Shown here piece after piece: positions 1-64,000 of a stretch of DNA of 64,000 bases. Source of the stretch: Candidatus Omnitrophota bacterium (GTDB taxonomy: Bacteria; Omnitrophota; Gorgyraeia; Gygaellales; Profunditerraquicolaceae); assembly GCA_003598025.1 (NCBI GenBank), contig QZKH01000003.1, positions 375,221-439,220 on the forward strand, given 5' to 3'. The position numbers and the translations under genes were made by a program. The notes under the pieces are model-generated. The model did not search any database, was not told where the DNA came from, and worked only from the letters and a program-made list of their open reading frames with translations. How positions within the stretch are numbered: position 1 is the first letter of the stretch; the number at the start of each line of letters is the position of its first letter.

Positions 1-728
1 TTGATACCGATAAAGTTGGCAAACGACTTACTCATCTTTTGCACTCCATCAAGGCCCTCCAGAATGGGCATTGTCATTACTACCTGTTGCGGCATGCCAT
101 AATCCTTTTGCATATCCCTGCCAACCAATAGATTAAAGATCTGGTCAGTGCCTCCAATTTCTATATCTGCAGCAAGTTTTACCGAATCATACCCCTGTAA
201 AAGCGGATACATAAACTCCAGCAAAGATATATCCTCATTTCTGGATAATCTTTTCTTGAAATCAGCCCTTGCCAACATCTGGGATACTGTAGCATGGGTA
301 GTCAGGTTCAGCATGTCGGCAACCGACATCTTTCTGAACCAGCTGCTGTTAAAGGTTATCTCAACCTTGTTCATATCCAGAATCTTACCGATCTGGTTTT
401 TATATGTCTTTGCATTCTCGGCTACTTCTTTGCTGCCAAGCTGTTTTCTCTTTTCAGACCTGCCCGTCGGGTCTCCTATCATTGCAGTAAAATCGCCTAT
501 CAAGAAAACCACCTTATGCCCAAGTTCCTGGAATTTACGCAATTTCCTTAGAAGTACGCAATGGCCCAGATGCATATCAGGCGCAGTAGGGTCAAAACCG
601 GCTTTTATAATAAGCGGCTTCTTATCCTTGAGGCTATTGTTAAGTTTCAGCCTTAATTCCTGCTCAGAGATTATCTCGACAGCGCCACGCTTAATTATTT
701 CTAGCTGCTCGTTTACGCTCTTAACCAT
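1..728 (-). CDS. tyrS: Tyrosyl-tRNA synthetase, N-terminal part. The gene starts near 728 and runs off the left edge of the window.
   Basis: Reverse-strand translation reads [20 protein letters not shown]...[13 protein letters not shown]...[13 protein letters not shown]. The class I HIGH-type (HLGH) and KMSKS motifs are present. An AGGAA RBS lies upstream. The ORF track misses it because it runs off the window edge. Confidence 0.8.
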
Positions 729-746
729 CTTTATTCCTTTTTAAAG

Positions 747-2288
747 TTAAACTTTTGCGCTTAATCCGATCTTCGCCTGGTCAATATCAACCTTGATTAC
801 CTTTACTTTTATTTTATCGGAAGGTTTAAGTTTAGCAGATTCCTCTTTATCAATTTCGCTGGCGTAAATTAAGCCCTCAAGGTCCTCGTCAATTTTGACA
901 AAGACACCAAAATCGGTAATGCTGACGACTTCGGCTTCAAGCACGGTATCCAAGGGGTACTTCTCGGCAATTTGCTGCCAAGGATTGTCCTGCAGCTGCT
1001 TAAGGCCCAGAGATATCCTCCTGTTTTGGCTGTCAACCGAAAGGATAACTACCTCAATTTTTTGCCCTTTCTTAAGTAATTCCTGAGGATGGTTTATTCT
1101 CTTTGTCCATGACATATCGGAGACATGAATCATACCCTCAAGATTGCTGTCTAGTTCCACAAAAGCTCCGTAGTCGGTAAAACTCCTGACTTTGCCGGTG
1201 ACTTTGGAGTTAACAGGATATCTGTTTTCTGCGTCAAGCCATGGATTCTGCTCCAGTTGTTTAAGGCTCAACGATATTCTCCGGGATTCAATATCCACGC
1301 TCAGAATCTGGGCTTCCACCATATCCCCTATGGCAAATATTTCGTTGGGGTTGCTGATCCTTTTTGTCCATGAGATCTCTGAGATATGGATAAGGCCCTC
1401 TATCCCCTTTTCTAGCTCTACAAAAACCCCATAAGGCAATATATTAACAATTTTGCCTTTGACCTTAGAACCAACGCTATATTTATCCTCAATCCCCTGC
1501 CATGGATCGGGCAACCTTTGCTTCAACCCTAAAGAAACCTTTTCAGCGGCCTTATCCATATTAAGTATCATAACCTCGATCTTGTCTCCAAGAGCCACTA
1601 TCTCGGAAGGATGGCTTATTTTCGACCATGACATATCGGTAATATGCAATAGCCCGTCAACGCCTCCCAAATCGATAAAAGCCCCGAAATCGGTTATTGC
1701 CTTAACAGTCCCGGAAAATACCTGGCCGATCTTTAGGTCGTTCCACACCTTCTCCTTGACCTCTTCTTTGAATTTCTGCACGGCTTCCTTCCGGGAAAGG
1801 ATTATGCTGTGCCTTAGATTGTTTATCTTAACGATTTTAAACTTAAATTCTTTGCTTAAGATATCCCTGTCCTGTATACCTTTAAAGGAAGATAGCGATA
1901 GGGGCAGAAATCCTTCCACACCCATGACATCCACAAGGAACCCTCCTTTTACTTTTTTATTCGGCCTGCCGCTGACAAATTCCTGAGTATTATATGAACT
2001 GACTATCTTATCCCAACCCTTGATCCGGATTGCTTTTTCCCGTGATAAGCCGATCATGCCGGAGTCGTCTTCGATTGAGTCAACAAGAAAATCAAGCTCC
2101 TTATCGACCTGAAGGTCTTCCTTGCTGAATTCTGAGATAGGAACGATTCCTTCCGATTTAAATCCCACATCGACTAAAACCTCTTTAGGTTTGACAGAAA
2201 CGATTCTACCCTTAATTATCTGGCCTTCGCTTATATCCTTGATACTTTCATTGTAAAGCTGCTCTAAACTCATGCTTGCGTCTTTCAT
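747..2288 (-). CDS. rpsA: 30S ribosomal protein S1
   Basis: 513 aa with repeated S1 RNA-binding domain signatures (G.V.G.V..I..FGAFV.L..G..GL.HIS). Confidence 0.85.
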   Translation of the reverse strand: MKDASMSLEQLYNESIKDISEGQIIKGRIVSVKPKEVLVDVGFKSEGIVPISEFSKEDLQVDKELDFLVDSIEDDSGMIGLSREKAIRIKGWDKIVSSYNTQEFVSGRPNKKVKGGFLVDVMGVEGFLPLSLSSFKGIQDRDILSKEFKFKIVKINNLRHSIILSRKEAVQKFKEEVKEKVWNDLKIGQVFSGTVKAITDFGAFIDLGGVDGLLHITDMSWSKISHPSEIVALGDKIEVMILNMDKAAEKVSLGLKQRLPDPWQGIEDKYSVGSKVKGKIVNILPYGVFVELEKGIEGLIHISEISWTKRISNPNEIFAIGDMVEAQILSVDIESRRISLSLKQLEQNPWLDAENRYPVNSKVTGKVRSFTDYGAFVELDSNLEGMIHVSDMSWTKRINHPQELLKKGQKIEVVILSVDSQNRRISLGLKQLQDNPWQQIAEKYPLDTVLEAEVVSITDFGVFVKIDEDLEGLIYASEIDKEESAKLKPSDKIKVKVIKVDIDQAKIGLSAKV

Positions 2289-2392
2289 TTATTGATTCCT
2301 CCTAATATTATTTTAGTTAGTTTTTTACGTTAGTATCCACAAAACCGCACCTTTTAAGGTACGGATGGAGTGTGTACGTTCAGTATTCCGCT

Positions 2393-2420
2393 CCAAGAAA
2401 CCTCAGGCTAAAGCCTGAGG
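2393..2420 (-). terminator. Candidate rho-independent terminator downstream of plsC
   Basis: Perfect hairpin cctcaggc-taaa-gcctgagg, followed on the minus strand by TTTCTT. It sits between the plsC stop and the rpsA leader. Confidence 0.3.
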
Positions 2421-2515
2421 GCCTTCATTTTCTATTTATTTTAACTTGCTACAAAAAAACACCTCCCTTACGGATAATTTTTAGACCTTAAGGCATCGCC
2501 CCAGAATAATCATTA

Positions 2516-3112
2516 TCAGGCATTTGAGACAGAGGCGATATCTTTTATTTCCCGCATTACACGCTGGGCATTTTCTTCATACGATAACGCAGGATCTGAA
2601 ACCAGCTGTTTGCCAAAAATAACTTTTATCTTGGCAAATTTTATAAATTTAGCGCCCTTAGGAAGCACCAGGTTACTTCCGGTTATAAAAGCCGGGACTA
2701 CGGGTGCCTGGGTTTTTGACATAAGAAAACCTACGCCTGCACGCGGGTCTTTGATTTGGCCGTCGGCACTGCGTGTCCCCTCCGGGAATAATATAATACC
2801 GAAATTAGCCTTGACTTCCCTTATGGCTATTTTTAATGCCGATATATCTGCGGAACCGCGTTTAAGCTTAATAGTCCTTAAAAGAGGAAGCAACCAGTTC
2901 ATGACAGGGGCTTCAAAAAGATCGTGCCTGGCCATATAGCTTACTTTCCTGGGACATGCAACTCCCAAAACAACAGGATCAAAATAGCTTACATGGTTAG
3001 ACACCAGTATAAAACCGCCGCTTCTCGGAATATTTTCCAGGCCGCTCACACCAAGCCTGAAGAAAATCTTAAGCACAACAAAACAAATAAATCTTGCGAT
3101 ATTATAAAACAT
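2516..3112 (-). CDS. plsC: 1-acyl-sn-glycerol-3-phosphate acyltransferase
   Basis: NHVSYFDP (HX4D acyltransferase motif) and a downstream FPEGTRS motif. Confidence 0.75.
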   Translation of the reverse strand: MFYNIARFICFVVLKIFFRLGVSGLENIPRSGGFILVSNHVSYFDPVVLGVACPRKVSYMARHDLFEAPVMNWLLPLLRTIKLKRGSADISALKIAIREVKANFGIILFPEGTRSADGQIKDPRAGVGFLMSKTQAPVVPAFITGSNLVLPKGAKFIKFAKIKVIFGKQLVSDPALSYEENAQRVMREIKDIASVSNA

Positions 3113-4487
3113 CAGTAACCATCTTAGTGCCGTAAGATAAAAGCTGTTTTGAACGCAAAAGACTCCTGGCTTCCGAATAGATCCGCATTATCGGTTCTGT
3201 GCCCGAACCCCTGAACATCAGCCAGCCTTCATCCTCACAAATCAATTTTATGCCGTCAAAATCCTTTATCTGCACAACCTTCTTGCCCAATATTTCTTTT
3301 GGCAGGACCAGGTCTTTGATATCGACCATTGTTTTTAGGCGGAGGTCATTTCTCAAATAATAATATTTACCAAATTTTTTCTCTGTCTCTTCAAGGATCT
3401 TTCTTATGTCTTTGTTCCGGTAAACCATCATCTCAAGAAGCAATAAACCTGCAACAGTGCCATCGCGTTCAGGGATATATCCTTTTACCCCCATACCTCC
3501 TGCCTCTTCGCCTCCTGTTACGATATCCTCTTTCTCCATAAGATTTGATATGTACTTAAAACCAACCGGGGTTTCATATAATTTTACTTTCAGGGCATCA
3601 GCGATATTATCAATCATGGTCGAGCCGGCGATAGTTTTTACGATACCACCTGACCAGCCGCGGTCCTCATGCAGATGCAATGCAAGCAAGCCTAGTATTT
3701 TCTGCGGATGTATAAAAAGCCCTCCTGGAGCAACAGCTGCGATCCTGTCTGCATCACCGTCTAAGGCTATGCCCAGGTCAAATTTTCCATCTTTTACCCT
3801 TCTTTTTAACTCAGCAAGATTGTCTTCGATCGGTTCCGGCCCGCGGCCGCCGAAAGCCGGATTCACATCATTCCTGATAAACTCAATCTTTATATTTGTA
3901 CCTTTAAGCACCTGGCTTATATAACTGTCCCCTGAACCATGCATTGAATCTACAAGCACCTTGAATTTCTTGCTTTTTATACGTTTGAAATCAATATAAT
4001 TCCTGATAAAACTTATATAATCATTAACCATATTGTATTCTTTTATTTGAACAGAGTCAGTGCTGTCTTTAACAACAGGATTCTTACCGAGAAGCCCTTC
4101 AACTTCAGCAGTTACTTCAGGCCCGGCAGCCCCTCCGGCAGAATTTTTTATTTTAAAACCATTGTATTCGGGAGGGTTATGCGAGGCGGTTATCATTATT
4201 CCCAAATCAAGCTTCTTATTCTTCACCGCAAAGCTTAACGTAGGAGTAGGTATTGCCCTATCAGAAAGCAATACAGAATGCTTGTTATTGCTTAACACCT
4301 TGGATACGATTTTAGCGAATTTATCGGACATAAAACGCGTATCAAAACCCACCGCTACTTTTTTTGGCCCTGACAAATAATCTGAAACAGCCTGAGAAAC
4401 TATTTTAAGATTCTCGAATGTATAGTTGTCTGCTATGACGCCGCGCCAGCCGTCAGTCCCGAATTTTATTTCATCCCTGTCCTTCAT
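3102..4487 (-). CDS. Phosphoglucomutase/phosphomannomutase family (alpha-D-phosphohexomutase)
   Basis: Active-site phosphoserine loop GIMITASHNPPEYNGFK. 461 aa. Confidence 0.75.
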   Translation of the reverse strand: MKDRDEIKFGTDGWRGVIADNYTFENLKIVSQAVSDYLSGPKKVAVGFDTRFMSDKFAKIVSKVLSNNKHSVLLSDRAIPTPTLSFAVKNKKLDLGIMITASHNPPEYNGFKIKNSAGGAAGPEVTAEVEGLLGKNPVVKDSTDSVQIKEYNMVNDYISFIRNYIDFKRIKSKKFKVLVDSMHGSGDSYISQVLKGTNIKIEFIRNDVNPAFGGRGPEPIEDNLAELKRRVKDGKFDLGIALDGDADRIAAVAPGGLFIHPQKILGLLALHLHEDRGWSGGIVKTIAGSTMIDNIADALKVKLYETPVGFKYISNLMEKEDIVTGGEEAGGMGVKGYIPERDGTVAGLLLLEMMVYRNKDIRKILEETEKKFGKYYYLRNDLRLKTMVDIKDLVLPKEILGKKVVQIKDFDGIKLICEDEGWLMFRGSGTEPIMRIYSEARSLLRSKQLLSYGTKMVTDVL

Positions 4488-5122
4488 AATTTCATCCTTT
4501 CTATTGCTGTCTTTACATCGTTGGATTTAAATATATAAGAGGCGGCTACAAGTATGTTCGCACCTGCCTCTTTTGCTAACCTGCCAGTATGTTCATTTAT
4601 GCCTCCATCAACGGCAATATCTCCGTCATAAATACTGCGTAGTTTTTTTATTTTAGGTAATACCCGCGGAATAAAACTCTGCCCCGAGAACCCGGGCCTT
4701 ACCGACATAACCAAGATAAAATCAACACATCCAATAACATCTTTGATCCTGCTTAAAGGCGTGGATGGATTAAGAGATATACCGGGACGGGCCTTAAGCC
4801 TGCGTATCTTGACTGCCAACTTCTTAAAAGCTGCGGGAGTGATTGCTTCAATATGCAGAGTAACGATATCTGCTCCTGCCTTTATGAATTCTTCTATATA
4901 GTCCTGGGGCCTCTCTATCATCAAATGCGCTTCAATAGGGAGTTTCGTGACTTTGCGTATGTCTTTTACCACAACGGGACCGATGGTTATATTAGGGACA
5001 AAATTACCGTCCATAACGTCAACGTGGATCATATCCGCACCGGAAGACTCGACCATTTTTATCTGTTCGCCCAGGCAGGAAAAATCAGCAGACAAAATCG
5101 ACGGAGAAACCTGTATCTTCAT
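4484..5122 (-). CDS. rpe: Ribulose-phosphate 3-epimerase
   Basis: Begins MKIQVSPSILSADF..MIHVDVMDGNFVPNIT, as RPE does. 4-bp overlap with the upstream gene. Confidence 0.85.
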   Translation of the reverse strand: MKIQVSPSILSADFSCLGEQIKMVESSGADMIHVDVMDGNFVPNITIGPVVVKDIRKVTKLPIEAHLMIERPQDYIEEFIKAGADIVTLHIEAITPAAFKKLAVKIRRLKARPGISLNPSTPLSRIKDVIGCVDFILVMSVRPGFSGQSFIPRVLPKIKKLRSIYDGDIAVDGGINEHTGRLAKEAGANILVAASYIFKSNDVKTAIERMKL

Positions 5123-5685
5123 ATGTATAGCCTCTTTCTTAAGATATACCTAAAGACCTTATCCGGGACAAGATACCTGAAAGATTTTCCTTCTCTGATA
5201 CTCTTTCTTATCTCAAAGGCAGAAATATCCACTGCCCTGATATTAATTTTTGAAATATATGAGGGGATCTTTTCTAAGGGGTATCCCGGACGGGTCGCCA
5301 CTATGAACTTGACCATCTTAATAATCTCATCCAGGTCCTTCCATTCATCCAGATAATTCAACAGGTCTGAGCCGGTAATAAAAAAAAGTTCAGCCTTAGG
5401 ATATACCTTCCTTAATTCCCCTAAAGTATCTATTGTAAAAGATGGCCCTTTCCTTTTAATTTCTATGTCCGAGACCGAAAAATATTTGTTCCCTTCTATG
5501 GCCATTTTAACCATTTTATACCGGTCGCCTGCCGAAGCGATATCTGAGCTATCCTTATGCGGCGGCAGGAATGTAGGCACAAATATTACATGGTCAAAGG
5601 AAAGCTTCTCTCTAATTTCTTCGGCCATAATTAAGTGGCCTACATGTATCGGATTAAAGGTGCCCCCCAGAATCCCCAGTTTCAT
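5119..5685 (-). CDS. nadD: Nicotinate-nucleotide adenylyltransferase
   Basis: GILGGTFNPIHVGH nucleotidyltransferase motif. Confidence 0.8.
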   Translation of the reverse strand: MKLGILGGTFNPIHVGHLIMAEEIREKLSFDHVIFVPTFLPPHKDSSDIASAGDRYKMVKMAIEGNKYFSVSDIEIKRKGPSFTIDTLGELRKVYPKAELFFITGSDLLNYLDEWKDLDEIIKMVKFIVATRPGYPLEKIPSYISKINIRAVDISAFEIRKSIREGKSFRYLVPDKVFRYILRKRLYI

Positions 5686-6938
5686 TGTCTTATTTGCCCG
5701 TTTCCAAAAACCATATATTTATAAGTGGTCAGTTCTTCGAGCGCCATTGGCCCCCGTGCATGCAACTTATCCGTGGATATACCGATTTCAGCCCCCATCC
5801 CAAACTGATAACCATCGGTAAAACGGGTAGAGGCATTAACATAAACACATGCCGAATCAACCTGTTTAAGGAATTCCATGGCGTTATCGTAATTTTCAGT
5901 AACTATGGAATCAGAATGATGAGAACCATAATTATTTATATGGTCTATCGCAGCTTTCACATCATTAACGACCTTGACTGAAAGCACAAGATCAAGGTAT
6001 TCTGTCCGGTAATCTTTTTCAGTGGCCTTTCTTAAGCCTTTGACTATTTTTAAAGTGATCGGACAGCCGCGTATTTGGACTCCGGAAGCACGTAATTTTT
6101 TCAGCATTGAAGGCAGGAACCTTACGGCAGCGTCCTTATGTACAAGCATACTCTCCATAGCATTGCATACTCCCGGACGCTGGACTTTAGCGTTAAAACA
6201 TATGCTCTCAGCCATATTTAAATCCGCCCATTCATCTACATAAACATGACATATACCCTTATAGTGTTTGATTACAGGAATTTTTGAGATCTCTGTAACC
6301 CTGTTTATAAGCCCTTGGCCGCCTCTAGGAATGACCAAATCAATATCATTATTAAGAGCCAGCAGGTAATCGACAGCCTTCCTGTGCTTAAATTCCAACA
6401 GGTTCGCTGCACCTTTAGGTATATGGTTTGCAAGCAATACTTTATTAAGCACCTTGAAAATAGCCAGGTTAGAATACAATGATTCGCTCCCCCCCTTTAA
6501 TATGACACTGTTACCTGACTTGAAACATAAGCCTATACAGTCAGAGGTGACATTAGGGCGAGATTCATAAATAATGGCAATAACTCCTATCGGCACACGC
6601 ACCTTATGGATCCAAAGCCCATTGGGTCTTCTCCAGGCTTTAATAACTTCTCCGATAGGATCGCTCAGCTTAGAAATCTCAAGCAAAGAATCAGACATAT
6701 CAGCTATTCTTTTGTCGCTGAGTATAAGACGGTCAATAAAAGCTGCACCCAACTTCATTTTCCTTGCTGCGCTGATATCTTTTTTATTGCCATTGATAAT
6801 CTCAGCTTTAAATCTTATTAATGCCAGTGCCATATCTTTAATAATCTTATTCTTCTTTTCAGAAGAAAGATTCACCAGGGCGCTAGCAGCAAGTCTGGCT
6901 TCTGAAGCCATTCTTTTTATTTCTTTTTTAGAATCCAT
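5682..6938 (-). CDS. proA: Gamma-glutamyl phosphate reductase (glutamate-5-semialdehyde dehydrogenase)
   Basis: 418 aa. Aldehyde dehydrogenase fold. The ProA-type C-terminus NASTRFTDGYQFGMGAEIGIST is present. It sits next to proB. Confidence 0.85.
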   Translation of the reverse strand: MDSKKEIKRMASEARLAASALVNLSSEKKNKIIKDMALALIRFKAEIINGNKKDISAARKMKLGAAFIDRLILSDKRIADMSDSLLEISKLSDPIGEVIKAWRRPNGLWIHKVRVPIGVIAIIYESRPNVTSDCIGLCFKSGNSVILKGGSESLYSNLAIFKVLNKVLLANHIPKGAANLLEFKHRKAVDYLLALNNDIDLVIPRGGQGLINRVTEISKIPVIKHYKGICHVYVDEWADLNMAESICFNAKVQRPGVCNAMESMLVHKDAAVRFLPSMLKKLRASGVQIRGCPITLKIVKGLRKATEKDYRTEYLDLVLSVKVVNDVKAAIDHINNYGSHHSDSIVTENYDNAMEFLKQVDSACVYVNASTRFTDGYQFGMGAEIGISTDKLHARGPMALEELTTYKYMVFGNGQIRQ

Positions 6939-6961
6939 AATCCACCCCTTTAAAGGAATAG

Positions 6962-8011
6962 TTAGATCAAAAGAACCAGGTTGTCACAATGTATTATCTC
7001 TTTAGGGAAACGCCTGCCTTTTATTTTATCGACTTCTTTCTCGGAAAAGTCAGCTCTGCCCCGGGCAAATTCATTATTTTCGGAATCAATGATACTTACC
7101 ACATCTCCGCGCTCAAAAGAGCCTTTAGTGGCAATTACACCAACAGATAATAGGCTCTTCTTCCTTAACAGTGCTTCCTTTGCACCGTCATCAACTACGA
7201 TCTTGCCTAAAGGGTTTGTTCCATGCGCTATCCAATGCTTCCTGGAACTAAGCTTATTTTGAGATAAAAATAGAGTTCCGCTGCCCTCAGGGTCAATTAA
7301 TACGGAATTTATGATACCTGGCTTTCTTCCATTTGCTATAACGCATGGGATACCTGAATCAATAGCGATTTTGGCAGCTTCAAGCTTGGTAATCATGCCT
7401 CCGACGCAGGTCTTTTTACTGGTCGGACATGCTAATTCTTTAATCTGAGATGTAATCTGAGTAACCAGGCTGATTAACTTTCTCTTTTTATCCAGCAATC
7501 CATCAACATCAGAAAGTATTATAAGCAAATCAGCTGAAATTAATTTTGCCACAAGCGCTGATAACCTGTCATTATCCCCAAACTTAATCTCATTTGTGGA
7601 TACAGTGTCATTTTCATTTACTATCGGAAGGCTCTTATATTTAAGCAGGGCAAGCAAGGTTTCTCTTGCTCTTAAATAACGCTTACGGTCATTAAAATCT
7701 TCCCAGGTAAGAAGCACCTGTGCTGTTCTTGTTTTACCATTAAAGAATCCCCGGTAAGCGCTCATTAATTCGTTCTGCCCAATAGCTGAAGAGGCCTGTA
7801 AAGCGCTCATTTGCCTTGGCCTTTCCTTTAACCCCAAGGCACGCACTCCGCATGCAATAGCCCCGGAAGACACCAGCACAACCTCTTTCTTGCCGTCAAT
7901 AAGCGATTGCACCTGGGCGCATACTTCATAAAGCGCATCGAGCTCCAAAGATTCGCTACCGCCAAATATACTGCTACCGATTTTTATAACGATCCTCTTA
8001 AAGTTTTTCAT
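6962..8011 (-). CDS. proB: Glutamate 5-kinase with C-terminal PUA domain
   Basis: IVIKIGSS...VSSGAIA amino-acid kinase motifs. C-terminal PUA-like segment. Confidence 0.85.
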   Translation of the reverse strand: MKNFKRIVIKIGSSIFGGSESLELDALYEVCAQVQSLIDGKKEVVLVSSGAIACGVRALGLKERPRQMSALQASSAIGQNELMSAYRGFFNGKTRTAQVLLTWEDFNDRKRYLRARETLLALLKYKSLPIVNENDTVSTNEIKFGDNDRLSALVAKLISADLLIILSDVDGLLDKKRKLISLVTQITSQIKELACPTSKKTCVGGMITKLEAAKIAIDSGIPCVIANGRKPGIINSVLIDPEGSGTLFLSQNKLSSRKHWIAHGTNPLGKIVVDDGAKEALLRKKSLLSVGVIATKGSFERGDVVSIIDSENNEFARGRADFSEKEVDKIKGRRFPKEIIHCDNLVLLI

Positions 8012-8951
8012 TTATCGCCTCTATCAGTTCTTTAAGCCCGGTTTTTTCTAAGGCTGAGATCGGATATATTTTCTTTTTTATCTTCCTTCTGAATTTCTTA
8101 AGATTCTCATCCGAACCAGCTATGTCCATTTTATTAGCCGCAATCACCTGCGGCTTTTTATTAAGCAATGGGCTATGTTTTTTTAACTCAACAATAATTT
8201 TCTTATAATCCTCAACCGGATCCCTGCCTTCAACTGCGGCCATGTCAATTACATGGAGCAGGACCTTGGTCCTTTCAATATGCCTGAGGAATTTATCTCC
8301 CAGGCCTTTGCCGGAAGAAGAACCCTCGATTAGGCCGGGTATATCAGCGATTATAAATTTATTAGAACCTGTATTTACGCTTCCCAGGACCGGGAATTTG
8401 GTAGTGAAAGGGTATGATGCTATCTCTGGGCGCGCATTTGAAATAGCCGTAATAAGGGTAGATTTACCAGCATTAGGAAAGCCTATAATACCGACATCGG
8501 CAATAAGCTTTAAATCCAGTATTAAATCTCTTTCTTGCCCAGGCTGGCCATCGGTGACCTCTTTATTCCGGTAATTACCATTACCTCCCAGCCCGCCTTT
8601 TGCTACAACAAATTCTTCCTGGTCATTCTCCAGGTCACGCAAGATACAACCGCTGGCAAGGTCTTTAATAACAGTTCCGCAGGGTACGCGGATGATCAGG
8701 TTTTGGGCGTCCCTCCCTTTTTGATTTTTGCCTGATCCGTGCGAACCGTTTTGTCCATTAAAATGCCTGTTATACTGGAAATCCAGCAAAGTGCTTAAAT
8801 TACGGTCAGCGCGGATTACAACGCTTGCTCCGTCACCGCCGCTACCGCCATCAGGTATTCCTTTTCTCTGGTATTTATCCCGATAGAAACTTTTGCAACC
8901 TTTGCCACCGTTGCCTGCCTTAACATTAATTTTGACGGTATCAATGAACAT
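7998..8951 (-). CDS. obg: GTPase Obg/CgtA. Short form (317 aa) without a C-terminal extension.
   Basis: Gly-rich Obg fold (GGKGGNGG.., GG.GG.G) followed by G1-G4 GTPase motifs (GFPNAGKST). Confidence 0.85.
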   Translation of the reverse strand: MFIDTVKINVKAGNGGKGCKSFYRDKYQRKGIPDGGSGGDGASVVIRADRNLSTLLDFQYNRHFNGQNGSHGSGKNQKGRDAQNLIIRVPCGTVIKDLASGCILRDLENDQEEFVVAKGGLGGNGNYRNKEVTDGQPGQERDLILDLKLIADVGIIGFPNAGKSTLITAISNARPEIASYPFTTKFPVLGSVNTGSNKFIIADIPGLIEGSSSGKGLGDKFLRHIERTKVLLHVIDMAAVEGRDPVEDYKKIIVELKKHSPLLNKKPQVIAANKMDIAGSDENLKKFRRKIKKKIYPISALEKTGLKELIEAINEKL

Positions 8952-8955
8952 CCAT

Positions 8956-9273
8956 TTATTTACCTACCTTTATATCTTTGATTTTGATCCTAGTAAGTTG
9001 CTGACGGTGGCCTTTCGTCCAATGAGAAGACTTCCTCCGGCGGTATTTAAAAGATATTTTTTTATCCGACTTTACCTGGTCAAGCACTGAGGCATGGACT
9101 ATCGCATTCTTTAAATAAGGCTGCCCTATCAGGATATTCTCTGAATCCGCTGTCAGTAGTACTTTATCCAGCAAAAGCTCTTTGTTTTTCTGAGCGTCCT
9201 GCTTCTCAACATCAATAATATCGTCCTTTTTTACAACATATTGTTTTGCTCCAACTTCAATAACTGCATACAT
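8956..9273 (-). CDS. rplU: 50S ribosomal protein L21
   Basis: Starts MYAVIEVGAKQYVV, as L21 does. Confidence 0.85.
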   Translation of the reverse strand: MYAVIEVGAKQYVVKKDDIIDVEKQDAQKNKELLLDKVLLTADSENILIGQPYLKNAIVHASVLDQVKSDKKISFKYRRRKSSHWTKGHRQQLTRIKIKDIKVGK

Positions 9274-9365
9274 TTGTTATCCTCCTTAAATCAAATATTA
9301 GTTACGGGTGAGCATAAATTATACTACCTAAGCCTGGTCAGGTCAAGGATAAATTAAGCATTAAT

Positions 9366-10814
9366 TCAATAGATGCTGACTTCCTCTATATGCATGGAAG
9401 GGTCAGGGATAAGATTGATCTTGGTCCTGAATTTATTTTCCAGATACCTAAGGCTGTTTTTGTTTCTTAGCACCTCTTCGGCAACCAGGGAATTCAGTTT
9501 AAGGTTCAATTGCCTGTCCTTTTGAGGTTTCATGACTTTAAGCGCTTTTTTCAGTTCTTTCATTGCCGAAATTGATATGGTAAGCACGCTCCTTATCTTG
9601 CCTTTTCCGTTGCAATAAGGGCAATTTTGGAAGGTCATAGTCTGGACTGTATTGTGTATCCTCTCCCTGGTCATTTCAACTAAACCGAATTTAGAAATAC
9701 CGAGGATATCGTATTTAGCCCTATCATTACTAAGAGCGCGCTTAAGGGTATTTAAGACTTCCCTGCGATGGTTTTCTCTCTGCATATCAATAAAATCTAT
9801 CACTATAATCCCGCCCAAATCCCTTAGCACTAATTGCCGCGCCACTTCTTCGGCCGCCTCGCAATTAACCTTAAAAGCCGCTTCTTCCTGTTGGATATTT
9901 CTCTTAAATCCGCCGCTGTTAACGTCAATGACCACCAGACCCTCTGTCGGCTCGATAACCAGGTAGGCCTTAGATTTTAAATAAACTTTTGCATCAAATA
10001 TCCTGTTTATCTGTTTTTCGATATCTTTATCCAGGAATAAGTCTTCGCCCCTGTATAAATCTACCTTTGAGTTAAGATAATTCATAAAGGCCTTCATGAA
10101 CCTTTTTATCCTTATGAATTCATTCTTGGAATCAACTATTAACTTATCGACATCATCGCTGAATGAATCCCTGATAACCCTGAAAACCAAATCGTATTCT
10201 TCATATATTAGCGCAGGGGACTTCCTGGCCTGGATTATCCTCTCGATCCTCTTCCATAGCTTTATAAGAAAATAAGCGTCTCTCTGCAACTCCTGCTTTG
10301 ACTTCCCCCAGGCAGCAGTCCGGACGATAAAACCTACGCCCTTGGGCAGCTTGATCTCCGCAAGTATTGACCTGAGCCGTTTTCTTTCCTCATCATCTTC
10401 TATCCTTCGCGAAACCCCAATTTGCGAATCTTGAGGCATAAGCACAATATATCTTCCGGCTATGCCTATGTGGCAAGAAAGCCTCGGGCCTTTATTCCCA
10501 AAAGATTCTTTGACTACCTGCACCAGGACCTCCTGGCCCTTTTCTACTTTCTTTGCAGAAAAAACGGCATTATCAGATAATTCATAATTCGAATCAATCT
10601 CAGAAAGATAAAGGAACCCCTTTTTGTTTAAACCGATATCGACAAATGCCGCCCCAATAGAAGGCATAACTGCCTCTATCCTGCCTTTATAGATATTACC
10701 GACTATTGTTTTATCCTGGGGCCTCTCAATATAAAACTCCTGGAGCCGCCCGTCTTTTACTATCGCTACTCTCTTTTCCTGCTCTTCAATATTGATTAGA
10801 ATTTCTTTATGCAT
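9366..10814 (-). CDS. rng: Ribonuclease E/G family endoribonuclease
   Basis: N-terminal S1 domain (GNIYKGRIEAVMPSIGAAFVDIG) and the RNase E/G catalytic core. 482 aa. Confidence 0.8.
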   Translation of the reverse strand: MHKEILINIEEQEKRVAIVKDGRLQEFYIERPQDKTIVGNIYKGRIEAVMPSIGAAFVDIGLNKKGFLYLSEIDSNYELSDNAVFSAKKVEKGQEVLVQVVKESFGNKGPRLSCHIGIAGRYIVLMPQDSQIGVSRRIEDDEERKRLRSILAEIKLPKGVGFIVRTAAWGKSKQELQRDAYFLIKLWKRIERIIQARKSPALIYEEYDLVFRVIRDSFSDDVDKLIVDSKNEFIRIKRFMKAFMNYLNSKVDLYRGEDLFLDKDIEKQINRIFDAKVYLKSKAYLVIEPTEGLVVIDVNSGGFKRNIQQEEAAFKVNCEAAEEVARQLVLRDLGGIIVIDFIDMQRENHRREVLNTLKRALSNDRAKYDILGISKFGLVEMTRERIHNTVQTMTFQNCPYCNGKGKIRSVLTISISAMKELKKALKVMKPQKDRQLNLKLNSLVAEEVLRNKNSLRYLENKFRTKINLIPDPSMHIEEVSIY

Positions 10815-11178
10815 TTTTGTCTTCCTTATAAATAAGAACCTCTTTAATCTTTATGTCTGAAGGCAGCTGCTCCTGCAGCCTTTCCTTGAAATCTGATGCG
10901 GAAACCATTTTTTCCAAAATTATTGTCGCTTCCTGGTCAATACCCTTTAATCCCAGCTTCAATGCCTGCTTTATGCTGAATTTAGGATGCGGGTTGAATC
11001 CTTTTGTAATTAAAAGAGGGAATTCAGAACGCCTGAATGCCCTCATAAATAATCTCATTAAGTCCAGATGAGATATATATACCATCTGGCCTATCTTATC
11101 AAATTTAAAGTTTACGCTATACATGCAAAATAAAGGGACACTCCTAATATTTAGAGTGCCCCCATTTTCCCGTATCAA
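10807..11178 (-). CDS. DUF2344 (TIGR03936-like) radical-SAM-associated protein fragment. The real start is probably the internal MYSV.
   Basis: FISHLDLMRLFMRAFRRS...GFNPHPK matches the N-terminal DUF2344 signature. The ORF is about half the usual length and there is no radical-SAM partner nearby. Confidence 0.5.
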   Translation of the reverse strand: MIRENGGTLNIRSVPLFCMYSVNFKFDKIGQMVYISHLDLMRLFMRAFRRSEFPLLITKGFNPHPKFSIKQALKLGLKGIDQEATIILEKMVSASDFKERLQEQLPSDIKIKEVLIYKEDKNA

Positions 11179-11194
11179 TAAGAACTCTCTAGGG

Positions 11195-12940
11195 CTATCT
11201 CTTCTTATTTTTCTTCTTGTTTTCCGGATCCGGATATCCTATGCCCTCAGGAGTAAGCCCAACCCGCTCCTCATATTTAGAAATATTCTCTACTGAGAAA
11301 TCTATATCCCGTATAACTCTGACAGTAATAAAGATCAATAAATCTATTTTTTGAGTATCAATTGTTTCTCTTTTAAACAATAAACCCAAAAGCGGGATCT
11401 TATTCAAGAACGGAACACTCAAGATCTGTTTCTTCTTAACATCTTTAAGCAGGCCTCCGATTACAATCGTCTCTCCATCCCTCATTAAGATACGCGTCTC
11501 AGCTTCTCTGGTATCGATTATCGGATAGGCGTTTGTACCAAGCGTGCTCGTATAATCAGTAACAGCAGGATGTATAACCATATTGATATCATCATTAGCT
11601 CCTACTTGAGGCACCACGTTAAGCTGAATACCAATATCCTGATAATAATCCAAAGTAACCTGTGTAGTCGCTGTTTCGGTGCCGGATATTTCAGTCTTGA
11701 GTATAGGATACCTGGTTCCTACAAGAATACTGGCCTCCTGATTATTAAGCGTTACTATGCTCGGGGACGATAACACATTGCTTCCGCTAGTTTCTTCCAC
11801 GGCATGTAAGATAGCCTCAAATTCATAACCGGTCAGTTTTTTAAAAATCAACTCCAGGCCGGCCTTGTAAGGATATGTACCGGGAAAAGTAGTTGTTCCT
11901 TCCGTCGGGCCAAAGACTGTAGGCGTAAATTCGGAAGCCAAATTTCTTCCGGCGACTGTCCGCGTATTACCTTTGTTGACGCCGATATCTTCAGGGGCCG
12001 TTGCATAACTTGAAGCTCCCGCGCTTCCTGTACCTAAATCAAGACCGATATCTTTAAGCTTATCCCGGTTTATCTCCACAACTTTTGTCTGGATTAAGAC
12101 CTGCTTGGGTTTAATATCTATCTTATCAATTACCTCCTTTAACTTATCCATAATCGGAGGTATATCGCTGACTATAAGTATTTTGGAACGGCTAAGTTTA
12201 TCTTCTGACGCCCTCTTTCTTTTTCCGAGTTCAGACCCTCCGAATTCCCAACCGGCCTGCCCTGTCATTTCCAAAACAGTGATCTTACCCCTTGATGATA
12301 ATTGTGGGTCAAGAGCCTTTTTTGCATCCTGCGCGTCAATATACTTTAAATTAAATACTTCAGTAACCGTCGGCTGAACCTGTGCCAACTCAACCTCTTG
12401 CTTCTTAAGCACAGTCAATTTTTCAATTGGCGCTACGGTTATAATATTAGCTTGTTTCTCGTAACCAAAACCATAGGTCCTTAAGATAACATCCAAAGCC
12501 TTTTCCCACGGTACATCAACCAACCTGATTGTGACATTACCTATAACCTCAGGAGTGGTAACAATATTTACTCCGGATTTATAAGAAATTATCTTGAGTA
12601 CATTACGGATATCAGCTTCTTTAAAATCTAATGTTACGTTCCTTGAAGCAGCTAAATCATCAATCACCGCTTCCTGTTTTTCTACAGGCTCAGTTTTTGC
12701 CTGTTCGGCAACCATGCCTTCATTTTCCATGGTTACTGCAGCAGGCGCTTCTTCAGTGCCGCTTATTGCAATCGGGGCTCTCGCATCCTGAACTAGCATC
12801 CCATGGGCTTCTTCCGGCAGCTGTTTTTTCTCTTGGTCCTGGCTAAATACACGGGTAGCGCCAAACGCTAATATTGAAGCAATTATCAGCGCTAAGATAA
12901 AATTGCGCTTATACATAGTAAAGACCCGGATAAATTTCAT
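11195..12940 (-). CDS. pilQ: Type IV pilus secretin
   Basis: Signal peptide, AMIN/secretin-N repeats (NVTLDFKEADIRNVLKII..) and a C-terminal secretin domain. It follows pilMNOP. Confidence 0.8.
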   Translation of the reverse strand: MKFIRVFTMYKRNFILALIIASILAFGATRVFSQDQEKKQLPEEAHGMLVQDARAPIAISGTEEAPAAVTMENEGMVAEQAKTEPVEKQEAVIDDLAASRNVTLDFKEADIRNVLKIISYKSGVNIVTTPEVIGNVTIRLVDVPWEKALDVILRTYGFGYEKQANIITVAPIEKLTVLKKQEVELAQVQPTVTEVFNLKYIDAQDAKKALDPQLSSRGKITVLEMTGQAGWEFGGSELGKRKRASEDKLSRSKILIVSDIPPIMDKLKEVIDKIDIKPKQVLIQTKVVEINRDKLKDIGLDLGTGSAGASSYATAPEDIGVNKGNTRTVAGRNLASEFTPTVFGPTEGTTTFPGTYPYKAGLELIFKKLTGYEFEAILHAVEETSGSNVLSSPSIVTLNNQEASILVGTRYPILKTEISGTETATTQVTLDYYQDIGIQLNVVPQVGANDDINMVIHPAVTDYTSTLGTNAYPIIDTREAETRILMRDGETIVIGGLLKDVKKKQILSVPFLNKIPLLGLLFKRETIDTQKIDLLIFITVRVIRDIDFSVENISKYEERVGLTPEGIGYPDPENKKKNKKR

Positions 12941-13311
12941 TCTTCCTCCTTCTTTAGTTTAACAACAAAGAGCTGACCCTCTCTTACGAACCTGACTTCA
13001 TCTTTTTCTATTTTAAGCACCTGATAATCTCCGACATAATCTCCGACATTCACAACATCCTGGTTTACTATAGCATAAGAAACGCCGTTCTCATCAAAGA
13101 TTATCCCCTCTAAAGCCAAGGCTTCATTTCCTTCCTCAACGTCGAGCTTAAGCAGCCTTCCGTCGGGAGTGACCAATGCAATAAAAGGATTGCGCTTACT
13201 ATGGCTATCATAAACAAAATCGGCCTGCGCTGCCGACAACTTCAGGCCTATAAATAAAACTGAAATAATTAATGTAATAAAAAAAGTTTTATTTTTTAAC
13301 ATATGCTTCAA
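12937..13311 (-). CDS. pilP: PilP-like pilus assembly lipoprotein
   Basis: Position between pilO and pilQ. Signal peptide and an RNPF motif (PilP has RDPF). Confidence 0.5.
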   Translation of the reverse strand: MKHMLKNKTFFITLIISVLFIGLKLSAAQADFVYDSHSKRNPFIALVTPDGRLLKLDVEEGNEALALEGIIFDENGVSYAIVNQDVVNVGDYVGDYQVLKIEKDEVRFVREGQLFVVKLKKEEE

Positions 13312-13831
13312 TCAGAAAATAAGCCTTTTGCTGGAAATTATCCCCAGGGACATTATTCATCCTGAATTCTTTTACAGCAATAAGTTCTTTAGAATTCTCC
13401 AAATCATTGATAAATGCCCCTATTCTATGGTAATCACCCAATAAATCAAGAGAGATCAGCGTAAGCCCCTGTGCCTGTTTTGCCTTACCTTCTTTGATCG
13501 GCTTCATCTGCATGATCCTCACGTTACGTTCGTTTGCTTTGTTAAATATAGTCTGTAATAATGCCGGTACTTGCTCCTCTTTTATGATCAACCTGGATGC
13601 TAACGCATTATCTTTGACCAAAGAAGCGTTCTTTAATAATTCCAGATCTTTATTTATCTGTGATATCTCTTCTCTTAATTTTGAAACTTTAGTGTCCGCA
13701 GCTTTAAGAGAGCGCAATTGTGCCGGGAATAAAAGTGCTATATCCAGATACAATATAGTACAAGCAACTATCAAAATCAGCACAAGCTTTTTGCTATCCA
13801 GCTCAATCTTTTCGATAATGTCGATATTCAT
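13289..13831 (-). CDS. pilO: PilO-like pilus assembly protein
   Basis: Single N-terminal TM helix followed by a coiled coil. Position in the pilMNOPQ order. Confidence 0.55.
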   Translation of the reverse strand: MNIDIIEKIELDSKKLVLILIVACTILYLDIALLFPAQLRSLKAADTKVSKLREEISQINKDLELLKNASLVKDNALASRLIIKEEQVPALLQTIFNKANERNVRIMQMKPIKEGKAKQAQGLTLISLDLLGDYHRIGAFINDLENSKELIAVKEFRMNNVPGDNFQQKAYFLIEAYVKK

Positions 13832-13834
13832 CTC

Positions 13835-14404
13835 TTATTTATGCTCCCCGCTTAAGGTAAACTCGACGATCTCATAACCTGCCAGCATCTTTCTTTGGGC
13901 TGAAACCAGCTCGATCTTGGTGAAATTCTTATAAAAATCATGGTCCTTCCTGAGTTTTTCTATGAATTCATTTATAAGGTTCATCTCTGCTTTCTCTAAA
14001 GAGACTACCGAACCTTTAATAGTAAAGTCCTTGTCTGCTGAACTTACCTCTGTAAACCATACCCCTGAAGGCAAATCCATGCTAAGCCTGTTTATCTTCT
14101 GAGACCAATTTATCCTCTTCCTTAATATATCTTCTATCTGTTTAGTATCCTGGCTAAACAGCTGCTTATCCTGCCTGAATTTCTCCAGAGTTGTCTTATT
14201 TGGCTCAAGCTTGGCTAATTCAGACCTGCGCCTGTTTAAATCAATTCCCTTAACCAAGCCTAATAATACTAAAAATAAATGGGCAATTATCAATACGGAA
14301 AAAACCAGAGGTATAATATAAAGTAGTTTCTTATTTTTAGCACTCTGCTCAGTCTTCTTTATTTTAGTCTTTAGCTCTTCTGGAAGAAGGTTTATCTCAA
14401 TCAT
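13835..14404 (-). CDS. pilN: PilN-like pilus assembly protein
   Basis: N-terminal INLLP motif, one TM helix, then a coiled coil. Confidence 0.65.
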   Translation of the reverse strand: MIEINLLPEELKTKIKKTEQSAKNKKLLYIIPLVFSVLIIAHLFLVLLGLVKGIDLNRRRSELAKLEPNKTTLEKFRQDKQLFSQDTKQIEDILRKRINWSQKINRLSMDLPSGVWFTEVSSADKDFTIKGSVVSLEKAEMNLINEFIEKLRKDHDFYKNFTKIELVSAQRKMLAGYEIVEFTLSGEHK

Positions 14405-14407
14405 ATT

Positions 14408-15436
14408 TTAAGTACGTAGAGCCAGCCCGATCGCTACAGCCAGCTGGCCGGAATATTGTTTCAGCTTATCTGAATCTACCGTATCAGCGATAGTTATATT
14501 CCTAAGCACATCCCAATGTTCTACCTGTATACCCATAAGATTTGTCAGGCTTTCCCTTAAGCCGGCAAACATACTGCTCCCCCCGGTTAAATAAATCCTG
14601 CTTACAGAGGAGGCATTCTGGCTTTCATAATAATCAAAAGATGTCCTTAAATCCCTGGCTAAATTAGACAATACGTTATCAATACAAGAAATAACGCTTG
14701 AGGTTTGCTTCTCAGGGCTTACTTTTATCTTCTCGGCCTCTTTAAATTCTAAACCCTGAATATCCGATATCTTTTTCGTAAAATGATTTCCTGCAATATG
14801 GATATCCCTGCTTAACCTAGGAAATCCGCTATCAAGTATGTTTAAATTACTTTCGGTTGCTCCGATATTAAGTAAAGCCACTGCTTTATCTTTAATAGAC
14901 TCGTCATCGCTATAATTGTGGTTGAAAGTATTAATCAAAGCAATGGAATCTATATCAACGGCACCGAGCCTGACGCCCAGGTTATCGCAGAGCTTAATCC
15001 TTGACTCTATGGCATCTTTTTTTGCAGCGGCCAACAGAACCAGCATCTTGTTATCCGGTAAATCATCTTTTAAAATAAAACCATCGACATTCACTTCAGA
15101 CAAAGGGAAGGGGATGTGTTTTTGTGCCTCGAATTTAAGAGCCTGCTTAAACTCATCGTTGCTCATCTTCGGGAAGTCTGTATACCTGGTAATAGTCTGT
15201 AACCCTGACAGGGAGAGATTCAATTTCTTGATGCCGAATGACTGGAAGTGCCTCTTAAGCAATCCCTCAAGATCAAGGCCTACGGGCTCAACCGCGAAAC
15301 CTTCTATATTGACACTATCCTTTAAAACGCTGAGTTTAACCAGCTTGATAAAGTGGGAACCTAAATCTAGTCCAAATGATAGCCGCGGCTTGAAAGGGAT
15401 CTTTGGTTTAACTTTCGGGAAAGGGACAATCTTCAT
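14408..15436 (-). CDS. pilM: PilM, actin-like ATPase-fold pilus assembly protein
   Basis: FGLDLGSHFIKLV actin/FtsA-like phosphate-1 motif. 342 aa. First gene of pilMNOPQ. Confidence 0.75.
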   Translation of the reverse strand: MKIVPFPKVKPKIPFKPRLSFGLDLGSHFIKLVKLSVLKDSVNIEGFAVEPVGLDLEGLLKRHFQSFGIKKLNLSLSGLQTITRYTDFPKMSNDEFKQALKFEAQKHIPFPLSEVNVDGFILKDDLPDNKMLVLLAAAKKDAIESRIKLCDNLGVRLGAVDIDSIALINTFNHNYSDDESIKDKAVALLNIGATESNLNILDSGFPRLSRDIHIAGNHFTKKISDIQGLEFKEAEKIKVSPEKQTSSVISCIDNVLSNLARDLRTSFDYYESQNASSVSRIYLTGGSSMFAGLRESLTNLMGIQVEHWDVLRNITIADTVDSDKLKQYSGQLAVAIGLALRT

Positions 15437-15478
15437 AGTTATTATTATATCAAAAAAATAAATATTAAATATTAAATT

Positions 15479-16363
15479 TTATAATTCTTGCCAAGAAACG
15501 ACTTCCGGGTGCAAGAACTGTAAACTTGATAAAGCATCCGTTATAGCCGCAATATCATAATTAAGTGTGACGTTTCCAGTCATAGTCGTATCTTCTACTA
15601 TTTCTGTATCGCTCTCAGCAAGTACTGTCCCGTTTATAACCGGATTGCCGGAAAGGCGGAGTTCTCCTATTACATAAATTATTCCGCTGAACGTACCCCC
15701 TGTTATTTGCGCATCACCGGCTACGACCAATATACCGCTGCCTGACCAAGTATCGCTTGCTATGCGGAATTCATTCCCGGGGCTTACGTCTACCCAGGTT
15801 ATCCCATCAACCGGTGTAATATCAACCGCCGGGTCTGAATAATAATTCGTAGCAAAAGACCTTATATCCTCTTTGCTATAACCAAATAAATCAGGAAAAT
15901 CAAGCACGGAATATTCTTTTTTGCTATCGCTAGGGTTAATATCAACACTGCCTCTGATCACAAGATGCACAGTAGTCTCAATAGCATACTGGAATTTTGA
16001 AGGGTCAATAGCGTTTGTCTTTGCAACAGCCCTTAATCTCCTGCTGATTACTTCGTCTTGGCCTGCCAGCCTTGGGAGCGTTACAGTGCCGGTAGAATCA
16101 ATCTGGTAATATAACCCGGTTAAGTTAGAGACATTAACATCATAACAATTATTCGTTTCTATGCATCCTGCTGTGCCTAAAGGCAAATGGTACAGGCCTT
16201 CAGCAATTCCTGCCTCAGCAAGCCAGAAAGCCTTCACGGAATTAACATATCTTCTTGAGAGGTTATTTTCATTCATGGTAGTCAAGAAAAACGAGCCGAG
16301 CATAACCATAAAAACAAAAATTATAAGTAAACCAAATACTAAAGCAGCTCCCTTTTTATCCAT
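15479..16363 (-). CDS. PilX-N-domain-like pilus-associated protein
   Basis: N-terminal hydrophobic helix followed by NLSRRYVNSVKAFWLAEAGI (PilX_N-like). It sits in the pilin cluster. Confidence 0.45.
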   Translation of the reverse strand: MDKKGAALVFGLLIIFVFMVMLGSFFLTTMNENNLSRRYVNSVKAFWLAEAGIAEGLYHLPLGTAGCIETNNCYDVNVSNLTGLYYQIDSTGTVTLPRLAGQDEVISRRLRAVAKTNAIDPSKFQYAIETTVHLVIRGSVDINPSDSKKEYSVLDFPDLFGYSKEDIRSFATNYYSDPAVDITPVDGITWVDVSPGNEFRIASDTWSGSGILVVAGDAQITGGTFSGIIYVIGELRLSGNPVINGTVLAESDTEIVEDTTMTGNVTLNYDIAAITDALSSLQFLHPEVVSWQEL

Positions 16364-16931
16364 TTCTTAACCTTATCTCCGTAGTTAATGTTACCTGTGG
16401 ATTGATATTACCTATTGCATTTTCTCTTACTGTTACCGTCACCGTCAATTTATTATTAATAAGCTCTGTAATATCAAAGGGCGGAACCATAATATTATCA
16501 AATTCCCAGCTCTTAACGCTCAACCCATCGATCTGGCGCCTTGTCAATGTATTATTGATAGGATTGTAAATATACTCTATAAACTCACTGCTCCATAAGA
16601 GGTTCGAACCGTCATGCCCGATACATTGCTTAAATTTTATATGCCCGTTCGTAGGCAGGTTATTAATGATCTGATAACTGCTGGTTTGCCGGACATCTTT
16701 TACAATCCAGCCCATAATGTTGCGCGCATTTTGCTCAACAGAAAGCTTAGCTATATTAACCCGGTCTGATAGATGCACGGCATTAAGCACGAAAATGAGC
16801 ATACCTGCGATTACAATGAATATCGCGCTTGTTATTAAAACCTCAATTAAAGTAAAGGCTTTAATTTTACCTGGGTATACGGGTAACAATTTCAATATTT
16901 CTCTGCCTCTGCCTTTCAGTCCAGCTGACAT
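16356..16931 (-). CDS. Minor pilin, prepilin-type N-terminal domain, non-canonical leader
   Basis: KAFTLIEVLITSAIFIV has the class III signal helix with E at +5 but Ala at -1. It overlaps the neighbouring pilin gene by 65 nt, so the true start is uncertain. Confidence 0.45.
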   Translation of the reverse strand: MSAGLKGRGREILKLLPVYPGKIKAFTLIEVLITSAIFIVIAGMLIFVLNAVHLSDRVNIAKLSVEQNARNIMGWIVKDVRQTSSYQIINNLPTNGHIKFKQCIGHDGSNLLWSSEFIEYIYNPINNTLTRRQIDGLSVKSWEFDNIMVPPFDITELINNKLTVTVTVRENAIGNINPQVTLTTEIRLRNG

Positions 16932-17244
16932 TAACTCTTATTTGAGCTATCTTTGAGCCTATGCTTCTGTTTATTGTAACAGCCTCATCTTGCAAATTTG
17001 TTAAAGAAGGCGGCACATATGTAGCGATATTATTATAGGCCAGGGATTTCATCTGCTCTAAGACCATCTGGGCATCATTAGTGGCGGTGATTAAATTGGC
17101 ATTTGATTCGTTAAGTAATATACAAACAACGTAAGAATACAATAACCCCGAGATAACGATAACCAGTATGACTATAGTTGTCATCAGCTCAAGAAGTGTA
17201 AATCCCTTGCCTTTCTTAAAACAGCTTTTAGCTAACTTAGGCAT
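16867..17244 (-). CDS. Minor pilin (prepilin-type cleavage/methylation domain)
   Basis: KGKGFTLLELMTTIVILVIV is a canonical G/FTLxE prepilin motif. Confidence 0.6.
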   Translation of the reverse strand: MPKLAKSCFKKGKGFTLLELMTTIVILVIVISGLLYSYVVCILLNESNANLITATNDAQMVLEQMKSLAYNNIATYVPPSLTNLQDEAVTINRSIGSKIAQIRVNVSWTERQRQRNIEIVTRIPR

Positions 17245-17259
17245 ATGAATAGTTAAAAG

Positions 17260-17694
17260 TTATTTAACAATTTCATCATCAGGGCCTGCTGGTCCGCTGG
17301 AATTAGATCTGATTATCCCGCTCTCATCAAGATAAAAATATTTGCCTTTTAACAACCCCGTAGAAGTAGGGTTTGCATTGACGGTAAAATGGTCGTTATC
17401 CACCAAAGAATAATTAAATTGGTAACTCTGTTTTCTCCCTGAGGCAATCGTATTATCCAGGTACGGCGGATTAGCTGCAGGCTCTGCCATATCAGTCATA
17501 CTGGAGGGATATGCTTCTTCGTTAACATGGTAGAGCTGACAGGCATTATTGATCGCCTTAAGGTTGCCTAATGCCGCGCTTTCGTTGGCTACTACCCTTG
17601 ACCGCAATATATTCGGCACAGCCAAAGTTATCAATCCGGCAACCAAACCTACTACAATCATTATTTCAACCAACGTAAAGCCTCTTTTGCCCAT
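17260..17694 (-). CDS. Type IV pilin paralog
   Basis: MGKRGFTLVEIMIVVGLVAGLITLAVPNILRSR is a canonical pilin N-terminus. Confidence 0.7.
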   Translation of the reverse strand: MGKRGFTLVEIMIVVGLVAGLITLAVPNILRSRVVANESAALGNLKAINNACQLYHVNEEAYPSSMTDMAEPAANPPYLDNTIASGRKQSYQFNYSLVDNDHFTVNANPTSTGLLKGKYFYLDESGIIRSNSSGPAGPDDEIVK

Positions 17695-17701
17695 ATGAGG
17701 A

Positions 17702-18124
17702 CTACTCCTTTTTATAGCAGTTCTCCGTTTTAATCACTCCGCCGGTAGAAACTGAATACACGGTGTTGCCGCTTACTCTGCAGATAATCGGGCGGGCGTT
17801 ACAGCTGTAGCCTGACTCATCAAGGCGGTTGCAGTTAAAATTATAGCCTCTTAAAAATGATTGCCCGGTATAATCTTTATCAAGATAATACGGCTCAGCA
17901 TCAACAAGCTTATTTATATTATCCGGGAATAAGCTTTTATGGTCTTTGGCATATTTTTCTATTGCCGCAGAAACAAGCTTAAGCGTGCTCAACGCGTTGG
18001 ACTCATTCTGCTTTATGCTGAATTTTATCAGATGCTCCAGCCCAAACCTGAGGGAAACCGAAGCCACAGCAATTACTATCATTATTGTGATGAAACTTTT
18101 TGCGTTACAAGAGGTTAAATTCAT
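17702..18124 (-). CDS. Pilin-like protein with a degenerate N-terminus. No G/F and no E at +5.
   Basis: The C-terminal half resembles the neighbouring pilins (Cys pairs, SGYSCNA as against GYSCTA). The N-terminus is SFITIMIVIAV. Confidence 0.35.
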   Translation of the reverse strand: MNLTSCNAKSFITIMIVIAVASVSLRFGLEHLIKFSIKQNESNALSTLKLVSAAIEKYAKDHKSLFPDNINKLVDAEPYYLDKDYTGQSFLRGYNFNCNRLDESGYSCNARPIICRVSGNTVYSVSTGGVIKTENCYKKE

Positions 18125-18177
18125 ATTTGTTTTGATTTTAGCATAAAATCAGGCTTACGCAAGCAAAATTATTTTAC

Positions 18178-18215
18178 AAAAAAATAAGGGGCTTCTATCT
18201 TTCGATAAAAGCCCC
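18178..18215 (-). terminator. Rho-independent terminator directly after pilA
   Basis: The stem GGGGCTTTTATC-gaaa-GATAGAAGCCCC is followed by TTATTTTTTT on the minus strand. Confidence 0.55.
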
Positions 18216-18240
18216 CACACACTAAAAAACTAACAGCCAG

Positions 18241-18648
18241 TTACACGCAAGCAGCTGATGTTAATACACCGCCTGTTGTAATAGTGTAAGTTTGCGTACC
18301 GGTCGTACCGCAGGTTACTGGCGTAGCTGTGCAGCTATATCCGGCTACTCCCATGGTTCCGCATGCGAAATTATACCCCTGACGTGCTGCTGCGGTATAA
18401 TTTTCATTTAAATAAGGAGGAGTTGCTGTTGTTAAATCGGTGAATGCTGCTGGATAATTACCATTATTTGCCGCTGCAAAGCTCTCACAAGCAGTAGAAA
18501 TAGTCCTTAGGGTTGCCTGTGCATTTGTCTGGTTTGCATTGACTCTTGCACGTAATAAGTTGGGAATTGCTATGGCAGCCAGCAATGCTATGATAGCAAC
18601 AACAATCATGATTTCGACTAATGTAAAACCTCTCTTCTTCATGGCCAA
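18241..18648 (-). CDS. pilA: Major type IV pilin
   Basis: MAMKKRGFTLVEIMIVVAIIALLAAIAIPNLLRARV. Ala/Thr/Gly-rich C-terminus with Cys pairs. Strong SD AGAGGAGG. A strong promoter and terminator flank it. Confidence 0.8.
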   Translation of the reverse strand: MAMKKRGFTLVEIMIVVAIIALLAAIAIPNLLRARVNANQTNAQATLRTISTACESFAAANNGNYPAAFTDLTTATPPYLNENYTAAARQGYNFACGTMGVAGYSCTATPVTCGTTGTQTYTITTGGVLTSAACV

Positions 18649-18712
18649 TGACCTCCTCTCTAAGGTTAAATTAGCTCTGACTCTCTGTCCTCGCTCTTAC
18701 GATCATCTTATA

Positions 18713-18741
18713 ATTATAACTTTTTAACGCGAGGTGTTCAA
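18713..18741 (-). promoter_or_regulatory. Sigma-70-type promoter for pilA (TTGAAC-17 bp-TATAAT)
   Basis: Reading the minus strand gives ttgaacacctcgcgttaaaaagt TATAAT. This leaves an approximately 65-nt leader before the SD and ATG. Confidence 0.45.
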
Positions 18742-18936
18742 AGAGCAAGCCGCCTTGGCTTATTTGTTCTTATATCACCTACCTTGCTTATTGTCAAGAA
18801 TAAAAAAACCTATCCACCATTTATGGCGAATAGGTTTGTTAAGCTATTAAAATATAATAATTTATTATAAAAACGTCTTACTTCCCTATCCTTATAAATG
18901 GCTCTATCGTAAGTATAACATAATTACCCGCCAAAT

Positions 18937-19875
18937 TCAATGCGCCCGGTTAGACCTGAACCAGGAGATAGTCTCGGTTAAGCCTTCGTCCAGCTTTATT
19001 TTAGGTTTCCAGCCCAATAATTTCTTAGCCTTACTTATATTTGGCTGGCGCTGGCGCGGATCATCCTGAGGAAGCGGTTTAAATATTATCTTTGATTTTG
19101 TTCCAGTAAAATCTATGACCTTTCTGGCAAGCTCAAGGATGGTAAACTCGTCAGGGTTCCCTAAATTTACAGGGTCATTATATTTTGAGAACATAAGTTT
19201 TATTATGCCGCTTACCAGGTCGCTTACATAACAGAAACTTCTGGTTTGGTTACCTGTGCCATAAACGGTAATTGGCTTACTATTTAATGCCTGATATATA
19301 AAATTAGGCACCACTCTTCCGTCATTCATCCTCATTCTCGGTCCATAGGTATTAAAAATCCTTACGATTTTGATATCAACCCTATGCACTCTGCGGTAAG
19401 CCATAGCAATAGCTTCCCCGAAACGTTTTGCTTCATCATAACATCCGCGCACCCCCACAGGATTGACATGCCCCCAGTAAGATTCAGGCTGAGGGTGGAC
19501 ATGCGGGTCGCCATAGACCTCAGATGTAGAAGCAAGGATAAATTTCGCTTTCTTGTCTTTTGCCAGGCCAAGGGCATTATGCGTGCCCAGAGAACCGACT
19601 TTCAATGTTTGTATAGGATATTTCAAATAGTCTTCGGGGGAAGCAGGCGAGGCAAAATGCATAACATAATCTAACTTACCGCTATAGTTAATGAATTTCG
19701 TAACATTATGCTCAATAAAGCTGAAATTCTTCTCTTTAAATAAGTGCCGGATATTTTCTTTTGACCCGGTTATAAAATTATCCATGCATATTACTTTATG
19801 CCCTTTTGCAATCAACGCATCACAGAGATGGGAACCGATAAAACCAGCTCCTCCAGTTATCAAGAATTTTTTCAT
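18937..19875 (-). CDS. uxs: UDP-glucuronate decarboxylase (UDP-xylose synthase), NAD-dependent epimerase/dehydratase family
   Basis: [12 protein letters not shown] Rossmann motif and overall similarity to UXS1/ArnA-decarboxylase-like proteins. 312 aa. Confidence 0.75.
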
Positions 19876-21233
19876 AGCTTATGCACCTTATCGTTATTTA
19901 TATTTTTATAAACATTGCGCGTATCAAAGATAATTTTGGAATTTTTCAGGATCAATTTATAATCCAGGCTGGAATGGTCAGTAGCAATAATCACGCAATC
20001 AAACTTAGCCAGCCCTTTGCCGGTGATAGCTGTCGACCTTAGATGTATATCCTTAAACTTCAAATAAGGGATCAACGGATCGCTATACGCTACCGATAAA
20101 CTCTGCTCCTGAAGAATATGGATAACGTCAAGAGCAGGAGACTTCCTTAAATCTTTGACATCCTTCTTGTAGGTAGCACCGACAACCAGGATTCTGGAAG
20201 AGGAAAGCTTCTTGCCTTTTGCCGACAACAGATCTTTAACCCTGGCCACGACATAAGCAGGCATAGAATTGATCATATCCGAAGAAAGCTTTATAAAACG
20301 AGACCTGAATCCGCTTTTCTTTGCCTTCCAATAAAGATAAAGCGGGTCTTTAGGTATACAATGCCCCCCTACTCCCGGCCCGGGATAAAAAGGCATAAAC
20401 CCAAAAGGCTTGGTCTTGGCAGCATCTATTATCTCCCAGATATCAACGCCCATCTTATGGGCCATCATCGCCATTTCATCTACCAGCCCGATATTGACTA
20501 TCCTAAAAGTGTTCTCCAATAACTTGACCATTTCTGCTATCCGGCTGGAAGAAACCCTTATTACCTTTTTTATTATAACCGAATAAACCGCCTCTCCCAT
20601 TAACGAGGCCTCGCTATTAATACCCCCTATCACCTTGGGTATTTTACTTAAGGGATACCGGACATTACCAGGGTCTATTCTCTCAGGAGAAAAACAAAGG
20701 AAGAAATCGCGTCCGTGTTGCAGGCTGCTGCCTTCAAGCATAGGCAAGATCACCTCTTCGGTTGTACCGGGATAAGTGGTACTTTCCAGGATTATCAAAG
20801 CCCGCTTCTTCAGGTTCTTAGAAATTGCTTTTATAGCATTACGTATATATGATATGTCCGGATGGTACTTCCGCTTTAACGGAGTAGGCACGCACACCAA
20901 CACCACATCTGCGCCCTTAAGATTCCTGAAATCATTGGAAGCAAAGAATCTTTTAGTATCGATTATCTTTCTAAGTTCGGCTGTAGATATATCTGTTATA
21001 TATGATTGCCTGCGGCCGATACTCTTGATTCTGTCCAAATCAAGGTCTATGCCATAGACAATAAAATTCTTTTTCACAAATTCAACTGCAAGGGGCAGAC
21101 CTACATAACCCAAGCCAACCACTCCGATCTTTATATCTTTTTTCTTGAGCCTTGCTTTAAAACCGTCTAAAAAACTATCCATCTTAACTCCTTTATTATC
21201 TTTTTGAAAAACGCCCTCTGCCCATACATACAT
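19872..21233 (-). CDS. Nucleotide-sugar dehydrogenase of the UDP-GlcNAc/ManNAc 6-dehydrogenase (TviB/WbpA) type. The likely true start is the internal MDSF near 21182.
   Basis: [18 protein letters not shown]-terminal NAD motif. 453 aa. Confidence 0.7.
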
Positions 21234-22521
21234 AGATAAAGCCTGTTTTCTTCATCATATGCGGATCATAGATATTGCGGCCATCAATGATCAAAGGCCT
21301 CTTGAGCAGTTTTTTAACTCTAAGAAAATTCAGCTCTTTGAATTCCGGCCATTCAGTAAGAACTAACAGGCAGTCGCTTCCCTGGCAGACCTGATATGGC
21401 CCGGAACAAAATCTTATGCCTTTTAATACTCCCTTGGCCTTGTCCATAGACTGAGGATCGTAGACACGTAAATGCGCGCCTTCCTGCTTAAGCGCCTTAA
21501 TGATCTCAATCGAAGGCGCATTTCTTATATCATCGGTATTCGGTTTAAAAGACAAGCCGAGCACGCCGATAGTCTTATCCTTTATTATCCATAAATTATC
21601 TCTTATTTTCTTAAGATATGCGCTCCTTTGGGTCTGGTTCACTTCTCTTACTGCCTTAAGTAATTTAAAATCATACCCTAACTTTCCGGAAATATTAACA
21701 AAAGCATCCAAGTCTTTAGGAAAACATGATCCCCCGTAACCTATACCTGGTTTTAAGAAATCCGGGCTTATCCTTTTATCTAAACCCATGCCTTCTGCTA
21801 CTTCTTCTACATCGGCACCGACTCTGTCGCATATATCAGATATGGCGTTTATAAAGGATATTTTTGTGGCTAAAAAAGAATTAGAGGCATGCTTTATAAG
21901 CTCTGCTGACTTTATATCCGTAACCACGATCCGTGCGTTAAGCGGCCTGTATAAATTCATAAGCATTTCTTTGGCCTGCCTCGATTCCACACCTATAACT
22001 ATCCTGTCCGGATTCATAAAATCATTTATAGCCTGGCCCTCTCTTAAGAATTCGGGGTTAGAAGCAACATCAAAACTTATTTTTCGCTTTAAATTAAGCT
22101 CTATTGTCTCCTGCACCCATTTGCCCGTTTCAACTGGAACGGTAGATTTTTCCACAATCAGATGGTAATCATCTCTTTTCTTCAAAGAAGACAGGCTGGC
22201 AGCTATGCTTCTTGCTACATTCTCAATATAGGTTAAATCAGCTTCCCCGTTCTCCATCGAAGGAGTGCCTACAGCAATAAATGTTATAACGGTCTTAGAA
22301 ACAGCTTCTCTTATATTGGTTGTAAACTTAAGCCTCTTCTTTTTTAAATTGTTTATAATCAGCTCTTTCAAGCCCGGCTCATATATAGGTATAATACTCT
22401 TTTTTAAGCTGGATATCTTTTTAGAGTCATTATCAACGCAGATTACGTGGTTGCCAAGCTCTGCAAGGCAGGCTCCGGTGACCAAGCCAACATACCCTGC
22501 TCCGATTATAGAAATATTCAT
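21196..22521 (-). CDS. ugd: UDP-glucose 6-dehydrogenase
   Basis: MNISIIGAGYVGLVTGACLAELGH and a catalytic-Cys region GGSCFPKD. Confidence 0.8.
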   Translation of the reverse strand: MNISIIGAGYVGLVTGACLAELGNHVICVDNDSKKISSLKKSIIPIYEPGLKELIINNLKKKRLKFTTNIREAVSKTVITFIAVGTPSMENGEADLTYIENVARSIAASLSSLKKRDDYHLIVEKSTVPVETGKWVQETIELNLKRKISFDVASNPEFLREGQAINDFMNPDRIVIGVESRQAKEMLMNLYRPLNARIVVTDIKSAELIKHASNSFLATKISFINAISDICDRVGADVEEVAEGMGLDKRISPDFLKPGIGYGGSCFPKDLDAFVNISGKLGYDFKLLKAVREVNQTQRSAYLKKIRDNLWIIKDKTIGVLGLSFKPNTDDIRNAPSIEIIKALKQEGAHLRVYDPQSMDKAKGVLKGIRFCSGPYQVCQGSDCLLVLTEWPEFKELNFLRVKKLLKRPLIIDGRNIYDPHMMKKTGFIYVCMGRGRFSKR

Positions 22522-22549
22522 TACTTCCTTCCTTTCATGAAACTAGTTT

Positions 22550-24742
22550 TTATTGAGATTGAGACCCTGTTTTAGGCCCGTGATAACTCTGATTAAACCC
22601 AAATTCTGTTTCAGGGAACGCTTTAAGCCTGAAAATAAGCCAGATTGTCTCGCCTTCGTCTCTTTTAACATTATAAGTGAGATCCCATGACCAGCAATGC
22701 AGGTCCCGGGATATTGTATACTCCTGTTCATTTAATCCTTTAGCTACAGAAGTATCGCTGCCTATGTTACTTCTCAAATAAGCAGAAAATTTCCATTTCG
22801 GATTTAACCTCCAGTTTAAGCTCTGGGTTATTTCATCAGAGCCCTTCCTCTCATAACGCTGCCCGATGCCGATAGCACGATCATTTCCGAAATTAAAATT
22901 GATATCGTAATTAATGCTAGAGAACTTACCGTAATTCGGGTCGCTGTTACGGTCTCCAGAGTGTTCCCAGGTGGCATCGGAATCAATGCTCAGCCACGAA
23001 TAAGGATGGAGCTCCATTTCAAAAAGTATATCCGAAAGATAACTCCCTGTTTTGACTCCGGAATCAGGTTTGTTGTAATATATGGAGGAGACTCTAAAGT
23101 CCGCCAGATCAACGGAAATATTATCGCGCTTCGTTTGGAATTTGTTCGAAATCCCCAAAGTCACGGAATTGTTTTGAGCGATTGAATCTATAGAATCAAT
23201 CTGTTTTAGCTGCGAACTCTTTACTGTAGGCTCATGATTATAGGCATATCCTATAGTAGGCGTGATAATATGCCTTAATTTATCTATATCTAGCTTCAGG
23301 AAATTTGTTTTTACATCAAATATACGGAAAAATTTTGTGCTCAAATCCGCTCCCGTATAAAAAATAGTCCTGGGATGCACACTTGAGTTGCCTATGTCGC
23401 TGCTATAAAAAGTTTCGCGGTTCATCACAAAAGGGGTAAATTTCACGAAACTCACCTTCATCGGCAAAGAAAATTTATTAGTCGTATCAAACCTGGACAT
23501 CTGGATATCATTATTAGAGTCTGAAGGGACTGCGTACTTATAATTAAAATTTGCTGCCTGGGAAGTATGTTCGTAATAAACCGAAGAATTCCCTACCTGG
23601 ATACTGGGCAAAGAGTAATTGACCTCCGGCAGCTTCTCCAATTGAGTGTACCAGCGGTTGACACGTTTCTGCAACAGCAGGTCCAGGCTGGAATTGGTGA
23701 AATTACGGTGCACCTGCACATAAGACAAAGGCTGGGAATCCTTTTCATATTCACGATAGAAATAATCCTTTAAGAAATTATTATCTGAACCAATTATTAT
23801 CCTTTTGGAATCAGTTATTTTATAATACTCCGAAGTCAAATCTGTGTTTCTGTCAATATCCCATTTATGGCGCCAGCGGATCAGATATCTTTCAAATTCA
23901 GCAGGCGTGCCTTGCTCTAGCGTGTTATCCCTTTCCTGTGTATAATAATATTTAAAATCGCCTTTCCCGAATAAATCCTTTGTAACATAGTTTGCGCCGA
24001 ATCCCTCGGCAACACCAAGCCTTGAACGGTAATCAGCATATATCCTGCCGCTGACTGTATCACTGAGGTTATAACGCCATGCCGTCAAAATATACGGGCC
24101 CCAATCTTTGCTTTTACCCGGAGTAACCTGCACATGCATTAAGGGGTCTTTCAAGCTGTGGTTAAACCTGGGCAGGTACATTATAGGGATCTTGCCGATT
24201 AAAAATACATCATTCTTAGTCTGGATTTTATCATCGGGAAACACATTTATCTTGCCTGATTTTATCCTGTAATGCGGATTATCAAAACTGCAGCTGCTGG
24301 CATAACCGTCTAAAGCAATGAATTCTTTCTCGCTAGGCTTATCAACTCTGGCAGCTTTGCCAAAATAGGGGTTTGACCTGAATTCCGCATCCATAATTAC
24401 ACCTGTCTTGGAATCCAGGTTGTATATTATCTTCTTACCTTCAACAGTACCCTGCTTATCATCTAACCTGACATTACCTTCAGCGACCGCATCTTTTGTA
24501 ACAGTATCTACGGTGATCTTATCACAAGTAAGCTTTGAACCCTTGTAGGTTATTGAAACATTGCCCGAAGCTACGACTTCGTTTTTTTCCGTAGCATACT
24601 CTAGAACATCCGCATTAACTATAACCGGCTTATTATCTTTAGCCTCCTCGGCTGATGCTCCCGAAAAAACCAACAAGCAAAGTATCGTTAATAATACTTT
24701 GCTTATGGCCCTCATTTTAGAATAATCTATTGGCATTATCAA
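22550..24742 (-). CDS. lptD: LPS-assembly outer-membrane protein LptD (OstA family)
   Basis: Signal peptide, N-terminal OstA/LptD-N beta-jellyroll, then a large beta-barrel rich in aromatic and Gly residues. 730 aa. Confidence 0.75.
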   Translation of the reverse strand: MIMPIDYSKMRAISKVLLTILCLLVFSGASAEEAKDNKPVIVNADVLEYATEKNEVVASGNVSITYKGSKLTCDKITVDTVTKDAVAEGNVRLDDKQGTVEGKKIIYNLDSKTGVIMDAEFRSNPYFGKAARVDKPSEKEFIALDGYASSCSFDNPHYRIKSGKINVFPDDKIQTKNDVFLIGKIPIMYLPRFNHSLKDPLMHVQVTPGKSKDWGPYILTAWRYNLSDTVSGRIYADYRSRLGVAEGFGANYVTKDLFGKGDFKYYYTQERDNTLEQGTPAEFERYLIRWRHKWDIDRNTDLTSEYYKITDSKRIIIGSDNNFLKDYFYREYEKDSQPLSYVQVHRNFTNSSLDLLLQKRVNRWYTQLEKLPEVNYSLPSIQVGNSSVYYEHTSQAANFNYKYAVPSDSNNDIQMSRFDTTNKFSLPMKVSFVKFTPFVMNRETFYSSDIGNSSVHPRTIFYTGADLSTKFFRIFDVKTNFLKLDIDKLRHIITPTIGYAYNHEPTVKSSQLKQIDSIDSIAQNNSVTLGISNKFQTKRDNISVDLADFRVSSIYYNKPDSGVKTGSYLSDILFEMELHPYSWLSIDSDATWEHSGDRNSDPNYGKFSSINYDINFNFGNDRAIGIGQRYERKGSDEITQSLNWRLNPKWKFSAYLRSNIGSDTSVAKGLNEQEYTISRDLHCWSWDLTYNVKRDEGETIWLIFRLKAFPETEFGFNQSYHGPKTGSQSQ

Positions 24743-25671
24743 TTTCTCTTCATTAAACTTTGCTTCACGAGGATACCTGCGCCTATTAAACCAGCGTCAT
24801 TGCCCAGCATGGCCTTAATTACCTTAACATGGCGCGCCTGCACAACCATAGCCCTGTCCTTGACTGTTCTTCTGACTTCATCAAATAAAACTTTTCCGGC
24901 ATTACTTACCCCTCCGCCAATAACAATACAATCAGGATTAAGAAGGTTTACTATCCCGCTTAAAACAATGCCCAGCTGCCGGCCGGAATCTCTCCAGATT
25001 TTTTTAGCAATACCGTTATCAGCCTTTGACATACGGCTTAATTCTTCAAGACTCACCTGGCGCCCGAAAGCATTCTTTGCTTTCCCCATAATCACCTTAT
25101 TACCTATATAGGTCTCTAAACATGCGTAAGAGCCGCAATTACATTTAGCGCCTGCCTCATTAAGCGGCATATGACCTAACTCGCCTGCTGCGTTATTAAA
25201 TCCTCTATGCAACCTGCCATCAATTATCAACCCTCCGCCAACGCCTGTACCTAAAGTGATACAGACAGCTGTATTAGCTCCTTTAGCTGCCCCGGCATGG
25301 AACTCTGCCATCGCCATCAGTTTAGCGTCGTTATCAACAAATACATCCAACCCGAGTTTTTTTCTTAAGAGTTTTTTCAGCGGCACATCCCTCCATCCCG
25401 GGATGTTTGTCAGAGAATAAACTACGCCATTCTTAAAATCAACCGGACCAGGCAAACCTACTCCTACCCCTAATATCCTTTGATTATTCAACTTATTCCT
25501 GGACTTGATACCGCTGGCTTGATTTACTATCGCATGGATAAGGCTGTCTTTACTTTTAAAATCAGAGGTACTGGTAGAACTGCTATCGATTATATTATTG
25601 GCACTATCCAATAAAGCTGATTTTAGGTTGGTCCCCCCCACATCGAAGGCAATAATAAAATTTTGTTTCAT
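24739..25671 (-). CDS. ROK-family sugar kinase (glucokinase-like)
   Basis: DVGGTNLK motif and the Zn-binding CNCGSYACLE ROK signature. Confidence 0.75.
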   Translation of the reverse strand: MKQNFIIAFDVGGTNLKSALLDSANNIIDSSSTSTSDFKSKDSLIHAIVNQASGIKSRNKLNNQRILGVGVGLPGPVDFKNGVVYSLTNIPGWRDVPLKKLLRKKLGLDVFVDNDAKLMAMAEFHAGAAKGANTAVCITLGTGVGGGLIIDGRLHRGFNNAAGELGHMPLNEAGAKCNCGSYACLETYIGNKVIMGKAKNAFGRQVSLEELSRMSKADNGIAKKIWRDSGRQLGIVLSGIVNLLNPDCIVIGGGVSNAGKVLFDEVRRTVKDRAMVVQARHVKVIKAMLGNDAGLIGAGILVKQSLMKRN

Positions 25672-25721
25672 AGCGAATTATTTTATATTAAATGGCACCT
25701 AAAATCAATAAATATCTGAAG

Positions 25722-26729
25722 TTACACACATGAGTCGTCATAGACACACACTTTATCCCTGCCTGAATCCTTAGCCCTGTACAATGCCTTATCAGCCCTA
25801 TCAATCATAGTCTTGGCATCTTTGGCGTCATTGCGAAAAGTAGAGATCCCCACGCTTATGCTTACATTGATGGCTTCATCATAAACATTGACCCGTTTAT
25901 TTCTTACAGCTTCTCGTATGCGCTCGGCAGCAAATTTTGCTTTTGAGCTGTCGGTCTCAGTCAAAATTATAAGAAATTCTTCGCCTCCGTACCTGCCGAC
26001 AAGGTCAATCTGCCGGGAATTGTCTCTTATGGCTTTTGAAATCTCCCTCAATATAGCATCACCCACCAAATGCCCGTAATGGTCATTTATATCCTTAAAA
26101 TTATCTATATCAACCATAAGCAGGGAGAATTGATACTTCATCTTTCTCGAACGCTCAAGCTCTTCCTGCAGCCTTTCAAAGCAGTATTTTCTGCTGAAGG
26201 CCTGTGTTAAAGTATCGGTTATCGCCAACTCCTGTATTTTTTCATAAAAATACGCCCTCTTAAATCCCAGCAAAAACTGCTGGCCGAGAATATTAAATTT
26301 ATCTTTATCTTCATCCGATACACCGCTAACGCCCAAGTGGCCGATATTCTTGTTCCCGAGCTTAAGGGGCATGATTGAATAACCTTCATATTTTGATAGA
26401 TCATCTTCTGCCTGAATAAATTTACAGTCTTGCACTTTTATATAACTATTGATATGGCTGCTAAAGAGTTCAAATACGCGCTCTTTCTCGAGGCTTTTGC
26501 ATATTTGTTTAGTAATATCATAAAGCGCTATGGTATCATGTAGTTCCTTCTCCAAAATAGAGCTTTCTTTTTTCTGCCTGATATCTTCCTGGATTAGGCC
26601 GTTATAATCGTTCTGGAAATTAGAATAATCTCTGGCAGATTTTTGATATATCACGGCAAACTCTTTTTTGATACGAAGATAGAGCGCCCATGTGAATATT
26701 AACAGAATAATTACTTTTATTATCATCAT
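25722..26729 (-). CDS. Membrane-anchored diguanylate cyclase (GGDEF domain)
   Basis: N-terminal TM helix and RYGGEEF with the full GGDEF domain signature. Confidence 0.8.
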   Translation of the reverse strand: MMIIKVIILLIFTWALYLRIKKEFAVIYQKSARDYSNFQNDYNGLIQEDIRQKKESSILEKELHDTIALYDITKQICKSLEKERVFELFSSHINSYIKVQDCKFIQAEDDLSKYEGYSIMPLKLGNKNIGHLGVSGVSDEDKDKFNILGQQFLLGFKRAYFYEKIQELAITDTLTQAFSRKYCFERLQEELERSRKMKYQFSLLMVDIDNFKDINDHYGHLVGDAILREISKAIRDNSRQIDLVGRYGGEEFLIILTETDSSKAKFAAERIREAVRNKRVNVYDEAINVSISVGISTFRNDAKDAKTMIDRADKALYRAKDSGRDKVCVYDDSCV

Positions 26730-26730
26730 A

Positions 26731-27699
26731 TTAAGAGAAAATTACCGTTTTATTCCTGCCGCTTTTTTTAGCGTCATATAGGGCTTTATCAGCTTTAAAT
26801 AAAAGATCCTCTTCTTCCGTAGAATCTTTCGGGCAGGAAGCAACGCCTATAGAAACAGTCACATTGGTAGGCTGCCTGCGCAAAACAAGCTTGAGATGCC
26901 CGATTGCTTTTCTTAGATTTTCAGCGGCAGCAAATGCTTCCTCCTTGTCCCTGTGAGTAAGCGCGATACAAAACTCTTCGCCTCCAAAACGGCATAATAT
27001 TGGTTCATACTCTGCAAGGTTCTCAGAAATACATTGTGTCAGCCTTTTTAAGACCAGGTCGCCAGCTGTATGGCCGTAGGTATCGTTATATTTCTTAAAG
27101 AAATCTATATCCAGCATAAGGATAGACAAGGGCTTCTTCTGGCGCAGACTTCTCTTTAATTCCTCTTTTAATCTGTCGATAAAATATTCTTTGCGGTAAA
27201 AAGAAGTAAGCCCGTCGCGTATTGCCAGCTCCTGCGTCCTCTGGAACAACTGTCCGTTCTCAATCGCAATTGCCCCGAAATCACTGATCGTTGCAAGAAA
27301 TCGCAAGTCATCCTGGGCAAAGGTGCCCGGACCGGGATTATCGATCCTTAATAAAGCAATAAACCTGTTCTCGCTGATTAACGGCGCGCTGATAAGACTG
27401 GAAATATGCCTGGAATGTTCTGCTTCAAGCCGGTTCAAATCAAAACGGAAATCATTCTTTATATCCTCTATCAAAAGCGGATTAGCGTGTTTAAGAACCC
27501 AGGTATCAAACAAGTCCCCCTCTTTAGCCTTTATAACAAGTTTACTGTCTTCTTTCATTGACTTAAATAACCGTAGTTTTACGTTTTCATGCGGCTCAAC
27601 CAGGTATAATATGCACGTACCCCTGCCCTTAGCTACTTCTTTAGAAGCAATGGAAACCAGCCTATCCGAGACATAATCCAAAGATAACTCAGAATTCAA
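26731..27699 (-). CDS. GAF-GGDEF diguanylate cyclase. The ORF as given starts at TTG, and the in-frame upstream segment encodes a TM helix (see findings).
   Basis: RFGGEEF GGDEF domain with a GAF-like sensor region before it. Confidence 0.7.
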   Translation of the reverse strand: MNSELSLDYVSDRLVSIASKEVAKGRGTCILYLVEPHENVKLRLFKSMKEDSKLVIKAKEGDLFDTWVLKHANPLLIEDIKNDFRFDLNRLEAEHSRHISSLISAPLISENRFIALLRIDNPGPGTFAQDDLRFLATISDFGAIAIENGQLFQRTQELAIRDGLTSFYRKEYFIDRLKEELKRSLRQKKPLSILMLDIDFFKKYNDTYGHTAGDLVLKRLTQCISENLAEYEPILCRFGGEEFCIALTHRDKEEAFAAAENLRKAIGHLKLVLRRQPTNVTVSIGVASCPKDSTEEEDLLFKADKALYDAKKSGRNKTVIFS

Positions 27700-28061
27700 T
27701 TCTTCAAGTATATGTTTGAGGTTGCTGTAACGCTTTATTTTCTCAGAGATAGAATCGGAGAATTTAAAATTCCGTAGGATCTCATCTTTAAGGACATTGA
27801 TTTTTTCCTGGGTATGCTGGCTCTTTATTTCAAATGCATTTCTCTTTTTAATAGCCCTGCTTAACAGGAAAAAAATAAGGATAGCATGAACGAGGTAGAA
27901 AACCAGCAGTAATATAAACGAAGGCTCTTTAGGTAAGTGGATTACAATAACCGGTAGGAAGACATAGAAGGCTAAATATATAAGTATATTCTTAAAAACT
28001 ATTCGGGCTTTCGTATCTTAATTCCCAGTTTTAACAATTATTAGTAAATGCTTGATAAATA

Positions 28062-29165
28062 CTAGACTATCGTCTCTTCAGTGACTTTATCGAAGAAGTG
28101 AGCTTTGCTCATATCAAAAACAAGATCCATATCCTGGTTAACCTGCGGTTTATCATGCGCGCCTACCCTGGCTATAAAAGTATGATTGCCGGTATTTAAG
28201 TACAGGAATACTTCCGAACCCATAGTCTCAAAAACCTCGCAATTCACCGTAACCACATTACCCGGAGGGGCGTCTGATACAAAAAGTTTGTCATATATAT
28301 CTTCAGACCTTATGCCGAAAATTATATCTTTGCCTACGTAGGCAGTAAGCTTCTTATACATATCCTCGACTACTTTTACACAGATCTTGCCTTCGTCAAA
28401 ATAGATCCTGCCTTCCTTCTTTATCAGTTTTCCTTCCATAAAATTCATCGGGGGAGAACCGATAAATCCGGCGACAAATTTATTCTTAGGATGGTCATAA
28501 ACCTCTATCGGATCAGCTACCTGGTGGATTACGCCGCCCTTCATTACCGCTATCCTGTTGCCCATGGTCATAGCCTCAACCTGGTCATGGGTAACATAAA
28601 TTATCGTTGTCTGTATCCTGATATGCAGTTTATGGATTTCGGTGCGCATCTGTACCCTTAACTTCGCATCCAGGTTGCTTAAAGGTTCATCAAACAAAAA
28701 TGCAAGGGGTTTTCTTACTATTGCCCGGCCTACGGCTACGCGCTGCCTCTCTCCGCCGGATAACTCACGCGGCCTGCGGCCAAGTAAATGTTTGATCCCC
28801 AGGATATCTGCTGCTTCATTTACGCGGGAGATGACTTCGGATTTCGGATAACGACGCAGTTTCAGGCCAAAAGCCATATTTTCAAATACGGTCATATGCG
28901 GGTATAATGCGTAATTCTGAAAAACCATGGCAATGTCCCTGTCTTTTGCCGGGACATTATTGACCATCTTATCTCCTATAAATATATTACCCTGGCTTAT
29001 CTCTTCGAGCCCGGCTATCATCCGCAGGGTGGTGGACTTACCGCAGCCTGAAGGGCCGACCAGCACCATGAATTCTTTGCTCTCAACGCCAAGGTTTAAA
29101 TTATCTACAACTTTTGTCCCATTAGGGAAAATCTTTGAAACATTCTGAAGGCTTACCTGAGACAT
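28062..29165 (-). CDS. ABC transporter ATP-binding protein, MalK/UgpC/MsiK type with a C-terminal TOBE domain. No permease genes are nearby.
   Basis: Walker A GPSGCGKST, ABC signature LSGGERQR, Walker B FLFDEPLSNLD. 367 aa. Confidence 0.8.
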   Translation of the reverse strand: MSQVSLQNVSKIFPNGTKVVDNLNLGVESKEFMVLVGPSGCGKSTTLRMIAGLEEISQGNIFIGDKMVNNVPAKDRDIAMVFQNYALYPHMTVFENMAFGLKLRRYPKSEVISRVNEAADILGIKHLLGRRPRELSGGERQRVAVGRAIVRKPLAFLFDEPLSNLDAKLRVQMRTEIHKLHIRIQTTIIYVTHDQVEAMTMGNRIAVMKGGVIHQVADPIEVYDHPKNKFVAGFIGSPPMNFMEGKLIKKEGRIYFDEGKICVKVVEDMYKKLTAYVGKDIIFGIRSEDIYDKLFVSDAPPGNVVTVNCEVFETMGSEVFLYLNTGNHTFIARVGAHDKPQVNQDMDLVFDMSKAHFFDKVTEETIV

Positions 29166-29240
29166 TTTTTATTCTTCCTCTTTAATTATTTATTGGTTTG
29201 TGAATTGAAGCCTATATTATAAACAATAAAATTTAGAAAA

Positions 29241-30080
29241 TCAACTCAAATAGTCAATCAACTGGGCCAAAGTGGCCTTCATATCTTTGCGGTTTACAAT
29301 CATGTCTATTAAACCGTGGTCAAGGAGAAATTCGGAACGCTGAAAACCCGGTGGAAGTTTTTGCCTTATCGTTTGCTCTATAACCCTGGGCCCGGTAAAC
29401 CCGATCAGTGCTTTTGGTTCTGCTATTATTATATCTCCTAACCCTGCAAACGATGCCATTATCCCTGCCATTGTCGGGTTGGTCAGGACCGATATAAAAG
29501 GAAGCCCTGCCTTATGATGATATGCCAGAGCAGCTGAAGTTTTCGACATCTGCATGAGGCTGAAAACCCCCTCATACATCCTGGCTCCTCCGCCGGAACC
29601 GGAAATGATTATTACCGGCAGCTTCTTTTTAGTAGCTGTTTCAATTACGCGGGTTATCTTCTCTCCGACAACCGAACCCATTGAACCCATGATGAACCTT
29701 GAATCTGTAACGGCGATCAAGGTATCTCTGCCGTCTATTAAACCTTGCCCTGTTATCACCGCATCTTTAAGCCCGGTCGCCTGCTGGTCCTGGGCCAGCT
29801 TTTCTTTGTATGTCTTCGGGCCTTTAAAATCCAGCGGGTCAAGCGAAGACATATCTTTGTCGGACTCCTGGAATGTTTCTTTATCTACAAGCAGGTTGAT
29901 CCTCTCCCAGGCAGTAAGCACAAAATGATAGCCGCATTTTGGGCAGACCTTCATGTTTTCATCAAGGGCCTTATTAAATAAAACCGCTGAACAGCTCTCG
30001 CACTTAGTCCAGAGCCCTTCAGGTATTTCCTTCTTTTTAAGCCTTACTATTGTATATTTTGGTTTTCCAAAAATAGCCAT
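29241..30080 (-). CDS. accD: Acetyl-CoA carboxylase carboxyltransferase beta subunit
   Basis: N-terminal Zn ribbon CESC...CPKC plus the carboxyltransferase domain. 279 aa. Confidence 0.85.
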   Translation of the reverse strand: MAIFGKPKYTIVRLKKKEIPEGLWTKCESCSAVLFNKALDENMKVCPKCGYHFVLTAWERINLLVDKETFQESDKDMSSLDPLDFKGPKTYKEKLAQDQQATGLKDAVITGQGLIDGRDTLIAVTDSRFIMGSMGSVVGEKITRVIETATKKKLPVIIISGSGGGARMYEGVFSLMQMSKTSAALAYHHKAGLPFISVLTNPTMAGIMASFAGLGDIIIAEPKALIGFTGPRVIEQTIRQKLPPGFQRSEFLLDHGLIDMIVNRKDMKATLAQLIDYLS

Positions 30081-30081
30081 A

Positions 30082-31359
30082 TTATAATTTGTTGATTAAT
30101 AACCCGGATAAAAGCTTCGGATAAAAAAAAGTCGACTTAGCAGGCATCTTTTCTCCTTCCAGGGCGACTGACATTATTTGCTCTATTTTAACAGGATTTA
30201 AGAAAAAACCAATTGAAGTTTTATCTTTGGCAAGCTCATCCAGGAGTTCATCCTGATTATGATAATATGATATTCTCTCTGCTTCCTTAGAAGCAAAACC
30301 CAGGATCTTTTCAAAAACAAGGTGGTTCAACACAGAGACATCAAGAGTCCTGTAAACTTTAGGTTTGTCTGATATAAGTTTATCCAGTATTTTGACGTTC
30401 TTGAGCCTCATAAACCAGAAAGCCCCGTGAATGCAGGCTCCGATTGCATGTTCGTTTCTGGCGGCTTTCTCAAGAAGGTAAAAAAGCTGGGCTTTGTCTT
30501 TAATGGGTTCAACGGCGAAAAATTCCTTCAATTGTGTAATGAAATGCTCCGTATTGAAATTAGGCCCGACTATAACCCGCCTATGGATAGGGAGTATGGT
30601 CAAGCCAAGTGAATTTGCGCTGGTAAAATATGCCATCGTATAGTCAACCGGTTCATCATCGCTTAGTTTATCCGCATGCTTTTTTCTTACCATGTCCCTG
30701 TAAGCGCATGACACCTCATAACGATGATGACCATCTGCAATAAAAGTGTCTTCATGTGAAATAGCAGATTGTACAGAAGCAATAACGTCCGGTGAATCAA
30801 TGCGCCAGACCTTATGTTCTGTCCCTTCCTCATCTTTTAAGTCTATGAATGGGGCCTGTGTTGATATTGCCTGGTTAAAGATACGGGTTACAATCCTGTT
30901 TTTGTCCGGGAATACTATAAATATCGGGCTTAGGTTAGCCTTAACTGCGCTCATAAGCTTAAACCTGTCCTCTATTGCCTGGTGGCGGGTATGTTCGTGC
31001 TTAAAAACCTTGGAGCTGCCTTCTTCCAGGCGCAAGAGGGCGATAAACCCTAGCCTGATTTTACTTTCTCCTCTTAGCTTATACCGCTGGCTGTAAAAAT
31101 ATATCGCCGGAGATACATCCTGGCAAAACACAGCTTCTTTCACCCAGCTCTGAAAATATTCCTGGGCCTTCTTATATTTGTCTTCTTGTGGGGTATCCTT
31201 ACCCAGTAGTATATGGATAAGGTTATTTTTATGCTTTTGATGGAAATACTCCTGTTTCTCTTTTGATATGACATCGTAAGGCGGGCAGACAACTGATGCT
31301 ATATCTTTGATCTTATCTTTATTATAAACTAATGCCTTAAAAGGTTTTATCCGGGTCAT
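30082..31359 (-). CDS. DUF1015 family protein
   Basis: N-terminal KPFKALVYN matches the DUF1015 signature. 425 aa. Confidence 0.6.
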   Translation of the reverse strand: MTRIKPFKALVYNKDKIKDIASVVCPPYDVISKEKQEYFHQKHKNNLIHILLGKDTPQEDKYKKAQEYFQSWVKEAVFCQDVSPAIYFYSQRYKLRGESKIRLGFIALLRLEEGSSKVFKHEHTRHQAIEDRFKLMSAVKANLSPIFIVFPDKNRIVTRIFNQAISTQAPFIDLKDEEGTEHKVWRIDSPDVIASVQSAISHEDTFIADGHHRYEVSCAYRDMVRKKHADKLSDDEPVDYTMAYFTSANSLGLTILPIHRRVIVGPNFNTEHFITQLKEFFAVEPIKDKAQLFYLLEKAARNEHAIGACIHGAFWFMRLKNVKILDKLISDKPKVYRTLDVSVLNHLVFEKILGFASKEAERISYYHNQDELLDELAKDKTSIGFFLNPVKIEQIMSVALEGEKMPAKSTFFYPKLLSGLLINKL

Positions 31360-31715
31360 TTATAAAATAAATTTGTGAGAAAAACGCCTATGCTGTCATT
31401 AACAACATCAATCAACGCAGGCTCTCTTCCTAAGACAAAAGACTGATGCCATTCGTCAAGTATAGCATAAAACAGGCAAAAAATGAATATCCATAGGAAC
31501 CTCTGCGTATAGCTTAAGTTAAAATAAGCTATAACCGCCCTGTTGACAAAAAACGCAAGCACCGCATATTCAATTATATGCAGAATAATATCCTGGTTCT
31601 CGAATAATTCCGGTACATCATCTCCCGGTATCGAAGAAAGGTAGGATATAAGGCCCGCGCATAAAATTACGGGAAGCCAATAAATAATAAACTTAAGCAG
31701 TTTATTATTTTCCAT
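31356..31715 (-). CDS. VanZ-like membrane protein (start trimmed to the internal MENNKLL)
   Basis: LDEWHQSFVLGREP matches the VanZ family DExHQ motif. Three to four TM helices. The longer ORF-track start overlaps fmdB. Confidence 0.5.
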   Translation of the reverse strand: MENNKLLKFIIYWLPVILCAGLISYLSSIPGDDVPELFENQDIILHIIEYAVLAFFVNRAVIAYFNLSYTQRFLWIFIFCLFYAILDEWHQSFVLGREPALIDVVNDSIGVFLTNLFYK

Positions 31716-31956
31716 GGCCGCAACCATCACAGCCCTCTTTTGATTTAGGGCAAACTGGCGAGCCGGAAGAACTGCTTTTTTTATAATCGGTGGCATAAAA
31801 ACCGGCCCCTTTAAAAATTATGCCAGAGCCTCCGCCGATCAACCTTTTTACTTTTTTACTGCACTTCGGACATCTATCCAACGGCTTATCATTTATTAAC
31901 TGGAATAGCTCAAAATGGTGTCCGCAGTTTGTACATTCATATTCATATGTAGGCAT
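31705..31956 (-). CDS. FmdB-family zinc-ribbon putative regulatory protein
   Basis: MPTYEYECTNCGHHFE...CPKCS matches the FmdB/CxxC-CxxC signature. 83 aa. Confidence 0.7.
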   Translation of the reverse strand: MPTYEYECTNCGHHFELFQLINDKPLDRCPKCSKKVKRLIGGGSGIIFKGAGFYATDYKKSSSSGSPVCPKSKEGCDGCGHGK

Positions 31957-31976
31957 GCTTTACCTCATTTCTTTTA

Positions 31977-32047
31977 GTTCATGGTTCACGGTTCATGGTT
32001 CATAAAAAATACCAAGGCTATGAACAATGAACTATCAACTATGAACT
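31977..32047 (-). repeat. Heptamer-tandem inverted repeat (hairpin) between the dnaJ stop and the fmdB start
   Basis: Four copies of GTTCAYG (31977-32003), a 16-nt spacer, then four copies of ATGAACW/ATCAACT (32020-32047). The arms pair over about 27 nt. Confidence 0.6.
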
Positions 32048-32050
32048 AAT

Positions 32051-33211
32051 TTATCTAAACGTCTTCTTTATCTTTTCCGTAAAGCTTTCCTTGTTTATTT
32101 CTTCGCCGGAAAGCCTGGCAAATTCTTCTATCAGCCTTCTCTGCTCGCTGGTCAATTCAGATGGAATCAGCACATTTACCCTAACCAGCTCATCGCCTAT
32201 ACCCCTGCCATGCAAATCTGCAATCCCTTTAGCCCTCAACCTGAACACCTTGCCGGCTTGAGTACCTGCAGGTATCTTCATCTTAACTTTGCCTAATAAA
32301 GTTGGCACCTCTATTTCAGAACCTAAAATAGCTTTAGATAAGCTTATATCCTTTTCGGTTAATATATCATTGCCGTGCCTCTGGAATAACGGATGAGGTT
32401 CAACCTCAATTACAACATACAAGTCGCCCTTGGCAGACGTGCCGGCTTCGCCTTCTCCTCTTACCCTCAACTGAGAGCCTGTATCGACGCCGGGAGGTAT
32501 TTTGACCTTTATTTTGCGGGTAACTTTGGTCTTACCCTGGCCGTTACAAACCGGGCAAGGACTCTGGATTATTGTGCCTTCTCCACCGCACTTTGAGCAA
32601 GTTTGTGTAAGTTGAAAAAAACCGTTGGAAACAACCATTCTCCCGGTACCCCGGCATTGGGAACAAGTTGTTTTCTTAGAACCGGGCTTAGCCCCTGTCC
32701 CGGAACAATTTGAACATATCTCATATCGCGGGACAGTTACTGTTTTTTCAGTACCCATTGCTGCCTCTTCAAGCCTTATACTTACGGCAATTTGCAGGTC
32801 GCGCCCGCGTCTGCCTCCGCGGCGGCCAGGCTTGCCCCCGAGATCAAAGCCAAGGTCGCCGAATATTTCATCGAACAATCCTCCGCCAAAACCAAAATCG
32901 GACAAATCGCTGAATACCGAGCTAAAATCTGCTCCTTTGAAAATATCTTCGTAAGCATACTTCTGGTCAATGCCTGAATGGCCATACTGGTCATAGAGCC
33001 CCCTCTTCTGGGGATCGGAAAGGACAGCGTAAGCCTCTGATATTTCTTTAAATTTCTCTTCTGCTTCCTTCTTCTGCTCATGCGGCACCCTGTCAGGATG
33101 AAATTGCAAAGCAAGCTGCCTATAGGCTTTCTTTATTTCATCTAAAGAAGCGCTTTTATTTACCCCTAATATTTCGTAATAGTCGCGTTTAGTGGACATA
33201 TATTGGTTCAT
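32051..33211 (-). CDS. dnaJ: Chaperone DnaJ. The conserved start is probably the internal [13 protein letters not shown] near 33199.
   Basis: J-domain HPD motif (QFHPDR), G/F region and four CxxCxGxG zinc-finger repeats. Confidence 0.9.
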
Positions 33212-33277
33212 TGATCATGGTTCATGGATCATGGTCCATGGATATCTCTATGAACTATGAACCATGAACTATGAACT
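33205..33277 (-). repeat. Heptamer-tandem inverted repeat that fills the whole dnaK-dnaJ intergenic region and contains the ORF-track dnaJ ATG
   Basis: Five copies of GRTYCAT (33205-33241), the spacer gatatctct, then four copies of ATGAACY (33250-33277). Confidence 0.6.
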
Positions 33278-33279
33278 AT

Positions 33280-35157
33280 TTATTTCTTATCATCTTCCTC
33301 TTTATATTCTGCGTCGATAACGTCGTCCTTCTTATCCTCGGGCTTTTCTTGTGTCCTTGTGTCCTTGTGTCCTTGTGACTCTTTGCTTTCTTTTTGCTGT
33401 TTTTCCGCTGCCTGCTTATAAATTTCTTCTGCAAGCTTATGGGACGACTTAGTCAGCTCCTCCATGCCCTTTTTGATCCTATCGACGTTTTTATCCTTAA
33501 TAGCCTGTTTTAAATCATTGGTCTTAGCTTCTATATCAGCCCTTTCAGCCTGGCTTACTTTATCGCCGAACTCTTTCAGAGATTTTTCAGTTGAATAAAC
33601 CAGCGTATCAGCCTGGTTTATAACCTCTATTTCTTCTTTTTTCTTTGAGTCTTCAGCCGCGAATTTTTCAGCATCCTTGACCATCTTTTCAATTTCTTCT
33701 TTAGATAACTTCTTAGGCGCGGTTATCCTTATGGATTGCTCTTTGCCCGTACCTAAATCTTTGGCTGAAACATGCACGATACCGTTGGCATCGATATCAA
33801 AAGCGACCTCTATCTGCGGTACGCCTCTGGGCGCAGCCGGTATGCCTACAAGGTCAAACCTGCCCAGCTCCACGTTGTCATTTGCCATAGAGCGCTCGCC
33901 CTGGAGAACGCGGATAGTTACTGCAGTCTGGTTATCGGCCGCGGTAGAAAAAACCTGGCTCTTTTTCGTAGGAATGGTCGTATTGCGCTCGATTAATTTT
34001 GTATTTACTCCGCCTAATGTTTCAATGCCAAGAGACAAAGGAGTAACATCAAGCAGAAGCACATCCTTCATGTCCCCTTTGATTATTGCTGCCTGAATTG
34101 CTGCGCCTAAAGCCACGCACTCCATAGGGTCAACTCCGCGCTCAATCTTCTTGCCTACGTAGTCCTCGACAAATTTTTGCACTATCGGCATCCTTGTCGG
34201 GCCGCCTACCATTATGATCTTGTCAATATCTGCGGATTTAAGCCTTGCATCTGCAAGCGCCTGTTCCATAGGGTGTTTGCATTTTTCAATTATGGGAGAT
34301 ACCAATTCCTCCAGCTTTGCGCGCGTAATCGACATAGTAAGGTGCTTAGGACCGGTTGCGTCGGCGGTAATAAAAGGCAGATTTATATCTGTGGTAAGAG
34401 TAGAGGACAACTCCACCTTTGCCTTTTCAGCTGCCTCACGCAGCCTTTGCGTTGCCATCTTATCGTTATGCAGGTCAATGCCTGTTTCTCTTTTGAACTG
34501 ATTTACTATATAATCAATCAGGATATTATCCATATCGGTACCGCCAAGCTGGGTATCTCCGGAAGTTGATTTTACCTCAAATACACCCTGGGCCATCTCC
34601 ATTATCGTAACGTCCAGTGTCCCGCCGCCAAGATCAAAGACCATTATCTTCTGTTCCTTATGCGACTTCTCCAGGCCATAAGCCAGGCATGCGGCAGTGG
34701 GCTCATTGATAATCCTCAAAACTTTCAAGCCGGCAATTTCACCTGCATCCTTGGTTGCGGTCCTCTGGTTATCATCAAAATATGCGGGGCACGTAATAAC
34801 AACTTCTTCTACTTTATCTCCCAGGTAAGCCTCGGCATCCTGCTTTATTTTCTGGAGGATGAACGCAGATATTTGTTGTGGCGTATATTCCTTGCCATGG
34901 GCTTTAAACTTATAGTCCGTACCCATTTTACGCTTAGCAGCATGAATCGTGCCTTCAGGATTAATCGCAGCTTGCCTTCTTGCGGGTTCCCCGACCAACC
35001 GCTGGCTATCTTTCGTAAAAGCTACAAACGAAGGGAAGGCTTTACCGCTTGCGACACCTGCGCCTTCAGCAGAAGGTATAATCACAGGCCTGCCGCCCTC
35101 CATAACTGCTGCTGCAGAATTTGATGTACCTAAATCAATACCTATAACTTTTGCCAT
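33280..35157 (-). CDS. dnaK: Chaperone DnaK (Hsp70)
   Basis: [19 protein letters not shown] and the other Hsp70 signatures. 625 aa. SD AGAGGAGG. Confidence 0.95.
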
Positions 35158-35188
35158 ATCTCTACCTCCTCTATTATTTTAGTCAATG

Positions 35189-35246
35189 GTCGACAGTCCA
35201 TAATCAACAATCATGCCTGTGAACCGTGGTCCGTGGACTGTGGACA
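35189..35246 (-). repeat. Heptamer-repeat hairpin spanning the grpE 3' end and the grpE-dnaK spacer
   Basis: TGTGAAC CGTGGTC CGTGGAC TGTGGAC (35218-35245, inside the grpE coding sequence) pairs with GTCGACAGTCCAT (35189-35201). Confidence 0.45.
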
Positions 35247-35774
35247 TTTTTTTGATACCTTAACCTTGCTCGTCCTTACGACCCTGTCATTAAGCAAATA
35301 ACCTTTTTGTAATTCCTCTACAATAGTATGCTCCGGTAAATCATCACATTGTTCTTCCATCAAAGCTTCATGAAAACTGGGGTCAAATTTCTTGTTCTTT
35401 GCTTCAATAGGCTTTACCCCGTGCTCTTTAAGCATTTCGTAGAGATGGGCTAAAATCATCTCTACGCCTTTTAAAAACGCCGATAAATCCTGATGCTTGC
35501 TTTGAGCCAGTTCAACTGTACGCTCAAGGTCATCAAGCACATTCAATAATTCCATTACAATTCTTTCATTGGCAAACTTTATAAATTCCTGTTTGTCTCG
35601 TTCCAGGCGTTTCTTAGTATTTTCAAATTCAGCCTGCATCCTCAAAATCCTGTCCCAATGGTCTTCAGCTTTAGCTGCCGCCTCTTTAAGCTTAAGGTAC
35701 TCAGCCTCGCTGATTGTGACTGTCTTATCCTGTGATACAAGTTCTTCTTTTTTTTCTTTGTTATTCTTTTCCAT
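35211..35774 (-). CDS. grpE: Nucleotide exchange factor GrpE
   Basis: Coiled-coil N-terminus followed by the GrpE domain. It overlaps the hrcA stop, which suggests one operon. Confidence 0.85.
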   Translation of the reverse strand: MEKNNKEKKEELVSQDKTVTISEAEYLKLKEAAAKAEDHWDRILRMQAEFENTKKRLERDKQEFIKFANERIVMELLNVLDDLERTVELAQSKHQDLSAFLKGVEMILAHLYEMLKEHGVKPIEAKNKKFDPSFHEALMEEQCDDLPEHTIVEELQKGYLLNDRVVRTSKVKVSKKCPQSTDHGSQA

Positions 35775-35776
35775 GT

Positions 35777-36514
35777 CTAAAATTTGTTTAAAACATCATC
35801 TAAAACTTCTGATATATACTCAAGAGCAGGTATAATATGTTCGTATTCCATGCGCGAGGGGCCTATTACCGCCACCCTGCCTTTATGTTTTTTCTTATTC
35901 CCGTAGGTAGAGACAACTATCGAGCAATGGCTCATCTCAGGGCATTGAAGCTCCTCGCCTATATAAACTTTTACCTTGTTGTCAAAATCCCGGTTGATTA
36001 TCTCAAGTAGTTTTTGTTTTTCCTCGATCAATCTGATCAAAGCCTTAAGCTTGACTGCGTCCTGGAACTCGGGCTGTTCCAATATATGGCTTATGCCTTT
36101 ATAGAATATCTTATCGTGCCAATCCAGGAAGGAAACTATCCCCGTATATTTGGTTATCTTGGATATTATCTCCGAAGTATTCTCAAGTACGTCTTCAAGC
36201 TGATTGATCTTACTGCTGCAGTCTTTTACAATACGCTCTTTTTCATCATCCAGCAATTCCATCTGCGATATAAGGAAATCAACATAATACCTGTATCCCT
36301 TATTTGTAGGAAGGCGGCCTCCTGAGGTATAAGGGTGAGTAAGATATCCTTCATTCTCAAGCTCACAGAGTATATTCCTTATTGTTGCCGAACTTAAGCT
36401 GAATTCTTCCGCCAGGTCATCTGAAGCAACTGGAGAAGCATCTTTAATATATTTGTTAATAGCCAGAGATAAGACTGCTTTTCTTCTGCTATTATAATCA
36501 ACTGTTCTTACCAT
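35777..36514 (-). CDS. hrcA: Heat-inducible transcription repressor HrcA (short, 245 aa)
   Basis: N-terminal winged HTH (SSATIRNILCELENEGYL). A CIRCE element and promoter lie directly upstream. Confidence 0.8.
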   Translation of the reverse strand: MVRTVDYNSRRKAVLSLAINKYIKDASPVASDDLAEEFSLSSATIRNILCELENEGYLTHPYTSGGRLPTNKGYRYYVDFLISQMELLDDEKERIVKDCSSKINQLEDVLENTSEIISKITKYTGIVSFLDWHDKIFYKGISHILEQPEFQDAVKLKALIRLIEEKQKLLEIINRDFDNKVKVYIGEELQCPEMSHCSIVVSTYGNKKKHKGRVAVIGPSRMEYEHIIPALEYISEVLDDVLNKF

Positions 36515-36535
36515 AAAAACCTCGCTTTTTCTAAA

Positions 36536-36562
36536 TTAGCACTTTACCCCTTAGAATGCTAA
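36536..36562 (-). promoter_or_regulatory. CIRCE operator (HrcA binding site) upstream of hrcA-grpE-dnaK-dnaJ
   Basis: TTAGCACTT-N9-GAATGCTAA against the consensus TTAGCACTC-N9-GAGTGCTAA (16 of 18). Confidence 0.7.
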
Positions 36563-36568
36563 ATAGAA

Positions 36569-36596
36569 ATTTTAACACAAAATCGATGTTTGTCAA
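36569..36596 (-). promoter_or_regulatory. Sigma-70 promoter of the hrcA operon (TTGACA-16-TAAAAT), 6 nt upstream of CIRCE
   Basis: Reading the minus strand gives ttgacaaacatcgattttgtgt TAAAAT. Confidence 0.5.
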
Positions 36597-36635
36597 CAAG
36601 GCATTTAACCTTATATTACTAAAAAAGTTAACTTA

Positions 36636-39251
36636 TTAGCCTATATCAAAAACAAGGGCTTCCTTGTCGGCATTTACCAACACTTTGCTGCCGGATTTCA
36701 AAGAACCATCCAGTATCTTCATTGAAAGCGGATCCTGTACGTATTTCTGAATCGCCCTTTTAAGGGGCCTGGCTCCGAAATTACTGTCAAAACCTTTTCC
36801 CGAAAGAAAGGCTTTTGCCTTTGCCGATACCTTTAATTCAATGCCAAGCTGGCTGAGCTTATTCTTAACGGGCAGCAATTCAATATCAACGATCTCTTCA
36901 ACAGATTCTTTAGATAAAGGATTAAAGACTATTATATCGTCAATCCTGTTTATGAATTCCGGGCGGAAATACCCTTTTACCTGATCAAGGAGCTTTTCTT
37001 TCATATCGGCGAAGCTATCCTTCTGTAGCTTGTTAGGCTTAAATCCAAGGCTTGCCTGCTGCTGTATCAGCTCCTGGCCTATATTAGAAGTCATGATTAT
37101 CACTGTGTTCTTAAAATTAACCGTCCTGCCCTGGCCGTCAGTAAGCCTGCCGTCATCAAGTATCTGCAATAACACATTGAATATTTCCGGATGCGCTTTT
37201 TCTATCTCATCAAGCAATATGACTGAATACGGCCTTCTTCTTACTTTCTCGGTAAGCTGCCCGCCTTCCTCATAGCCTACATACCCTGGAGGGGCGCCGA
37301 TCAACCTGGAAACACTGAACTTCTCCATGTATTCAGACATGTCTATTCTCAAAATAGCATTTTCGTCATCAAATAAAAACCATGCAAGTGTTTTGGCTAA
37401 TTTGGTCTTGCCTACTCCTGTCGGGCCCAAGAATATAAACGAACCCATCGGTCTTGCCTCATCGGAGAGTCCGGACCTGGAGCGCCGTATACAGCTTGAA
37501 ATTATGCTGACAGCTTCATCCTGGCCGATTACCTTGCTCTTTAAGCGCTCTTCCATCTTAAGAAGCTTCTGGGTATCGGCTTCCATAAGCTTAGTTAAAG
37601 GCAGGCCTGTCCACTCCGCGACAATCTCAGCGATATCTTCATCATTGACTTCCTGGCGCAGCATCCCTAAACCACTCTCAAGCCTGGAAAACTCTTGGTT
37701 ATATTTATTAAGCTCAATATCTAATTCTCTTAATTTTCCGTATTTGATCTCCGCAACCTTACCCAGGTCTCCCGACTGTTCAGCTGCCTGCGCCTGGTTT
37801 TTCAATTCTTCGATATTCTCCTTGATAGTTTTGATTTTTAATATTATGCTTTTTTCTTTCTCCCATTGCTTCTTCTTCGTTGACAATTCCTTATTCAGAT
37901 TTTCAAGCTCCGCATCTATCTTCTTAAGCCTTTCTACGGCAGGCTGGTCTTTATCTTTTTTTAATGCCTGCTTCTCTACCTCAAGCTGGACGATCCTTCT
38001 TTGCACAAATTCAATCTCGGCAGGCATGCTGTCTATCTCAATGCGTAAACGTGAAGCCGCCTCATCGATCAAATCTATCGCTTTATCAGGAAGATGCCTT
38101 TCCGTAAGGTAGCGGTGCGATAGCATCGCAGCGGCGATAATCGCAGAATCTTTGATACGCACGCCATGGTGTATCTCATATTTTTCTTTCAGGCCGCGTA
38201 AAATAGCGATGGTATCCTCAATACCGGGTTCATTAACATAAACCTGCTGGAACCTTCGCTCTAAAGCCCTGTCTTTCTCTATATATTTCCTATATTCATC
38301 CAAAGTAGTAGCTCCGATACAGCGCAATTGCCCGCGTGCAAGCAAAGGCTTAAGCATATTAGAGGCATCAATAGCGCCCTCTGCGGCTCCGGCTCCGACT
38401 ATAGTGTGAAGTTCATCGATGAATAAAATTATCTGCCCGTTTTTATTTTGTATCTCACGCAATACGGCTTTAAGCCTGTTCTCAAATTCCCCTCTGAATT
38501 TCGTCCCGGCGACCAAGCTACCCATGTCCAACGCTATTATCTTTTTATCTTTTAAGCCCTCAGGCACATCTTTAGAAATTATCCTTTGGGCAAGCCCTTC
38601 AACTATCGCAGTCTTACCGACACCTGCTTCGCCTATCAATACGGGGTTATTCTTGGTCCGCCGCGATAACACCTGGATTAAGCGCCTGATTTCTTTATCC
38701 CTGCCGATAACCGGATCAAGTTTCATACGCGCGGCTAATTCAGTAATGTCCTGGCCGTATTTTTTTAAAGCGTTGAATTTCTCTTCCGGGTTCTCGTCAG
38801 TTATCCTGTGGCTGCCGCGTAACTCTGCAAGCGATGCTAAAACCTTTTCTTTATCAATCCCGTTATTCTTCAGTTCCCTTAAAATCAATGATTCATTATC
38901 TGATAGCGAAGCCAGAAGCACATGCTCGGCTGAAATGAATTCATCCTTAAGCCCGGCCGCCTCTTTTGCCGCCTGAGCAAACAGTTTATTTGTGCGCCCT
39001 GAAAAGTAAACCTGCGAGCCCTGGCCGCTTACGGCAGGTTTATTATGCAAATATTCCTCCAGCTTTTTTATGAGGCCTGCAATAGAAACACCGAGTTTAT
39101 CAAGGGTGTCAGCAAAGATAGATTCTTCCTGTTTAATAAGGATATACTCCAGATGTTCAGGGTCTATTTGTTGATGGCCTGATTCAGTAGCAAAACTTAT
39201 TGCTTCTTGTAAAGCTTCCTGCATTTTCGCTGTAAGTTTATCCAATCTCAT
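36636..39251 (-). CDS. clpB: Chaperone ClpB (Hsp100 disaggregase)
   Basis: Two AAA+ modules ([16 protein letters not shown]), a long coiled-coil middle domain and the ClpN N-terminus. 871 aa. Confidence 0.9.
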
Positions 39252-39292
39252 ATTAATCTCCTTAAAATTTGTCTTAATTTTAATTTCTCAAA

Positions 39293-39319
39293 TTAGCAAT
39301 CCATCTTAAAGAGTGCTAA
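39293..39319 (-). promoter_or_regulatory. Second CIRCE operator, between hspR and clpB
   Basis: TTAGCAATC-N9-GAGTGCTAA (17 of 18 to the consensus), 41 nt upstream of the clpB ATG. Confidence 0.65.
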
Positions 39320-39340
39320 TCATAAAACAAAAAAATTTAA

Positions 39341-39601
39341 TTATTTGCCTTCAACCTCAAGGATTAACTTTATACCATGAATATTAACATGCTTTTCTTG
39401 CATCAGATAATGTATGTATTCCAGCTTTTTTATGTCTTTCAAAGAATATAGCCTGCTTTTTTTACCTATACGCTTAGGTTTAAGCACTCCGCTTTTATCC
39501 AGTTGCCGTAAAGTCCAGATAGGTATATCTACCAGCCTGCTTACCACGCTAATGACATAGACCGGCTCGTCAGGGCTAATGTAAATATCAAACATCGGCA
39601 T
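39341..39601 (-). CDS. hspR: MerR-family HTH regulator, HspR-like
   Basis: YVISVVSRLVDIPIWTLRQLDKSGVLKPKR is a MerR-type HTH. It sits immediately upstream of clpB. Strong SD AGGAGG. Confidence 0.5.
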   Translation of the reverse strand: MPMFDIYISPDEPVYVISVVSRLVDIPIWTLRQLDKSGVLKPKRIGKKSRLYSLKDIKKLEYIHYLMQEKHVNIHGIKLILEVEGK

Positions 39602-39626
39602 TTCTGCCTCCTTTTTATCTTATAGA

Positions 39627-39688
39627 AGTATATCATAACATAATTATCTTGTCAAGATAATATTATTTTTTTTGTTAGATAATCTAAC
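39627..39688 (-). promoter_or_regulatory. hspR promoter (TTGACA-17-TATACT) with two palindromic operator-like sites
   Basis: The palindrome TTATCTTG-t-CAAGATAA (39644-39660) contains the -35 hexamer. A second palindrome GTTAGAT-a-ATCTAAC lies at 39674-39688. Confidence 0.4.
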
Positions 39689-39742
39689 AGTTACATAACA
39701 TATTTACTAACAATTAGTTATAGCGCAGATTACTGTTGGTTA

Positions 39743-41008
39743 CTACTCTAACCACTTTATTTCTTTTATATTTAGCAGGTTTTGATATACATTTTTAGGA
39801 AGGCTGGCTTTGATTTTTATGCTGTCTTGCAGGTATTTAATCTCTTCTATCCTGGCTTGGCGATACAGAAGGTTTACCAGATCCATGCGCGTTAGAGGAA
39901 GCTTGAATTCTTTTGATATGTTATGGTTAACGAACATTGAAGTTATTTTTTCAAACAAAACATCAAAATTCTTCCCGTTCTTTGCCGAGATACAAACACT
40001 GTTGGCAAATGTTTTCTTCATCTTCTCCAGGTATTCATTGTCCTCTACCAGGTCTATCTTATTAAGCGCAGTAATCATCGGTTTATCTTTAGCGCCCAAT
40101 TCATCCAGGACTTTAAACACAGCCTCGGCTCTCTTCTCTGCCATAGACTGGCTTATATCCAAGACATGGATCAATATGTCCGCATATACAACCTCTTCAA
40201 GCGTGGCTTTAAATGCTTCAATTAAATGATGCGGTAATTCGCTTAAAAAACCTACAGTATCCGAAATAACAATTTTCTCATTATTCGGCAAGGTAAAGGA
40301 TTTTGTTAATGGGTCAAGGGTAGTAAACAGGCTATTGCTCACTATTTGCGAAGATTTAGTTATGGTATTAAGAAGAGTGGACTTGCCGGCATTCGTGTAG
40401 CCTACAAGAGCTATTTGAGGTATAGAATTGTCTTTCCTTTTTTTTCTTATTGTCTGGCGGTGCATTTCCAGGTGCTTAAGTTCATGCTTAAGGCGTATAA
40501 TTCTTTCTCTAATACGCCTGCGGTCAATTTCAAGCTTCTGCTCTCCCGGCCCGCTGGTCCCCACCCCGCCTCCGAGCCTGGATAATACAAGCCCTTTGCC
40601 GATAAGCCGTGGCAAAAGATATTCGCTTTGGGCTAACTCCACCTGCATCTTTCCTTCGGGGCTCCTGGCGTGCTTTGCGAATATATCAAGAATAAGCTGA
40701 GTCCTGTCTATTGTCTTCTTGCCTATTATATCTTCGAGGTTACGCTGCTGTATCCCGGATAAATCATGGCTGAAGATAACGACATCGATTTTCTCTTCCT
40801 GGCATATCAGGGCGATCTCTTCAGTCTTTCCTTTTCCTATCAATAAATTCGGCGTGGGCTTATCGCACACACAGCTTATATTATCCACGATCTCTACCCC
40901 GCAGGAAGCAACCAGGTCTTCAAGTTCACAGGCAATCTCGTCAATAGACCAGGTATTTCTCTGAGATTTAAATCTTATAGTTACAAGTAATGCTCTTTCC
41001 ATAATCAA
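39743..41008 (-). CDS. hflX: GTPase HflX
   Basis: HflX N-terminal domain followed by the G domain (GYTNAGKSTL, DTVGF). 421 aa. Confidence 0.8.
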   Translation of the reverse strand: MIMERALLVTIRFKSQRNTWSIDEIACELEDLVASCGVEIVDNISCVCDKPTPNLLIGKGKTEEIALICQEEKIDVVIFSHDLSGIQQRNLEDIIGKKTIDRTQLILDIFAKHARSPEGKMQVELAQSEYLLPRLIGKGLVLSRLGGGVGTSGPGEQKLEIDRRRIRERIIRLKHELKHLEMHRQTIRKKRKDNSIPQIALVGYTNAGKSTLLNTITKSSQIVSNSLFTTLDPLTKSFTLPNNEKIVISDTVGFLSELPHHLIEAFKATLEEVVYADILIHVLDISQSMAEKRAEAVFKVLDELGAKDKPMITALNKIDLVEDNEYLEKMKKTFANSVCISAKNGKNFDVLFEKITSMFVNHNISKEFKLPLTRMDLVNLLYRQARIEEIKYLQDSIKIKASLPKNVYQNLLNIKEIKWLE

Positions 41009-41011
41009 GTG

Positions 41012-41503
41012 TCATTTCAATTCAAACTCATTGGTCCTGGCTTCAAGCCACCGCCAATCCTTTGAATCATCGCTTTCTCTTATCTGGTAATTTAATATAA
41101 TACGGTACGTTCCGGGCTGCGCCAACCTGTTTTTGCCATTGTCCCCTTTGACATATACCTGCGGCTTCCATAAAATAATCGCGTTATTTTGCGGCTGCAT
41201 TGCAACCGGCGCATCAAAATCTATATCACATTCGGGCATGCTGCAATTGACTTCATACGCTGCCCAGGAACCGTCAGGCTCCTTCTTCTCAAGCCTGTTG
41301 ATGGCAAATTGAGGCGTAGAGCTGGCAGCGATACTGTAAATTACATCATCGCTCATATTTAAAAAAGTTATTTTTACATCTTGGCCTACATAGTAACTTT
41401 TTATATCTGTCTTTGCCTCTATTCCTTGGCCAAAAACGGCGCTGCCGGTAAAAAGCAGCGCTGCAAATGATGCCAAAACAATGCTAATTAGTATACACCT
41501 CAT
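41012..41503 (-). CDS. Hypothetical secreted protein
   Basis: Signal peptide MRCILISIVLASFAALLFTGSAVFGQ. No family recognised. Confidence 0.4.
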   Translation of the reverse strand: MRCILISIVLASFAALLFTGSAVFGQGIEAKTDIKSYYVGQDVKITFLNMSDDVIYSIAASSTPQFAINRLEKKEPDGSWAAYEVNCSMPECDIDFDAPVAMQPQNNAIILWKPQVYVKGDNGKNRLAQPGTYRIILNYQIRESDDSKDWRWLEARTNEFELK

Positions 41504-42492
41504 TTTGCCGCCCCCAAAAGCTTATTTATTCTTTCAGCAACAGACGAAGCCCTCTCCCCCGGCTTTAGCGTTACCCACTTTATCCTTTTATCCTTCCTAA
41601 ACCAGGTTAACTGCCTTTTGGCATAAAGCCGGCTGTTATGTTTCATACATTCTTTTGCCTCTTCAATGGAAATATCGGAATCGAAATATTTCTTTAATTC
41701 ATTTATCCCTATTGCATATCTGGCAGTTTTGCTTAATTTGTTTCTTAGCAACTTTTGCACCTCGTTTATAAGCCCAAGCCTGAACATTCTATCAACTCTT
41801 TTGTTTATCCGGTTGTAAAGAAATTTTCTGTCCATATTGATACAAAAAATCCTTACGTCATAATCGCTGTAAAGCCCGCTGCGCAGCTTTTGTAATTCTG
41901 ATATAGGCTTTCCTGTAGAAATATACACTTCAATAGCTCTTACAATGCGTCTGGTATCATTAGGGTGGATCTTAGCTGCAGCCGCAGGATCAATAAGCCT
42001 AAGCCTTTCATGCAACGCCGGGCTCCCTGTTTTTAAAGCCTCCGCATAAAGTTTATTTCTGACTTTCATATCTGGCCTGCCCTGCTGAAAGAGCCCGTCT
42101 ATTAATGCCGAAATATAGAGCCCGGTTCCGCCTACAAACAGCGGAACCTTGCCTTTTTTCAATATGCGCTCTATTATTTTTACTGCTTCGCTTCTAAATT
42201 TTGATACGCTATAATCCCTGGCCGCCGGCACCGTGCCGAACAGATGATGCCTGATACTTTTAAGTTGGAACGCCGTAGGTTTTGCTGTCAAAATATCCAT
42301 CCCTTTATAAACCTGCATCGAATCACAAGAGATTATCTCTGCGTTTATCTTTTTAGCCAGCGCAATTGAAATATCGGTTTTTCCGGACGCAGTAGGGCCG
42401 GCAAGAAAAATGATCTTTTCCTTCCCGGTACGGCTTTTTGCGCTTGTATTATAGTCCTTTGATACCGAAATCATGCTTTTACGGACGGCCAT
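41500..42492 (-). CDS. miaA: tRNA dimethylallyltransferase
   Basis: P-loop GPTASGKT and the DSMQVYKGMDI.TAKP motif. Confidence 0.85.
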   Translation of the reverse strand: MAVRKSMISVSKDYNTSAKSRTGKEKIIFLAGPTASGKTDISIALAKKINAEIISCDSMQVYKGMDILTAKPTAFQLKSIRHHLFGTVPAARDYSVSKFRSEAVKIIERILKKGKVPLFVGGTGLYISALIDGLFQQGRPDMKVRNKLYAEALKTGSPALHERLRLIDPAAAAKIHPNDTRRIVRAIEVYISTGKPISELQKLRSGLYSDYDVRIFCINMDRKFLYNRINKRVDRMFRLGLINEVQKLLRNKLSKTARYAIGINELKKYFDSDISIEEAKECMKHNSRLYAKRQLTWFRKDKRIKWVTLKPGERASSVAERINKLLGAAK

Positions 42493-43250
42493 CAGGGGCA
42501 GATTTTGGTAGGATAACCTTCAGCGGACAGTTGCTTTCCCAGGCTTTCCGCATCCTGTTTTTCTGAAAGCTTGCCCACTCTTACACGATAAGAAGAGGAA
42601 GAATCAAGGGTCGCTTCTTCTATGTATGCAGAGTACCCTTTTTTAAGCAATTCCTGCACCAGGTTTTTGGCATTATCCTGGCTGGAAAATGCGCCCACCT
42701 GCACCGAATAATAAGTAACATCTTTTTTATCAATCAGGCAAAAATCCCTGTCATTCTTTTCTTCCAGGCTTAATGGAAATTCCGTTTTTAATTTTTCCGA
42801 ATATTCCTTGCCTTGAGCGGCATTGCCAAGCTTAAACCCGGTTTCGCTTAAACGGTAATAAATACGCGCGCGTAGCTCCTCATTACCCAATAGCTCTTTA
42901 TAAATCAAATCTGCCTTATTGTAATCTCCTCTTAAAAGATAAACATCCCCAAGCCCGAGCTTCGCTTTGTCTTTATACTTTGCAGGTTTTAATTCATTTA
43001 TAATTATTTCAAATATATCCGAGGCTCTTAAATAGTTTCCGTCTTGCAAATAGCTTAAACCAAGCAGATAATAAAGCTCATCAATACCGTAAGAAGAATG
43101 GTCTGAGGAAGATACCAATTTTTCTCCTTCTTTTATCGCTGCCTTATAATCCCCCTGGAGGTATTTGATCTTTATATTATCAAGGTTAAGGCCGTAAACG
43201 CCAGTTGAAACAAAGGCTAAAACCAGGAATAAAATTATAGTTATACGCAT
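42492..43250 (-). CDS. TPR-repeat protein with a C-terminal SPOR (peptidoglycan-binding) domain
   Basis: Signal peptide, TPR-like repeats and a C-terminal YSVQVGAFSSQDNAKNLVQELLKKGYSAYI SPOR signature. Confidence 0.6.
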   Translation of the reverse strand: MRITIILFLVLAFVSTGVYGLNLDNIKIKYLQGDYKAAIKEGEKLVSSSDHSSYGIDELYYLLGLSYLQDGNYLRASDIFEIIINELKPAKYKDKAKLGLGDVYLLRGDYNKADLIYKELLGNEELRARIYYRLSETGFKLGNAAQGKEYSEKLKTEFPLSLEEKNDRDFCLIDKKDVTYYSVQVGAFSSQDNAKNLVQELLKKGYSAYIEEATLDSSSSYRVRVGKLSEKQDAESLGKQLSAEGYPTKICP

Positions 43251-43253
43251 AAC

Positions 43254-44486
43254 TTAACCCTTCGTGCTTTTGGAGATTTTCCTTTGTAAATCCAGGACCT
43301 TCTTATGCCTCATATTCTTTTCCTGCGCATCGATGTTATCGGCAAATTTTAAGGCTTCGGTATGAGGCCGCGGAGAATATTTGAATATGTAGGCTGAGTT
43401 AAATTCAACTTCTTTGACTAAATTGTAGGTATCCATAAAATCTTCTTCGGATTCACTGGGAAAGCCTACGATAACATCAGTAGTTAATACCCCATTTTTA
43501 ACTATTTTACGATAATTAGACACTAAATCCAAATAGAATTTTCTGGTATAACCCCTATTCATCAAATTAAGTATCTTATCAGAACCTGACTGCACCGGCA
43601 AGTGCAGTGATTTCTTGAGCTTGTCAAAGCCTGCCACTGCCTTAAAAAGTTCATTTGTTGTATCCCTAGGATGCGAAGTAAGGAAACTAAATTCCTTTAG
43701 CCCTTTAACCCTATTAACCATTTCCAATAATTTAACAAAATCTATGAACTCTGAACCATGAACTATGAACTTATAGGCGTTTACGTTCTGCCCCAATAGT
43801 GTAATACTCGTTATTCCTTTATCAATTGCCTGCTCAATTTCCTTGATTATATCCTCTGGCTTTCGCGAACGCAAATTTCCCCTGACATAAGGGACAACAC
43901 AATAAGAACAATAATTTTCGCAGCCTTCTGAAATTACCACAAAAGCATGATTCTTATCCGCATAAAATCCGGTATGATAAATCTCATCGGGCCTCACCAG
44001 ACTATCCGTTTCCCAAATTTTCTTCTCAAACATGCTTTTACCATTAACCATGAACTGTGAACCATGAACAAGTATCTCTATTATCCCCGGTATCTTATGT
44101 ATATCCGTTGGGCCAACAACAAAATCCACATTAGGCGCTATCTCAAAAACCTTATCTTTATAATTCTGCGCCATACACCCCACAAGGCCAATTATTGGTG
44201 ACTTTGTGACTTTGTGACTTTGTGACTCATTTTTGTAGGCACCTATCTGGCTCCAGACCCTATCCTCCGCATGCTGCCTAACCGCGCAGGTATTCAGGAT
44301 TATTACATCAGCAGCCTTAGGATCAGTTGATAGTTCATAGTTCATAGATCGTAACAAACCAGCGATAACCTCCGAATCCCGCGCATTCATTTGACATCCG
44401 AAGGTGCGCAAAAGCACTCGTAACTTCTTCTCGCTTTTGCCCCCGGAATTGCCTGATTTGTCGTCTTTTCGCTCATTTTCAACCAT
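43254..44486 (-). CDS. miaB: tRNA-2-methylthio-N6-dimethylallyladenosine synthase (MTTase). The N-terminus is atypical and overlaps the recombinase gene.
   Basis: RTFGCQMN MTTase motif, radical-SAM CENYCSYC and a TRAM-like C-terminus. It contains in-frame 7- and 8-nt tandem repeats. Confidence 0.75.
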   Translation of the reverse strand: MVENERKDDKSGNSGGKSEKKLRVLLRTFGCQMNARDSEVIAGLLRSMNYELSTDPKAADVIILNTCAVRQHAEDRVWSQIGAYKNESQSHKVTKSPIIGLVGCMAQNYKDKVFEIAPNVDFVVGPTDIHKIPGIIEILVHGSQFMVNGKSMFEKKIWETDSLVRPDEIYHTGFYADKNHAFVVISEGCENYCSYCVVPYVRGNLRSRKPEDIIKEIEQAIDKGITSITLLGQNVNAYKFIVHGSEFIDFVKLLEMVNRVKGLKEFSFLTSHPRDTTNELFKAVAGFDKLKKSLHLPVQSGSDKILNLMNRGYTRKFYLDLVSNYRKIVKNGVLTTDVIVGFPSESEEDFMDTYNLVKEVEFNSAYIFKYSPRPHTEALKFADNIDAQEKNMRHKKVLDLQRKISKSTKG

Positions 44487-46066
44487 TTTGTCCCCTCTTC
44501 ATAGCAAGTCTTCCACGGCTCATTCAGCTCGAACTTCACGATCTCCTGATTCTGGATGTGAATCGACTTGAAGATGATCCGCATAAAGGTTTTGACCAGA
44601 TAATCCAACTGGTGGTCATCCGGCGTGTTCCGCAACCTCAAAAGGAAATCCTGCGTCGCCTTAACAAGGTTTGCGGAATTGCGCTTATCCAGAATCTTGA
44701 GCTGAATCGCCTTGATATCCTGCTTTAGTTTTTTCTCTTCATTACTTAAAAGCTCTGCTCTTTCCTTGTAGAGCGCAAGATTAATCTTATCCTCCGAGAA
44801 AAGCTCGTAAATCCCCCGTTGCTTCTCAATATTTTTCTTAAGATGCGCTTCCTTCTCCTCCAATTGTTCAATGTATAATTGCTCCGGCTCAGAAGCGCTT
44901 AATTTGATCATGTCACCCAACTCCTCGATGACATGGATATTCTTTCGGATGACTTCAATAATATCCCATATCGGCCTATTGAGCGCGTCAGCCGTAACCG
45001 ATTTATTATTGCACTTAATATGCGGAATGCCCTTCGATGAGCAACGATACCACGGCCTGCGCATCTTGGTGCGATGATTAACGGTAGACATAATTCCGCG
45101 ATAATTACCGCCGCATTCATTGCACTTTATGATTCCAGAAAGATGATAAACATTATTTCTAAACCTAACCACGCCATTGGTGCGGTTCCGTTTAAGAAGC
45201 TCTCTTGCCTCGTCAAAATCTTTTTGCGTGATGATCGCCTCGTGGGTATTGAATACTTCAATAATCTTCGAGGGATCGTTATTCACATACTTATACCCTT
45301 TACCTTCGCCGTTCTTAGTTTTCTCTTTTGTGTTGTAGCGGCGACGGTTCCACACCAGCATGCCCAGATAAACTTTGCTCTGCAGAATATTGGAGATGAA
45401 TTTGTTATAAAACCGGCCTCCCTGCCGCGATGGAATCCCGAGAGCGTAATAATGCCCGGCAATCTGCGAAGTGCTTTTGCCGCTGATATACATCGCATAA
45501 ATCTCTTTAACGATCTTTGCTTCCTCCGGATGGACTTCCAGTTTCTTGGCGTCTTTATTATATCTGTAGCCATACGGCGCATACCTCGCGCCCTGCCAGT
45601 GGCCACGCTTAACCCCTACGACCATGCCGGGAAATACGCGCTCAACCAGACGATTGCGTTCAAACTCTGCGCAACTACCAAGCATCTGAATCGCCATCTT
45701 TCCCGCGCTGGACGTAGTATCAAACGGTTCGGTGGCTGATTTATATCCGATACCAAGTGAATCAAACTCCTCAAGCAATCCCAGCAGATCCTTGAGCCGC
45801 CTGCTTAAACGATCTTGTTTGTAGACCAAAACAAGATCAAATTGTTTATTACGCGCGTCAAACAAAAGCCGCTGAAGCGCCGGTCTGTCCATATTCCCGC
45901 CGGAATAGCCATCATCCACATAAACATCCCTGCCTGACATGGTACAAATAACATCCCAGGTGAAATTTTTCGCGTATTGCAAAAGATATGCCCTCTGAAC
46001 CTCCAGCGAAAAGCCTTCCCGCGCCTGATCCTCTGTGCTGACTCTTGTATATAACGCTACTCTCAT
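44387..46066 (-). CDS. Large serine recombinase (integrase)
   Basis: N-terminal resolvase catalytic domain MRVALYTRVSTEDQ with the catalytic Ser, a recombinase domain, a Zn ribbon (CNECGG) and a coiled coil. 559 aa. Confidence 0.85.
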   Translation of the reverse strand: MRVALYTRVSTEDQAREGFSLEVQRAYLLQYAKNFTWDVICTMSGRDVYVDDGYSGGNMDRPALQRLLFDARNKQFDLVLVYKQDRLSRRLKDLLGLLEEFDSLGIGYKSATEPFDTTSSAGKMAIQMLGSCAEFERNRLVERVFPGMVVGVKRGHWQGARYAPYGYRYNKDAKKLEVHPEEAKIVKEIYAMYISGKSTSQIAGHYYALGIPSRQGGRFYNKFISNILQSKVYLGMLVWNRRRYNTKEKTKNGEGKGYKYVNNDPSKIIEVFNTHEAIITQKDFDEARELLKRNRTNGVVRFRNNVYHLSGIIKCNECGGNYRGIMSTVNHRTKMRRPWYRCSSKGIPHIKCNNKSVTADALNRPIWDIIEVIRKNIHVIEELGDMIKLSASEPEQLYIEQLEEKEAHLKKNIEKQRGIYELFSEDKINLALYKERAELLSNEEKKLKQDIKAIQLKILDKRNSANLVKATQDFLLRLRNTPDDHQLDYLVKTFMRIIFKSIHIQNQEIVKFELNEPWKTCYEEGTKWLKMSEKTTNQAIPGAKARRSYECFCAPSDVK

Positions 46067-46067
46067 T

Positions 46068-46838
46068 TTATACCCTTTGCGCCTTACGTAATTCTATGAA
46101 CTCCTCATCGCTAATTTCCTTATTTTCATAAACAGTTTCATCCCGTAATAAATTTTGTCCTTTGACCGTTTCAACACGATGTCCGTAGCCAGTTAAAATA
46201 CAATGTGGGATTATCATTTCCTTAACAAACGGATTTTCCTCAGCAGTCTTCTTTATATATATTTCACCAGGTGACCAGAAATAGATATCTTCTCTTGCGC
46301 CTACCGCAAAAAAATATGTCGTAATATCATAAATTATTTTTAAAGCGCTTAAAGTTTTGGCCTCAATGTCTTCCAGCTTATTAAAATGAATAACTTCGTG
46401 CCGAATATCTTTAAGCTCCATATACTTCACTTTTATCTCATCTGAGATAATTACCTTCCAATCACATAATATGTCTACCGATTTCGACCAATCATCGAAT
46501 GAATCTTTTCTATATATATGCTTGTAGTGTTCACTAGATTTATAATGATCTCGAAGTCGCAGTAAAAGAATATTAAAAATCCTTTCGCCCAAACAACATG
46601 CGGAGGTTAATGCGGGATAATATAAACCATAAATGAAGCAATCCTCTATTTCTTGCAGTAAATCATGATATTCAGTAATTACCCGTAACGAAGGTGGCTT
46701 AAAAGACATATATCTCTCAAATTTTTCATCAAGATTCAAATCGCCGTAACGACTAGCAACATGCTGTTTTATTTCCTGCGGCACAGGAATATTTCTAATG
46801 CAATCAATAAAGAAATTTGTTGCCCTATATCGCTTCAT
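46068..46838 (-). CDS. Uncharacterised 256-aa cargo protein of the element
   Basis: No motif recognised. It lies between the Xis-like gene and the integrase, with a 1-bp gap to the integrase gene. Confidence 0.4.
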   Translation of the reverse strand: MKRYRATNFFIDCIRNIPVPQEIKQHVASRYGDLNLDEKFERYMSFKPPSLRVITEYHDLLQEIEDCFIYGLYYPALTSACCLGERIFNILLLRLRDHYKSSEHYKHIYRKDSFDDWSKSVDILCDWKVIISDEIKVKYMELKDIRHEVIHFNKLEDIEAKTLSALKIIYDITTYFFAVGAREDIYFWSPGEIYIKKTAEENPFVKEMIIPHCILTGYGHRVETVKGQNLLRDETVYENKEISDEEFIELRKAQRV

Positions 46839-46845
46839 CCCTAAA

Positions 46846-47040
46846 TCACCCTTCTTTTAACGTCTCCCGCCACTCTTTAATCTTGGCGATACACTCATCC
46901 GTAAACACCGGCCAGTCTTTATAATCGCGTTTGGGTTTGACCCAGCCTTTGCGGATCCAATTGATCATGGTCTGGCGGTGCACACCCAACATCTTTGCAG
47001 TCTCTGTCATGGTGTAAGTTTTCATATTTGGCATCCTCAA
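46846..47040 (-). CDS. Excisionase/AlpA-like small HTH DNA-binding protein
   Basis: TMTETAKMLGVHRQTMINWIRKGWVKP is a helix-turn-helix of the Xis/MerR-like type. 64 aa. Confidence 0.55.
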   Translation of the reverse strand: MRMPNMKTYTMTETAKMLGVHRQTMINWIRKGWVKPKRDYKDWPVFTDECIAKIKEWRETLKEG

Positions 47041-47073
47041 CTATTGGTGCCCAGTATACCGTAATATACAACC

Positions 47074-47295
47074 TTATACAAGTGGTTTTTTCTCCGCGGA
47101 ATAAATCGTCATAAACATTTTTGCAAGCGTTTCAATCCCCTCAAAGAATGACTTTCGGGCTTCTTGGATTTCGGCACAAGACAAACCGCGGCTTTTAAGC
47201 TTTATCTCTAAAGCCTCCCAGCCCCGCAGGGTAACCGCCTGATCCTTATTTGTGCTTACATCCTTGTCCATTTTTCCCACTGCCCAATAGGACAT
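47074..47295 (-). CDS. Hypothetical small protein (73 aa)
   Basis: ORF only. Its start codon is embedded in the inverted repeat 47290-47326. Confidence 0.3.
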   Translation of the reverse strand: MSYWAVGKMDKDVSTNKDQAVTLRGWEALEIKLKSRGLSCAEIQEARKSFFEGIETLAKMFMTIYSAEKKPLV

Positions 47296-47371
47296 TCGGA
47301 CATCGCAAATGTCCGGTTGTGTCCGGTTTTACTGACATACTGACATCCAAAATGTCAGAGGATGTCAGTCA
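47290..47371. promoter_or_regulatory. Two operator-like composite inverted repeats in the element's regulatory region
   Basis: First: GGACAT-tc-GGACAT-cgcaa-ATGTCC-ggttgt-GTCCGG. Second: CTGACAT-a-CTGACAT-ccaaa-ATGTCAG-agg-ATGTCAG. Both have tandem direct half-sites mirrored. Confidence 0.45.
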
Positions 47372-47715
47372 AAACGCCATCCAAAACCCATGAAATCCCC
47401 CAAATTTGACCTTTTTCCCTCAAAAAACGCCTATTTCAGCAACTTTTGACCCGATTTTAACGTTCTCCCGATAACCCCATATGACATGACATCGCTTTTT
47501 TAAAATTTTGTATCACTGACAAACTGCGCCTCGCCCGACCCGCGGCCGACACCTCCTTGGAAGGACCCGTGAACCGGCCTTAAGCTACCAGTGACAACAA
47601 TGACATTTTTTCTCATGGTTATCTTTTTACTTCCCGCACTCAATCCTCCTGCTCCTTACTCCCAACCTACGAACACAATTAATGAAAATTTCTGTCATAA
47701 TCGTCATAGCTGTCA

Positions 47716-49845
47716 TTAGAATGGCCGCTCCGAATAATCAACCTCACCCTCCTTGCGGATGCGTATGCCGTCCCATCGACGCGATGCGCCACACCGCCCT
47801 CTATTGATAACGGTATATTGACGCAAGATCTCTCGGCCAAACATGATCTTGCTAAGCGGACGGTATTCGCTCTCAAGGCACCAGTCCCGGTAAGCCACAT
47901 ACAGGGCGTCATAGCTTACGTCTGCCTGAGCATCCAAAATGCACTGCTCCTCAACGAAAATAATGACGTTATTGTTCTCCTTGCGATAGGCGTCCTTCAC
48001 GGTCTGCATCGATGCGCTCTCCTCGAAATACCCGCGTTTTCGTAAACGCGTAAGGCCGTTAAGAGACCACAAGAAAATACCGTCCAATTCACTGGCCACG
48101 ATCTTGTGCTTTAACTTGGGATCACGTTCCTCTATGGAAAACTGCCGGTTAAAAGGAAGAATCAAAAGACGCCGGTAATACCCTTCGGTCTTATCCCCCA
48201 CGCGCGGCATGTTATTAGTTGAGAAAAGAAGCTTGCAGTAAGGTTTGAACTGAAACGGCTGGCCGTATTTTTCGTCAGCGGAGATCGTATCGCCGGTCAC
48301 GATCGCCTTGAACATGTTGTCATAGACATTTGTCTTGGCATTGGTTTCAAGGCTGATATTGACCAGTTTGTCCCGAAGCCGGGCGATGTAATGGGAATCG
48401 TTAAACTTCTCAAGCGGAATGGATGAGCAATTATCCTTGCCGATAAGCTCCTCGAGTACATACAAAACAACGCTCTTGCCGTTGGCCCCCTCGCCAAACA
48501 AAAAGAGCGCCTTTTCATAATCATTGTCTCGGGTGAGGCAATAGCCGAAATACTCCTGCAAAAGCATAATCCGGGCCGCGTCGCTTTCGAATATCTGATC
48601 AAGACTCTTCTGCCACAACAAACACTCGGCGTTCTCGCGATATGTCACATTAAGCTGGTTGATGGAATAGACGTCCGCCGAATGCGGCAAGAGCTTCATC
48701 TTGTCGATGTCATAAAGCCCGTTTTTGACATTAAAGAGCGTGATGCCATTAATGATGTCCGGCTTGATGAAAGTCTCGGTCTTAAGAGCAACCAGAACAT
48801 TGCGAAGCTTGCTCGCCGAAAACCCGGCCCCGCACGCATCCTTGATCCACTTCTGAACCTCCTCGATAAAGAGCGGCCGGTAACATCCGCCTTTATATTC
48901 GTAATAGGTGTCAGCGAAGTTGATTAGCCGATGATGTTTGAGGATTTCGTCAGCGACCTCATTGGCATTAACCTTTCTGGCTATCAGCAGGCTTGGTCGC
49001 GATGGCGTATAAACCTCACGACAATCATTCACCGCCTTTTCGATAACCGACTGACCATAAGTCCGGCCATCTCCGAAATGCTTTTCATCCCACTTGGGCC
49101 GCATAAGGCCGGACTGCCGGAATAACGCATCCATCTGCCCGGAGTCTTTGCCTGTCCAAAACGCCAGCTTATTGCAGAGTGCCAGATCCGCTTCACTTTG
49201 AGAGGGATAATCATTCTGCCATTGGCCGGAATAAAGCCGCTGAAATCTCTCCGCGTCTTTGCTCTTGGCGATTAAGGAAAGGATCTCGTTCGCGGGAGCT
49301 TTATCTACAAACCGACCGAATATGTCTTTAAGCGCATCGGTACATTCTTTCAGTTCAGCCGGATAGTTTTCAAGGCGGTTGCCGGTAACGGTAAAGAATC
49401 GGCCCTTTGTATAAATCTCCAAGCCGATCTTTGAAATCTTGCAGGCCCGGGCAATCTTGCCCTTACAAAGAATATGAATACCGGTGCCGCTTGGCGAATA
49501 CTCGGAATAGGAATTTAGCGCCTTGAGAATCTCAACCGCATAAGGCACGATGGCTCCATCTTTGACGCAATGATCGATATCCACGCCCACATATGGTGGC
49601 TGGAATACAAAGCCTACTCCCGCATACCCGCGCTGAAGCGCAAGATCGCTTGCGGTCGTATAATCCGTCCATGTGCTTGGATCGTTTGTTTTGGCAGGAC
49701 GTCCGCTCAGGACGTTCATCGGGACCTTGTCGGTGCGGTCTTTATTGCGCCTAAGCTCGTACCCAACCCAACAAGACAATTTGAGCAGTTCCTGAGGAAT
49801 AACCTCTTCCATCGTTCTCTTCTCTTTTCTTCTCTCGTCTTCCAT
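47716..49845 (-). CDS. Primase-helicase with an N-terminal prim-pol/bifunctional primase domain and a C-terminal P4-family/D5-like SF3 helicase
   Basis: The N-terminus YAGVGFVF..DIDH..SPSGTGIHIL is a primase-polymerase fold. The C-terminal Walker A GEGANGKS places it in the P4 alpha/D5 family. 709 aa. Confidence 0.8.
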   Translation of the reverse strand: MEDERRKEKRTMEEVIPQELLKLSCWVGYELRRNKDRTDKVPMNVLSGRPAKTNDPSTWTDYTTASDLALQRGYAGVGFVFQPPYVGVDIDHCVKDGAIVPYAVEILKALNSYSEYSPSGTGIHILCKGKIARACKISKIGLEIYTKGRFFTVTGNRLENYPAELKECTDALKDIFGRFVDKAPANEILSLIAKSKDAERFQRLYSGQWQNDYPSQSEADLALCNKLAFWTGKDSGQMDALFRQSGLMRPKWDEKHFGDGRTYGQSVIEKAVNDCREVYTPSRPSLLIARKVNANEVADEILKHHRLINFADTYYEYKGGCYRPLFIEEVQKWIKDACGAGFSASKLRNVLVALKTETFIKPDIINGITLFNVKNGLYDIDKMKLLPHSADVYSINQLNVTYRENAECLLWQKSLDQIFESDAARIMLLQEYFGYCLTRDNDYEKALFLFGEGANGKSVVLYVLEELIGKDNCSSIPLEKFNDSHYIARLRDKLVNISLETNAKTNVYDNMFKAIVTGDTISADEKYGQPFQFKPYCKLLFSTNNMPRVGDKTEGYYRRLLILPFNRQFSIEERDPKLKHKIVASELDGIFLWSLNGLTRLRKRGYFEESASMQTVKDAYRKENNNVIIFVEEQCILDAQADVSYDALYVAYRDWCLESEYRPLSKIMFGREILRQYTVINRGRCGASRRWDGIRIRKEGEVDYSERPF

Positions 49846-49847
49846 CG

Positions 49848-50078
49848 TTACACTCCGTTTTGAAATAGATAATCTTTAACCCTTCGGTAACAATCAAACA
49901 GCTTGCGCGCCTCTGAATCGGCATAAAAGTCCTCGCAGGCCTTATGAACAGCCGGGATGTCGTCAAACAAGACCCGCTTAAGCCTCCCCGAACCTTCAAT
50001 ACCCCGCATGGCAAACCCGCAATAAAGTAAATACGTAGCCAAATAGAGATTCCCTGCCTCAAAATGCTTGTTTTTCAT
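49848..50078 (-). CDS. Hypothetical small protein (76 aa) upstream of the primase gene
   Basis: ORF in operon position, 2-bp gap to the primase start. The ORF track also lists an alternative overlapping 103-aa ORF. Confidence 0.3.
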   Translation of the reverse strand: MKNKHFEAGNLYLATYLLYCGFAMRGIEGSGRLKRVLFDDIPAVHKACEDFYADSEARKLFDCYRRVKDYLFQNGV

Positions 50079-50093
50079 AGTTTCAATGCCTCC

Positions 50094-50357
50094 TACTAGC
50101 TACATACGCAAGGATTTGGAAAACTGACGGAAATATTTTCATTTTTTTCGACCCTCTACTAGCTACATACGACGTTTTTTGTAAAACTGACGGAAATATT
50201 TTCACTTTCTTCACCACTTTCACTCCCCTAAGCGTATATTCCCCTTTTTCCCGAAAAGTGTCGGAACTTTCTGCCCCCTCATAGGTGATTACGCAAAATT
50301 TCCAAAAGTGTCGGGGCTCTCACCTATGTACACGCAATATTTTTCAAAGTGTCGAAC
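50094..50357. repeat. Iteron-like direct repeats (putative origin of the element)
   Basis: Two 48-bp direct repeats (50094-50141 and 50157-50204, sharing CTACTAGCTACATACG...AAAACTGACGGAAATATTTTCA). Three copies of AAAGTGTCG(G/A) at about 50253, 50303 and 50344. ATAGGTGA/TCACCTAT flanks the middle copy. Confidence 0.5.
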
Positions 50358-50414
50358 TGCCCTTCTACTAACCCATACAGGAACTTTCCCGAAACTGGCG
50401 TAACTATTTACGCC

Positions 50415-50456
50415 TAACAAGAAAAAGCCATCTCCGGCCAATTGACTGGAAATGGC
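50415..50456 (-). terminator. Rho-independent terminator of the ars operon
   Basis: Stem GCCATTTCC-loop-GGAGATGGC, followed on the minus strand by TTTTTCTTGTT. Confidence 0.45.
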
Positions 50457-50611
50457 TTTTCCCGCACAGGCGAAACAGTGATCAGCTGTCCCGTAAGTCT
50501 ATTTTAATTTTATAACAGCGCGAATCTTTCTCAAGGGGGTCGTTACTACAAAATAGCAATAATTAGAAGAGGGCCTTTTTGCTAAAAAAGGCTTTTGGAA
50601 GGAGTAATTCT

Positions 50612-51037
50612 TTATATTGACTTAATCCACTCTTTGATTTTTACTTCTATCTGATCTCTGACCTCTTTTGTTTTCTTCAGCTTCTCTTCCGGCGATCCAG
50701 TAAAAGCGGATGGGTCCGGGAATCCCCAGTGAAGTTTTTGCGCAATGCCCGGGAATATCGGGCACCTCTCCGATTGCGATTCATCGCAGACGGTAACCAC
50801 ATAATTGTAGAGTTTGCCTTGCTTATAAAAATCAAACACACTCTTGGTTTTATTCTGCGAAATATCGATCCCGGCGTCTTTCATCGCCTCGACTACAACG
50901 GGATTGAGCTTGCCCGGCTCAAGGCCTGCGCTCTCCACCTCAAAACGATCGCCTGCATATTTCTTCAAGAATGCCTCTGCCATCTGCGAGCGCGCAGAGT
51001 TGTGAATACATACAAACAAAACCTTTTTCTTATCCAT
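50612..51037 (-). CDS. arsC: Arsenate reductase, LMW-PTPase family (thioredoxin-coupled)
   Basis: P-loop CIHNSARS (CX5R) and downstream Cys residues. 141 aa. Confidence 0.8.
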
Positions 51038-52130
51038 GGCTACCGCCCGATAATTTAAACCAATTTTGGGTTCTCAAACAAACCTTAACCAGCATCAGCA
51101 TCACCGGCACTTCGATAAGGACTCCTACAACCGTTGCCAGTGACGCTCCGGATGAAAGTCCGAAAAGAATTGTCGAAGTGGCGATAGCCACCTCAAAGTG
51201 ATTGCTCGCCCCTACCAACGCCGACGGTGCCGCATCCCGATACGACAGCTTCAACCATTTTGCCAAAGCATATGTTATGGCGAAAATAAGGCAGGTTTGA
51301 ATGAAAAGCGGTATCGCTATAAGAAAAATTATTTGCGGCTGGTTAATGATCAACTCCCCCTTAAAAGAAAACAACAAAACCAGCGTCAATAGCAATGCGC
51401 ATATCGAAACCGGCGTCAGATAATGCAGGAATTTCTCCTCAAACCACTTGAATCCTTTCTTGGCGATCAGCAATTTTCTTGAGTAATAGCCCAGGAGTAG
51501 CGGTAACCCGACATAGATCACCACTGACAATACGATTGTCTGCCACGGAATAGGCATTTTATTCACACCCAAGAGCCATCCACCAAGCGGCGCATACAGA
51601 AACAGCATTGTGAGGGAATTGATAGCTACCATAACAAGCGTGTGGCCGTCGTTTCCTCTAGCCAAATGCCCCCAGATCAGAACCATGGCCGTGCATGGCG
51701 CTATGCCTAACAAAATGCATCCTGCGATATACGACCGAAACAATTCGACCTGCGCCCCGCCTTTAACAATCTCCATCCCCGGAAGCCACCCTTTAAACAA
51801 TACCCCAAGGAAAAGCCATGCGATCGCAAGCATCGTAAACGGTTTTATGCACCAGTTCACAACTAAAGTCAGAATAACCGGCTTAGGCGCCTTTCCTGCT
51901 TTAATGACCTCCGCAAAATCAATCTTGACCATGATCGGGTACATCATGAAGAATAGGCAGATTGCGATAGGAATAGACACTTGATAAATCGAGATCTGAT
52001 CCAACGCCACCGCCACCTGCGGAAACAACTTGCCCAAAGCGATCCCAATTCCGATACAAAGCACTACCCATCCAGTGAGATACTTCTCGAAAAAGCTTAA
52101 TTTTCGTTCCTCATGAATAACGTGTTCCAT
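51030..52130 (-). CDS. acr3: Arsenite efflux transporter ACR3
   Basis: ACR3/ArsB-type membrane protein. Ten predicted TM helices. 366 aa. Confidence 0.8.
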
Positions 52131-52139
52131 CCGCCCTCC

Positions 52140-52826
52140 TTAAAATAACCGCAGGATATAAATTCCTGTGTAATAAAGACCGACAAGAATAAAAATCACC
52201 CCGGTAATTCTACGGGTAAAAAATTCCAGCTTCGTGATCTTATTAAACCAATGGCTCATTGAAGTCACGCCCAATGCGATAGCGACAGCGAACACCAGCA
52301 CCGGAAGTCCTGTCCCTATCCCATAAATAAACGGCAATAGCGTCCCTGCTTTGCTATTAAGCGCTAATGGTATCAAACTGCCGAAGAATAACGCCGCTGA
52401 AACCGGACAAAACGCTAAAGCGAATATCAATCCCAAAAGAAAAGCGCCGGGAGCTCCGGACTCAACAAGTTTATTGTGATGTTTTTGAGACAATGCCACA
52501 CCGGGCAATTTTATCGTGATCACTTCAAGTAAAAATAATCCGGTGATTATCAAGAGAGGCCCTAAGGCCTTGACCATGTATTTCTGCAAAAACTGCGCCA
52601 CCTGCGGAACACTTAAAAGCGAACTGATAATGATCCAGCCAAGCACTGCATACGCCGCCATCCTGCCGAGCGTATAAGCCAGTCCTGAAATGAATACCAT
52701 AACCGGATGCGCAATTTTCTTCGAGAGAAAAGACACCGCCGCGATGTTTGTCGCCAAGGGACAAGGACTGATTGACGTTAATATCCCCAGCCACAGCGCA
52801 GACCCCAAAGCGATCAATAGCTCCAT
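52140..52826 (-). CDS. ccdA: CcdA/DsbD-family thiol-disulfide electron transporter
   Basis: Six TM helices with conserved Cys in TM1 (ISPCP) and TM4 (AFCP). Confidence 0.65.
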   Translation of the reverse strand: MELLIALGSALWLGILTSISPCPLATNIAAVSFLSKKIAHPVMVFISGLAYTLGRMAAYAVLGWIIISSLLSVPQVAQFLQKYMVKALGPLLIITGLFLLEVITIKLPGVALSQKHHNKLVESGAPGAFLLGLIFALAFCPVSAALFFGSLIPLALNSKAGTLLPFIYGIGTGLPVLVFAVAIALGVTSMSHWFNKITKLEFFTRRITGVIFILVGLYYTGIYILRLF

Positions 52827-53245
52827 TATTGCGCGTCCTTCATAAATGCGTTTACCTCACCAGTCACGTAATCCATAAACTTTTGCTTATTGCGGGCAAG
52901 CTCCCAAATCTTGTCGAGATTTTTTGACTTTACTTCCTTGCCGTCCTTGACCAGAGAAAGAATGAGCGTTTTCGTATACAGCTTATAGTCATTTACGAAA
53001 TGTTCGTTGCCCTTCTCCTCGACATTAACCGCCTTAAACTCAAGCCCGCCGGAAGCAAGGGCATCCTTAAAGTTTGCATCAATCGCTTCTCTTGAGTATT
53101 TCTCCATTGCGGTGCATGTAGGACACCGAAACGATCCATGAAAATAATACGCTATGACTTTCGCCTGCGGGCTTGATTGCGCTAAAGCGAAAGACCCGGC
53201 ACTAAGTGCCGCAACAACCGCAAGAACCTGAATTATTCTTTTCAC
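52826..53245 (-). CDS. Exported thioredoxin-like protein (CPTC). The start is re-set to GTG at 53245 behind an AGGAGG SD. The ORF-track start is 53278.
   Basis: After re-setting the start the signal peptide is MKRIIQVLAVVAALSAGSFALAQ. CPTC redox motif. Confidence 0.45.
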   Translation of the reverse strand: MKRIIQVLAVVAALSAGSFALAQSSPQAKVIAYYFHGSFRCPTCTAMEKYSREAIDANFKDALASGGLEFKAVNVEEKGNEHFVNDYKLYTKTLILSLVKDGKEVKSKNLDKIWELARNKQKFMDYVTGEVNAFMKDAQ

Positions 53246-53483
53246 ATCCGCCTCCTGAAAGGATTGTTTTGATCTCATTCTTACTTAAGACTTTCCCGGA
53301 TGAAACCACCTTGCCGTCAATGGCCAGCCCGGGCGTCATCATGACACCGTATTCGGTGATCTTGTCGATATCCGTCACCTTACCGATCTCAGCTTGAATA
53401 TTTAATTCTTTCACAGCCGCCTCAGCATTCGCCGTAAGCTGTTTGCATTTAGGACAACCGACACCTAATATCTCAATTTTCAT
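53202..53483 (-). CDS. Small thioredoxin-fold 'redox-active disulfide protein 2'-like protein with a Cys-rich C-terminal tail (start trimmed to MKIEILG)
   Basis: MKIEILGVGCPKCKQL matches the Thioredoxin_3/TIGR00412 style. The C-terminus is GGGCEKNNSGSCGCCGT. Confidence 0.55.
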   Translation of the reverse strand: MKIEILGVGCPKCKQLTANAEAAVKELNIQAEIGKVTDIDKITEYGVMMTPGLAIDGKVVSSGKVLSKNEIKTILSGGGCEKNNSGSCGCCGT

Positions 53484-53496
53484 TTTAAGCCTCCAA

Positions 53497-54279
53497 TTAT
53501 TTTTTAACTGCCGCAACCTTTACGCTAGCTATTGCATCTTGGGCGGCATCAAGATTATCAAACATAGCGTCTACTGGATAACTTGACTCGCTTATAACCT
53601 TGACGTCCTTAAATCCCGCTTGTTTAATAAAACCCAGATATTCCTCTTTTTTAATGGCTCCGGCAAGGCATCCCACATACGCCTCAACAGAATCTTTGAT
53701 TTTTTTCGGCAGATCTTTCGCCAATACCAAGTCCGAAACCATCAGCCTACCGCCTGTTCTTAAAACCCTATAAGCCTCCTTGAAAACCGCTTCTTTATCA
53801 GGCGAAAGGTTAATGACACAGTTTGAAATAATAACGTCAATGGAATTGTCCTCAACGGGTAATTTCTCAATCTCACCTAAACGAAATTCAATATTGGAAT
53901 ACTTACCCTTCTTAGCATTCTCATTCGCTTTAGAGACCATCTCGGGTGTCATATCAACGCCAATAACCCTGCCGGTCTTGCCAACTCGTTGTGCTGATAA
54001 GAAAGCGTCGAATCCCGCACCGCTCCCCAGATCAAGCACCACATCCCCTTCTTTTAACGAGGCCAGAGCAACTGGATTCCCACACCCAAAGCCTAAATTC
54101 GCCCCTTCGGGTACAGCGTTCATTTCAGATTCGCTATAGCCTACCTTTTTGCTGATGTCTTCCGCCTGTGTTACGCCGCCACAGCATGAACTTGATGAAC
54201 AGCATGATTTTTTCTGCGACAACGCTTTTGTATAGCCTTCTCTGACAATCTTTTTAATTTTATCCGCTTCGTTTCTCAT
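53497..54279 (-). CDS. arsM: Arsenite S-adenosylmethionine methyltransferase
   Basis: Class I SAM methyltransferase fold (VLDLGSGAG) with Cys clusters CCSSSSCC and GCGNP typical of ArsM. Confidence 0.8.
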   Translation of the reverse strand: MRNEADKIKKIVREGYTKALSQKKSCCSSSSCCGGVTQAEDISKKVGYSESEMNAVPEGANLGFGCGNPVALASLKEGDVVLDLGSGAGFDAFLSAQRVGKTGRVIGVDMTPEMVSKANENAKKGKYSNIEFRLGEIEKLPVEDNSIDVIISNCVINLSPDKEAVFKEAYRVLRTGGRLMVSDLVLAKDLPKKIKDSVEAYVGCLAGAIKKEEYLGFIKQAGFKDVKVISESSYPVDAMFDNLDAAQDAIASVKVAAVKK

Positions 54280-54280
54280 T

Positions 54281-54445
54281 TTATATCCCTTCCCTCCTCA
54301 TTTTCGAGGCGTTCTCTTTATCAACTTGCTTCTTGATCACTTCTTTGACAAAATCCAAGGCGCCATCTTTATCCCTGTCGATTACGATTCGCTCAACTCT
54401 AAGCAAATCATCCTCAGTAAGATTGATGGTCTTTTTAATTATCAT
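54281..54445 (-). CDS. Candidate small ORF (54 aa). Its start overlaps the arsP stop (ATGA) and it ends 1 nt before the arsM ATG.
   Basis: MIIKKTINLTEDDLLRVERIVIDRDKDGALDFVKEVIKKQVDKENASKMRREGI is charged and helical. It is below the ORF-track length cutoff. Confidence 0.3.
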   Translation of the reverse strand: MIIKKTINLTEDDLLRVERIVIDRDKDGALDFVKEVIKKQVDKENASKMRREGI

Positions 54446-55647
54446 TTAACCACCGCTCCAAAAATCATACCACTGATAGTTGCCATGACCACAACTAAAG
54501 CCACATACACTGCTGTTTTTTTGGTTCCCATGATGCTCCGAAGCACAAGCATGCTCGGCAAGCTCAAAGCAGGCCCGGCCAAGAGAAGCGCCAAAGCAGG
54601 CCCTTTACCCATTCCTGAGTTCATCAATCCCTGTAATATAGGCACTTCTGTAAGCGTGGCGAAATACATAAATGCCGCCACAATTGATGAGAAGAAATTC
54701 GCCCATAACGAATTGCCGCCAACAAGCATGGTCACATATCGTGAAGGGATAACTCCCTCATGTCCTACCCTACCAAGCAGAAAACCTGAAACTAAAACTC
54801 CTCCTAAAAGAAGCGGCAATATCTGAAGCGCAAAACCCCATGTCGCTCCAGTCCATTCTCTTAACTCATCCCTTTTGAACCACTTGAAGAGCATAATCGC
54901 TAAGCTCATAAAAGATAATCCAGCGATCCACCATTTATACTGATAAATTATTGACCAAATACCATGATCACCCTCAAGCGGCTTCCCCCAGTTAGCAAAC
55001 ACCAAAAAAGCTACCATTGAGGCGAAATATAAAACGGTTTTACCTAAGGAGCGGGTTTCTTTTAACTCTCCAACATTGAAGTCCCCATTGGCGTGACGAG
55101 CCCTTTCTTCTTTTAAAAAGATGAGATGCATTAATAGTCCGATGACAACACTAAATACCACCGCTCCAATAGCTCGTGCCAACCCTAGCTCCCACCCAAG
55201 GATACGTGCGGTTAGAATGATTGCTAAAACATTTATGGCAGGCCCGGAATATAGAAAAGCGATCGCGGGTCCAAGCCCTGCCCCTCTTTTGTATATGCCT
55301 GAAAATAGCGGTAAAACCGTACAAGAACAAACAGCGAGAATTGTTCCCGACACAGAAGCGACACTATAAGAAAGGAATTTATTCGCCTTAGCCCCGAAAT
55401 ACTTCATCACGGACGCTTGGCTGACAAAAACAGATATCGCTCCGGCTATAAAGAACGCCGGAACAAGACACAAAAGCACGTGCTCCCGGGCGTACCATTT
55501 AACAAGAGCCAGAGCCTCAAAGACAGCATTGGTAAAACGAAGATTTTCTACCGGCAGGTAAAAACAGCCTAAGAATATGGCGGCAATATAAAGAAACTTC
55601 TTCCACTCTTTCATTTCTTGACCGTCCTCCCTCCAATAGTACAGCAA
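54442..55647 (-). CDS. arsP: Permease of the DUF318/YraQ type, ArsP-like organoarsenical efflux permease
   Basis: Multi-TM protein with a conserved CSC in a TM helix (ILAVCSCTVLP, like the TPFcSCS motif). It sits in an ars operon next to arsM. Confidence 0.55.
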   Translation of the reverse strand: MLYYWREDGQEMKEWKKFLYIAAIFLGCFYLPVENLRFTNAVFEALALVKWYAREHVLLCLVPAFFIAGAISVFVSQASVMKYFGAKANKFLSYSVASVSGTILAVCSCTVLPLFSGIYKRGAGLGPAIAFLYSGPAINVLAIILTARILGWELGLARAIGAVVFSVVIGLLMHLIFLKEERARHANGDFNVGELKETRSLGKTVLYFASMVAFLVFANWGKPLEGDHGIWSIIYQYKWWIAGLSFMSLAIMLFKWFKRDELREWTGATWGFALQILPLLLGGVLVSGFLLGRVGHEGVIPSRYVTMLVGGNSLWANFFSSIVAAFMYFATLTEVPILQGLMNSGMGKGPALALLLAGPALSLPSMLVLRSIMGTKKTAVYVALVVVMATISGMIFGAVVK

Positions 55648-55919
55648 CCGCCTTCAATACGGATCGCCTTAACATTCACCAGCGCGTCTGTGACTTTTTT
55701 GCAGGCTGATGCAACAATCCGCGAAAATGTCGGCCGGGATATCTTCATAAGTTTTGCCGCATCCCTCTGCTTCATCGCTTCCAAGCAGGCCAGCCGCATC
55801 GCCTCAAATTCATCGATGCTTAAAACAACACCTTCGAGTTTATTCAAAGGCTTGCATTTTGGCCGGAAACATCTCTCCCCCGGCAAACATTTAACCCATC
55901 TTGTTTTCTTTGGACGCAT
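55611..55919 (-). CDS. DUF134 (UPF0251) predicted DNA-binding protein, Cys-rich
   Basis: MRPKKTRWV..P....FKP......LEGVVLSIDEFEAMRL..LE...Q.DAA..M.ISRPTFSRI is the DUF134 signature. It ends with a vicinal Cys pair (EGGCCTIGG). Confidence 0.6.
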   Translation of the reverse strand: MRPKKTRWVKCLPGERCFRPKCKPLNKLEGVVLSIDEFEAMRLACLEAMKQRDAAKLMKISRPTFSRIVASACKKVTDALVNVKAIRIEGGCCTIGGRTVKK

Positions 55920-55933
55920 AAATAGACCTTTCG

Positions 55934-55953
55934 GTTATGAACATTGGTTCATA
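55934..55953. promoter_or_regulatory. Perfect 8-4-8 palindrome TTATGAAC-attg-GTTCATAA, 15 nt upstream of the DUF134 start
   Basis: Seen in the sequence. It is a candidate operator of the ars operon. Confidence 0.35.
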
Positions 55954-56021
55954 ACAATTTTAACACAAAGCGGATCAATGTCAATGACAAAACATTCATG
56001 CGGCTACAAAATTGGTAATAA

Positions 56022-58505
56022 TTATTTGGAGGGTTTTGAAGCTGAGGAATTATTGGTATTGGATTTTTGTCTTCTTGACAATCGCTTCTGTCTTGTCTGT
56101 TCATACCATGTCCAATATGATTCAATACCCAGATGCATCTGTTGCGTCGCATCACACAAATTCTGAATTCCATCACGAATATGCCAATTATTGGCAAATG
56201 CTTCGTATGGCGTCCCCTTATCTTTCCAGCAAGAAGGTGGCTCAAAGTCATCAAATAGCTCAATGCCGGTTAGAATTAAAACGGGATTTACCCACTGCTC
56301 GGCTTTTAGATGTTTTCTGCCTCGCCTTGCCAAACTTGCAATCAACTTCTTTTCACGATCTTTTAAAGTCTTACGTAAAGTACAGAACGCAATAATAGCA
56401 CCCGGGAATTTATCCGCTATCACCCTCATGCGGCCCACATCTGCTTGAGTAAACTCATTGAAAGATTTACATTCTCCGAAAATAATTAACGGAGTCTTGA
56501 TTTCATCCATGCGGCCTTCCGATAAAAACATTCCAAAATCAGCTTCAAGCGGTTTCTCTTCTTTGGCTTTAAGAATAAATGACGGGATCCAAGTCATTTC
56601 GTTTGATAATCCATGGCCGCCAAAGAACTCTAAGCTAAGAGCGACACAATATCCGCCTTGTGCATAATTTTCGACTGAGAAAGGCCCGATTGTCCTCAAA
56701 TGCCAATTGTTCTCGGATATTGGTCTAACAATAGGAAAATCAAACTTCTCAAGGCATCTTTCGCAGACTACCATGTCAGATAAATCATCCAAGGAGTACC
56801 ATGTTCTCTGAGCACATTCAGGACACTGTAACGTTACTCCCCCTTTAAGAATTTTGTAGCCAAGCAAATTCTGAAGTCGTCTTTCAGCAATCTCGGGTGA
56901 ATTAGCTAGGCTGATTCTTTGCAATAAATCCTGCCATTTTTTCACTGGTACCGTCTTTGCGCGCACCTTCGATTTAATCTCTCCCTCGGCAGAACCTTCA
57001 ACTTCAGTTTCCACTGCGGCATGAGACATATCGTTTAGAAGCTTAACTATTTCTTCATCCTGAAATGCCCTTGCCCCATGTATGCCACCAACAGAGTCAA
57101 TGATCTTTAGCGAAATTCGCCCCGAACCAGAGAGCTCGATATCATAGCCTTGCTCCTTGAACCATGCCTCAAACACTTTCAGACTGCTGGGAATCTCAAA
57201 AAAATGGCTCCATTCATAATGTTCACAAGGAATATTAATGCCTTCATTAGATACCCAAGCCTTATGAAAGCTATGAGCTCCAAACAGATGGTATGCGTCT
57301 TTTAAATTCCTAGGGAGCACGGTCGGGCAATCATATCTTTTATAAAAATCTTTAAGCTTGAGAGTGTTCATCCAGCGAGGTTTTCCACCCCCACCGTAGC
57401 GGTCTACAAAACTTGGAGAAATATCTTTAAATCGCGCATAATCATCGTCCAAAGATATCTCTTCCGACTCTTCTTTCGCTACAATTGAGCAAAGCTCAAC
57501 ATGGTCTTTGTCTTTCGCCCATTCATCCCACATGCGCGGATACCAGTGCTGTAATGAATAAGCGTGATCTCCCGGGGAAGTTAATTTCTTGGAAAAAGCC
57601 TGCATCTCATCCATAGAGGATGATCGTGAGCAAATAAAAGTCGTATGGTGCATCATGTCCTTATTATGTCGGTAAGGCACATAATTATGCTTGATGATTC
57701 CATTGACCAAATCAATATAATGATCCGCATATTGTTTTGGAAGCGGCAACACATCCCTGCCCACTGCTCTTAAATTCCAATAGTCAACGATATCAAGCCA
57801 TGAGGTCGCGTCCATAAAGAATATCGACGCATCCGCCCTCCAGCCACGCGGAGACGCTTTAAGCTCGGCACGTGTTATCCTCATTGGAGAAACGCCTTCA
57901 TTTAAGAAGCATTCGAGAAAATTATTCGGCTTAATGAGCAAATCCTTGGCGTTAAAGCAATGACAATAATTTTTCTTAACATATGCCATTTCTTTCTTAT
58001 CAGGAAAATCGCCAAAACTACAGGCTGACAGCAAGGATATTTCCCTTGACGGCTTTGGACAAAATACTTTGATACGATGCCGCCGCTCAAACTTAAAATC
58101 CTTATCATACAAGTGCCAATATAAGTCGGTCACATCTACACCATACGATATTGGCTCTTCATCTTTACTATTCATAACGTCATCAAAGGACAGGAGTCGC
58201 TCTTTATCGAAAAGTGATCCGGCTATTTTCTGCTTATCTTTTACAACAAGATAATCCGGATCGAATGAATCCAAATACCCCTTAGTGATAGATGAGGCTG
58301 GAGGATGGCGGAATCGACGATCTTCCCAATTAGGTGGCGTTTTCTTGAAGTAAGGAATTATAGGATTATAAACCCCTCCCCACAGACAAGTATTAATCTT
58401 GAACACTTCTCGTAGGGTTCGGTTATCGTCCTTCTTAACCAAAAATGCAAGCCTGATCGGACGCAGTTTTTTATCAATCGTGATTTTCTTATCTTTTATC
58501 GCCAT
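56022..58505 (-). CDS. Uncharacterised 827-aa protein encoded directly downstream of hsdS. No family recognised.
   Basis: A 14-bp gap to hsdS on the same strand. Cys4 Zn ribbon CPEC-x16-CERC (aa 561-584). A PD-(D/E)xK-like D656...E678-C-K680 (ADFG...IIFGECK). Confidence 0.5.
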   Translation of the reverse strand: MAIKDKKITIDKKLRPIRLAFLVKKDDNRTLREVFKINTCLWGGVYNPIIPYFKKTPPNWEDRRFRHPPASSITKGYLDSFDPDYLVVKDKQKIAGSLFDKERLLSFDDVMNSKDEEPISYGVDVTDLYWHLYDKDFKFERRHRIKVFCPKPSREISLLSACSFGDFPDKKEMAYVKKNYCHCFNAKDLLIKPNNFLECFLNEGVSPMRITRAELKASPRGWRADASIFFMDATSWLDIVDYWNLRAVGRDVLPLPKQYADHYIDLVNGIIKHNYVPYRHNKDMMHHTTFICSRSSSMDEMQAFSKKLTSPGDHAYSLQHWYPRMWDEWAKDKDHVELCSIVAKEESEEISLDDDYARFKDISPSFVDRYGGGGKPRWMNTLKLKDFYKRYDCPTVLPRNLKDAYHLFGAHSFHKAWVSNEGINIPCEHYEWSHFFEIPSSLKVFEAWFKEQGYDIELSGSGRISLKIIDSVGGIHGARAFQDEEIVKLLNDMSHAAVETEVEGSAEGEIKSKVRAKTVPVKKWQDLLQRISLANSPEIAERRLQNLLGYKILKGGVTLQCPECAQRTWYSLDDLSDMVVCERCLEKFDFPIVRPISENNWHLRTIGPFSVENYAQGGYCVALSLEFFGGHGLSNEMTWIPSFILKAKEEKPLEADFGMFLSEGRMDEIKTPLIIFGECKSFNEFTQADVGRMRVIADKFPGAIIAFCTLRKTLKDREKKLIASLARRGRKHLKAEQWVNPVLILTGIELFDDFEPPSCWKDKGTPYEAFANNWHIRDGIQNLCDATQQMHLGIESYWTWYEQTRQKRLSRRQKSNTNNSSASKPSK

Positions 58506-58519
58506 ATTCTTTAAAAATC

Positions 58520-59719
58520 CTACCTTACCAACTCCCCGCGAAAGGCTTTAGCTAAAATGGACTGCTCCAGCTTGTCGGTATAACCCTTTGCCTTATTAAA
58601 CTCATTCTCATTCTTTTCAATAAAAGCAAAGGATGATTTGAGCCTCTTTACAATTTCTTCTTGTTCATCGATAGGCGGCAAAGATATCTGTAAGTTTTTA
58701 ACTTCTTCACTGTTAATGTTGTTTACGCCACTTGTTGAACGCGCCGGTAATTCAATCTGCAATCTCATCGCATACGACTGAAATTGATATTGTAAAAATT
58801 CCGGTAAAATCAGCTCTTTATTTACCCTAAGCCGGATCAAATAACCAGCATACGCCATGCTTTCTTCTTTATCGGTAACCAGTGCCGTTCGGCCAACAAG
58901 CGAAACGCTTCCGTTTGAGCGGATTAACAAGATATCACCAGGTTCAAGTTTTAGGCTTTCATACTCTTTCTTATCCAGATCGGCGTATTTCAAATCATCC
59001 AGGTCGATATACCCTTGCACAACGTTCGGAATTCTCAAGACCGGATGCTTCTTTTTCTCTTTGAAGCATTTTTTTGCTGTCCCATATTTCAGATCATTGA
59101 GCACTTCTCCAAGTCTAACTTCCCGCCATTCTTCTTCATCCTCCTTTTTCTTCCACGTCTTGGTCAGCTCGCCGGAGAAGGCCGCGGCAAGGACAGATTG
59201 ACGGAAACGATTCAAGATGACAGGAATTGTGTCGAGGCGGGATTGGGCGTCTTTGACTTTAGGCAACAGTGCCTTTAACTTAGACAAAATTTTCTCTCGT
59301 TCTATCGGAGTAGGTAATGGCATAACTAGCTTATTGATATCACCTACAGTTAGCATCGGTATAGCTCCACCCTTCGTAAGCTCTCTCCAATTAATTGTTT
59401 TGAGCCACAGGCAACAATAATCTGTGAGTGCTTCATCACGTAGCTTTAAAGCGATAGTTGTTTGTGTAGATGCAAAACGATCGTTCTTTGGAATTTTTGG
59501 AAAACCAATAGATCCTCGAGCCGAAACAACAATAGTCCCTTTAGCATGAATTTTCTTTGGTTTTTCCAAAAATCCCCAGGGAGTGTTATCCATGCCTGCA
59601 GAATATACGGGAATCCCGCTCCCGGTGAGGTCTTTTGCTAAAATAGTTTCTCCCATTCGAGCGTCAGCAACTTCACTTAATGGTAATTCGTCCCATCCGT
59701 CTGGTAAATTATTCTCCAT
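58520..59719 (-). CDS. hsdS: Type I restriction-modification specificity subunit
   Basis: Two target-recognition domains separated and flanked by conserved coiled-coil repeats. 399 aa. It overlaps hsdM by 11 nt. Confidence 0.8.
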   Translation of the reverse strand: MENNLPDGWDELPLSEVADARMGETILAKDLTGSGIPVYSAGMDNTPWGFLEKPKKIHAKGTIVVSARGSIGFPKIPKNDRFASTQTTIALKLRDEALTDYCCLWLKTINWRELTKGGAIPMLTVGDINKLVMPLPTPIEREKILSKLKALLPKVKDAQSRLDTIPVILNRFRQSVLAAAFSGELTKTWKKKEDEEEWREVRLGEVLNDLKYGTAKKCFKEKKKHPVLRIPNVVQGYIDLDDLKYADLDKKEYESLKLEPGDILLIRSNGSVSLVGRTALVTDKEESMAYAGYLIRLRVNKELILPEFLQYQFQSYAMRLQIELPARSTSGVNNINSEEVKNLQISLPPIDEQEEIVKRLKSSFAFIEKNENEFNKAKGYTDKLEQSILAKAFRGELVR

Positions 59720-61115
59720 TACTCTCCAGCTCCGCTACGATTTCTTTAAGGCTGTCAACAACCGTTTCCAGCTCTGTAATAGCTTCGGATGCCAAAACCT
59801 GCGGCTCCGGCAAGTCCTCCGGATTATCCAATGACTCATCCTTAAGCCATGTTACATCGAGCTTATAGCCGCGATCCTTGATCTCCTTAATGTTGAACCG
59901 ACGAAAACGTCCATCGACGCCAAGGTCTGTCCTCTTGCTCTGCCCATTAGGATCGGAGCCGTAACACTTCTCAAATTCTTTAAAGTGCTCCCCTGAAAGC
60001 GGCCGATCCTTTTTAGTTATTCCGGGCACGTTGGAGCGACCGTCGAATATCCAGACATTCTCCGTAGGCAATCCCTTCTGGAAGAAAATCACGTTCGCCT
60101 TCACTCCTTGGCTATAGGGCGTAAATGTCCCTCTGGGCAGGCGTAAGATCGTGTGCAGGTTGCAATCCTGTGTCAGAATCTCAATCACCTCTCCGGCCTT
60201 GTCTTCAAAAAGGCAGTTATCCGGTAAAACCATAGCCGCGCGGCCTCCGGGGCGTAGCACATTCACGACGTGCTGAATAAAGTTGAGCTGTTTATTGCTC
60301 GTTGAAATCGTAAAATCATCCCTCTCCGGAGCCTGATTCGCTCCCTTAGTACCGAACGGCGGATTCGTAAGAATACAATCGTATCGCGTACCTTTCATTG
60401 GCTCATAAATAGAATCACCAAGATAAATGTCCGCATGGATTCCGTGTAGGTATAGATTCATCAAAGCAAGTCGGCGCGGCCGGGCAACAAGCTCGGTGCC
60501 GGTGTAAACCTTATTTGCTATCCGTTTAGCATCATCACGCTCAAGACTGCCCTTGGTTTGCTCCATTAGCCACTCATAAGCACAGACCAAAAAGCCCCCA
60601 GTCCCAGCCGCAGGATCATGGATAATGAAGTCCTTTGACTTTCGCGGATCAGGCTTCATGCATTTGACGATTGACTGAATAAGAACACGCGGGGTGAAAT
60701 ATTGTCCGGCTCCCTTCTTGCCTTCCGAAGCAGATTTCTCAAGCAACCCTTCATAAGCGGCCGCTTTAACATCTACATTAAGACTTGTCCATTCGGTTTC
60801 ATCAATCAGGTTAATAAGCTTCTTAAGATTGACCGGATTGGCAAATTTTGAGATCGCTCCAGCATAGATATCCCCAAGCGTTCCTTTTTGTTTGCCAAGG
60901 CCGCGTAAAGCATCCACATAAAAATCAGTTAAATCTGTTCCTGACTTCTCACGCAGGACTGGCCATGAATATTCCTTGGGAATATCCGCACCCTTCTCCT
61001 CTGCCATTTTCAAGAACAGCAAATACGTCAACTGTTCAATATAATCACCGTAATCCACGCCGTCATGGCGTAGCGTGTGACAAAATCCCCATAATTTTCC
61101 GACTACATCGCTCAT
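59709..61115 (-). CDS. hsdM: Type I restriction-modification N6-adenine DNA methyltransferase subunit
   Basis: HsdM N-terminal domain. SAM motif I (HDPAAGTGGFL) and motif IV NPPFG. 468 aa. Confidence 0.9.
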   Translation of the reverse strand: MSDVVGKLWGFCHTLRHDGVDYGDYIEQLTYLLFLKMAEEKGADIPKEYSWPVLREKSGTDLTDFYVDALRGLGKQKGTLGDIYAGAISKFANPVNLKKLINLIDETEWTSLNVDVKAAAYEGLLEKSASEGKKGAGQYFTPRVLIQSIVKCMKPDPRKSKDFIIHDPAAGTGGFLVCAYEWLMEQTKGSLERDDAKRIANKVYTGTELVARPRRLALMNLYLHGIHADIYLGDSIYEPMKGTRYDCILTNPPFGTKGANQAPERDDFTISTSNKQLNFIQHVVNVLRPGGRAAMVLPDNCLFEDKAGEVIEILTQDCNLHTILRLPRGTFTPYSQGVKANVIFFQKGLPTENVWIFDGRSNVPGITKKDRPLSGEHFKEFEKCYGSDPNGQSKRTDLGVDGRFRRFNIKEIKDRGYKLDVTWLKDESLDNPEDLPEPQVLASEAITELETVVDSLKEIVAELESNGE

Positions 61116-63802
61116 GTAAGCACCGCCTCATTTATTTCTTTTAAGAGTTCATCCAATTTGCCGTCAAAAAGACGGTTGAGTTTTGAATAGCTCATCCCTT
61201 GCCTTGTAAAAATAGGCAAAGTATCGATATCATCCTTCTCGATGAGTAAGTTAGTCACTAAGTGATAGCGAATATGCTCAAGCCATGCGCTTTGCGCTTC
61301 TGAAAATTGATGCTTGGCCTTCACCTTCGTCAAGGCCCGATCAACGCGGCTCTCAACAGTCAGAAGCTCGTCATTTTTAGCCGCGTGCCTGATTATGGAA
61401 ACGATATCGGCGAGCTCCTTGTTATATGCCCGGCGAAGATTGCGCTCGTTAAACTTATCAACCAGATTATCCGGTCTGGTAGCCAGCTTCTCGCGTAACG
61501 CTTTAAGCTCATCTGTATCAAATTCTTTTGGCTTATTGAGCAGAATATCTATGGCGTCGATGTGTTCGGGATTCTTCCGGACAAACTCCTCAAACATCGC
61601 CAGATAATCGGCGGGCTTAAGTTCTTTACCGTCAGCCGCCCTGAATATGACCTCTGAAGTAACAAGATCCTCCGCGGTTTCCGCGATGACAAATTCTCGC
61701 TTGGGCCTCTGATAATTTTCGCAGATATGAAGAAACGCTTCGCCCTGAAGAATCTTGATCGTCCCTGCCCAATTCTTGGAGAGTTTATCCTCAAGTGTCA
61801 TGGCAAAATCAGCGATGTCTTCACCGAGGATATAGTTGAATTCGTTCCTGCTCTCTTGTGTAATATTCTTTGAAATACGCTGGAGCCGCTTGGATAAAAC
61901 TTTGATGTTATATGCCCGGCTTTGATTGTCAGCAATCGCTTGCACAATTTCTCGGATGGTTTTTGAGGGCTTAACCGGAGCTTCAGCAGTGATGCTGGTC
62001 GTTTTCTTAAAATACTCAAGTAACGTACCGCCGAAACAATCAAAAACAGTAAAATGAGTTTTATTGATCTCCGGACAAAGCCTTGTGCCGCGCCCCATCA
62101 TTTGCTCAAAGAGGATTCTTGATTTCACCGGACGCAGAAAAACGATATTCTCTATCTTCGGCACATCAACACCGGTCGAAAGCATATCAACGGTCACAAC
62201 AATGCCGGGATTCTGCCTATTTCTAAACTCTCTGATGCGCTGAAGCGGCCTGTCAACTGTTGGACTGCCGGTTATCTTCTGGACAAATGAATCTCCGCGG
62301 TTAAATTCATCCCGCAAAATCTCAATCAATTGATCGCAATGTGACGTGTGCGGTAAATCGTTATCCGCAAAAATTAATGTTTTGGGAAAATGCCCGATAG
62401 ATGCTTCTTGAGCCAGCAGGTATTTCTTGAGCTCCTGTACGATTTTTTTATTTCTGTCGGGTGCCGTCCACTCTGCCTCATTACTTTCAGGCGCAAGGAC
62501 ACGTTCATCCTCAAGCACATCAAAAACCATCTGGCCGGTTTTAGTGTCTTTTAACCCGACCTCTTCGCCTTCCTTTAAGAAGGCCCCGTTGAATGTAATA
62601 TCGGATTTGATCGCAACCGCATCATAATCAACCAAGAAGCCTTCCTTTACAGCACGTTCGTATTCGTAGCGAAACACAACTTCTTTGAAGAAAGCGGTCG
62701 TATGCGCCGCTGGCGTGGCAGTTAACCCAATCCTGATACCATCAAAATGCTTTAAAGCTTCGCGCCACTTGCTCTCCTCCTGAGCGGTATAACCACGATG
62801 GCATTCATCAGCTATAACCACATCAAAGGCATGAATCGGGATGTCCAACTTTTCATCCGCGTCAGATTCGTCATCCAGATCGCCGGTTGATTGCCCAAAC
62901 ATACCGTCTTTGCCGAAAAGATTGATGCCCATTCTCTGAATGGTGCAGACATAAACAAAACTATCGCGGCTTTTTGGATCGGTCAGATACTCGGTAGGCA
63001 AAACTTTTGGATCGTATTTGATATCCTCATCCAAATCCTCGCGTCTGAAACGTTGGCTGTAAACCTCGTAACACTTGTCAAACTTAAGTCCCGGCTCTGC
63101 CTCAAAACTCGCGAGCGCAGTAACTGCCTGTGCCGCCAGAGCGCGTCTATCCACAAGAAACAATATGCGCTTGGCCAGTTTTGACTTCATCAGCCGGTAT
63201 ATCAGATTAATAATTGTGAATGTCTTGCCTGTGCCGGTGGCCATGGCAACAAGCATGTTGCGCTTTCTGTCAGCGATAGCCTGTTCGATCGCTGAAATTG
63301 CTTCGATTTGATATGGCCGCAAAAATCGGTTGTCTATTGAGTTGCTCTTAAGCCACGCTTTTGCGGCATCTTCATCTCTTGAAAGTAATTCTTCTAAAGC
63401 ATTAGGCGTGTGAATCGCAGTAATCTCGCGAGAACGGTTCAACGGATGGCGCAGATCCTGAAACCAGATGATCTTGCCATTCGTGGAATAGATAAACGGG
63501 AGATGATACTCGCCAAATGTAAACGGGCTATTCTGGAATCCTCGGGCATATCGCTGTGCCTGTTGAAGCACGTTTTGAGGCCCGACTGAAATCTTTTTCC
63601 CTTCGACCGCCGCTAAAGAACGCTTGTCATGAAAAAGAGCATAGTCACAAGGACCTGTTTGCGTAGGATATTCTTCAACGGAACCATGCCCATAAGTCTT
63701 GCCTTCTTCAAAAGGAACGATCGGCCCCCACTTTGAATTAAGCAGGAGTTTGTCGATATATTGCTTTCTTGTCCTATGTTCGTTCCAATTTTGTTCAGGC
63801 AT
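61112..63802 (-). CDS. hsdR: Type I restriction enzyme R subunit (SF2 helicase with nuclease)
   Basis: Helicase motif I AMATGTGKT and motif II DECHRG. HsdR N- and C-terminal domains. ATGA overlap with hsdM. Confidence 0.85.
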   Translation of the reverse strand: MPEQNWNEHRTRKQYIDKLLLNSKWGPIVPFEEGKTYGHGSVEEYPTQTGPCDYALFHDKRSLAAVEGKKISVGPQNVLQQAQRYARGFQNSPFTFGEYHLPFIYSTNGKIIWFQDLRHPLNRSREITAIHTPNALEELLSRDEDAAKAWLKSNSIDNRFLRPYQIEAISAIEQAIADRKRNMLVAMATGTGKTFTIINLIYRLMKSKLAKRILFLVDRRALAAQAVTALASFEAEPGLKFDKCYEVYSQRFRREDLDEDIKYDPKVLPTEYLTDPKSRDSFVYVCTIQRMGINLFGKDGMFGQSTGDLDDESDADEKLDIPIHAFDVVIADECHRGYTAQEESKWREALKHFDGIRIGLTATPAAHTTAFFKEVVFRYEYERAVKEGFLVDYDAVAIKSDITFNGAFLKEGEEVGLKDTKTGQMVFDVLEDERVLAPESNEAEWTAPDRNKKIVQELKKYLLAQEASIGHFPKTLIFADNDLPHTSHCDQLIEILRDEFNRGDSFVQKITGSPTVDRPLQRIREFRNRQNPGIVVTVDMLSTGVDVPKIENIVFLRPVKSRILFEQMMGRGTRLCPEINKTHFTVFDCFGGTLLEYFKKTTSITAEAPVKPSKTIREIVQAIADNQSRAYNIKVLSKRLQRISKNITQESRNEFNYILGEDIADFAMTLEDKLSKNWAGTIKILQGEAFLHICENYQRPKREFVIAETAEDLVTSEVIFRAADGKELKPADYLAMFEEFVRKNPEHIDAIDILLNKPKEFDTDELKALREKLATRPDNLVDKFNERNLRRAYNKELADIVSIIRHAAKNDELLTVESRVDRALTKVKAKHQFSEAQSAWLEHIRYHLVTNLLIEKDDIDTLPIFTRQGMSYSKLNRLFDGKLDELLKEINEAVLT

Positions 63803-63810
63803 ACTTTTCC

Positions 63811-64000
63811 TTATTTGTAAGCGACCAGCTCGCCGCTATCAGCGAAGCTGTAATACTGGTTATCCCCTATAATTAAGTGATCGAGCACTTTGACCTGCAT
63901 CACATTGCCTGCCTGACAGAGCTCCCTTGTGAAATCCCTGTCCTCTTTGCTTGGTTTCGGATCCCCTGATGGATGATTGTGCAAACAGATGATCGATACC
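63811..64000 (-). CDS. RadC-like JAB/MPN domain protein (DUF2466), C-terminal part. The gene continues beyond the window.
   Basis: Reverse translation gives ...CLHNHPSGDPKPSKEDRDFTRELCQAGNVMQVKVLDHLIIGDNQYYSFADSGELVAYK*, which has the JAMM-like HNHPSG motif. Confidence 0.6.
   Translation of the reverse strand, partial: VSIICLHNHPSGDPKPSKEDRDFTRELCQAGNVMQVKVLDHLIIGDNQYYSFADSGELVAYK

Follow-up and report, generated by a model that had tools for sequence, protein, structure and literature searches.

HEPN domains are built on a core of four helices, the second and third of which are separated by an insert. They carry an Rx4-6H motif where helix 3 ends or where the loop between helices 3 and 4 begins, a polar residue (N, D or H) after the arginine, and a second acidic residue in helix 2, typically within an Ex3[KR] motif (PMC3710099). 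DUF3644 and DUF4145 belong to the HEPN families under this definition (PMC3710099). HepS (“HEPN Solo”), a defence protein of the Salmonella prophage Gifsy-1, carries the canonical Rx4H motif and has no accompanying antitoxin; its apo form is auto-inhibited, and activation by a phage protein leads to cleavage of tRNA anticodons (PMC13043305). ApeA and DARNA (PD-T7-3) are single-gene HEPN anti-phage systems that, like HepS, contain a sensor of their own and cleave tRNA in the anticodon, and they act through abortive infection (bioRxiv 10.64898/2026.01.26.701840, 10.64898/2026.02.22.705581).

The gene studied here encodes 256 amino acids and lies in the window, by which we mean the whole 64-kb stretch of DNA that was analysed. 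Its product is identical to RJP29068.1, which is recorded as “hypothetical protein C4533_04525” in a MAG of Candidatus Omnitrophota. To our knowledge, immunity in Omnitrophota is essentially unstudied. Defence hotspots of P4-like satellites and of P2 prophages and PICIs were reportedly described by Rousset et al. in 2022, and a preliminary description of the window had compared the position of the gene to such hotspots.

A conserved gene between the Xis-like and recombinase genes

The gene starts with ATG and its translation begins with MKRYRATNFFIDC. It is separated by 1 nt from the downstream recombinase ORF and by 7 nt from the upstream Xis-like HTH ORF, in exact agreement with the coordinates of the preliminary description. 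That description, however, had placed the slot between the integrase and Xis genes on one side and the replication genes on the other; the slot actually lies between the Xis-like gene and the recombinase gene. An SD-like sequence, AAGGGTGA, precedes the start of the 256-aa gene, and a further one, AAAGGGTA, lies inside its last codons, where it serves the downstream recombinase gene. On the basis of this spacing and of the SD-like sequences, the Xis-like HTH gene, the 256-aa gene and the recombinase gene look like one translationally coupled operon.

Homologues of the protein numbered 253 in a database clustered at 90%, and 327 clusters were found in an exhaustive library at 50% identity. Nearly all are 255–290 aa long, and the alignments run from end to end. 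In the close clade (at least 73% identity), dN/dS was 0.04–0.15 wherever dS was unsaturated. The end-to-end homologues and these ratios indicate that the reading frame is a real gene and not a chance ORF. The protein founds a widespread family that had no earlier annotation.

Table 1. Coordinates, in the window, of the 256-aa gene, its predicted parts, the surrounding element and the host flank
Feature	Position	Strand	Basis
256-aa gene, solo HEPN-like protein RJP29068.1, element cargo	46068..46838	minus	ORF, homologues, purifying selection, GC, insertion relative to L179/L180/L182
HEPN-like four-helix core, residues 55–177	46308..46676	minus	Two AlphaFold models and Foldseek
Rx4H motif RHEVIH (R146...H151) at the end of helix 3, predicted catalytic site	46386..46403	minus	Translation and conservation
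ERIFN (E85–N89) in helix 2, invariant acidic residue with R86 and N89	46572..46586	minus	Translation and conservation
C-terminal α/β module, residues 178–256	46068..46307	minus	Secondary structure of the model
Large serine recombinase, 559 aa, integrase of the element	44387..46066	minus	Resolvase, Recombinase and Zn_ribbon_recom domains
Xis-like HTH_17/MerR small DNA-binding protein, 64 aa	46846..47040	minus	Pfam match and PHROG excisionase match
orf73, small element ORF	47074..47295	minus	ORF; no family match in Pfam, NCBIfam, PADLOC or PHROG
Replication protein, 709 aa: prim-pol (NrS-1 HBD), D5_N, DUF5906/SF3 helicase, Pox_D5	47716..49845	minus	Domain search
DUF5659 small protein, first gene of the element	49848..50078	minus	Domain search; same position in L185
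Non-coding left end of the element, ~530 bp, repeat-rich	50083..50610	none	Repeat and promoter scans
Host miaB, flank, conserved integration neighbour of the element family	43254..44486	minus	ORF

Predicted HEPN fold and active site

Searches of Pfam, NCBIfam, PADLOC and PHROG with the 256-aa protein returned no family (in PADLOC, none at E≤1), and the earlier impression that it belongs to no recognisable family was thus borne out. None of the known HEPN defence or Abi families with Pfam or PADLOC models, which include ApeA, PD-T7-3/DARNA, PD-T4-2, AbiD/F, AbiU2, AbiV, AbiJ and RnlA/LsoA, gave a sequence match to the protein. Against the PDB, the single sequence, profiles of 42 and 89 sequences and a core-only profile produced chance-level matches only (Elongator Elp5, arenavirus GP2 and Arp7). 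From a set of 5.8 billion proteins, the core-only profile recovered just three fragments, all belonging to this family, and no remote relative that carries a HEPN annotation. Member-by-member Pfam scans of the family yielded recurrent sub-threshold matches to six HEPN-clan families, namely DUF3644, DUF4145, HEPN_Swt1, HEPN_Cthe2314, HepT-like and HEPN_Apea. When the family was compared by hhalign with two bona fide HepT neighbours, RHEVIHF fell on RNILIHGY with the Rx4H motifs in register (P=0.055, reversed control 0.63). No sequence or profile link to a curated HEPN family rose above threshold in Pfam, NCBIfam, PADLOC or the PDB profile searches.

The full-length AlphaFold model, obtained from a 42-sequence alignment, had a pLDDT of 91 and a pTM of 0.85, and a model of the core alone had a pLDDT of 93. 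The predicted core consists of helix 1 (residues 55–69), helix 2 (73–99), helix 3 (133–151) and helix 4 (158–177), with an insert of short helices (100–132) between helices 2 and 3. The non-HEPN part of the protein comprises residues 1–54 (46677–46838), modelled as a β-hairpin and two helices, together with residues 178–256, modelled as an α/β segment. The MKRYR N-terminus is invariant in the family, and G191, P203, P211 and D244 are conserved. No fold match was obtained outside the HEPN core. The C-terminal module was also considered as a possible PD-(D/E)xK nuclease, a reading that was rejected because E192 is poorly conserved (151 of 229 sequences).

The preliminary description had proposed a Foldseek search with the protein. 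In the search with the full model, HEPN proteins came out on top (2q00, Csm6 6tug, HepT 6m6w and TM0613) with E-values of 0.6–2. With the core-only model, the best 15 PDB matches were all HEPN proteins, with TM values of 0.57–0.67 in both normalisations and probabilities of 0.9–1.0, at a best E-value of 0.08, which is not significant. AbiV (9bj7, TMq 0.49) and Csx1 appeared as lower-ranked matches of the core.

The four-helix core with its insert was seen in two independent AlphaFold models, and the comparison with the PDB supplied the structural similarity to HEPN proteins. The sequence R146-H-E-V-I-H151 closes the helix formed by residues 133–151; R146 is present in 228 of the 229 family sequences and H151 in all 229, and the residue after R146 is N (110 sequences) or H (78 sequences) in 82% of the 229. 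The acidic residue of helix 2 is E85, which is likewise invariant (229/229) and is accompanied by R86 (222/229) and N89 (227/229), so that the local motif reads E-R-x-x-N and not Ex3[KR]. Because four-helix bundles are common, similarity in fold says little by itself, and the case for HEPN rests on the combination of fold and motif. Judged from the models and this combination, the assignment of a HEPN fold and active site to the 256-aa protein is highly probable. No homology to a replication initiator, a repressor or a structural protein, which the preliminary description had named as grounds against accessory cargo, was detected; the only affinity found was to the HEPN RNase superfamily.

The element and its integration site

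The preliminary description had spoken of an integrase in a comparison with P4-like satellites and PICIs; the domains are those of a large serine recombinase and not of a tyrosine integrase of the P4/PICI type. The recombinase has 475 homologues at E≤1e-60, many of them 60–92% identical and from Omnitrophota, and the 3′ end of its ORF overlaps the host miaB ORF by 100 nt. The same recombinase–miaB junction is present in three of the sister elements described below (L179, L180 and L183/184), and this recurrence indicates that elements of this family integrate specifically at the 5′ side of miaB. The replication protein is homologous to those of L178, L181 and L185. The last of these is a sister copy whose 256-aa protein is at least 90% identical; its genes are arranged in the same order, and unrelated host genes immediately precede the DUF5659 gene. 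From this gene order and the host genes that flank DUF5659, we place the element at about 44.4–50.6 kb of the window, which gives it a size of about 6 kb.

The non-coding left end contains two 57-nt direct repeats (50093–50149 and 50156–50212), as well as three repeats resembling “TTCCGACACTTT” and a 34-nt palindrome at 50408–50475. Host arsC lies beyond this end, and the left attachment junction must lie inside 50083–50610. The best promoter-like site there is at 50534–50507 on the minus strand; in both the promoter and the terminator scans, the scores were no higher than the shuffled expectation. No Rfam family and no tRNA was found among RNA genes sought in the 64-kb window.

A variable cargo slot in sister elements

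Because loci found through the 256-aa gene are a biased sample, sister elements were sampled through the recombinase. The sample comprised six distinct elements, with recombinases 77–88% identical and Xis-like HTH proteins 85–95% identical to those of the window. The slot between the Xis-like gene and the recombinase gene is empty in three of them (L179, L180 and L182); in these three, the stop codon of the Xis-like gene and the start codon of the recombinase gene overlap in the sequence TAATG. A GIY-YIG gene of 109 or 97 aa occupies the slot in L178 and L183/184, and an unrelated 221-aa ORF occupies it in L181. A family HMM run on six-frame translations of the sister loci gave no match at E≤10. 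The Xis-like HTH is near-identical across L178–L183, including the elements without the 256-aa gene.

In blastn comparisons with the empty-slot elements, positions 44364–46102 and 46851–47568 of the window aligned to adjacent positions of the subject. The adjacency of these blocks shows that the 256-aa gene is a precise insertion of ~750 bp. The gene has a GC content of 34%, compared with 45% for the element (0.33–0.37 inside the gene, 0.43–0.51 in its flanks), and the genes that fill the slot in other elements also have a low GC content. No att-like or cassette repeats flanking the gene were found in the window. A 33-nt overlap between the blastn blocks reflects a weak similarity of the 3′ ends of the 256-aa gene and the Xis gene, with no clear duplication.

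The empty and alternatively occupied slots of the sister elements, together with the precise insertion, support the conclusion that this slot is a genuine variable cargo site and that the 256-aa gene is optional cargo. The preliminary description had called the gene cargo in a hotspot and had proposed to compare the equivalent position in related elements; the occupants indeed vary, the slot being empty or holding the GIY-YIG gene, the 221-aa ORF or the 256-aa gene. Presence as a core gene in all relatives, which was named there as evidence to the contrary, was not observed, since the gene is missing from the sisters sampled through the recombinase. In the close clade, the 256-aa gene keeps company with a serine recombinase, sometimes with extra genes in between, such as a UvrD-like helicase gene in one locus (L001) and the gene for a 204-aa membrane protein in another (L098). 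At their other end, sister elements encode Gabija in full (GajA 8e-168, GajB 4e-255) as well as a DpnI-like methyl-directed restriction endonuclease (1.5e-114).

Partners, neighbourhoods and distribution

Neighbouring genes were clustered within four genes on either side of the family member at 146 non-redundant loci, and no conserved partner gene was found among them. The recurrent neighbour families were large serine recombinases (9 of the 146 loci), N6/N4 methyltransferases (6 loci) and the Xis-like HTH (4 loci, all within the close clade); more than 90% of the family loci have no recombinase nearby. Among the 149 immediate neighbours, the commonest domains were serine recombinase (6), tyrosine integrase (3) and AAA_16 (3), followed by DUF4062, HepT, AbiEii-like AAA_21, NACHT and DUF5677 with two each. 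Methyltransferases and restriction endonucleases occur among the neighbours, and ordinary housekeeping genes are frequent as well.

Several kinds of antitoxin were considered. An MNT antitoxin was not in evidence, as NTP_transf does not occur among the top families listed for the 149 immediate neighbours. TRF analysis of 135 upstream regions for tandem-repeat RNA antitoxins returned four trivial arrays only. An RNA antitoxin of the type III, AbiF-like kind was rejected on the lack of upstream repeat arrays and on the spacing in the window, where only 7 nt are available before the Xis-like gene. The Xis-like HTH was rejected as an antitoxin because the same protein is present, directly preceding the recombinase, in elements from which the 256-aa gene is missing. 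One long family member carries an N-terminal XRE-HTH fusion, and a few others have an overlapping upstream wHTH gene; these arrangements suggest transcriptional control.

The spread of the family is broad and patchy, with members in Omnitrophota, CPR/Patescibacteria, Proteobacteria, Planctomycetes, Chloroflexi and others. About a fifth of the neighbourhoods are defence-like or MGE-like, and many homologues lie amid housekeeping genes; lone chromosomal homologues occur in Halomonas, Bradyrhizobium, Massilia and others. One locus resembles a defence island, with MazG-like, McrB_N, TIR and Mrr genes, and another lies in a CPR prophage beside the serine recombinase of the prophage. Family members were also found in P2-like prophages, flanked by the repressor region on one side and by tail gene D on the other. 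The family is present in none of 50,697 records of sequenced phages and in 2 of 72,556 plasmids.

Discussion

The explanation that we favour, and to which we give about an even chance, is that the 256-aa protein acts, like HepS, ApeA and DARNA, through abortive infection, as a solo HEPN RNase that contains a sensor module of its own. The gene would be co-transcribed with the integration operon of an integrative, self-replicating element of ~6 kb. The HEPN cores of two subunits would pair their R146-x4-H151 motifs to form a metal-independent RNase site, and E85, R86 and N89 of helix 2 would assist this composite site. The α/β module (residues 1–54 and 178–256) may hold the enzyme inactive until an infection cue is sensed; that this non-HEPN module is a sensor is conjecture on our part. 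Once activated, the enzyme might cleave host or phage RNA, the anticodon loops of tRNA by analogy, and the cleavage would then lead to growth arrest or abortive infection, by which the element and the host population would be protected. The analysis shows that the gene is real and is cargo, and it shows the modelled fold, the invariance of the motif, the lack of a conserved partner and the contexts with a flavour of mobile elements or defence; that the protein cleaves RNA, what triggers it, which RNA it cuts and that it acts against phages are what we infer. Several observations speak against this explanation: no link to a curated HEPN family is statistically significant, the family is missing from the phage records and from nearly all plasmids, and only about a fifth of its neighbourhoods resemble defence loci or mobile elements. 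The presence of Gabija and of the DpnI-like endonuclease in the element family fits an anti-phage or accessory role, and the 256-aa gene is a plausible candidate for a single-protein anti-phage or toxin gene.

The HEPN RNase could also be an addiction or selfish toxin, which penalises loss of the element or merely spreads and has no role in phage defence. Such a toxin would be in keeping with the embedding of the gene in the Xis–recombinase operon, with its patchy distribution, low GC content and insertion-like behaviour, and with the frequent occupation of the same slot by GIY-YIG genes, a class that includes selfish homing endonucleases. We consider this reading unlikely, however: there is no antitoxin candidate, the upstream HTH being the element's own Xis, the 146 loci show neither a conserved partner nor RNA-antitoxin repeats, and most homologues lie outside recognisable mobile elements. 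The location of the gene exactly between the Xis-like gene and the recombinase gene, at distances typical of translational coupling, could instead point to RNA processing inside the element, with the RNase trimming the Xis–recombinase transcript or read-through from miaB and so tuning integration and excision. It is in line with this reading that a serine recombinase always accompanies the gene in the close clade and is the leading recurrent neighbour across the family, at 9 of 146 loci. On the other hand, elements with recombinases 86–88% identical work without the 256-aa gene, more than 90% of the family loci have no recombinase nearby, and lone homologues are found in the chromosomes of Halomonas, Bradyrhizobium, Massilia and others, which makes internal RNA processing quite improbable.

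The matches of the fold to the HEPN domains of Csm6 and Csx1, which belong to cyclic-oligoadenylate signalling systems, and the carriage of the family by mobile elements and prophages would be consistent with a counter-defence or signal-degrading enzyme that cleaves cyclic oligonucleotide messengers or host defence RNA and thereby helps the element or prophage to become established. This is very improbable in our judgement, given that no family member occurs in the sequenced phages, that the protein contains no CARF or other ligand-binding domain, and that the neighbourhood survey revealed no association with type III CRISPR or CBASS. Finally, the protein could assist the large serine recombinase as a recombination directionality factor (RDF) or as an accessory subunit. 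The diversity of the known RDFs of serine integrases and their size of 25–30 kDa would be compatible with this role, as would the serine recombinase that adjoins the gene in the window, in L001, L095, L098 and L185 and in several CPR prophages. Such a factor would leave the conserved RNase-type catalytic residues without explanation. It was rejected on co-occurrence, which is not obligate: the gene is missing from sisters with near-identical recombinase and Xis proteins, recombinases 86–88% identical are found without it, and most homologues have no recombinase neighbour, a serine recombinase lying within four genes at only 9 of the 146 loci. We therefore regard this role as the least probable of all. 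Overall, the function of the sister elements without the gene and the distance of more than 90% of the homologues from any recombinase weaken the RNA-processing, counter-defence and directionality-factor readings.

What is new here is a HEPN family with an accessory module, outside the Pfam and PADLOC models, in a newly delimited cargo slot. If the solo HEPN RNase acting through abortive infection is the correct explanation, the family, with its ~330 clusters at 50% identity, would be a solo HEPN effector of wide distribution whose regulatory module is new, and would offer another entry point into the sensing of infection by single-protein immune RNases. Should the prediction fail, a well-delimited domain would still be assignable to the HEPN fold. 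A bolder possibility, which we hold to be doubtful, is a new sensor–effector class of immunity, in which a HEPN RNase would be inserted in a novel α/β module, made up of the MKRYR N-terminus and the last 80 residues, that recognises a phage component directly, and in which the slot between Xis and the serine recombinase would be an undescribed defence hotspot of miaB-targeting elements that spread Gabija and DpnI-like genes in Omnitrophota. The small serine-recombinase elements beside miaB in Omnitrophota have at least one well-defined cargo slot, which could be used as “bait” for defence or selfish genes in uncultivated lineages. The 256-aa gene is a solid, testable candidate and unsurprising in kind.

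Compared with the hotspots of P4-like satellites, P2 prophages and PICIs, the slot described here shares a fixed position that is filled by unrelated genes in sister elements, and the sisters carry Gabija and the DpnI-like endonuclease. To that extent the analogy drawn in the preliminary description stands. It is a loose one, because the integrase is a serine recombinase and no satellite features were demonstrated: the element combines a large serine recombinase with a prim-pol/SF3 helicase in Omnitrophota hosts, there are no capsid-hijacking or packaging genes among its DUF5659, prim-pol/helicase, orf73, HTH, 256-aa and recombinase genes, its slot is bounded by the Xis-like and recombinase genes, and it has no known helper phage.

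The best structural matches of the 256-aa protein are HEPN proteins of the HepT (DUF86) and AF0298/TM0613 types (2hsb, 8xeh, 2q00, 1o3u, 1wwp and 5yep, TM 0.57–0.67). The protein differs from these minimal HEPN proteins in its longer insert between helices 2 and 3 and in the modules added at its N- and C-termini, and it has no significant sequence match to them. Unlike HepT–MntA (type VII TA), the family has no MNT partner nearby; in the window, the neighbours are the Xis-like gene and the recombinase gene. With ApeA and DARNA, the protein shares a single-chain architecture, in its case predicted, in which a HEPN RNase domain is joined to a sensing domain that has no catalytic function, and the nearest structural neighbour of DARNA, Csm6 6TUG, is match number 2 for the full-length model of the 256-aa protein. 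PADLOC-DB covers ApeA and the PD-T7 systems, and its models did not match the protein. Furthermore, DARNA has 456 aa and an all-α Pds5-like C-domain, whereas the 256-aa protein has its HEPN core in the middle of the chain, with a small α/β module predicted to wrap around it.

HepS does not appear among the 50 fold matches listed from the PDB. Its likeness to the 256-aa protein concerns architecture and proposed function only. The 256-aa family has an extra α/β module contributed by both termini, and the host phyla and the type of element also differ. What the two have in common is a single HEPN protein (predicted for the 256-aa gene) with an Rx4H motif and no antitoxin, carried as accessory cargo by an integrated mobile element. 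HepS, auto-inhibited until a phage protein activates it, is the working model that we propose for the 256-aa protein.

The integration site and the ends of the element

The recombinase gene runs into the host gene miaB in several Omnitrophota contigs: its end overlaps the miaB ORF by 100 nt in the window and reaches 4 nt into it in the sister elements L179, L180 and L183, which were found through their recombinases. Because this junction is conserved across several contigs, we conclude that the integration site of the element family is the 5′ edge of miaB. Host-side DNA thus appears to encode part of the recombinase C-terminus. The miaB coding region of the window also holds a short 8-nt tandem repeat, TTTGTGAC, in three overlapping 16-nt copies.

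In two contigs that carry relatives of the target gene, L001 and L098, the module from the target to the serine recombinase lies between two copies, in inverted orientation, of the miaB 5′ end and its upstream region. L001 appears to show the usual recombinase-to-miaB order in inverted form. The site '...GGGCGATTTTGATGTTTTT..AAAAGCAGAT' is common to L001, where it directly follows the target, and to L097 (a further contig with a relative) and L098, where it directly precedes it. Recombinase-driven inversion or nested att sites may account for the inverted copies and the shared site. No repeat resembling the inverted copies was found in the window.

The left end of the element is non-coding and dense in repeats. 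It contains two 57-nt direct repeats, each with an RBS-like GCTAGTAG(A/G)GG at its end, as well as three 'TTCCGACACTTT'-like repeats and a 34-nt palindrome. The best sigma-70-like site of the region also lies here, and this left end is possibly an origin, operator or attL region. Directly beyond it lies a putative arsenic-resistance-type cluster, assigned from translations only, with an ArsC-like LMW phosphatase, an ACR3-type efflux protein, a DsbD-like membrane protein, thioredoxin-like proteins and an ArsM-like SAM methyltransferase with a Cys-rich N-terminus.

Variable gene content

The slot between the Xis-like and recombinase genes, occupied by the target in the window, is filled in sister element L178 by a small GIY-YIG protein of 109 aa, in L183 by a different one of 97 aa, and in L181 by a 221-aa protein whose N-terminus is hydrophobic and to which no family could be assigned. 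The GC content of these three occupants is 0.34–0.38, in each case low relative to the recombinase.

The 420 nt separating orf73, a small ORF, from the prim-pol gene contain no convincing ORF in the window. Up to position 47568 this stretch is ~82% identical to small-ORF-encoding DNA of L179, L180 and L182, and the sister copy L185 has a 208-aa ORF at the equivalent position; the stretch could represent a decayed gene or a further variable site.

Coordinates of features in the window and related loci
Locus	Feature	Position
Window	miaB tandem repeat	44195-44226
Window	recombinase-miaB overlap	44387-44486
L179	recombinase-miaB overlap	10683-10686
L180	recombinase-miaB overlap	10232-10235
L183	recombinase-miaB overlap	10725-10728
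L001	inverted miaB-end copies (299 nt, 85% identical)	7302-7600 vs 12117-12415
L098	inverted miaB-end copies (nearly identical)	~1080-1260 vs ~4200-4430
Window	orf73 to prim-pol gene	47296-47715
Window	left end	50083-50610
Window	palindrome	50408-50475
Window	putative arsenic cluster	50612-54279
L178	slot occupant	8675-9004
L183	slot occupant	8521-8814
L181	slot occupant	8339-9004
L178	distal defence region	1-3150
L179	distal defence region	1-3188
L180	distal defence region	1461-2258
L182	distal defence region	1-3775

Defence systems are placed at the recombinase-distal end of four sister elements (L178, L179, L180 and L182), with a repertoire comprising a complete Gabija system (GajA/GajB), a DpnI-like methyl-directed REase, and N6/N4 MTases with a ResIII helicase. 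This placement suggests a second cargo region in the element family of the target.

What the first reader, a model, noticed from the sequence alone, without database searches (positions are those of the whole stretch)
50612..55953. Arsenic detoxification island with a Cys-rich DUF134 protein in the regulator position instead of ArsR
The operon runs, all on the minus strand: DUF134, arsP-like permease, 54-aa ORF, arsM, small Trx-fold protein with a CGCC tail, exported CPTC thioredoxin-like protein, ccdA, acr3, arsC(LMW), terminator. No ArsR/SmtB HTH gene is present.

The first gene is a DUF134 predicted DNA-binding protein with six or more Cys residues, including a C-terminal vicinal pair (GGCC). 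Vicinal Cys pairs are the As(III) sensors in several ArsR variants and in ArsD. A perfect palindrome, TTATGAAC-N4-GTTCATAA, lies 15 nt upstream of its start.

This makes DUF134 a plausible non-ArsR arsenite-responsive autoregulator. A CcdA plus periplasmic thioredoxin pair inside an ars operon is also notable. It implies a redox relay to the periplasm.
Basis: partly seen in the sequence, partly recalled or inferred. Interest (0 to 1): 0.6.

Follow-up and report, generated by a model that had tools for sequence, protein, structure and literature searches.

The report
DUF134 repressor heading an arsenic operon
An arsenic-resistance operon of an uncultured Omnitrophota bacterium starts not with the usual ArsR repressor but with a small cysteine-rich DUF134 protein, and comparison with over a hundred related loci indicates that this protein represses the operon through a conserved palindrome and probably senses arsenite.

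Summary
A nine-gene minus-strand operon (DUF134, arsP-like permease, 54-aa ORF, arsM, arsE, arsF, arsG, acr3, LMW arsC) lies at 55919-50612. A sigma70-like promoter and a perfect 9-4-9 palindrome precede it. The window has no ArsR/SmtB gene.

All 87 loci of this Cys-rich DUF134 clade, and 7 of 7 sister-clade proteins, put the gene first in an ars operon. Operon content varies down to DUF134-acr3-arsC.

The palindrome sits at a fixed place just after the -10 box in 73 of 75 distinct loci and nowhere else. A DNA-only metagenome search for a variant box landed beside DUF134 genes in 71 of 120 contigs. The box variant tracks the recognition helix: SRPTF with GAAC, HRSTI with GCAC.

Five Cys are gained at positions where the wider family has none. 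The fold is a sigma-region-4/DeoR-like helix-turn-helix, not an ArsR winged helix.

Most likely this is a non-ArsR autorepressor released by As(III) or MAs(III). DNA binding is strongly inferred. The effector is inferred and untested.

The "CcdA plus thioredoxin" set is the published ArsEFG module. No paper in the held library links DUF134 to arsenic.

The parts
55957..55984 (-). sigma70-like promoter: -35 TTGACA (55984-55979), 16-nt spacer, extended -10 TGnTAAAAT (55965-55957)
   Evidence: (11 of 12 matches, TG present). A TTGAC element lies 30-31 nt before the box in 58 of 72 related loci.
55934..55955 (.). operator candidate: perfect 9-4-9 palindrome GTTATGAAC-CAAT-GTTCATAAC. It covers the predicted transcription start and ends 15 nt before the ATG.
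   Evidence: It is conserved in 73 of 75 distinct related upstream regions. It occurs once per locus and only there. Variants track the protein clade.
55611..55919 (-). DUF134/UPF0251 protein, 102 aa, Cys-rich (C11, C17, C22, C45, C73, C92, C93); proposed As(III)/MAs(III)-responsive autorepressor
   Evidence: Pfam PF02001. The AF2 model has pLDDT 84. Its HTH core matches sigma region 4 and the DeoR DNA-binding domain bound to DNA. It is first gene of an ars operon in all related loci.
54442..55614 (-). ArsP_1-family permease (arsP-like), 390 aa; start ATG overlaps the DUF134 stop codon (ATGA)
   Evidence: PF03773, E 3.6e-77. The overlap is visible. The same 4-nt overlap occurs in most related loci.
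54281..54445 (-). conserved 54-aa ORF of unknown function between arsP and arsM
   Evidence: No family hit. It is conserved in sequence and position in 14 loci and in L214.
53497..54279 (-). ArsM, As(III) S-adenosylmethionine methyltransferase
   Evidence: NF008823, 362 bits against a cut-off of 263.
53202..53483 (-). ArsE-family small thioredoxin-fold protein (CPKC motif) with a Cys-rich C-terminal tail (SCGCCGT)
   Evidence: TIGR00412, 106 bits against 62; PF13192; sequence.
52826..53278 (-). ArsF-family exported protein with a signal peptide and a CPTC motif
   Evidence: NF040494, 112 bits against 60; sequence.
52140..52826 (-). ArsG-family CcdA/DsbD-like membrane protein (keeps the SPCP and FCPV motifs)
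   Evidence: NF040495, 285 bits against 200; PF13386.
51030..52130 (-). Acr3 arsenite efflux transporter
   Evidence: TIGR00832, 410 bits against 283.
50612..51037 (-). LMW-PTP-type (thioredoxin-coupled type) arsenate reductase ArsC
   Evidence: PF01451. TIGR02691 scores 124 bits, below its cut-off of 174. The CX5R P-loop and two distal Cys are present.
50573..50592 (-). weak 8-bp hairpin 20 nt after the arsC stop codon; possible terminator without a T-run
   Evidence: Sequence. It is not called by the terminator scan.

Best explanation
The first gene encodes a member of a Cys-rich clade of the DUF134/UPF0251 family. This protein is the dedicated transcriptional autorepressor of the ars operon.

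Proposed mechanism:
1. A dimer uses its sigma-region-4/DeoR-like helix-turn-helix to bind the 20-22-bp palindrome (G)TTATGAAC-N4-GTTCATAA(C).
2. The palindrome starts 2-3 nt after the -10 box and covers the transcription start, so bound protein blocks RNA polymerase.
3. Trivalent arsenic, As(III) and/or methylarsenite, binds thiolates contributed by the vicinal pair C92-C93 and by the N-terminal arm (C11, possibly C17 and C22).
4. This changes the beta-sheet that clamps the N- and C-termini onto the HTH, the protein leaves the DNA, and the operon is expressed.

Status of each step:
- Shown from sequence: gene order, promoter and operator geometry, family membership, conservation and covariation.
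- Strongly inferred: the DUF134 protein binds the palindrome and autoregulates.
- Inferred only: repression rather than activation, the identity of the effector, and which Cys residues are ligands.
For: 1. Linkage to ars genes. In 87 of 87 loci of the clade, 80 of them species-representative genomes drawn from 322 relatives, the DUF134 gene is the first gene and ars genes follow directly. Architectures differ: DUF134-acr3-arsC in the complete Velamenicoccus archaeovorus genome; DUF134-arsM-acr3; DUF134-arsF-arsG; and the long arsP...acr3 form. A sister clade gave 7 of 7. An ArsR-like ORF is present in 1 of 87 loci and in none of the window.

2. Operator conservation. The palindrome is present in 73 of 75 distinct upstream regions. 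A TTGAC -35 element lies 30-31 nt before it in 58 of 72, and the start codon follows 15-16 nt after it. The core ATGAAC-N4-GTTCAT occurs once per locus, always there, and nowhere else in about 1.1 Mb.

3. Independent link between the box and the protein family. A metagenome scan for the DNA pattern TTATGAGC-N4-GYTCATAA alone returned 120 contigs. In 71 of them a DUF134 gene, mostly not of the ars type, abuts the box. At least 12 more have typical DUF134-neighbour genes beside it.

4. Protein-DNA covariation. The main clade has recognition helix ISRPTFSRI and half-site GAAC. The sister clade has VHRST(I/V)SRI and GCAC in 7 of 7. The only two symmetric GCAC boxes inside the main clade (L078, L081) carry P63S. 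General-type paralogs in the same genomes have other boxes, TTGAC-ATAT-GTCAA and TTGGC-ATAT-GCCAA.

5. Fold. The AF2 model has pLDDT 84. Residues 35-80 superpose on sigma region 4 and on the DeoR DNA-binding domain bound to its operator at 0.6-0.8 A rmsd. A profile search of PDB sequences hits DeoR at E 2.6e-4.

6. Cys gain. C11 is present in 74 of 75, C17 in 74 of 75, C22 in 71 of 75, and the CC pair in 74 of 75. The wider family has F, Y, G and N-F at those columns. A second, divergent lineage with FPVCCCF is also linked to arsP, arsE and arsM. Its closest relative without the CCC motif sits with NifX and ParA genes.

7. Precedent. Three-Cys sites built on a vicinal pair are the known As(III) sensor sites of AfArsR (C95, C96, C102) and CgArsR (C15, C16, C55) (PMC11868830).
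Against: - There is no experimental evidence.
- The spatial proximity of the Cys residues could not be measured, because the tools return no model coordinates.
- The spacing C-x5-C-x4-C plus CC could also ligate Zn or an Fe-S cluster.
- C45 and C73 are not conserved. C22 is missing in some members, and C17 and C22 are missing in neighbouring lineages.
- An ArsR encoded elsewhere in these genomes cannot be excluded. One locus, L031, has one nearby.
- The box contains GAAC-N4-GTTC. From my memory, this resembles the Gram-positive LexA box and the ArsR/SmtB 12-2-12 core.
- One S63 member (L050) does not have a GCAC box.
- A first covariation idea, H51 with GAGC, failed family-wide.
Confidence: 0.62

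Rival explanations
1. DUF134 is the operon's autoregulator and binds the palindrome, but its Cys residues hold a Zn ion or an Fe-S cluster, or form a thiol-disulfide switch. The signal would then be redox or thiol stress, or metal/cluster displacement, not direct three-coordinate As(III) binding.
For: The C11-x5-C17-x4-C22 spacing plus CC gives four to five ligands. Many general DUF134 proteins carry C-terminal CxxC...CPxC ribbons or NifX-like fusions and sit next to Fe-S-type ATPases, so metal or cluster binding may be a family trait. The operon encodes several thiol-redox proteins (ArsE, ArsF, ArsG).
Against: The minimal operons are DUF134-acr3-arsC and DUF134-arsM-acr3, whose only known substrates are arsenicals. 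Neighbouring lineages keep only C11 plus CC, which is a three-ligand set. The FPVCCCF lineage offers three adjacent thiols, typical of As(III) sites rather than cluster sites.
Confidence: 0.15
2. DUF134 binds the palindrome but activates rather than represses, or acts as both activator and repressor in the manner of MerR.
For: Sigma-region-4-like HTH domains contact RNA polymerase in many activators. No expression data exist.
Against: The promoter is already near consensus, with an extended -10 and a 16-17-nt spacer, so it needs no activator. The box lies downstream of the -10 and over the predicted start site. In other family members it lies between -35 and -10 (L210). These are classical repressor positions.
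Confidence: 0.07
3. The palindrome is the site of another factor, either an ArsR/SmtB repressor encoded elsewhere or LexA. DUF134 would then be an accessory ars protein, for example a chaperone.
For: From my memory, the TGAAC..GTTCA core resembles the ArsR/SmtB 12-2-12 sites and the GAAC-N4-GTTC Cheo box. ArsR genes do exist in some Omnitrophota (L031).
Against: The box follows DUF134 genes in non-ars contexts when found by DNA search alone. Its variants track the DUF134 recognition helix. No second copy occurs in about 1.1 Mb of flanking DNA, so a global regulon is unlikely. ArsR is absent from 86 of 87 loci and from the window. DUF134 has a bona fide HTH.
Confidence: 0.05
4. The inverted repeat acts as an RNA hairpin in the 5' leader that controls translation or stability, rather than as a protein-binding DNA site.
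For: Symmetric double changes keep the repeat complementary (L046, L078, L081). The repeat lies only 15 nt from the start codon.
Against: The conserved -10 box ends 2-3 nt before the repeat, so the transcript should start inside the left arm. The arm sequence, and not only the pairing, is nearly invariant over hundreds of species. In other family members the box sits between -35 and -10. There is no Rfam match.
Confidence: 0.03

Closest known systems
ArsR (ArsR/SmtB family) As(III)-responsive repressors: R773 ArsR, AfArsR, CgArsR, ArArsR
   Same: It holds the same place and has the same logic. It is a small dimeric autorepressor encoded as first gene of the ars operon, its operator overlaps the promoter, and sensing is proposed through a three-Cys site. 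Such sites often include a vicinal pair (AfArsR C95/C96/C102; CgArsR C15/C16/C55) and have arisen repeatedly by Cys gain (PMC11868830).
   Different: The protein family and fold differ. It has no HTH_5 or HTH_20 match, and the HTH is sigma-region-4/DeoR-like without a wing, clamped by N- and C-terminal strands. The operator is a 20-bp palindrome centred on CATATG that is shared with the DUF134 family.
DUF134 / UPF0251 family (PF02001), general members next to NifB/NifX-like (Nitro_FeMo-Co), MinD/ParA-ferredoxin ATPase and DUF5320-like genes
   Same: It has the same domain. It has the same kind of palindrome directly upstream of its own gene. It shares the N-terminal RPxKxR arm and the C-terminal IEGG motif.
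   Different: The ars clades lack the C-terminal zinc-ribbon, NifX or Gly/Arg-rich tails. They have gained C11, C17, C22 and CC. They use GAAC or GCAC half-sites instead of GAGC, GGC or GAC. They head ars operons rather than NifX-type clusters. No function is published for the family in the library searched.
SorC/DeoR-family DNA-binding domain (B. subtilis DeoR, PDB 7bhy and 8r7y) and sigma-70 region 4
   Same: The tri-helical HTH is similar in sequence (isRPTfSRi; E 2.6e-4) and in structure (rmsd 0.6-0.8 A over 40-49 residues). DeoR binds a palindromic operator as an oligomer.
   Different: It has no SorC sugar-phosphate-binding effector domain and no sigma regions 2 or 3. The full-length TM-score is below 0.5, so only the HTH core is shared.
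ArsEFG of Shewanella putrefaciens 200 (Chen, Zhang & Rosen 2019)
   Same: The three downstream genes pass the curated NCBIfam cut-offs for ArsE, ArsF and ArsG. They occur together in most related operons.
   Different: Here they are controlled by DUF134 rather than ArsR. The window's ArsE carries an extra Cys-rich tail. Activity on roxarsone or nitarsone in an anaerobic Omnitrophota bacterium is untested.

Membership tests
ArsR/SmtB metalloregulators | Winged-helix DNA-binding domain matching Pfam HTH_5 (PF01022) or HTH_20 (PF12840) | tested here: not met
   A Pfam scan of the first gene gives DUF134 plus weak HTH_29, HTH_23 and PhyR-sigma hits, and no HTH_5 or HTH_20. phmmer and jackhmmer with ArsR/SmtB queries find nothing in the window.
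ArsR/SmtB metalloregulators | alpha1-alpha5 fold with a beta-hairpin wing | tested here: not met
   The AF2 model has topology b-b-H-H-H-b-b-b. Foldseek against the PDB returns sigma region 4 and the DeoR DNA-binding domain, with no ArsR/SmtB structure in the top 50.
ArsR/SmtB metalloregulators | As(III)-dependent release from an operator in its own promoter | not testable with these tools
   This needs EMSA or a reporter assay. The operator position and autoregulatory arrangement are analogous.
DUF134 / UPF0251 (PF02001) | Match to PF02001 above the gathering score | tested here: met
   74.9 bits against a cut-off of 27, covering residues 2-91. There are 2977 cluster representatives in the library-wide search.
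DUF134 / UPF0251 (PF02001) | Family-typical motifs: N-terminal RPxKxRxV...P....F.P arm, HTH 'vSRpTf.Ri', and C-terminal 'GKAirIEGG' | tested here: met
   Alignments A1 and A2.
ars operon (arsenic detoxification) | Arsenite efflux transporter (Acr3 or ArsB) | tested here: met
   TIGR00832 equivalog, 410 bits against 282.8.
ars operon (arsenic detoxification) | Arsenate reductase | tested here: inconclusive
   It has the LMWPc domain, the CX5R loop and two distal Cys. TIGR02691 scores 124 bits, below its 174 cut-off.
ars operon (arsenic detoxification) | As(III) SAM methyltransferase ArsM | tested here: met
   NF008823, 362 bits against 263.
ArsEFG module | ArsE, ArsF and ArsG family members encoded together | tested here: met
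   TIGR00412 at 106 against 62; NF040494 at 112 against 60; NF040495 at 285 against 200. The three genes are adjacent.
ArsEFG module | Nitroreduction of roxarsone/nitarsone and efflux of the amino-arsenical | not testable with these tools
   This is a biochemical property. Only homology is shown.
SorC/DeoR regulators | N-terminal HTH plus a C-terminal SorC sugar-phosphate-binding domain | tested here: not met
   Only the HTH (residues 38-75) matches DeoR. The protein is 102 aa and has no SorC domain.

The most novel reading that the evidence does not exclude
DUF134/UPF0251 is a large, so far uncharacterised family of one-component autorepressors.
- Each clade reads its own variant of a 20-bp palindrome centred on CATATG.
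- The variable N-terminal arm and C-terminal tail form the sensor.
- In Omnitrophota and neighbouring lineages the family has replaced ArsR as the arsenic sensor of ars operons. It did so by gaining thiol ligands, apparently at least twice: the KC-x5-C-x4-C...GGCC clades and the FPVCCCF lineage.

This would be a non-homologous, convergent solution to arsenite sensing and a new biosensor scaffold.
Probability: 0.55. Interest if true: 0.8.

Novelty: new variant of a known kind. Interest (0 to 1): 0.7.

Why it matters
- **A regulator on a different scaffold.** As summarised in a 2025 paper (PMC11868830), ars operons are commonly regulated by ArsR repressors, and the known As(III) site types all sit on that winged-helix scaffold. 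A DUF134-based regulator would show that arsenite sensing has also evolved on an unrelated scaffold. It would extend the idea of convergent As(III) sites beyond one family.
- **A first function for DUF134.** It would give PF02001/UPF0251 its first functional handle. This is one of the oldest domains of unknown function, with about 3000 cluster representatives at 50% identity in anaerobic bacteria and archaea, and copies on enterobacterial plasmids.
- **A directly testable model.** The analysis supplies a predicted operator, a predicted specificity position (residue 63 against the second base of the half-site) and candidate ligand residues. All can be tested with a 102-aa protein and a 22-bp duplex.
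- **Better annotation.** Annotation of arsenic genes in uncultured phyla would improve, because the absence of arsR could otherwise be read as constitutive expression.

Tried and rejected
1. **His51 idea.** I proposed that His at position 51 specifies the GAGC half-site. Inside the ars clade 5 of 8 GAGC loci have H51, against 0 of about 70 GAAC loci. General DUF134 proteins with GAGC boxes mostly have Gln there, so I dropped it as a general rule.
2. **LexA or ArsR/SmtB site.** The resemblance rests on my memory of those consensus sequences. The box occurs only before DUF134 genes and tracks DUF134 clades, so I judged this unlikely.
3. **RNA element.** There is no Rfam hit in the window, and the promoter geometry puts the transcription start inside the left arm.
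4. **Solved structure.** No DUF134 structure exists in the PDB. Only the HTH core matches.
5. **Literature.** 'DUF134' as a whole word appears in 2 papers, neither functional. DUF134 with arsenic gives 0 papers, UPF0251 gives 1 irrelevant paper, DUF5320 gives 2 irrelevant papers, and Omnitrophota with arsenic and ArsR gives 0. Subscription journals are not covered.
6. **Plasmid collection.** The 197 DUF134 hits are all below 60% identity. The two I inspected are DUF134-NifB/NifX pairs, not ars-linked.
7. **Genomic island claim.** G+C is 45% in the operon against 40-42% in most of the window. A large serine recombinase, a primase-polymerase and a type I restriction-modification system flank the operon. 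This is suggestive, but no boundaries or tRNA were found, so I leave it open.
8. **Cys-Cys distances.** They could not be measured because model coordinates are not exposed.

Full report
**What is in the window**

Nine ORFs on the minus strand form a tight operon from 55919 to 50612. Pfam and NCBIfam identify them as follows.
- A 102-aa DUF134/UPF0251 protein: PF02001, 74.9 bits against a cut-off of 27.
- An ArsP_1-family permease.
- A 54-aa ORF with no family.
- ArsM.
- A small thioredoxin-fold protein of the MTH895/ArsE family.
- An exported CPTC protein of the ArsF family.
- A CcdA/DsbD-like membrane protein of the ArsG family.
- Acr3.
- An LMW-PTP-type ArsC. This last one scores below the arsC_pI258 equivalog cut-off but keeps the catalytic Cys pattern.

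The DUF134 stop codon overlaps the arsP start (ATGA). Upstream lies a near-consensus sigma70 promoter: TTGACA, 16 nt, TGnTAAAAT. Two to three nucleotides after it comes a perfect 9-4-9 palindrome, GTTATGAAC-CAAT-GTTCATAAC, at 55955-55934. It ends 15 nt before the ATG and is unique in the window.

The window has no ArsR/SmtB-like ORF. It also has no tRNA and no Rfam match.

The operon is flanked on one side by a large serine recombinase, a primase-polymerase/D5-type helicase and a DUF5659 gene. On the other side lie an 827-aa protein without family and a type I restriction-modification system. The hairpin after arsC is weak.

**Who carries it**

The closest homologues of the DUF134 protein (73-96% identity) come from Candidatus Omnitrophota MAGs and from the complete genome of Velamenicoccus archaeovorus. 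A scan of one genome per species found 322 relatives, of which the best 80 were fetched.

**Test 1: is this DUF134 clade tied to ars genes?**

I searched the ORFs of all 87 fetched loci with the window's ars proteins. In every locus the DUF134 gene is the first gene, and ars genes follow directly on the same strand.

The content of the operon varies widely:
- DUF134-acr3-arsC (V. archaeovorus and others)
- DUF134-arsM-acr3(-arsC)
- DUF134-arsF-arsG(-acr3)
- DUF134-arsP-arsC-acr3
- the long form seen in the window.

The only constant partner of the ars genes is the DUF134 gene. That is the signature of a dedicated regulator. An ArsR-like ORF occurs in 1 of 87 loci.

The same genomes can carry a second, ordinary DUF134 paralog next to a NifX-like gene. 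The ars link is therefore a property of the clade, not of the family.

**Test 2: is the palindrome a conserved site?**

In 73 of 75 distinct upstream regions the same palindrome is present, often as the full 20-mer TTATGAACATATGTTCATAA. A TTGAC -35 element lies 30-31 nt before it in 58 of 72 cases. The start codon follows 15-16 nt after it in most.

The core ATGAAC-N4-GTTCAT occurs once per locus, always at that place, and nowhere else in about 1.1 Mb of fetched DNA. The -10 box ends just before the repeat, so transcription should start inside the left arm. This argues for a DNA operator that occludes RNA polymerase, not an RNA hairpin.

**Test 3: does the palindrome belong to DUF134?**

I scanned the metagenome collection for a variant of the DNA motif alone, TTATGAGC-N4-GYTCATAA. 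The variant had been seen in a few ars loci.

In 71 of them a DUF134-family gene starts right next to the box. These genes are mostly 90-190 aa, not of the ars type, and often carry C-terminal zinc-ribbon-like, Gly/Arg-rich or NifX-like extensions. At least 12 further contigs have genes beside the box that typically neighbour DUF134: MinD/ParA-ferredoxin ATPases, DUF5320-like proteins, and NifX-like and Mrp-like proteins. The rest look like chance matches.

A 16-base DNA pattern thus retrieves one small protein family. The box is a family-wide feature of DUF134 promoters.

**Test 4: does the box change when the protein changes?**

A library-wide search showed neighbouring lineages that keep C11 and the C-terminal CC. 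Using one of them as query exposed a sister clade. It has the same Cys pattern but a different recognition helix, VHRST(I/V)SRI instead of ISRPTFSRI.

Seven of seven sister proteins that I looked up head ars operons. All seven have TGCAC-N4-GTGCA boxes instead of TGAAC-N4-GTTCA.

Inside the main clade the only two symmetric GCAC boxes (L078, L081) go with a P63S change, giving ISRSTFSRI. One S63 member (L050) is an exception.

Ordinary paralogs in the same genomes have yet other boxes, TTGAC-ATAT-GTCAA and TTGGC-ATAT-GCCAA.

My earlier guess that His51 specifies GAGC did not hold family-wide.

Overall, operator variants track recognition-helix variants in at least two lineages. This is what is expected if the protein reads its own box.

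**Fold**

An AlphaFold2 model (pLDDT 84) has two short N-terminal strands, a three-helix HTH (35-46, 51-57, 62-81) and three C-terminal strands. Foldseek against the PDB matches only the HTH core. The matches are sigma-70 region 4 domains and the DNA-binding domain of B. subtilis DeoR in complex with its operator, at 0.6-0.8 A rmsd over 40-49 residues. There is no full-length match and no ArsR/SmtB structure among the hits. A profile search of PDB sequences likewise hits only DeoR (E 2.6e-4). The protein is therefore a plausible DNA binder but is not a member of the ArsR/SmtB family.

**The sensor**

In 75 distinct members of the main clade the Cys counts are:
- C11: 74 of 75
- C17: 74 of 75
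- C22: 71 of 75
- the C92-C93 pair: 74 of 75
- C45: 66 of 75
- C73: 21 of 75.

At the aligned columns the wider family has Phe, Tyr, Gly and Asn-Phe. The clade has therefore gained thiols in the N-terminal arm and directly after the conserved IEGG motif. In other family members the variable tail begins at that same point.

Neighbouring lineages keep only C11 plus CC. One of these is followed by an aquaglyceroporin-family gene on a short contig.

A second, divergent lineage carries FPVCCCF at the same place in the arm and is linked to arsP, arsE and arsM. Its nearest relative without the triple Cys sits with NifX and ParA genes.

Three-Cys sites that include a vicinal pair are the established As(III) sites of AfArsR and CgArsR, and such sites arose repeatedly (PMC11868830).

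I therefore propose that As(III), or MAs(III) given arsM and arsP in the operon, binds C92/C93 plus an arm Cys and releases the repressor. This step is inference.

**The rest of the operon**

The reference is Chen, Zhang & Rosen 2019, cited in PMC9144182. All three genes pass the curated cut-offs. The conserved CxxC and PCP motifs remain compatible with a thiol relay, but the module is not new.

**Novelty**

Full-text searches found no paper linking DUF134 or UPF0251 to arsenic or to any regulatory function. A 2025 paper (PMC11868830) summarises ars operons as commonly regulated by ArsR repressors, with the known As(III) sites all on that winged-helix scaffold. Subscription-only literature was not searchable.

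I rate this as a new variant of a known kind. The logic is that of an ArsR-type metalloid-responsive autorepressor, carried out by an unrelated family that had no known function.

**Confidence**

| Claim | Confidence |
|---|---|
| DUF134 is the operon's autoregulator acting at the palindrome | about 0.8 |
| It is a repressor released by trivalent arsenic through the gained Cys | about 0.6 |

Noticed in passing
window 54281-54445 (-): A 54-aa ORF (MIIKKTINLTEDDLLRVERIVIDRDKDGALDFVKEVIKKQVDKENASKMRREGI) with no family match. It is conserved in sequence and position between arsP and arsM in 14 related loci and in a sister-clade locus, so it is a real small gene of unknown function in these ars operons.
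   Followed up: partly
L088-L207 (metagenome contigs), L210, L002:2890-3213, L083, L184: DUF134 genes in general, not only the ars-linked ones, are preceded by 20-bp palindromes centred on CATATG: TTATGAGCATATGCTCATAA, ATTGGCATATGCCAAT or ATTGACATATGTCAAT. The same box also precedes MinD/ParA-ferredoxin ATPase, DUF5320-like and NifX-like genes. This suggests a family-wide regulon whose function is unknown.
   Followed up: partly
L102:450-773, L208:7001-7318 (P0121-P0125): A second, divergent DUF134 lineage with an FPVCCCF triple-Cys motif in the N-terminal arm heads arsP-arsE(-arsM) clusters. Its box reads TTATGAACATATGCTC(A/G)TAA. Its nearest relative without the CCC motif (P0126, L210) sits with NifX and ParA genes.
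   Followed up: partly
L211 (Citrobacter pKPC-933d), L212 (Proteus vulgaris 7-kb plasmid): DUF134-NifB/NifX gene pairs are common on enterobacterial plasmids: 197 plasmid records, mostly Klebsiella and Citrobacter. Their upstream regions contain GCATATGC-type repeats.
   Followed up: partly
window 44387-50078 (-): A large serine recombinase (44387-46066), a primase-polymerase/D5-type helicase (47716-49845) and a DUF5659 gene lie directly downstream of arsC. This suggests an integrated mobile element next to the operon. No boundaries were found.
   Followed up: partly
window 56022-63802 (-): An 827-aa protein without any Pfam match (56022-58505) lies directly upstream of the ars promoter. A complete type I restriction-modification system (HsdS, HsdM, HsdR) follows it.
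   Followed up: no
window 53202-53278 (-): The window's ArsE has a Cys-rich C-terminal extension (GGGCEKNNSGSCGCCGT) that most homologues (77 aa) lack. This tail overlaps the annotated start of the arsF ORF.
   Followed up: no
L002-L006:12680-13111 and equivalents: Some related operons carry a DGC-domain protein (PF08859) between arsE and arsF. L220 has a Thioredoxin_3 protein with a weak ArsD match.
   Followed up: no
L195:2-1352: A DUF134-NifX fusion protein and a divergently transcribed ArsR/SmtB-family gene share an intergenic region that contains the TTATGAGCATATGCTCATAA box.
   Followed up: no
L221:26-1001: A DUF134 lineage that keeps only C11 and the C-terminal CC (P0246) is followed by a MIP/aquaglyceroporin-family gene on a 1.1-kb contig. 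This may be an AqpS-type arsenite channel.
   Followed up: no

Follow-up and report, generated by a model that had tools for sequence, protein, structure and literature searches.

A predicted zinc-ribbon PD-(D/E)xK nuclease encoded directly after hsdS in a type IB-like restriction-modification operon represents a large, undescribed protein family

Type I restriction-modification (R-M) systems encode together an R subunit (SF2 motor and nuclease), an M subunit (N6-adenine methyltransferase) and an S subunit (two target-recognition domains); they attack unmodified DNA only, and Mrr and McrBC adjoin EcoKI. In the effectors PrrC and RloC, an ABC-type NTPase at the N-terminus precedes a C-terminal anticodon nuclease, and Shedu proteins pair a DUF4263 nuclease domain with variable N-terminal domains. 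The DUF1887-type CRISPR ancillary nucleases Can2, Card1 and Can1 bind cyclic oligoadenylate through a CARF domain at the N-terminus, and are linked to type III CRISPR-Cas or to a cyclic-nucleotide synthase. PrrC is the precedent for a latent, R-M-linked second-line nuclease located inside a type I operon (PMC3874165), and prrC is reported to be always R-M-linked (PMC3458546). TgvAB, a GmrSD-like type IV system, lies within the type I R-M operon of VPI-2 in V. cholerae, and is found alone 17 times more frequently than in its type I-embedded form (PMC11411939). Auxiliary or backup restriction endonuclease (REase) effectors in BREX and DUF499 systems are, like PrrC and TgvAB, precedents for nucleases embedded in R-M-like loci (PMC12839542).

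Here we describe orf827, a gene encoding 827 amino acids. In the window, which is the whole 64-kb stretch of DNA analyzed, hsdR (61112..63802, 896 aa), hsdM (59709..61115, 468 aa), hsdS (58520..59719, 399 aa) and orf827 (56022..58505) are arranged head to tail, all four on the minus strand. The 4-nt overlap of hsdM with hsdR, the 11-nt overlap of hsdS with hsdM and the 14-nt gap between the hsdS stop and the orf827 start agree with the coordinates of an earlier, sequence-only reading, which had assigned the genes to one transcription unit, an arrangement that the short gap makes plausible. All three type I subunits were matched by models in Pfam, PADLOC and NCBIfam, and their genes overlap. 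HsdR matched ResIII (6.5e-35), EcoEI_R_C (1.5e-33) and Helicase_C in Pfam, REase_I (1.2e-94) in PADLOC, and PRK11448 (1e-179) and restrict_EcoAI (5e-82) in NCBIfam, both under the equivalog cut-offs. HsdM, the N6-adenine DNA methyltransferase subunit, matched N6_Mtase (1.9e-60) and HsdM_N in Pfam and MTase_I (2.2e-168) in PADLOC, while the specificity subunit HsdS, with two target-recognition domains, matched Methylase_S (5.9e-32) over two stretches and Specificity_I (2.9e-74). The EcoEI_R_C and EcoAI-like matches point to a type IB-like system, EcoAI and EcoEI being classed as IB (PMC3874165).

Directly upstream of hsdR lies the 3' part of a radC-like gene (63811..63999, minus strand), whose translation carries the JAMM motif HNHPSG. 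The RadC boundary drawn by the sequence-only reading is a real fragment cut by the window end, and the RadC-hsdR junction recurs at loci L084 and L085, there with a Pfam RadC match. At the other end, in the gap that separates the orf827 stop from the following gene, which encodes a DUF134 protein, a sigma-70-like promoter match was located on the minus strand (TTGACA-16-TAAAAT with TG, 55957..55984); it is strong (11 of 12 positions), as a match to the consensus only, and suggests that orf827 is the last gene of the R-M transcription unit. The GC content is somewhat higher in hsdR and hsdM (0.46-0.47) and across 44-56 kb (0.42-0.49, mostly about 0.45), and that of orf827 is 0.42, equal to the rest of the window, so that the GC-richer region proposed earlier is weakly marked and does not take in orf827 itself. 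The proposal that the region is acquired and variable was upheld: the R-M operon and orf827 are located on an integrated mobile or variable island that carries a D5/NrS-1-type primase-helicase and swappable cassettes.

For the orf827 protein, which had appeared unrecognizable by eye, nothing in Pfam, PADLOC, NCBIfam, PHROGs or PDB sequences scored significantly, with weak zinc-ribbon matches only; its sole PADLOC match was insignificant (PDC-M33C, E 0.013). In an AF2 model (pLDDT 86.4, pTM 0.83), the N-terminal ~500 residues, which are conserved as well as the C-terminal third, fall into three Rossmann-like domains followed by a beta domain and then a helical bundle. Residues 1-335 (57501..58505; all orf827 coordinates refer to the minus strand) are modeled as three tandem Rossmann/flavodoxin-like alpha/beta domains, a predicted sensor or regulatory module, and residues 336-496 (57018..57500) as a beta-rich domain (about 340-440) followed by the helical bundle (441-495). 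The first 335 residues are conserved to the same degree as the nuclease domain, and R15, W42-G43-G44, D84, D238, W243-N244 and R294 are among their invariant positions. A glycine-rich stretch near residues 372-377, GGGGKP, lacks conservation in the consensus of 51 homologs and does not qualify as a Walker A motif. No annotated relative was found for the ~500-residue module, and no ligand-binding or sensor homology was recognizable in it, so the label of sensor is an argument from architecture only.

After a disordered linker (residues 497-514, pLDDT <50), residues 515-592 (56730..56963) are modeled as a helical segment and a Cys4 zinc ribbon of two beta-hairpins (strands 553-560, 567-571, 578-580 and 587-589), in which CPEC...CERC (561-584) supplies C561, C564, C581 and C584; at least 12 of the 51 family members gave weak Pfam zinc-ribbon matches. 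Residues 593-762 (56220..56729) constitute a PD-(D/E)xK nuclease domain that belongs structurally with Can2/Card1/Can1, with the putative catalytic residues E654, D656, E678 and K680 in EADFG...GECK (654-680). This fold has an alpha-beta-beta-beta-alpha-beta core whose second strand carries an acidic residue and whose third carries (D/E)xK; in the model, D656 lies between short strands 653-655 and 657-662, E678-x-K680 closes strand 673-680, and helices 615-629 and 687-699 flank them. The remaining residues 763-827 (56025..56219), C-terminal helices and a basic tail, show little conservation, and the homology shared with sister locus L084 stops about 43 nt short of the stop codon. The four cysteines and the four putative catalytic residues do not vary across 51 aligned homologs with identity down to 32%, and both motifs are therefore beyond chance. 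Fold comparison of the nuclease domain returned dozens of PD-(D/E)xK structures, including Can2, Can1, Card1, FokI and many restriction endonucleases. The C-terminal third comprises a zinc ribbon and, after it, a PD-(D/E)xK domain whose E-x-D...E-x-K site is intact and invariant and which, in whole-domain comparison, is closest in fold to Can2/Card1/Can1. Both elements had been anticipated by the sequence-only reading, each motif at its correct position, and none of the outcomes that this reading had named as refuting, such as a confident profile match to a housekeeping family, was encountered.

The orf827 family is large, widespread, and so far unnamed and undescribed. We collected at least 391 full-length homologs, all of them lacking annotation, and 4,612 representative clusters at 50% identity (E<=1e-3), nearly all about 800 aa long; at least 484 relatives were found in metagenomes. 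The hosts comprise many bacterial phyla and at least one archaeon, and the 231 relatives among 185,579 species genomes are spread over many phyla, a patchy distribution that is typical of accessory genes. Searches with individual modules returned only the same architecture, the N-terminal module being fixed across the family. Plasmids yielded a single member in 72,556 records and phage records none. This near-absence counts against a defense role, since many defense genes are common on plasmids and phages, though taxonomic bias of the databases may be its reason. Addiction modules, too, are frequent on such elements, and the near-absence likewise speaks, as does a sparse, patchy spread unlike that of repair genes, against the idea that orf827 has no role in defense and is a DNA repair or recombination nuclease, or serves the maintenance or addiction of mobile elements, with R-M adjacency reflecting shared variable islands or insertion hotspots. 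That idea draws on the frequency of the PD-(D/E)xK fold in repair enzymes, with NucS, Mus81, SfsA and VRR-Nuc among the further fold matches, on the primase-helicase and swappable cassettes of the window island, and on homologs that adjoin UDG or housekeeping genes such as those for DNA pol III alpha (two Sulfuricurvum loci) and a histidine kinase.

Neighboring genes of the homologs were surveyed with a crude ORF caller and counted per gene, not per locus. Immediately upstream, Methylase_S was found in 6 of 78 genes, followed by GmrSD_N (3), Schlafen/AlbA (2) and HNH (2); immediately downstream, N6_Mtase accounted for 3 of 76 and AbiEi for 2, and Type ISP and Tsp45I also occurred. At positions -2 and -3, Pfam matches comprised ResIII (8 of 140), N6_Mtase (6), HSDR_N (5), N6_N4_Mtase (3) and EcoRI_methylase (2), and PADLOC matches comprised MTase_I (6), REase_I (4), mREase_IV (4), BrxH (3), DrmD (3) and DrmA (3). 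DUF1156/DUF499 systems adjoin the homologs in L003, L017 and L032. By raw counts, the commonest families at every position scanned belong to R-M or defense (R-M, BREX/DISARM-like, GmrSD, Abi and Schlafen), and no other conserved partner gene was found in these neighborhoods. On these raw neighbor counts the family is a defense-island gene by guilt by association, as expected from the sequence-only reading, for which co-localization with R-M or defense genes was to be checked. This prevalence weighs against a role outside defense, as does the specific order of hsdS followed by the orf827 homolog with overlapping intra-operon junctions, which residence in islands would by itself hardly explain; we regard such a role as very unlikely, the least probable of the readings considered. 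A defense function is a prediction, with orf827 a good candidate for an auxiliary anti-phage nuclease.

The placement of the gene relative to hsdS is far from random. hsdS lies directly upstream in 10 of 150 distinct lineages, belonging to at least five clades with only 25-37% mutual identity, and among the HsdS genes located within +-10 kb, 6 out of 9 sit exactly at position -1 (positional P about 6e-6), so a position directly after hsdS occurs far above chance. With T denoting the orf827 homolog, the gene orders at these loci are R-M-S-T, R-S-T-M, S-T-M and M-S-T, with junctions of 0-4 nt, and in L022, L081, L111 and L123 the homolog is inserted between hsdS and hsdM with equally tight junctions. 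Such positional specificity, seen with each arrangement of hsdR and hsdM, would suit a dedicated, PrrC-like partner or guard of type I R-M. This protein would stay latent on HsdS or M2S1 until the R-M enzyme is inactivated by a phage anti-restriction factor, for example an Stp-like peptide or one of the DNA mimics Ocr and ArdA; alternatively, M2S1 would act as its targeting module. The other recurrent partners are likewise methyltransferase-based (DUF1156/DUF499 and BrxH/DrmD-type helicases), and prrC also resides inside a type I operon, its product being sequestered by the enzyme (PMC3874165). However, about 93% of distinct lineages have no adjoining hsdS, relatives at 74-89% identity have UDG, an SNF2 helicase or a Schlafen-like gene beside them in place of R-M, and at L004 an hsdS remnant lies upstream of a homolog that remained intact after hsdS was lost. 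Moreover, hsd loci are known to attract insertions of unrelated defense genes, as TgvAB illustrates (PMC11411939). We therefore consider a dedicated partner unlikely. Of the earlier suggestion that orf827 is an R-M partner or effector, the recurrent proximity to R-M and defense genes stands and an obligate partnership does not; most family members have no R-M neighbor, and orf827 is therefore probably autonomous. A broader version, distinctly unlikely in our estimate, would make the family a new guard of methylation-based immunity, whose N-terminal three-domain module docks onto HsdS/M2S1 and DUF499/BREX-related methyltransferase complexes, senses their inhibition by anti-restriction proteins or unmethylated or stalled complexes, and unleashes the Can2-like nuclease for abortive infection.

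The fold matches also include the modification-dependent enzymes MspJI and AspBHI, along with FokI-type cleavage domains, which raises the possibility of a type IV-like endonuclease whose N-terminal module reads modified phage DNA and whose C-terminal domain cuts it, complementing type I restriction. The neighbors include many methyltransferases as well as type IV enzymes of the GmrSD type, and a type IV system occurring both inside and outside type I clusters is a direct precedent (PMC11411939). Nevertheless, the protein matched none of the PADLOC mREase_IV models, no known modified-base reader fold was found in its N-terminal module, and a DNA reader is not typically built from three Rossmann-like domains, so that modification-dependent cleavage appears unlikely.

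Collectively, we lean, with modest confidence, towards orf827 being an autonomous single-polypeptide auxiliary nuclease that was incorporated at the end of a type IB-like hsdRMS operon on a mobile or variable island. The N-terminal module of such a nuclease would sense an infection cue, for which a phage protein, a small ligand and a nucleic-acid feature are all candidates, and this cue would license the nuclease, probably as a dimer like Can2 and Card1. The zinc ribbon and its flanking helices would grip nucleic acid, and metal-dependent cutting of phage and/or host DNA would halt the infection. Co-transcription with hsdRMS could then provide a second line of defense against phages that escape type I restriction.

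If this prediction holds, a widespread single-gene nuclease system would be added to the catalog of prokaryotic immunity, possibly with a new trigger-sensing mechanism in the ~500-residue N-terminal module, since that module has no annotated relative. The repeated insertion right after hsdS offers a concrete, testable case of second-line effectors layered onto R-M. The family is overlooked altogether by Pfam, NCBIfam, PADLOC and PHROGs, so a profile derived from our alignment would better annotate many genomes at once.

Compared with known systems, the nuclease domain is alike in fold to that of Can2/Card1/Can1, and orf827 differs from these proteins by its zinc ribbon and about 500 extra residues. 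It is not a CARF effector: the N-terminal module yielded no CARF domain, no DUF1887-type match was obtained for the nuclease domain at the sequence level, and no cas or cyclase families were present among the 25 families listed per neighbor set (positions -3 to +3). FokI-type (type IIS) enzymes and R.BspD6I have an unrelated N-terminus, and orf827 lacks a recognizable FokI-like recognition domain and a dedicated methyltransferase. With Shedu (SduA) and the backup REase effectors it shares a PD-(D/E)xK domain and a presumed N-terminal sensor at methylation-based defense loci; the Shedu-type identity floated by the sequence-only reading nonetheless fails, as PADLOC Shedu models were unmatched, DUF4263 was not among the top fold matches and the N-terminus is fixed rather than variable. 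Nor is orf827 of the PrrC/RloC kind, also proposed there: no ATPase or PrrC match was found in Pfam, NCBIfam or PADLOC, and there is no anticodon-nuclease domain. Its effector is of the PD-(D/E)xK fold, unlike that of PrrC, and its substrate is therefore likely DNA. Like prrC, it is an accessory effector gene inside an hsd operon, as in at least 10 lineages, whereas its R-M linkage is facultative (about 7% of lineages) and that of prrC is reportedly constant; were the guard reading true, the protein would be a DNA-cutting counterpart of PrrC made of entirely different parts. TgvAB is a two-gene GmrSD system of the ParB/HNH type, and orf827 a single protein combining PD-(D/E)xK with an unrelated N-terminal module, yet the two are alike in that the nuclease is found both in type I clusters and, more often, outside them, as in about 93% of orf827 lineages.

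The minus strand of the window encodes hsdR (61112-63802), hsdM (59709-61115), hsdS (58520-59719) and orf827 (56022-58505), whose ORF coordinates reproduce exactly the four-gene layout described in the sequence-only reading, with a 4-nt overlap between hsdR and hsdM, an 11-nt overlap between hsdM and hsdS, and a 14-nt gap between hsdS and orf827. HsdR harbors ResIII, Helicase_C and EcoEI_R_C domains and resembles EcoAI-type subunits, HsdM harbors N6_Mtase and HsdM_N domains, and HsdS contains two Methylase_S stretches; together, the three genes constitute a complete type I restriction-modification (R-M) system. Because type IB enzymes include EcoAI and EcoEI (table in PMC3874165) and this HsdR is EcoAI/EcoEI-like, we named the system type IB-like. 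Between the orf827 stop codon and the DUF134 gene of an arsenic cassette lies a near-consensus sigma-70 promoter match (55957-55984, minus strand; TTGACA-16 nt-TAAAAT with an upstream TG). This promoter-like site, a consensus match only, suggests that the R-M transcription unit ends with orf827.

The Orf827 protein, which the sequence-only reading could not assign to a family, indeed gave no significant match in any of the annotation libraries searched; weak zinc-ribbon matches were the only ones obtained, both for the protein itself and when 51 aligned members were scanned at E≤1. Hundreds of full-length homologs of ~800 aa were found, all annotated as "hypothetical" and devoid of Pfam domains. 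The proposed Cys4 zinc ribbon and PD-(D/E)xK-like motif both proved real, as C561, C564, C581 and C584, along with E654, D656, E678 and K680, are invariant across the 51-member alignment, in which identity falls as low as 32%. An AlphaFold2 model built from the family alignment was confident (pLDDT 86.4, pTM 0.83) and comprised three alpha/beta domains (residues 1-335), a beta-rich domain (~340-440), a helical bundle (441-495), a disordered linker (497-514), helices (515-552), a zinc ribbon of two hairpins bearing the four cysteines (553-590), an alpha-beta-beta-beta-alpha-beta core (~600-760) and C-terminal helices (767-822). In the modelled nuclease core, D656 lies between two short strands, and E678-x-K680 ends the following strand. 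Foldseek against the PDB returned Can2 as the best match (E 6e-4, probability 0.97), then MspJI, Avs3/4, NotI, SfsA and Mus81, and further fold matches of the nuclease domain included many restriction endonucleases and HamA. Based on this core and these fold matches, the C-terminal domain is assigned to the PD-(D/E)xK nucleases, with a Can2/Card1-type structure and putative catalytic residues.

The N-terminal module is new at the annotation level, since CARF, SAVED, TIR and P-loop proteins were absent among its best 60 matches. Around 20 of its positions are invariant, including R15, W42-G43-G44, D84, D238, W243-N244, R294, W326 and W329, and its first and third alpha/beta domains are conserved at 0.57 and 0.60, compared with 0.59 for the nuclease domain. 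Such strong conservation argues for a specific role of the module, which may be binding or catalysis. When the N-terminal and C-terminal modules were searched separately, by a word-indexed method that limits the negative, only fragments of the orf827 family were retrieved; within that limit, the architecture seems to be fixed and not modular.

When 1.84 billion representative proteins were searched with a family profile, 4,612 clusters matched at E≤1e-3 and 1,292 still did at E≤1e-30, nearly all spanning the whole profile. Scanning one genome per species yielded 231 relatives in phyla including Patescibacteria, Poribacteria, Planctomycetota, Acidobacteriota, Nitrospirota, Pseudomonadota, Bacteroidota, Bacillota and Chloroflexota, with a single archaeal relative in one Methanosarcinales MAG, and metagenome contigs added at least 484. 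This sparse, patchy spread is as expected of a horizontally moving accessory gene. Many family fragments of 200-600 aa (P0244, P0265, P0278, P0280, P0315 and others) come from ENA contigs of great length (0.4-5.9 Mb); frameshifted pseudogenes, genuine gene splits and errors of long-read assembly are all candidate explanations. Among 2.9 million viral contigs in IMG/VR, only five relatives (L167-L171) were detected, the closest with 31% identity and the other four with 22-26%; they may be true phage genes, or host DNA included in predicted prophages. The sole plasmid-borne homolog (29% identity) resides on Photobacterium damselae plasmid pWMD-P3-2 (L086, 8974-11382), where it adjoins a DUF4238 gene, with a PAAR-domain gene and an H-NS-like regulator nearby.

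The neighborhood analysis covered ORFs called in 80 loci from genomes and 80 from metagenomes, representing 150 distinct lineages at 90% identity. The conserved neighborhood raised in the sequence-only reading was recovered, as R-M and defense neighbors recurred and hsdS lay directly upstream of the homolog in 10 of the 150 lineages, a minimum count, since many of the contigs are short. In the genome set, six of the nine HsdS-like genes within ±10 kb were the immediate upstream neighbor (chance probability for one given position, ~6e-6); the metagenome set contributed further hsdS-adjacent loci (L088, L111 and L123), and tblastn revealed part of an hsdS gene at the edge of the L005 contig. These lineages span at least five clades with mutual identity of only 25-37%, in gene orders (T, the homolog) R-M-S-T, R-S-T-M, S-T-M, R-S-T and M-S-T; in four loci (L022, L081, L111 and L123) the homolog sits between hsdS and hsdM with 0-4-nt junctions. 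Locus L004 has lost hsdS and encodes an 89%-identical homolog beside an upstream DUF4062/HATPase_c_4/Fic_C (Schlafen-like) gene; the last 19 codons of hsdS persist there (2398-2454, tblastn; 79% identical to HsdS of the window, E 1.4e-4) as the footprint of excision from an hsd operon. Association with hsdS is thus repeated and specific, yet facultative, given that relatives 74-89% identical to Orf827 adjoin a UDG, a Schlafen-like gene or an SNF2 helicase. A rival reading, in which Orf827 physically guards the methyltransferase complex, is quite unlikely.

Besides type I subunits, no neighbor family was common to more than five loci, and DUF1156/DUF499 pairs occurred in three. The commonest families at position -1 were Methylase_S (6/78), GmrSD_N (3), Schlafen/AlbA (2) and HNH (2), and those at position +1 were N6_Mtase (3/76), integrase (2), AbiEi (2) and one each of Type ISP, Tsp45I and C5 methylase. 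Positions -2/-3 chiefly carried ResIII (8/140), N6_Mtase (6), HSDR_N (5), EcoEI_R_C (4), N6_N4_Mtase (3) and EcoRI_methylase (2), or, by PADLOC, MTase_I (6), REase_I (4), mREase_IV (4), BrxH (3), DrmD (3) and DrmA (3); DNA methylases, AbiEii, HNH and UvrD were found at +2/+3. GmrSD neighbors the homolog in L045 and TPR-GreAB-C-PIN in L041. That Orf827 is a type IV-like, modification-dependent enzyme is a second rival reading and appears unlikely. Some loci have housekeeping neighbors, namely DNA pol III alpha (two loci) and a histidine kinase. A non-defense nuclease, the third rival, is an improbable reading of the family. In L003/L009 (54-9975), an SNF2-NOV_C helicase, a DUF1156 methyltransferase, a 192-aa gene and a DUF499 ATPase lie directly upstream of a 43%-identical homolog, which follows after 25 nt; the four genes are reminiscent of what PMC12839542 terms "Type-2 BREX-related" systems. 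The cluster also adjoins a Mu-like prophage (Mor, terminase, amidase).

The operon is bounded, as proposed, by RadC, whose HNHPSG-bearing fragment was found by translation at 63811-63999, truncated by the window end. The accompanying suggestion of a GC-richer region held weakly, for hsdR and hsdM (0.46-0.47) and not for orf827 (0.42, like most of the window). A sister locus, L084, encodes a 96%-identical protein in a corresponding RadC-hsdRMS block, which matches that of the window at 92.9% DNA identity across 7.9 kb. The stretch upstream of its RadC (1777-4695) carries a 178-aa unknown gene together with a type IV toxin-antitoxin/Abi pair (DUF6088 and AbiEii), which places the block in a multi-system defense island. 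Homology to L084 ends ~43 nt before the orf827 stop codon and resumes at window ~50564-50063, revealing a cassette swap directly downstream of orf827 (window 50564-56065, L084 12441-17169). The 5.5-kb window cassette encodes arsenic resistance (DUF134 regulator, ArsP permease, ArsM-like methyltransferase, thioredoxin, DsbD-like protein, ACR3 and ArsC), and in that slot L084 has a 359-aa unknown gene, a caspase (Peptidase_C14)-DEAD helicase and a 127-aa gene. A 709-aa D5/NrS-1-type primase-helicase (47716-49845, minus strand; NrS-1 polymerase HBD, DUF5906, D5_N and Pox_D5) is also encoded. Such primase-helicases are typical of integrated mobile elements or satellites, suggesting that the whole R-M/arsenic region belongs to an integrative element; a search of the 64-kb window detected no tRNA. 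From the cassette swap and the primase-helicase, the orf827 region is a variable, mobile-element-like island.

Collectively, the best-supported reading, which we hold somewhat more probable than otherwise, is that Orf827 is a predicted autonomous auxiliary nuclease combining a sensor module, a zinc ribbon and a PD-(D/E)xK effector. Genes of this type would often be recruited into R-M operons, and orf827 would be co-expressed here with the type IB-like system. In this large family the N-terminal module has no annotated relative, and hsdS adjacency offers a concrete, testable hypothesis. The sequence-only interpretation is upheld in part, for an unannotated nuclease at R-M loci. Defining features of Shedu, PrrC/RloC and CARF nucleases were tested and are lacking in Orf827, which places it outside these families. 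The family is predicted to be an undescribed variant of auxiliary nuclease effectors embedded in R-M loci, a reading that fits published precedents: PrrC is embedded in EcoprrI (PMC3874165), TgvAB lies within a V. cholerae type I operon yet is 17 times more frequent elsewhere (PMC11411939), and BREX and DUF499 systems carry "backup" REase effectors (PMC12839542).
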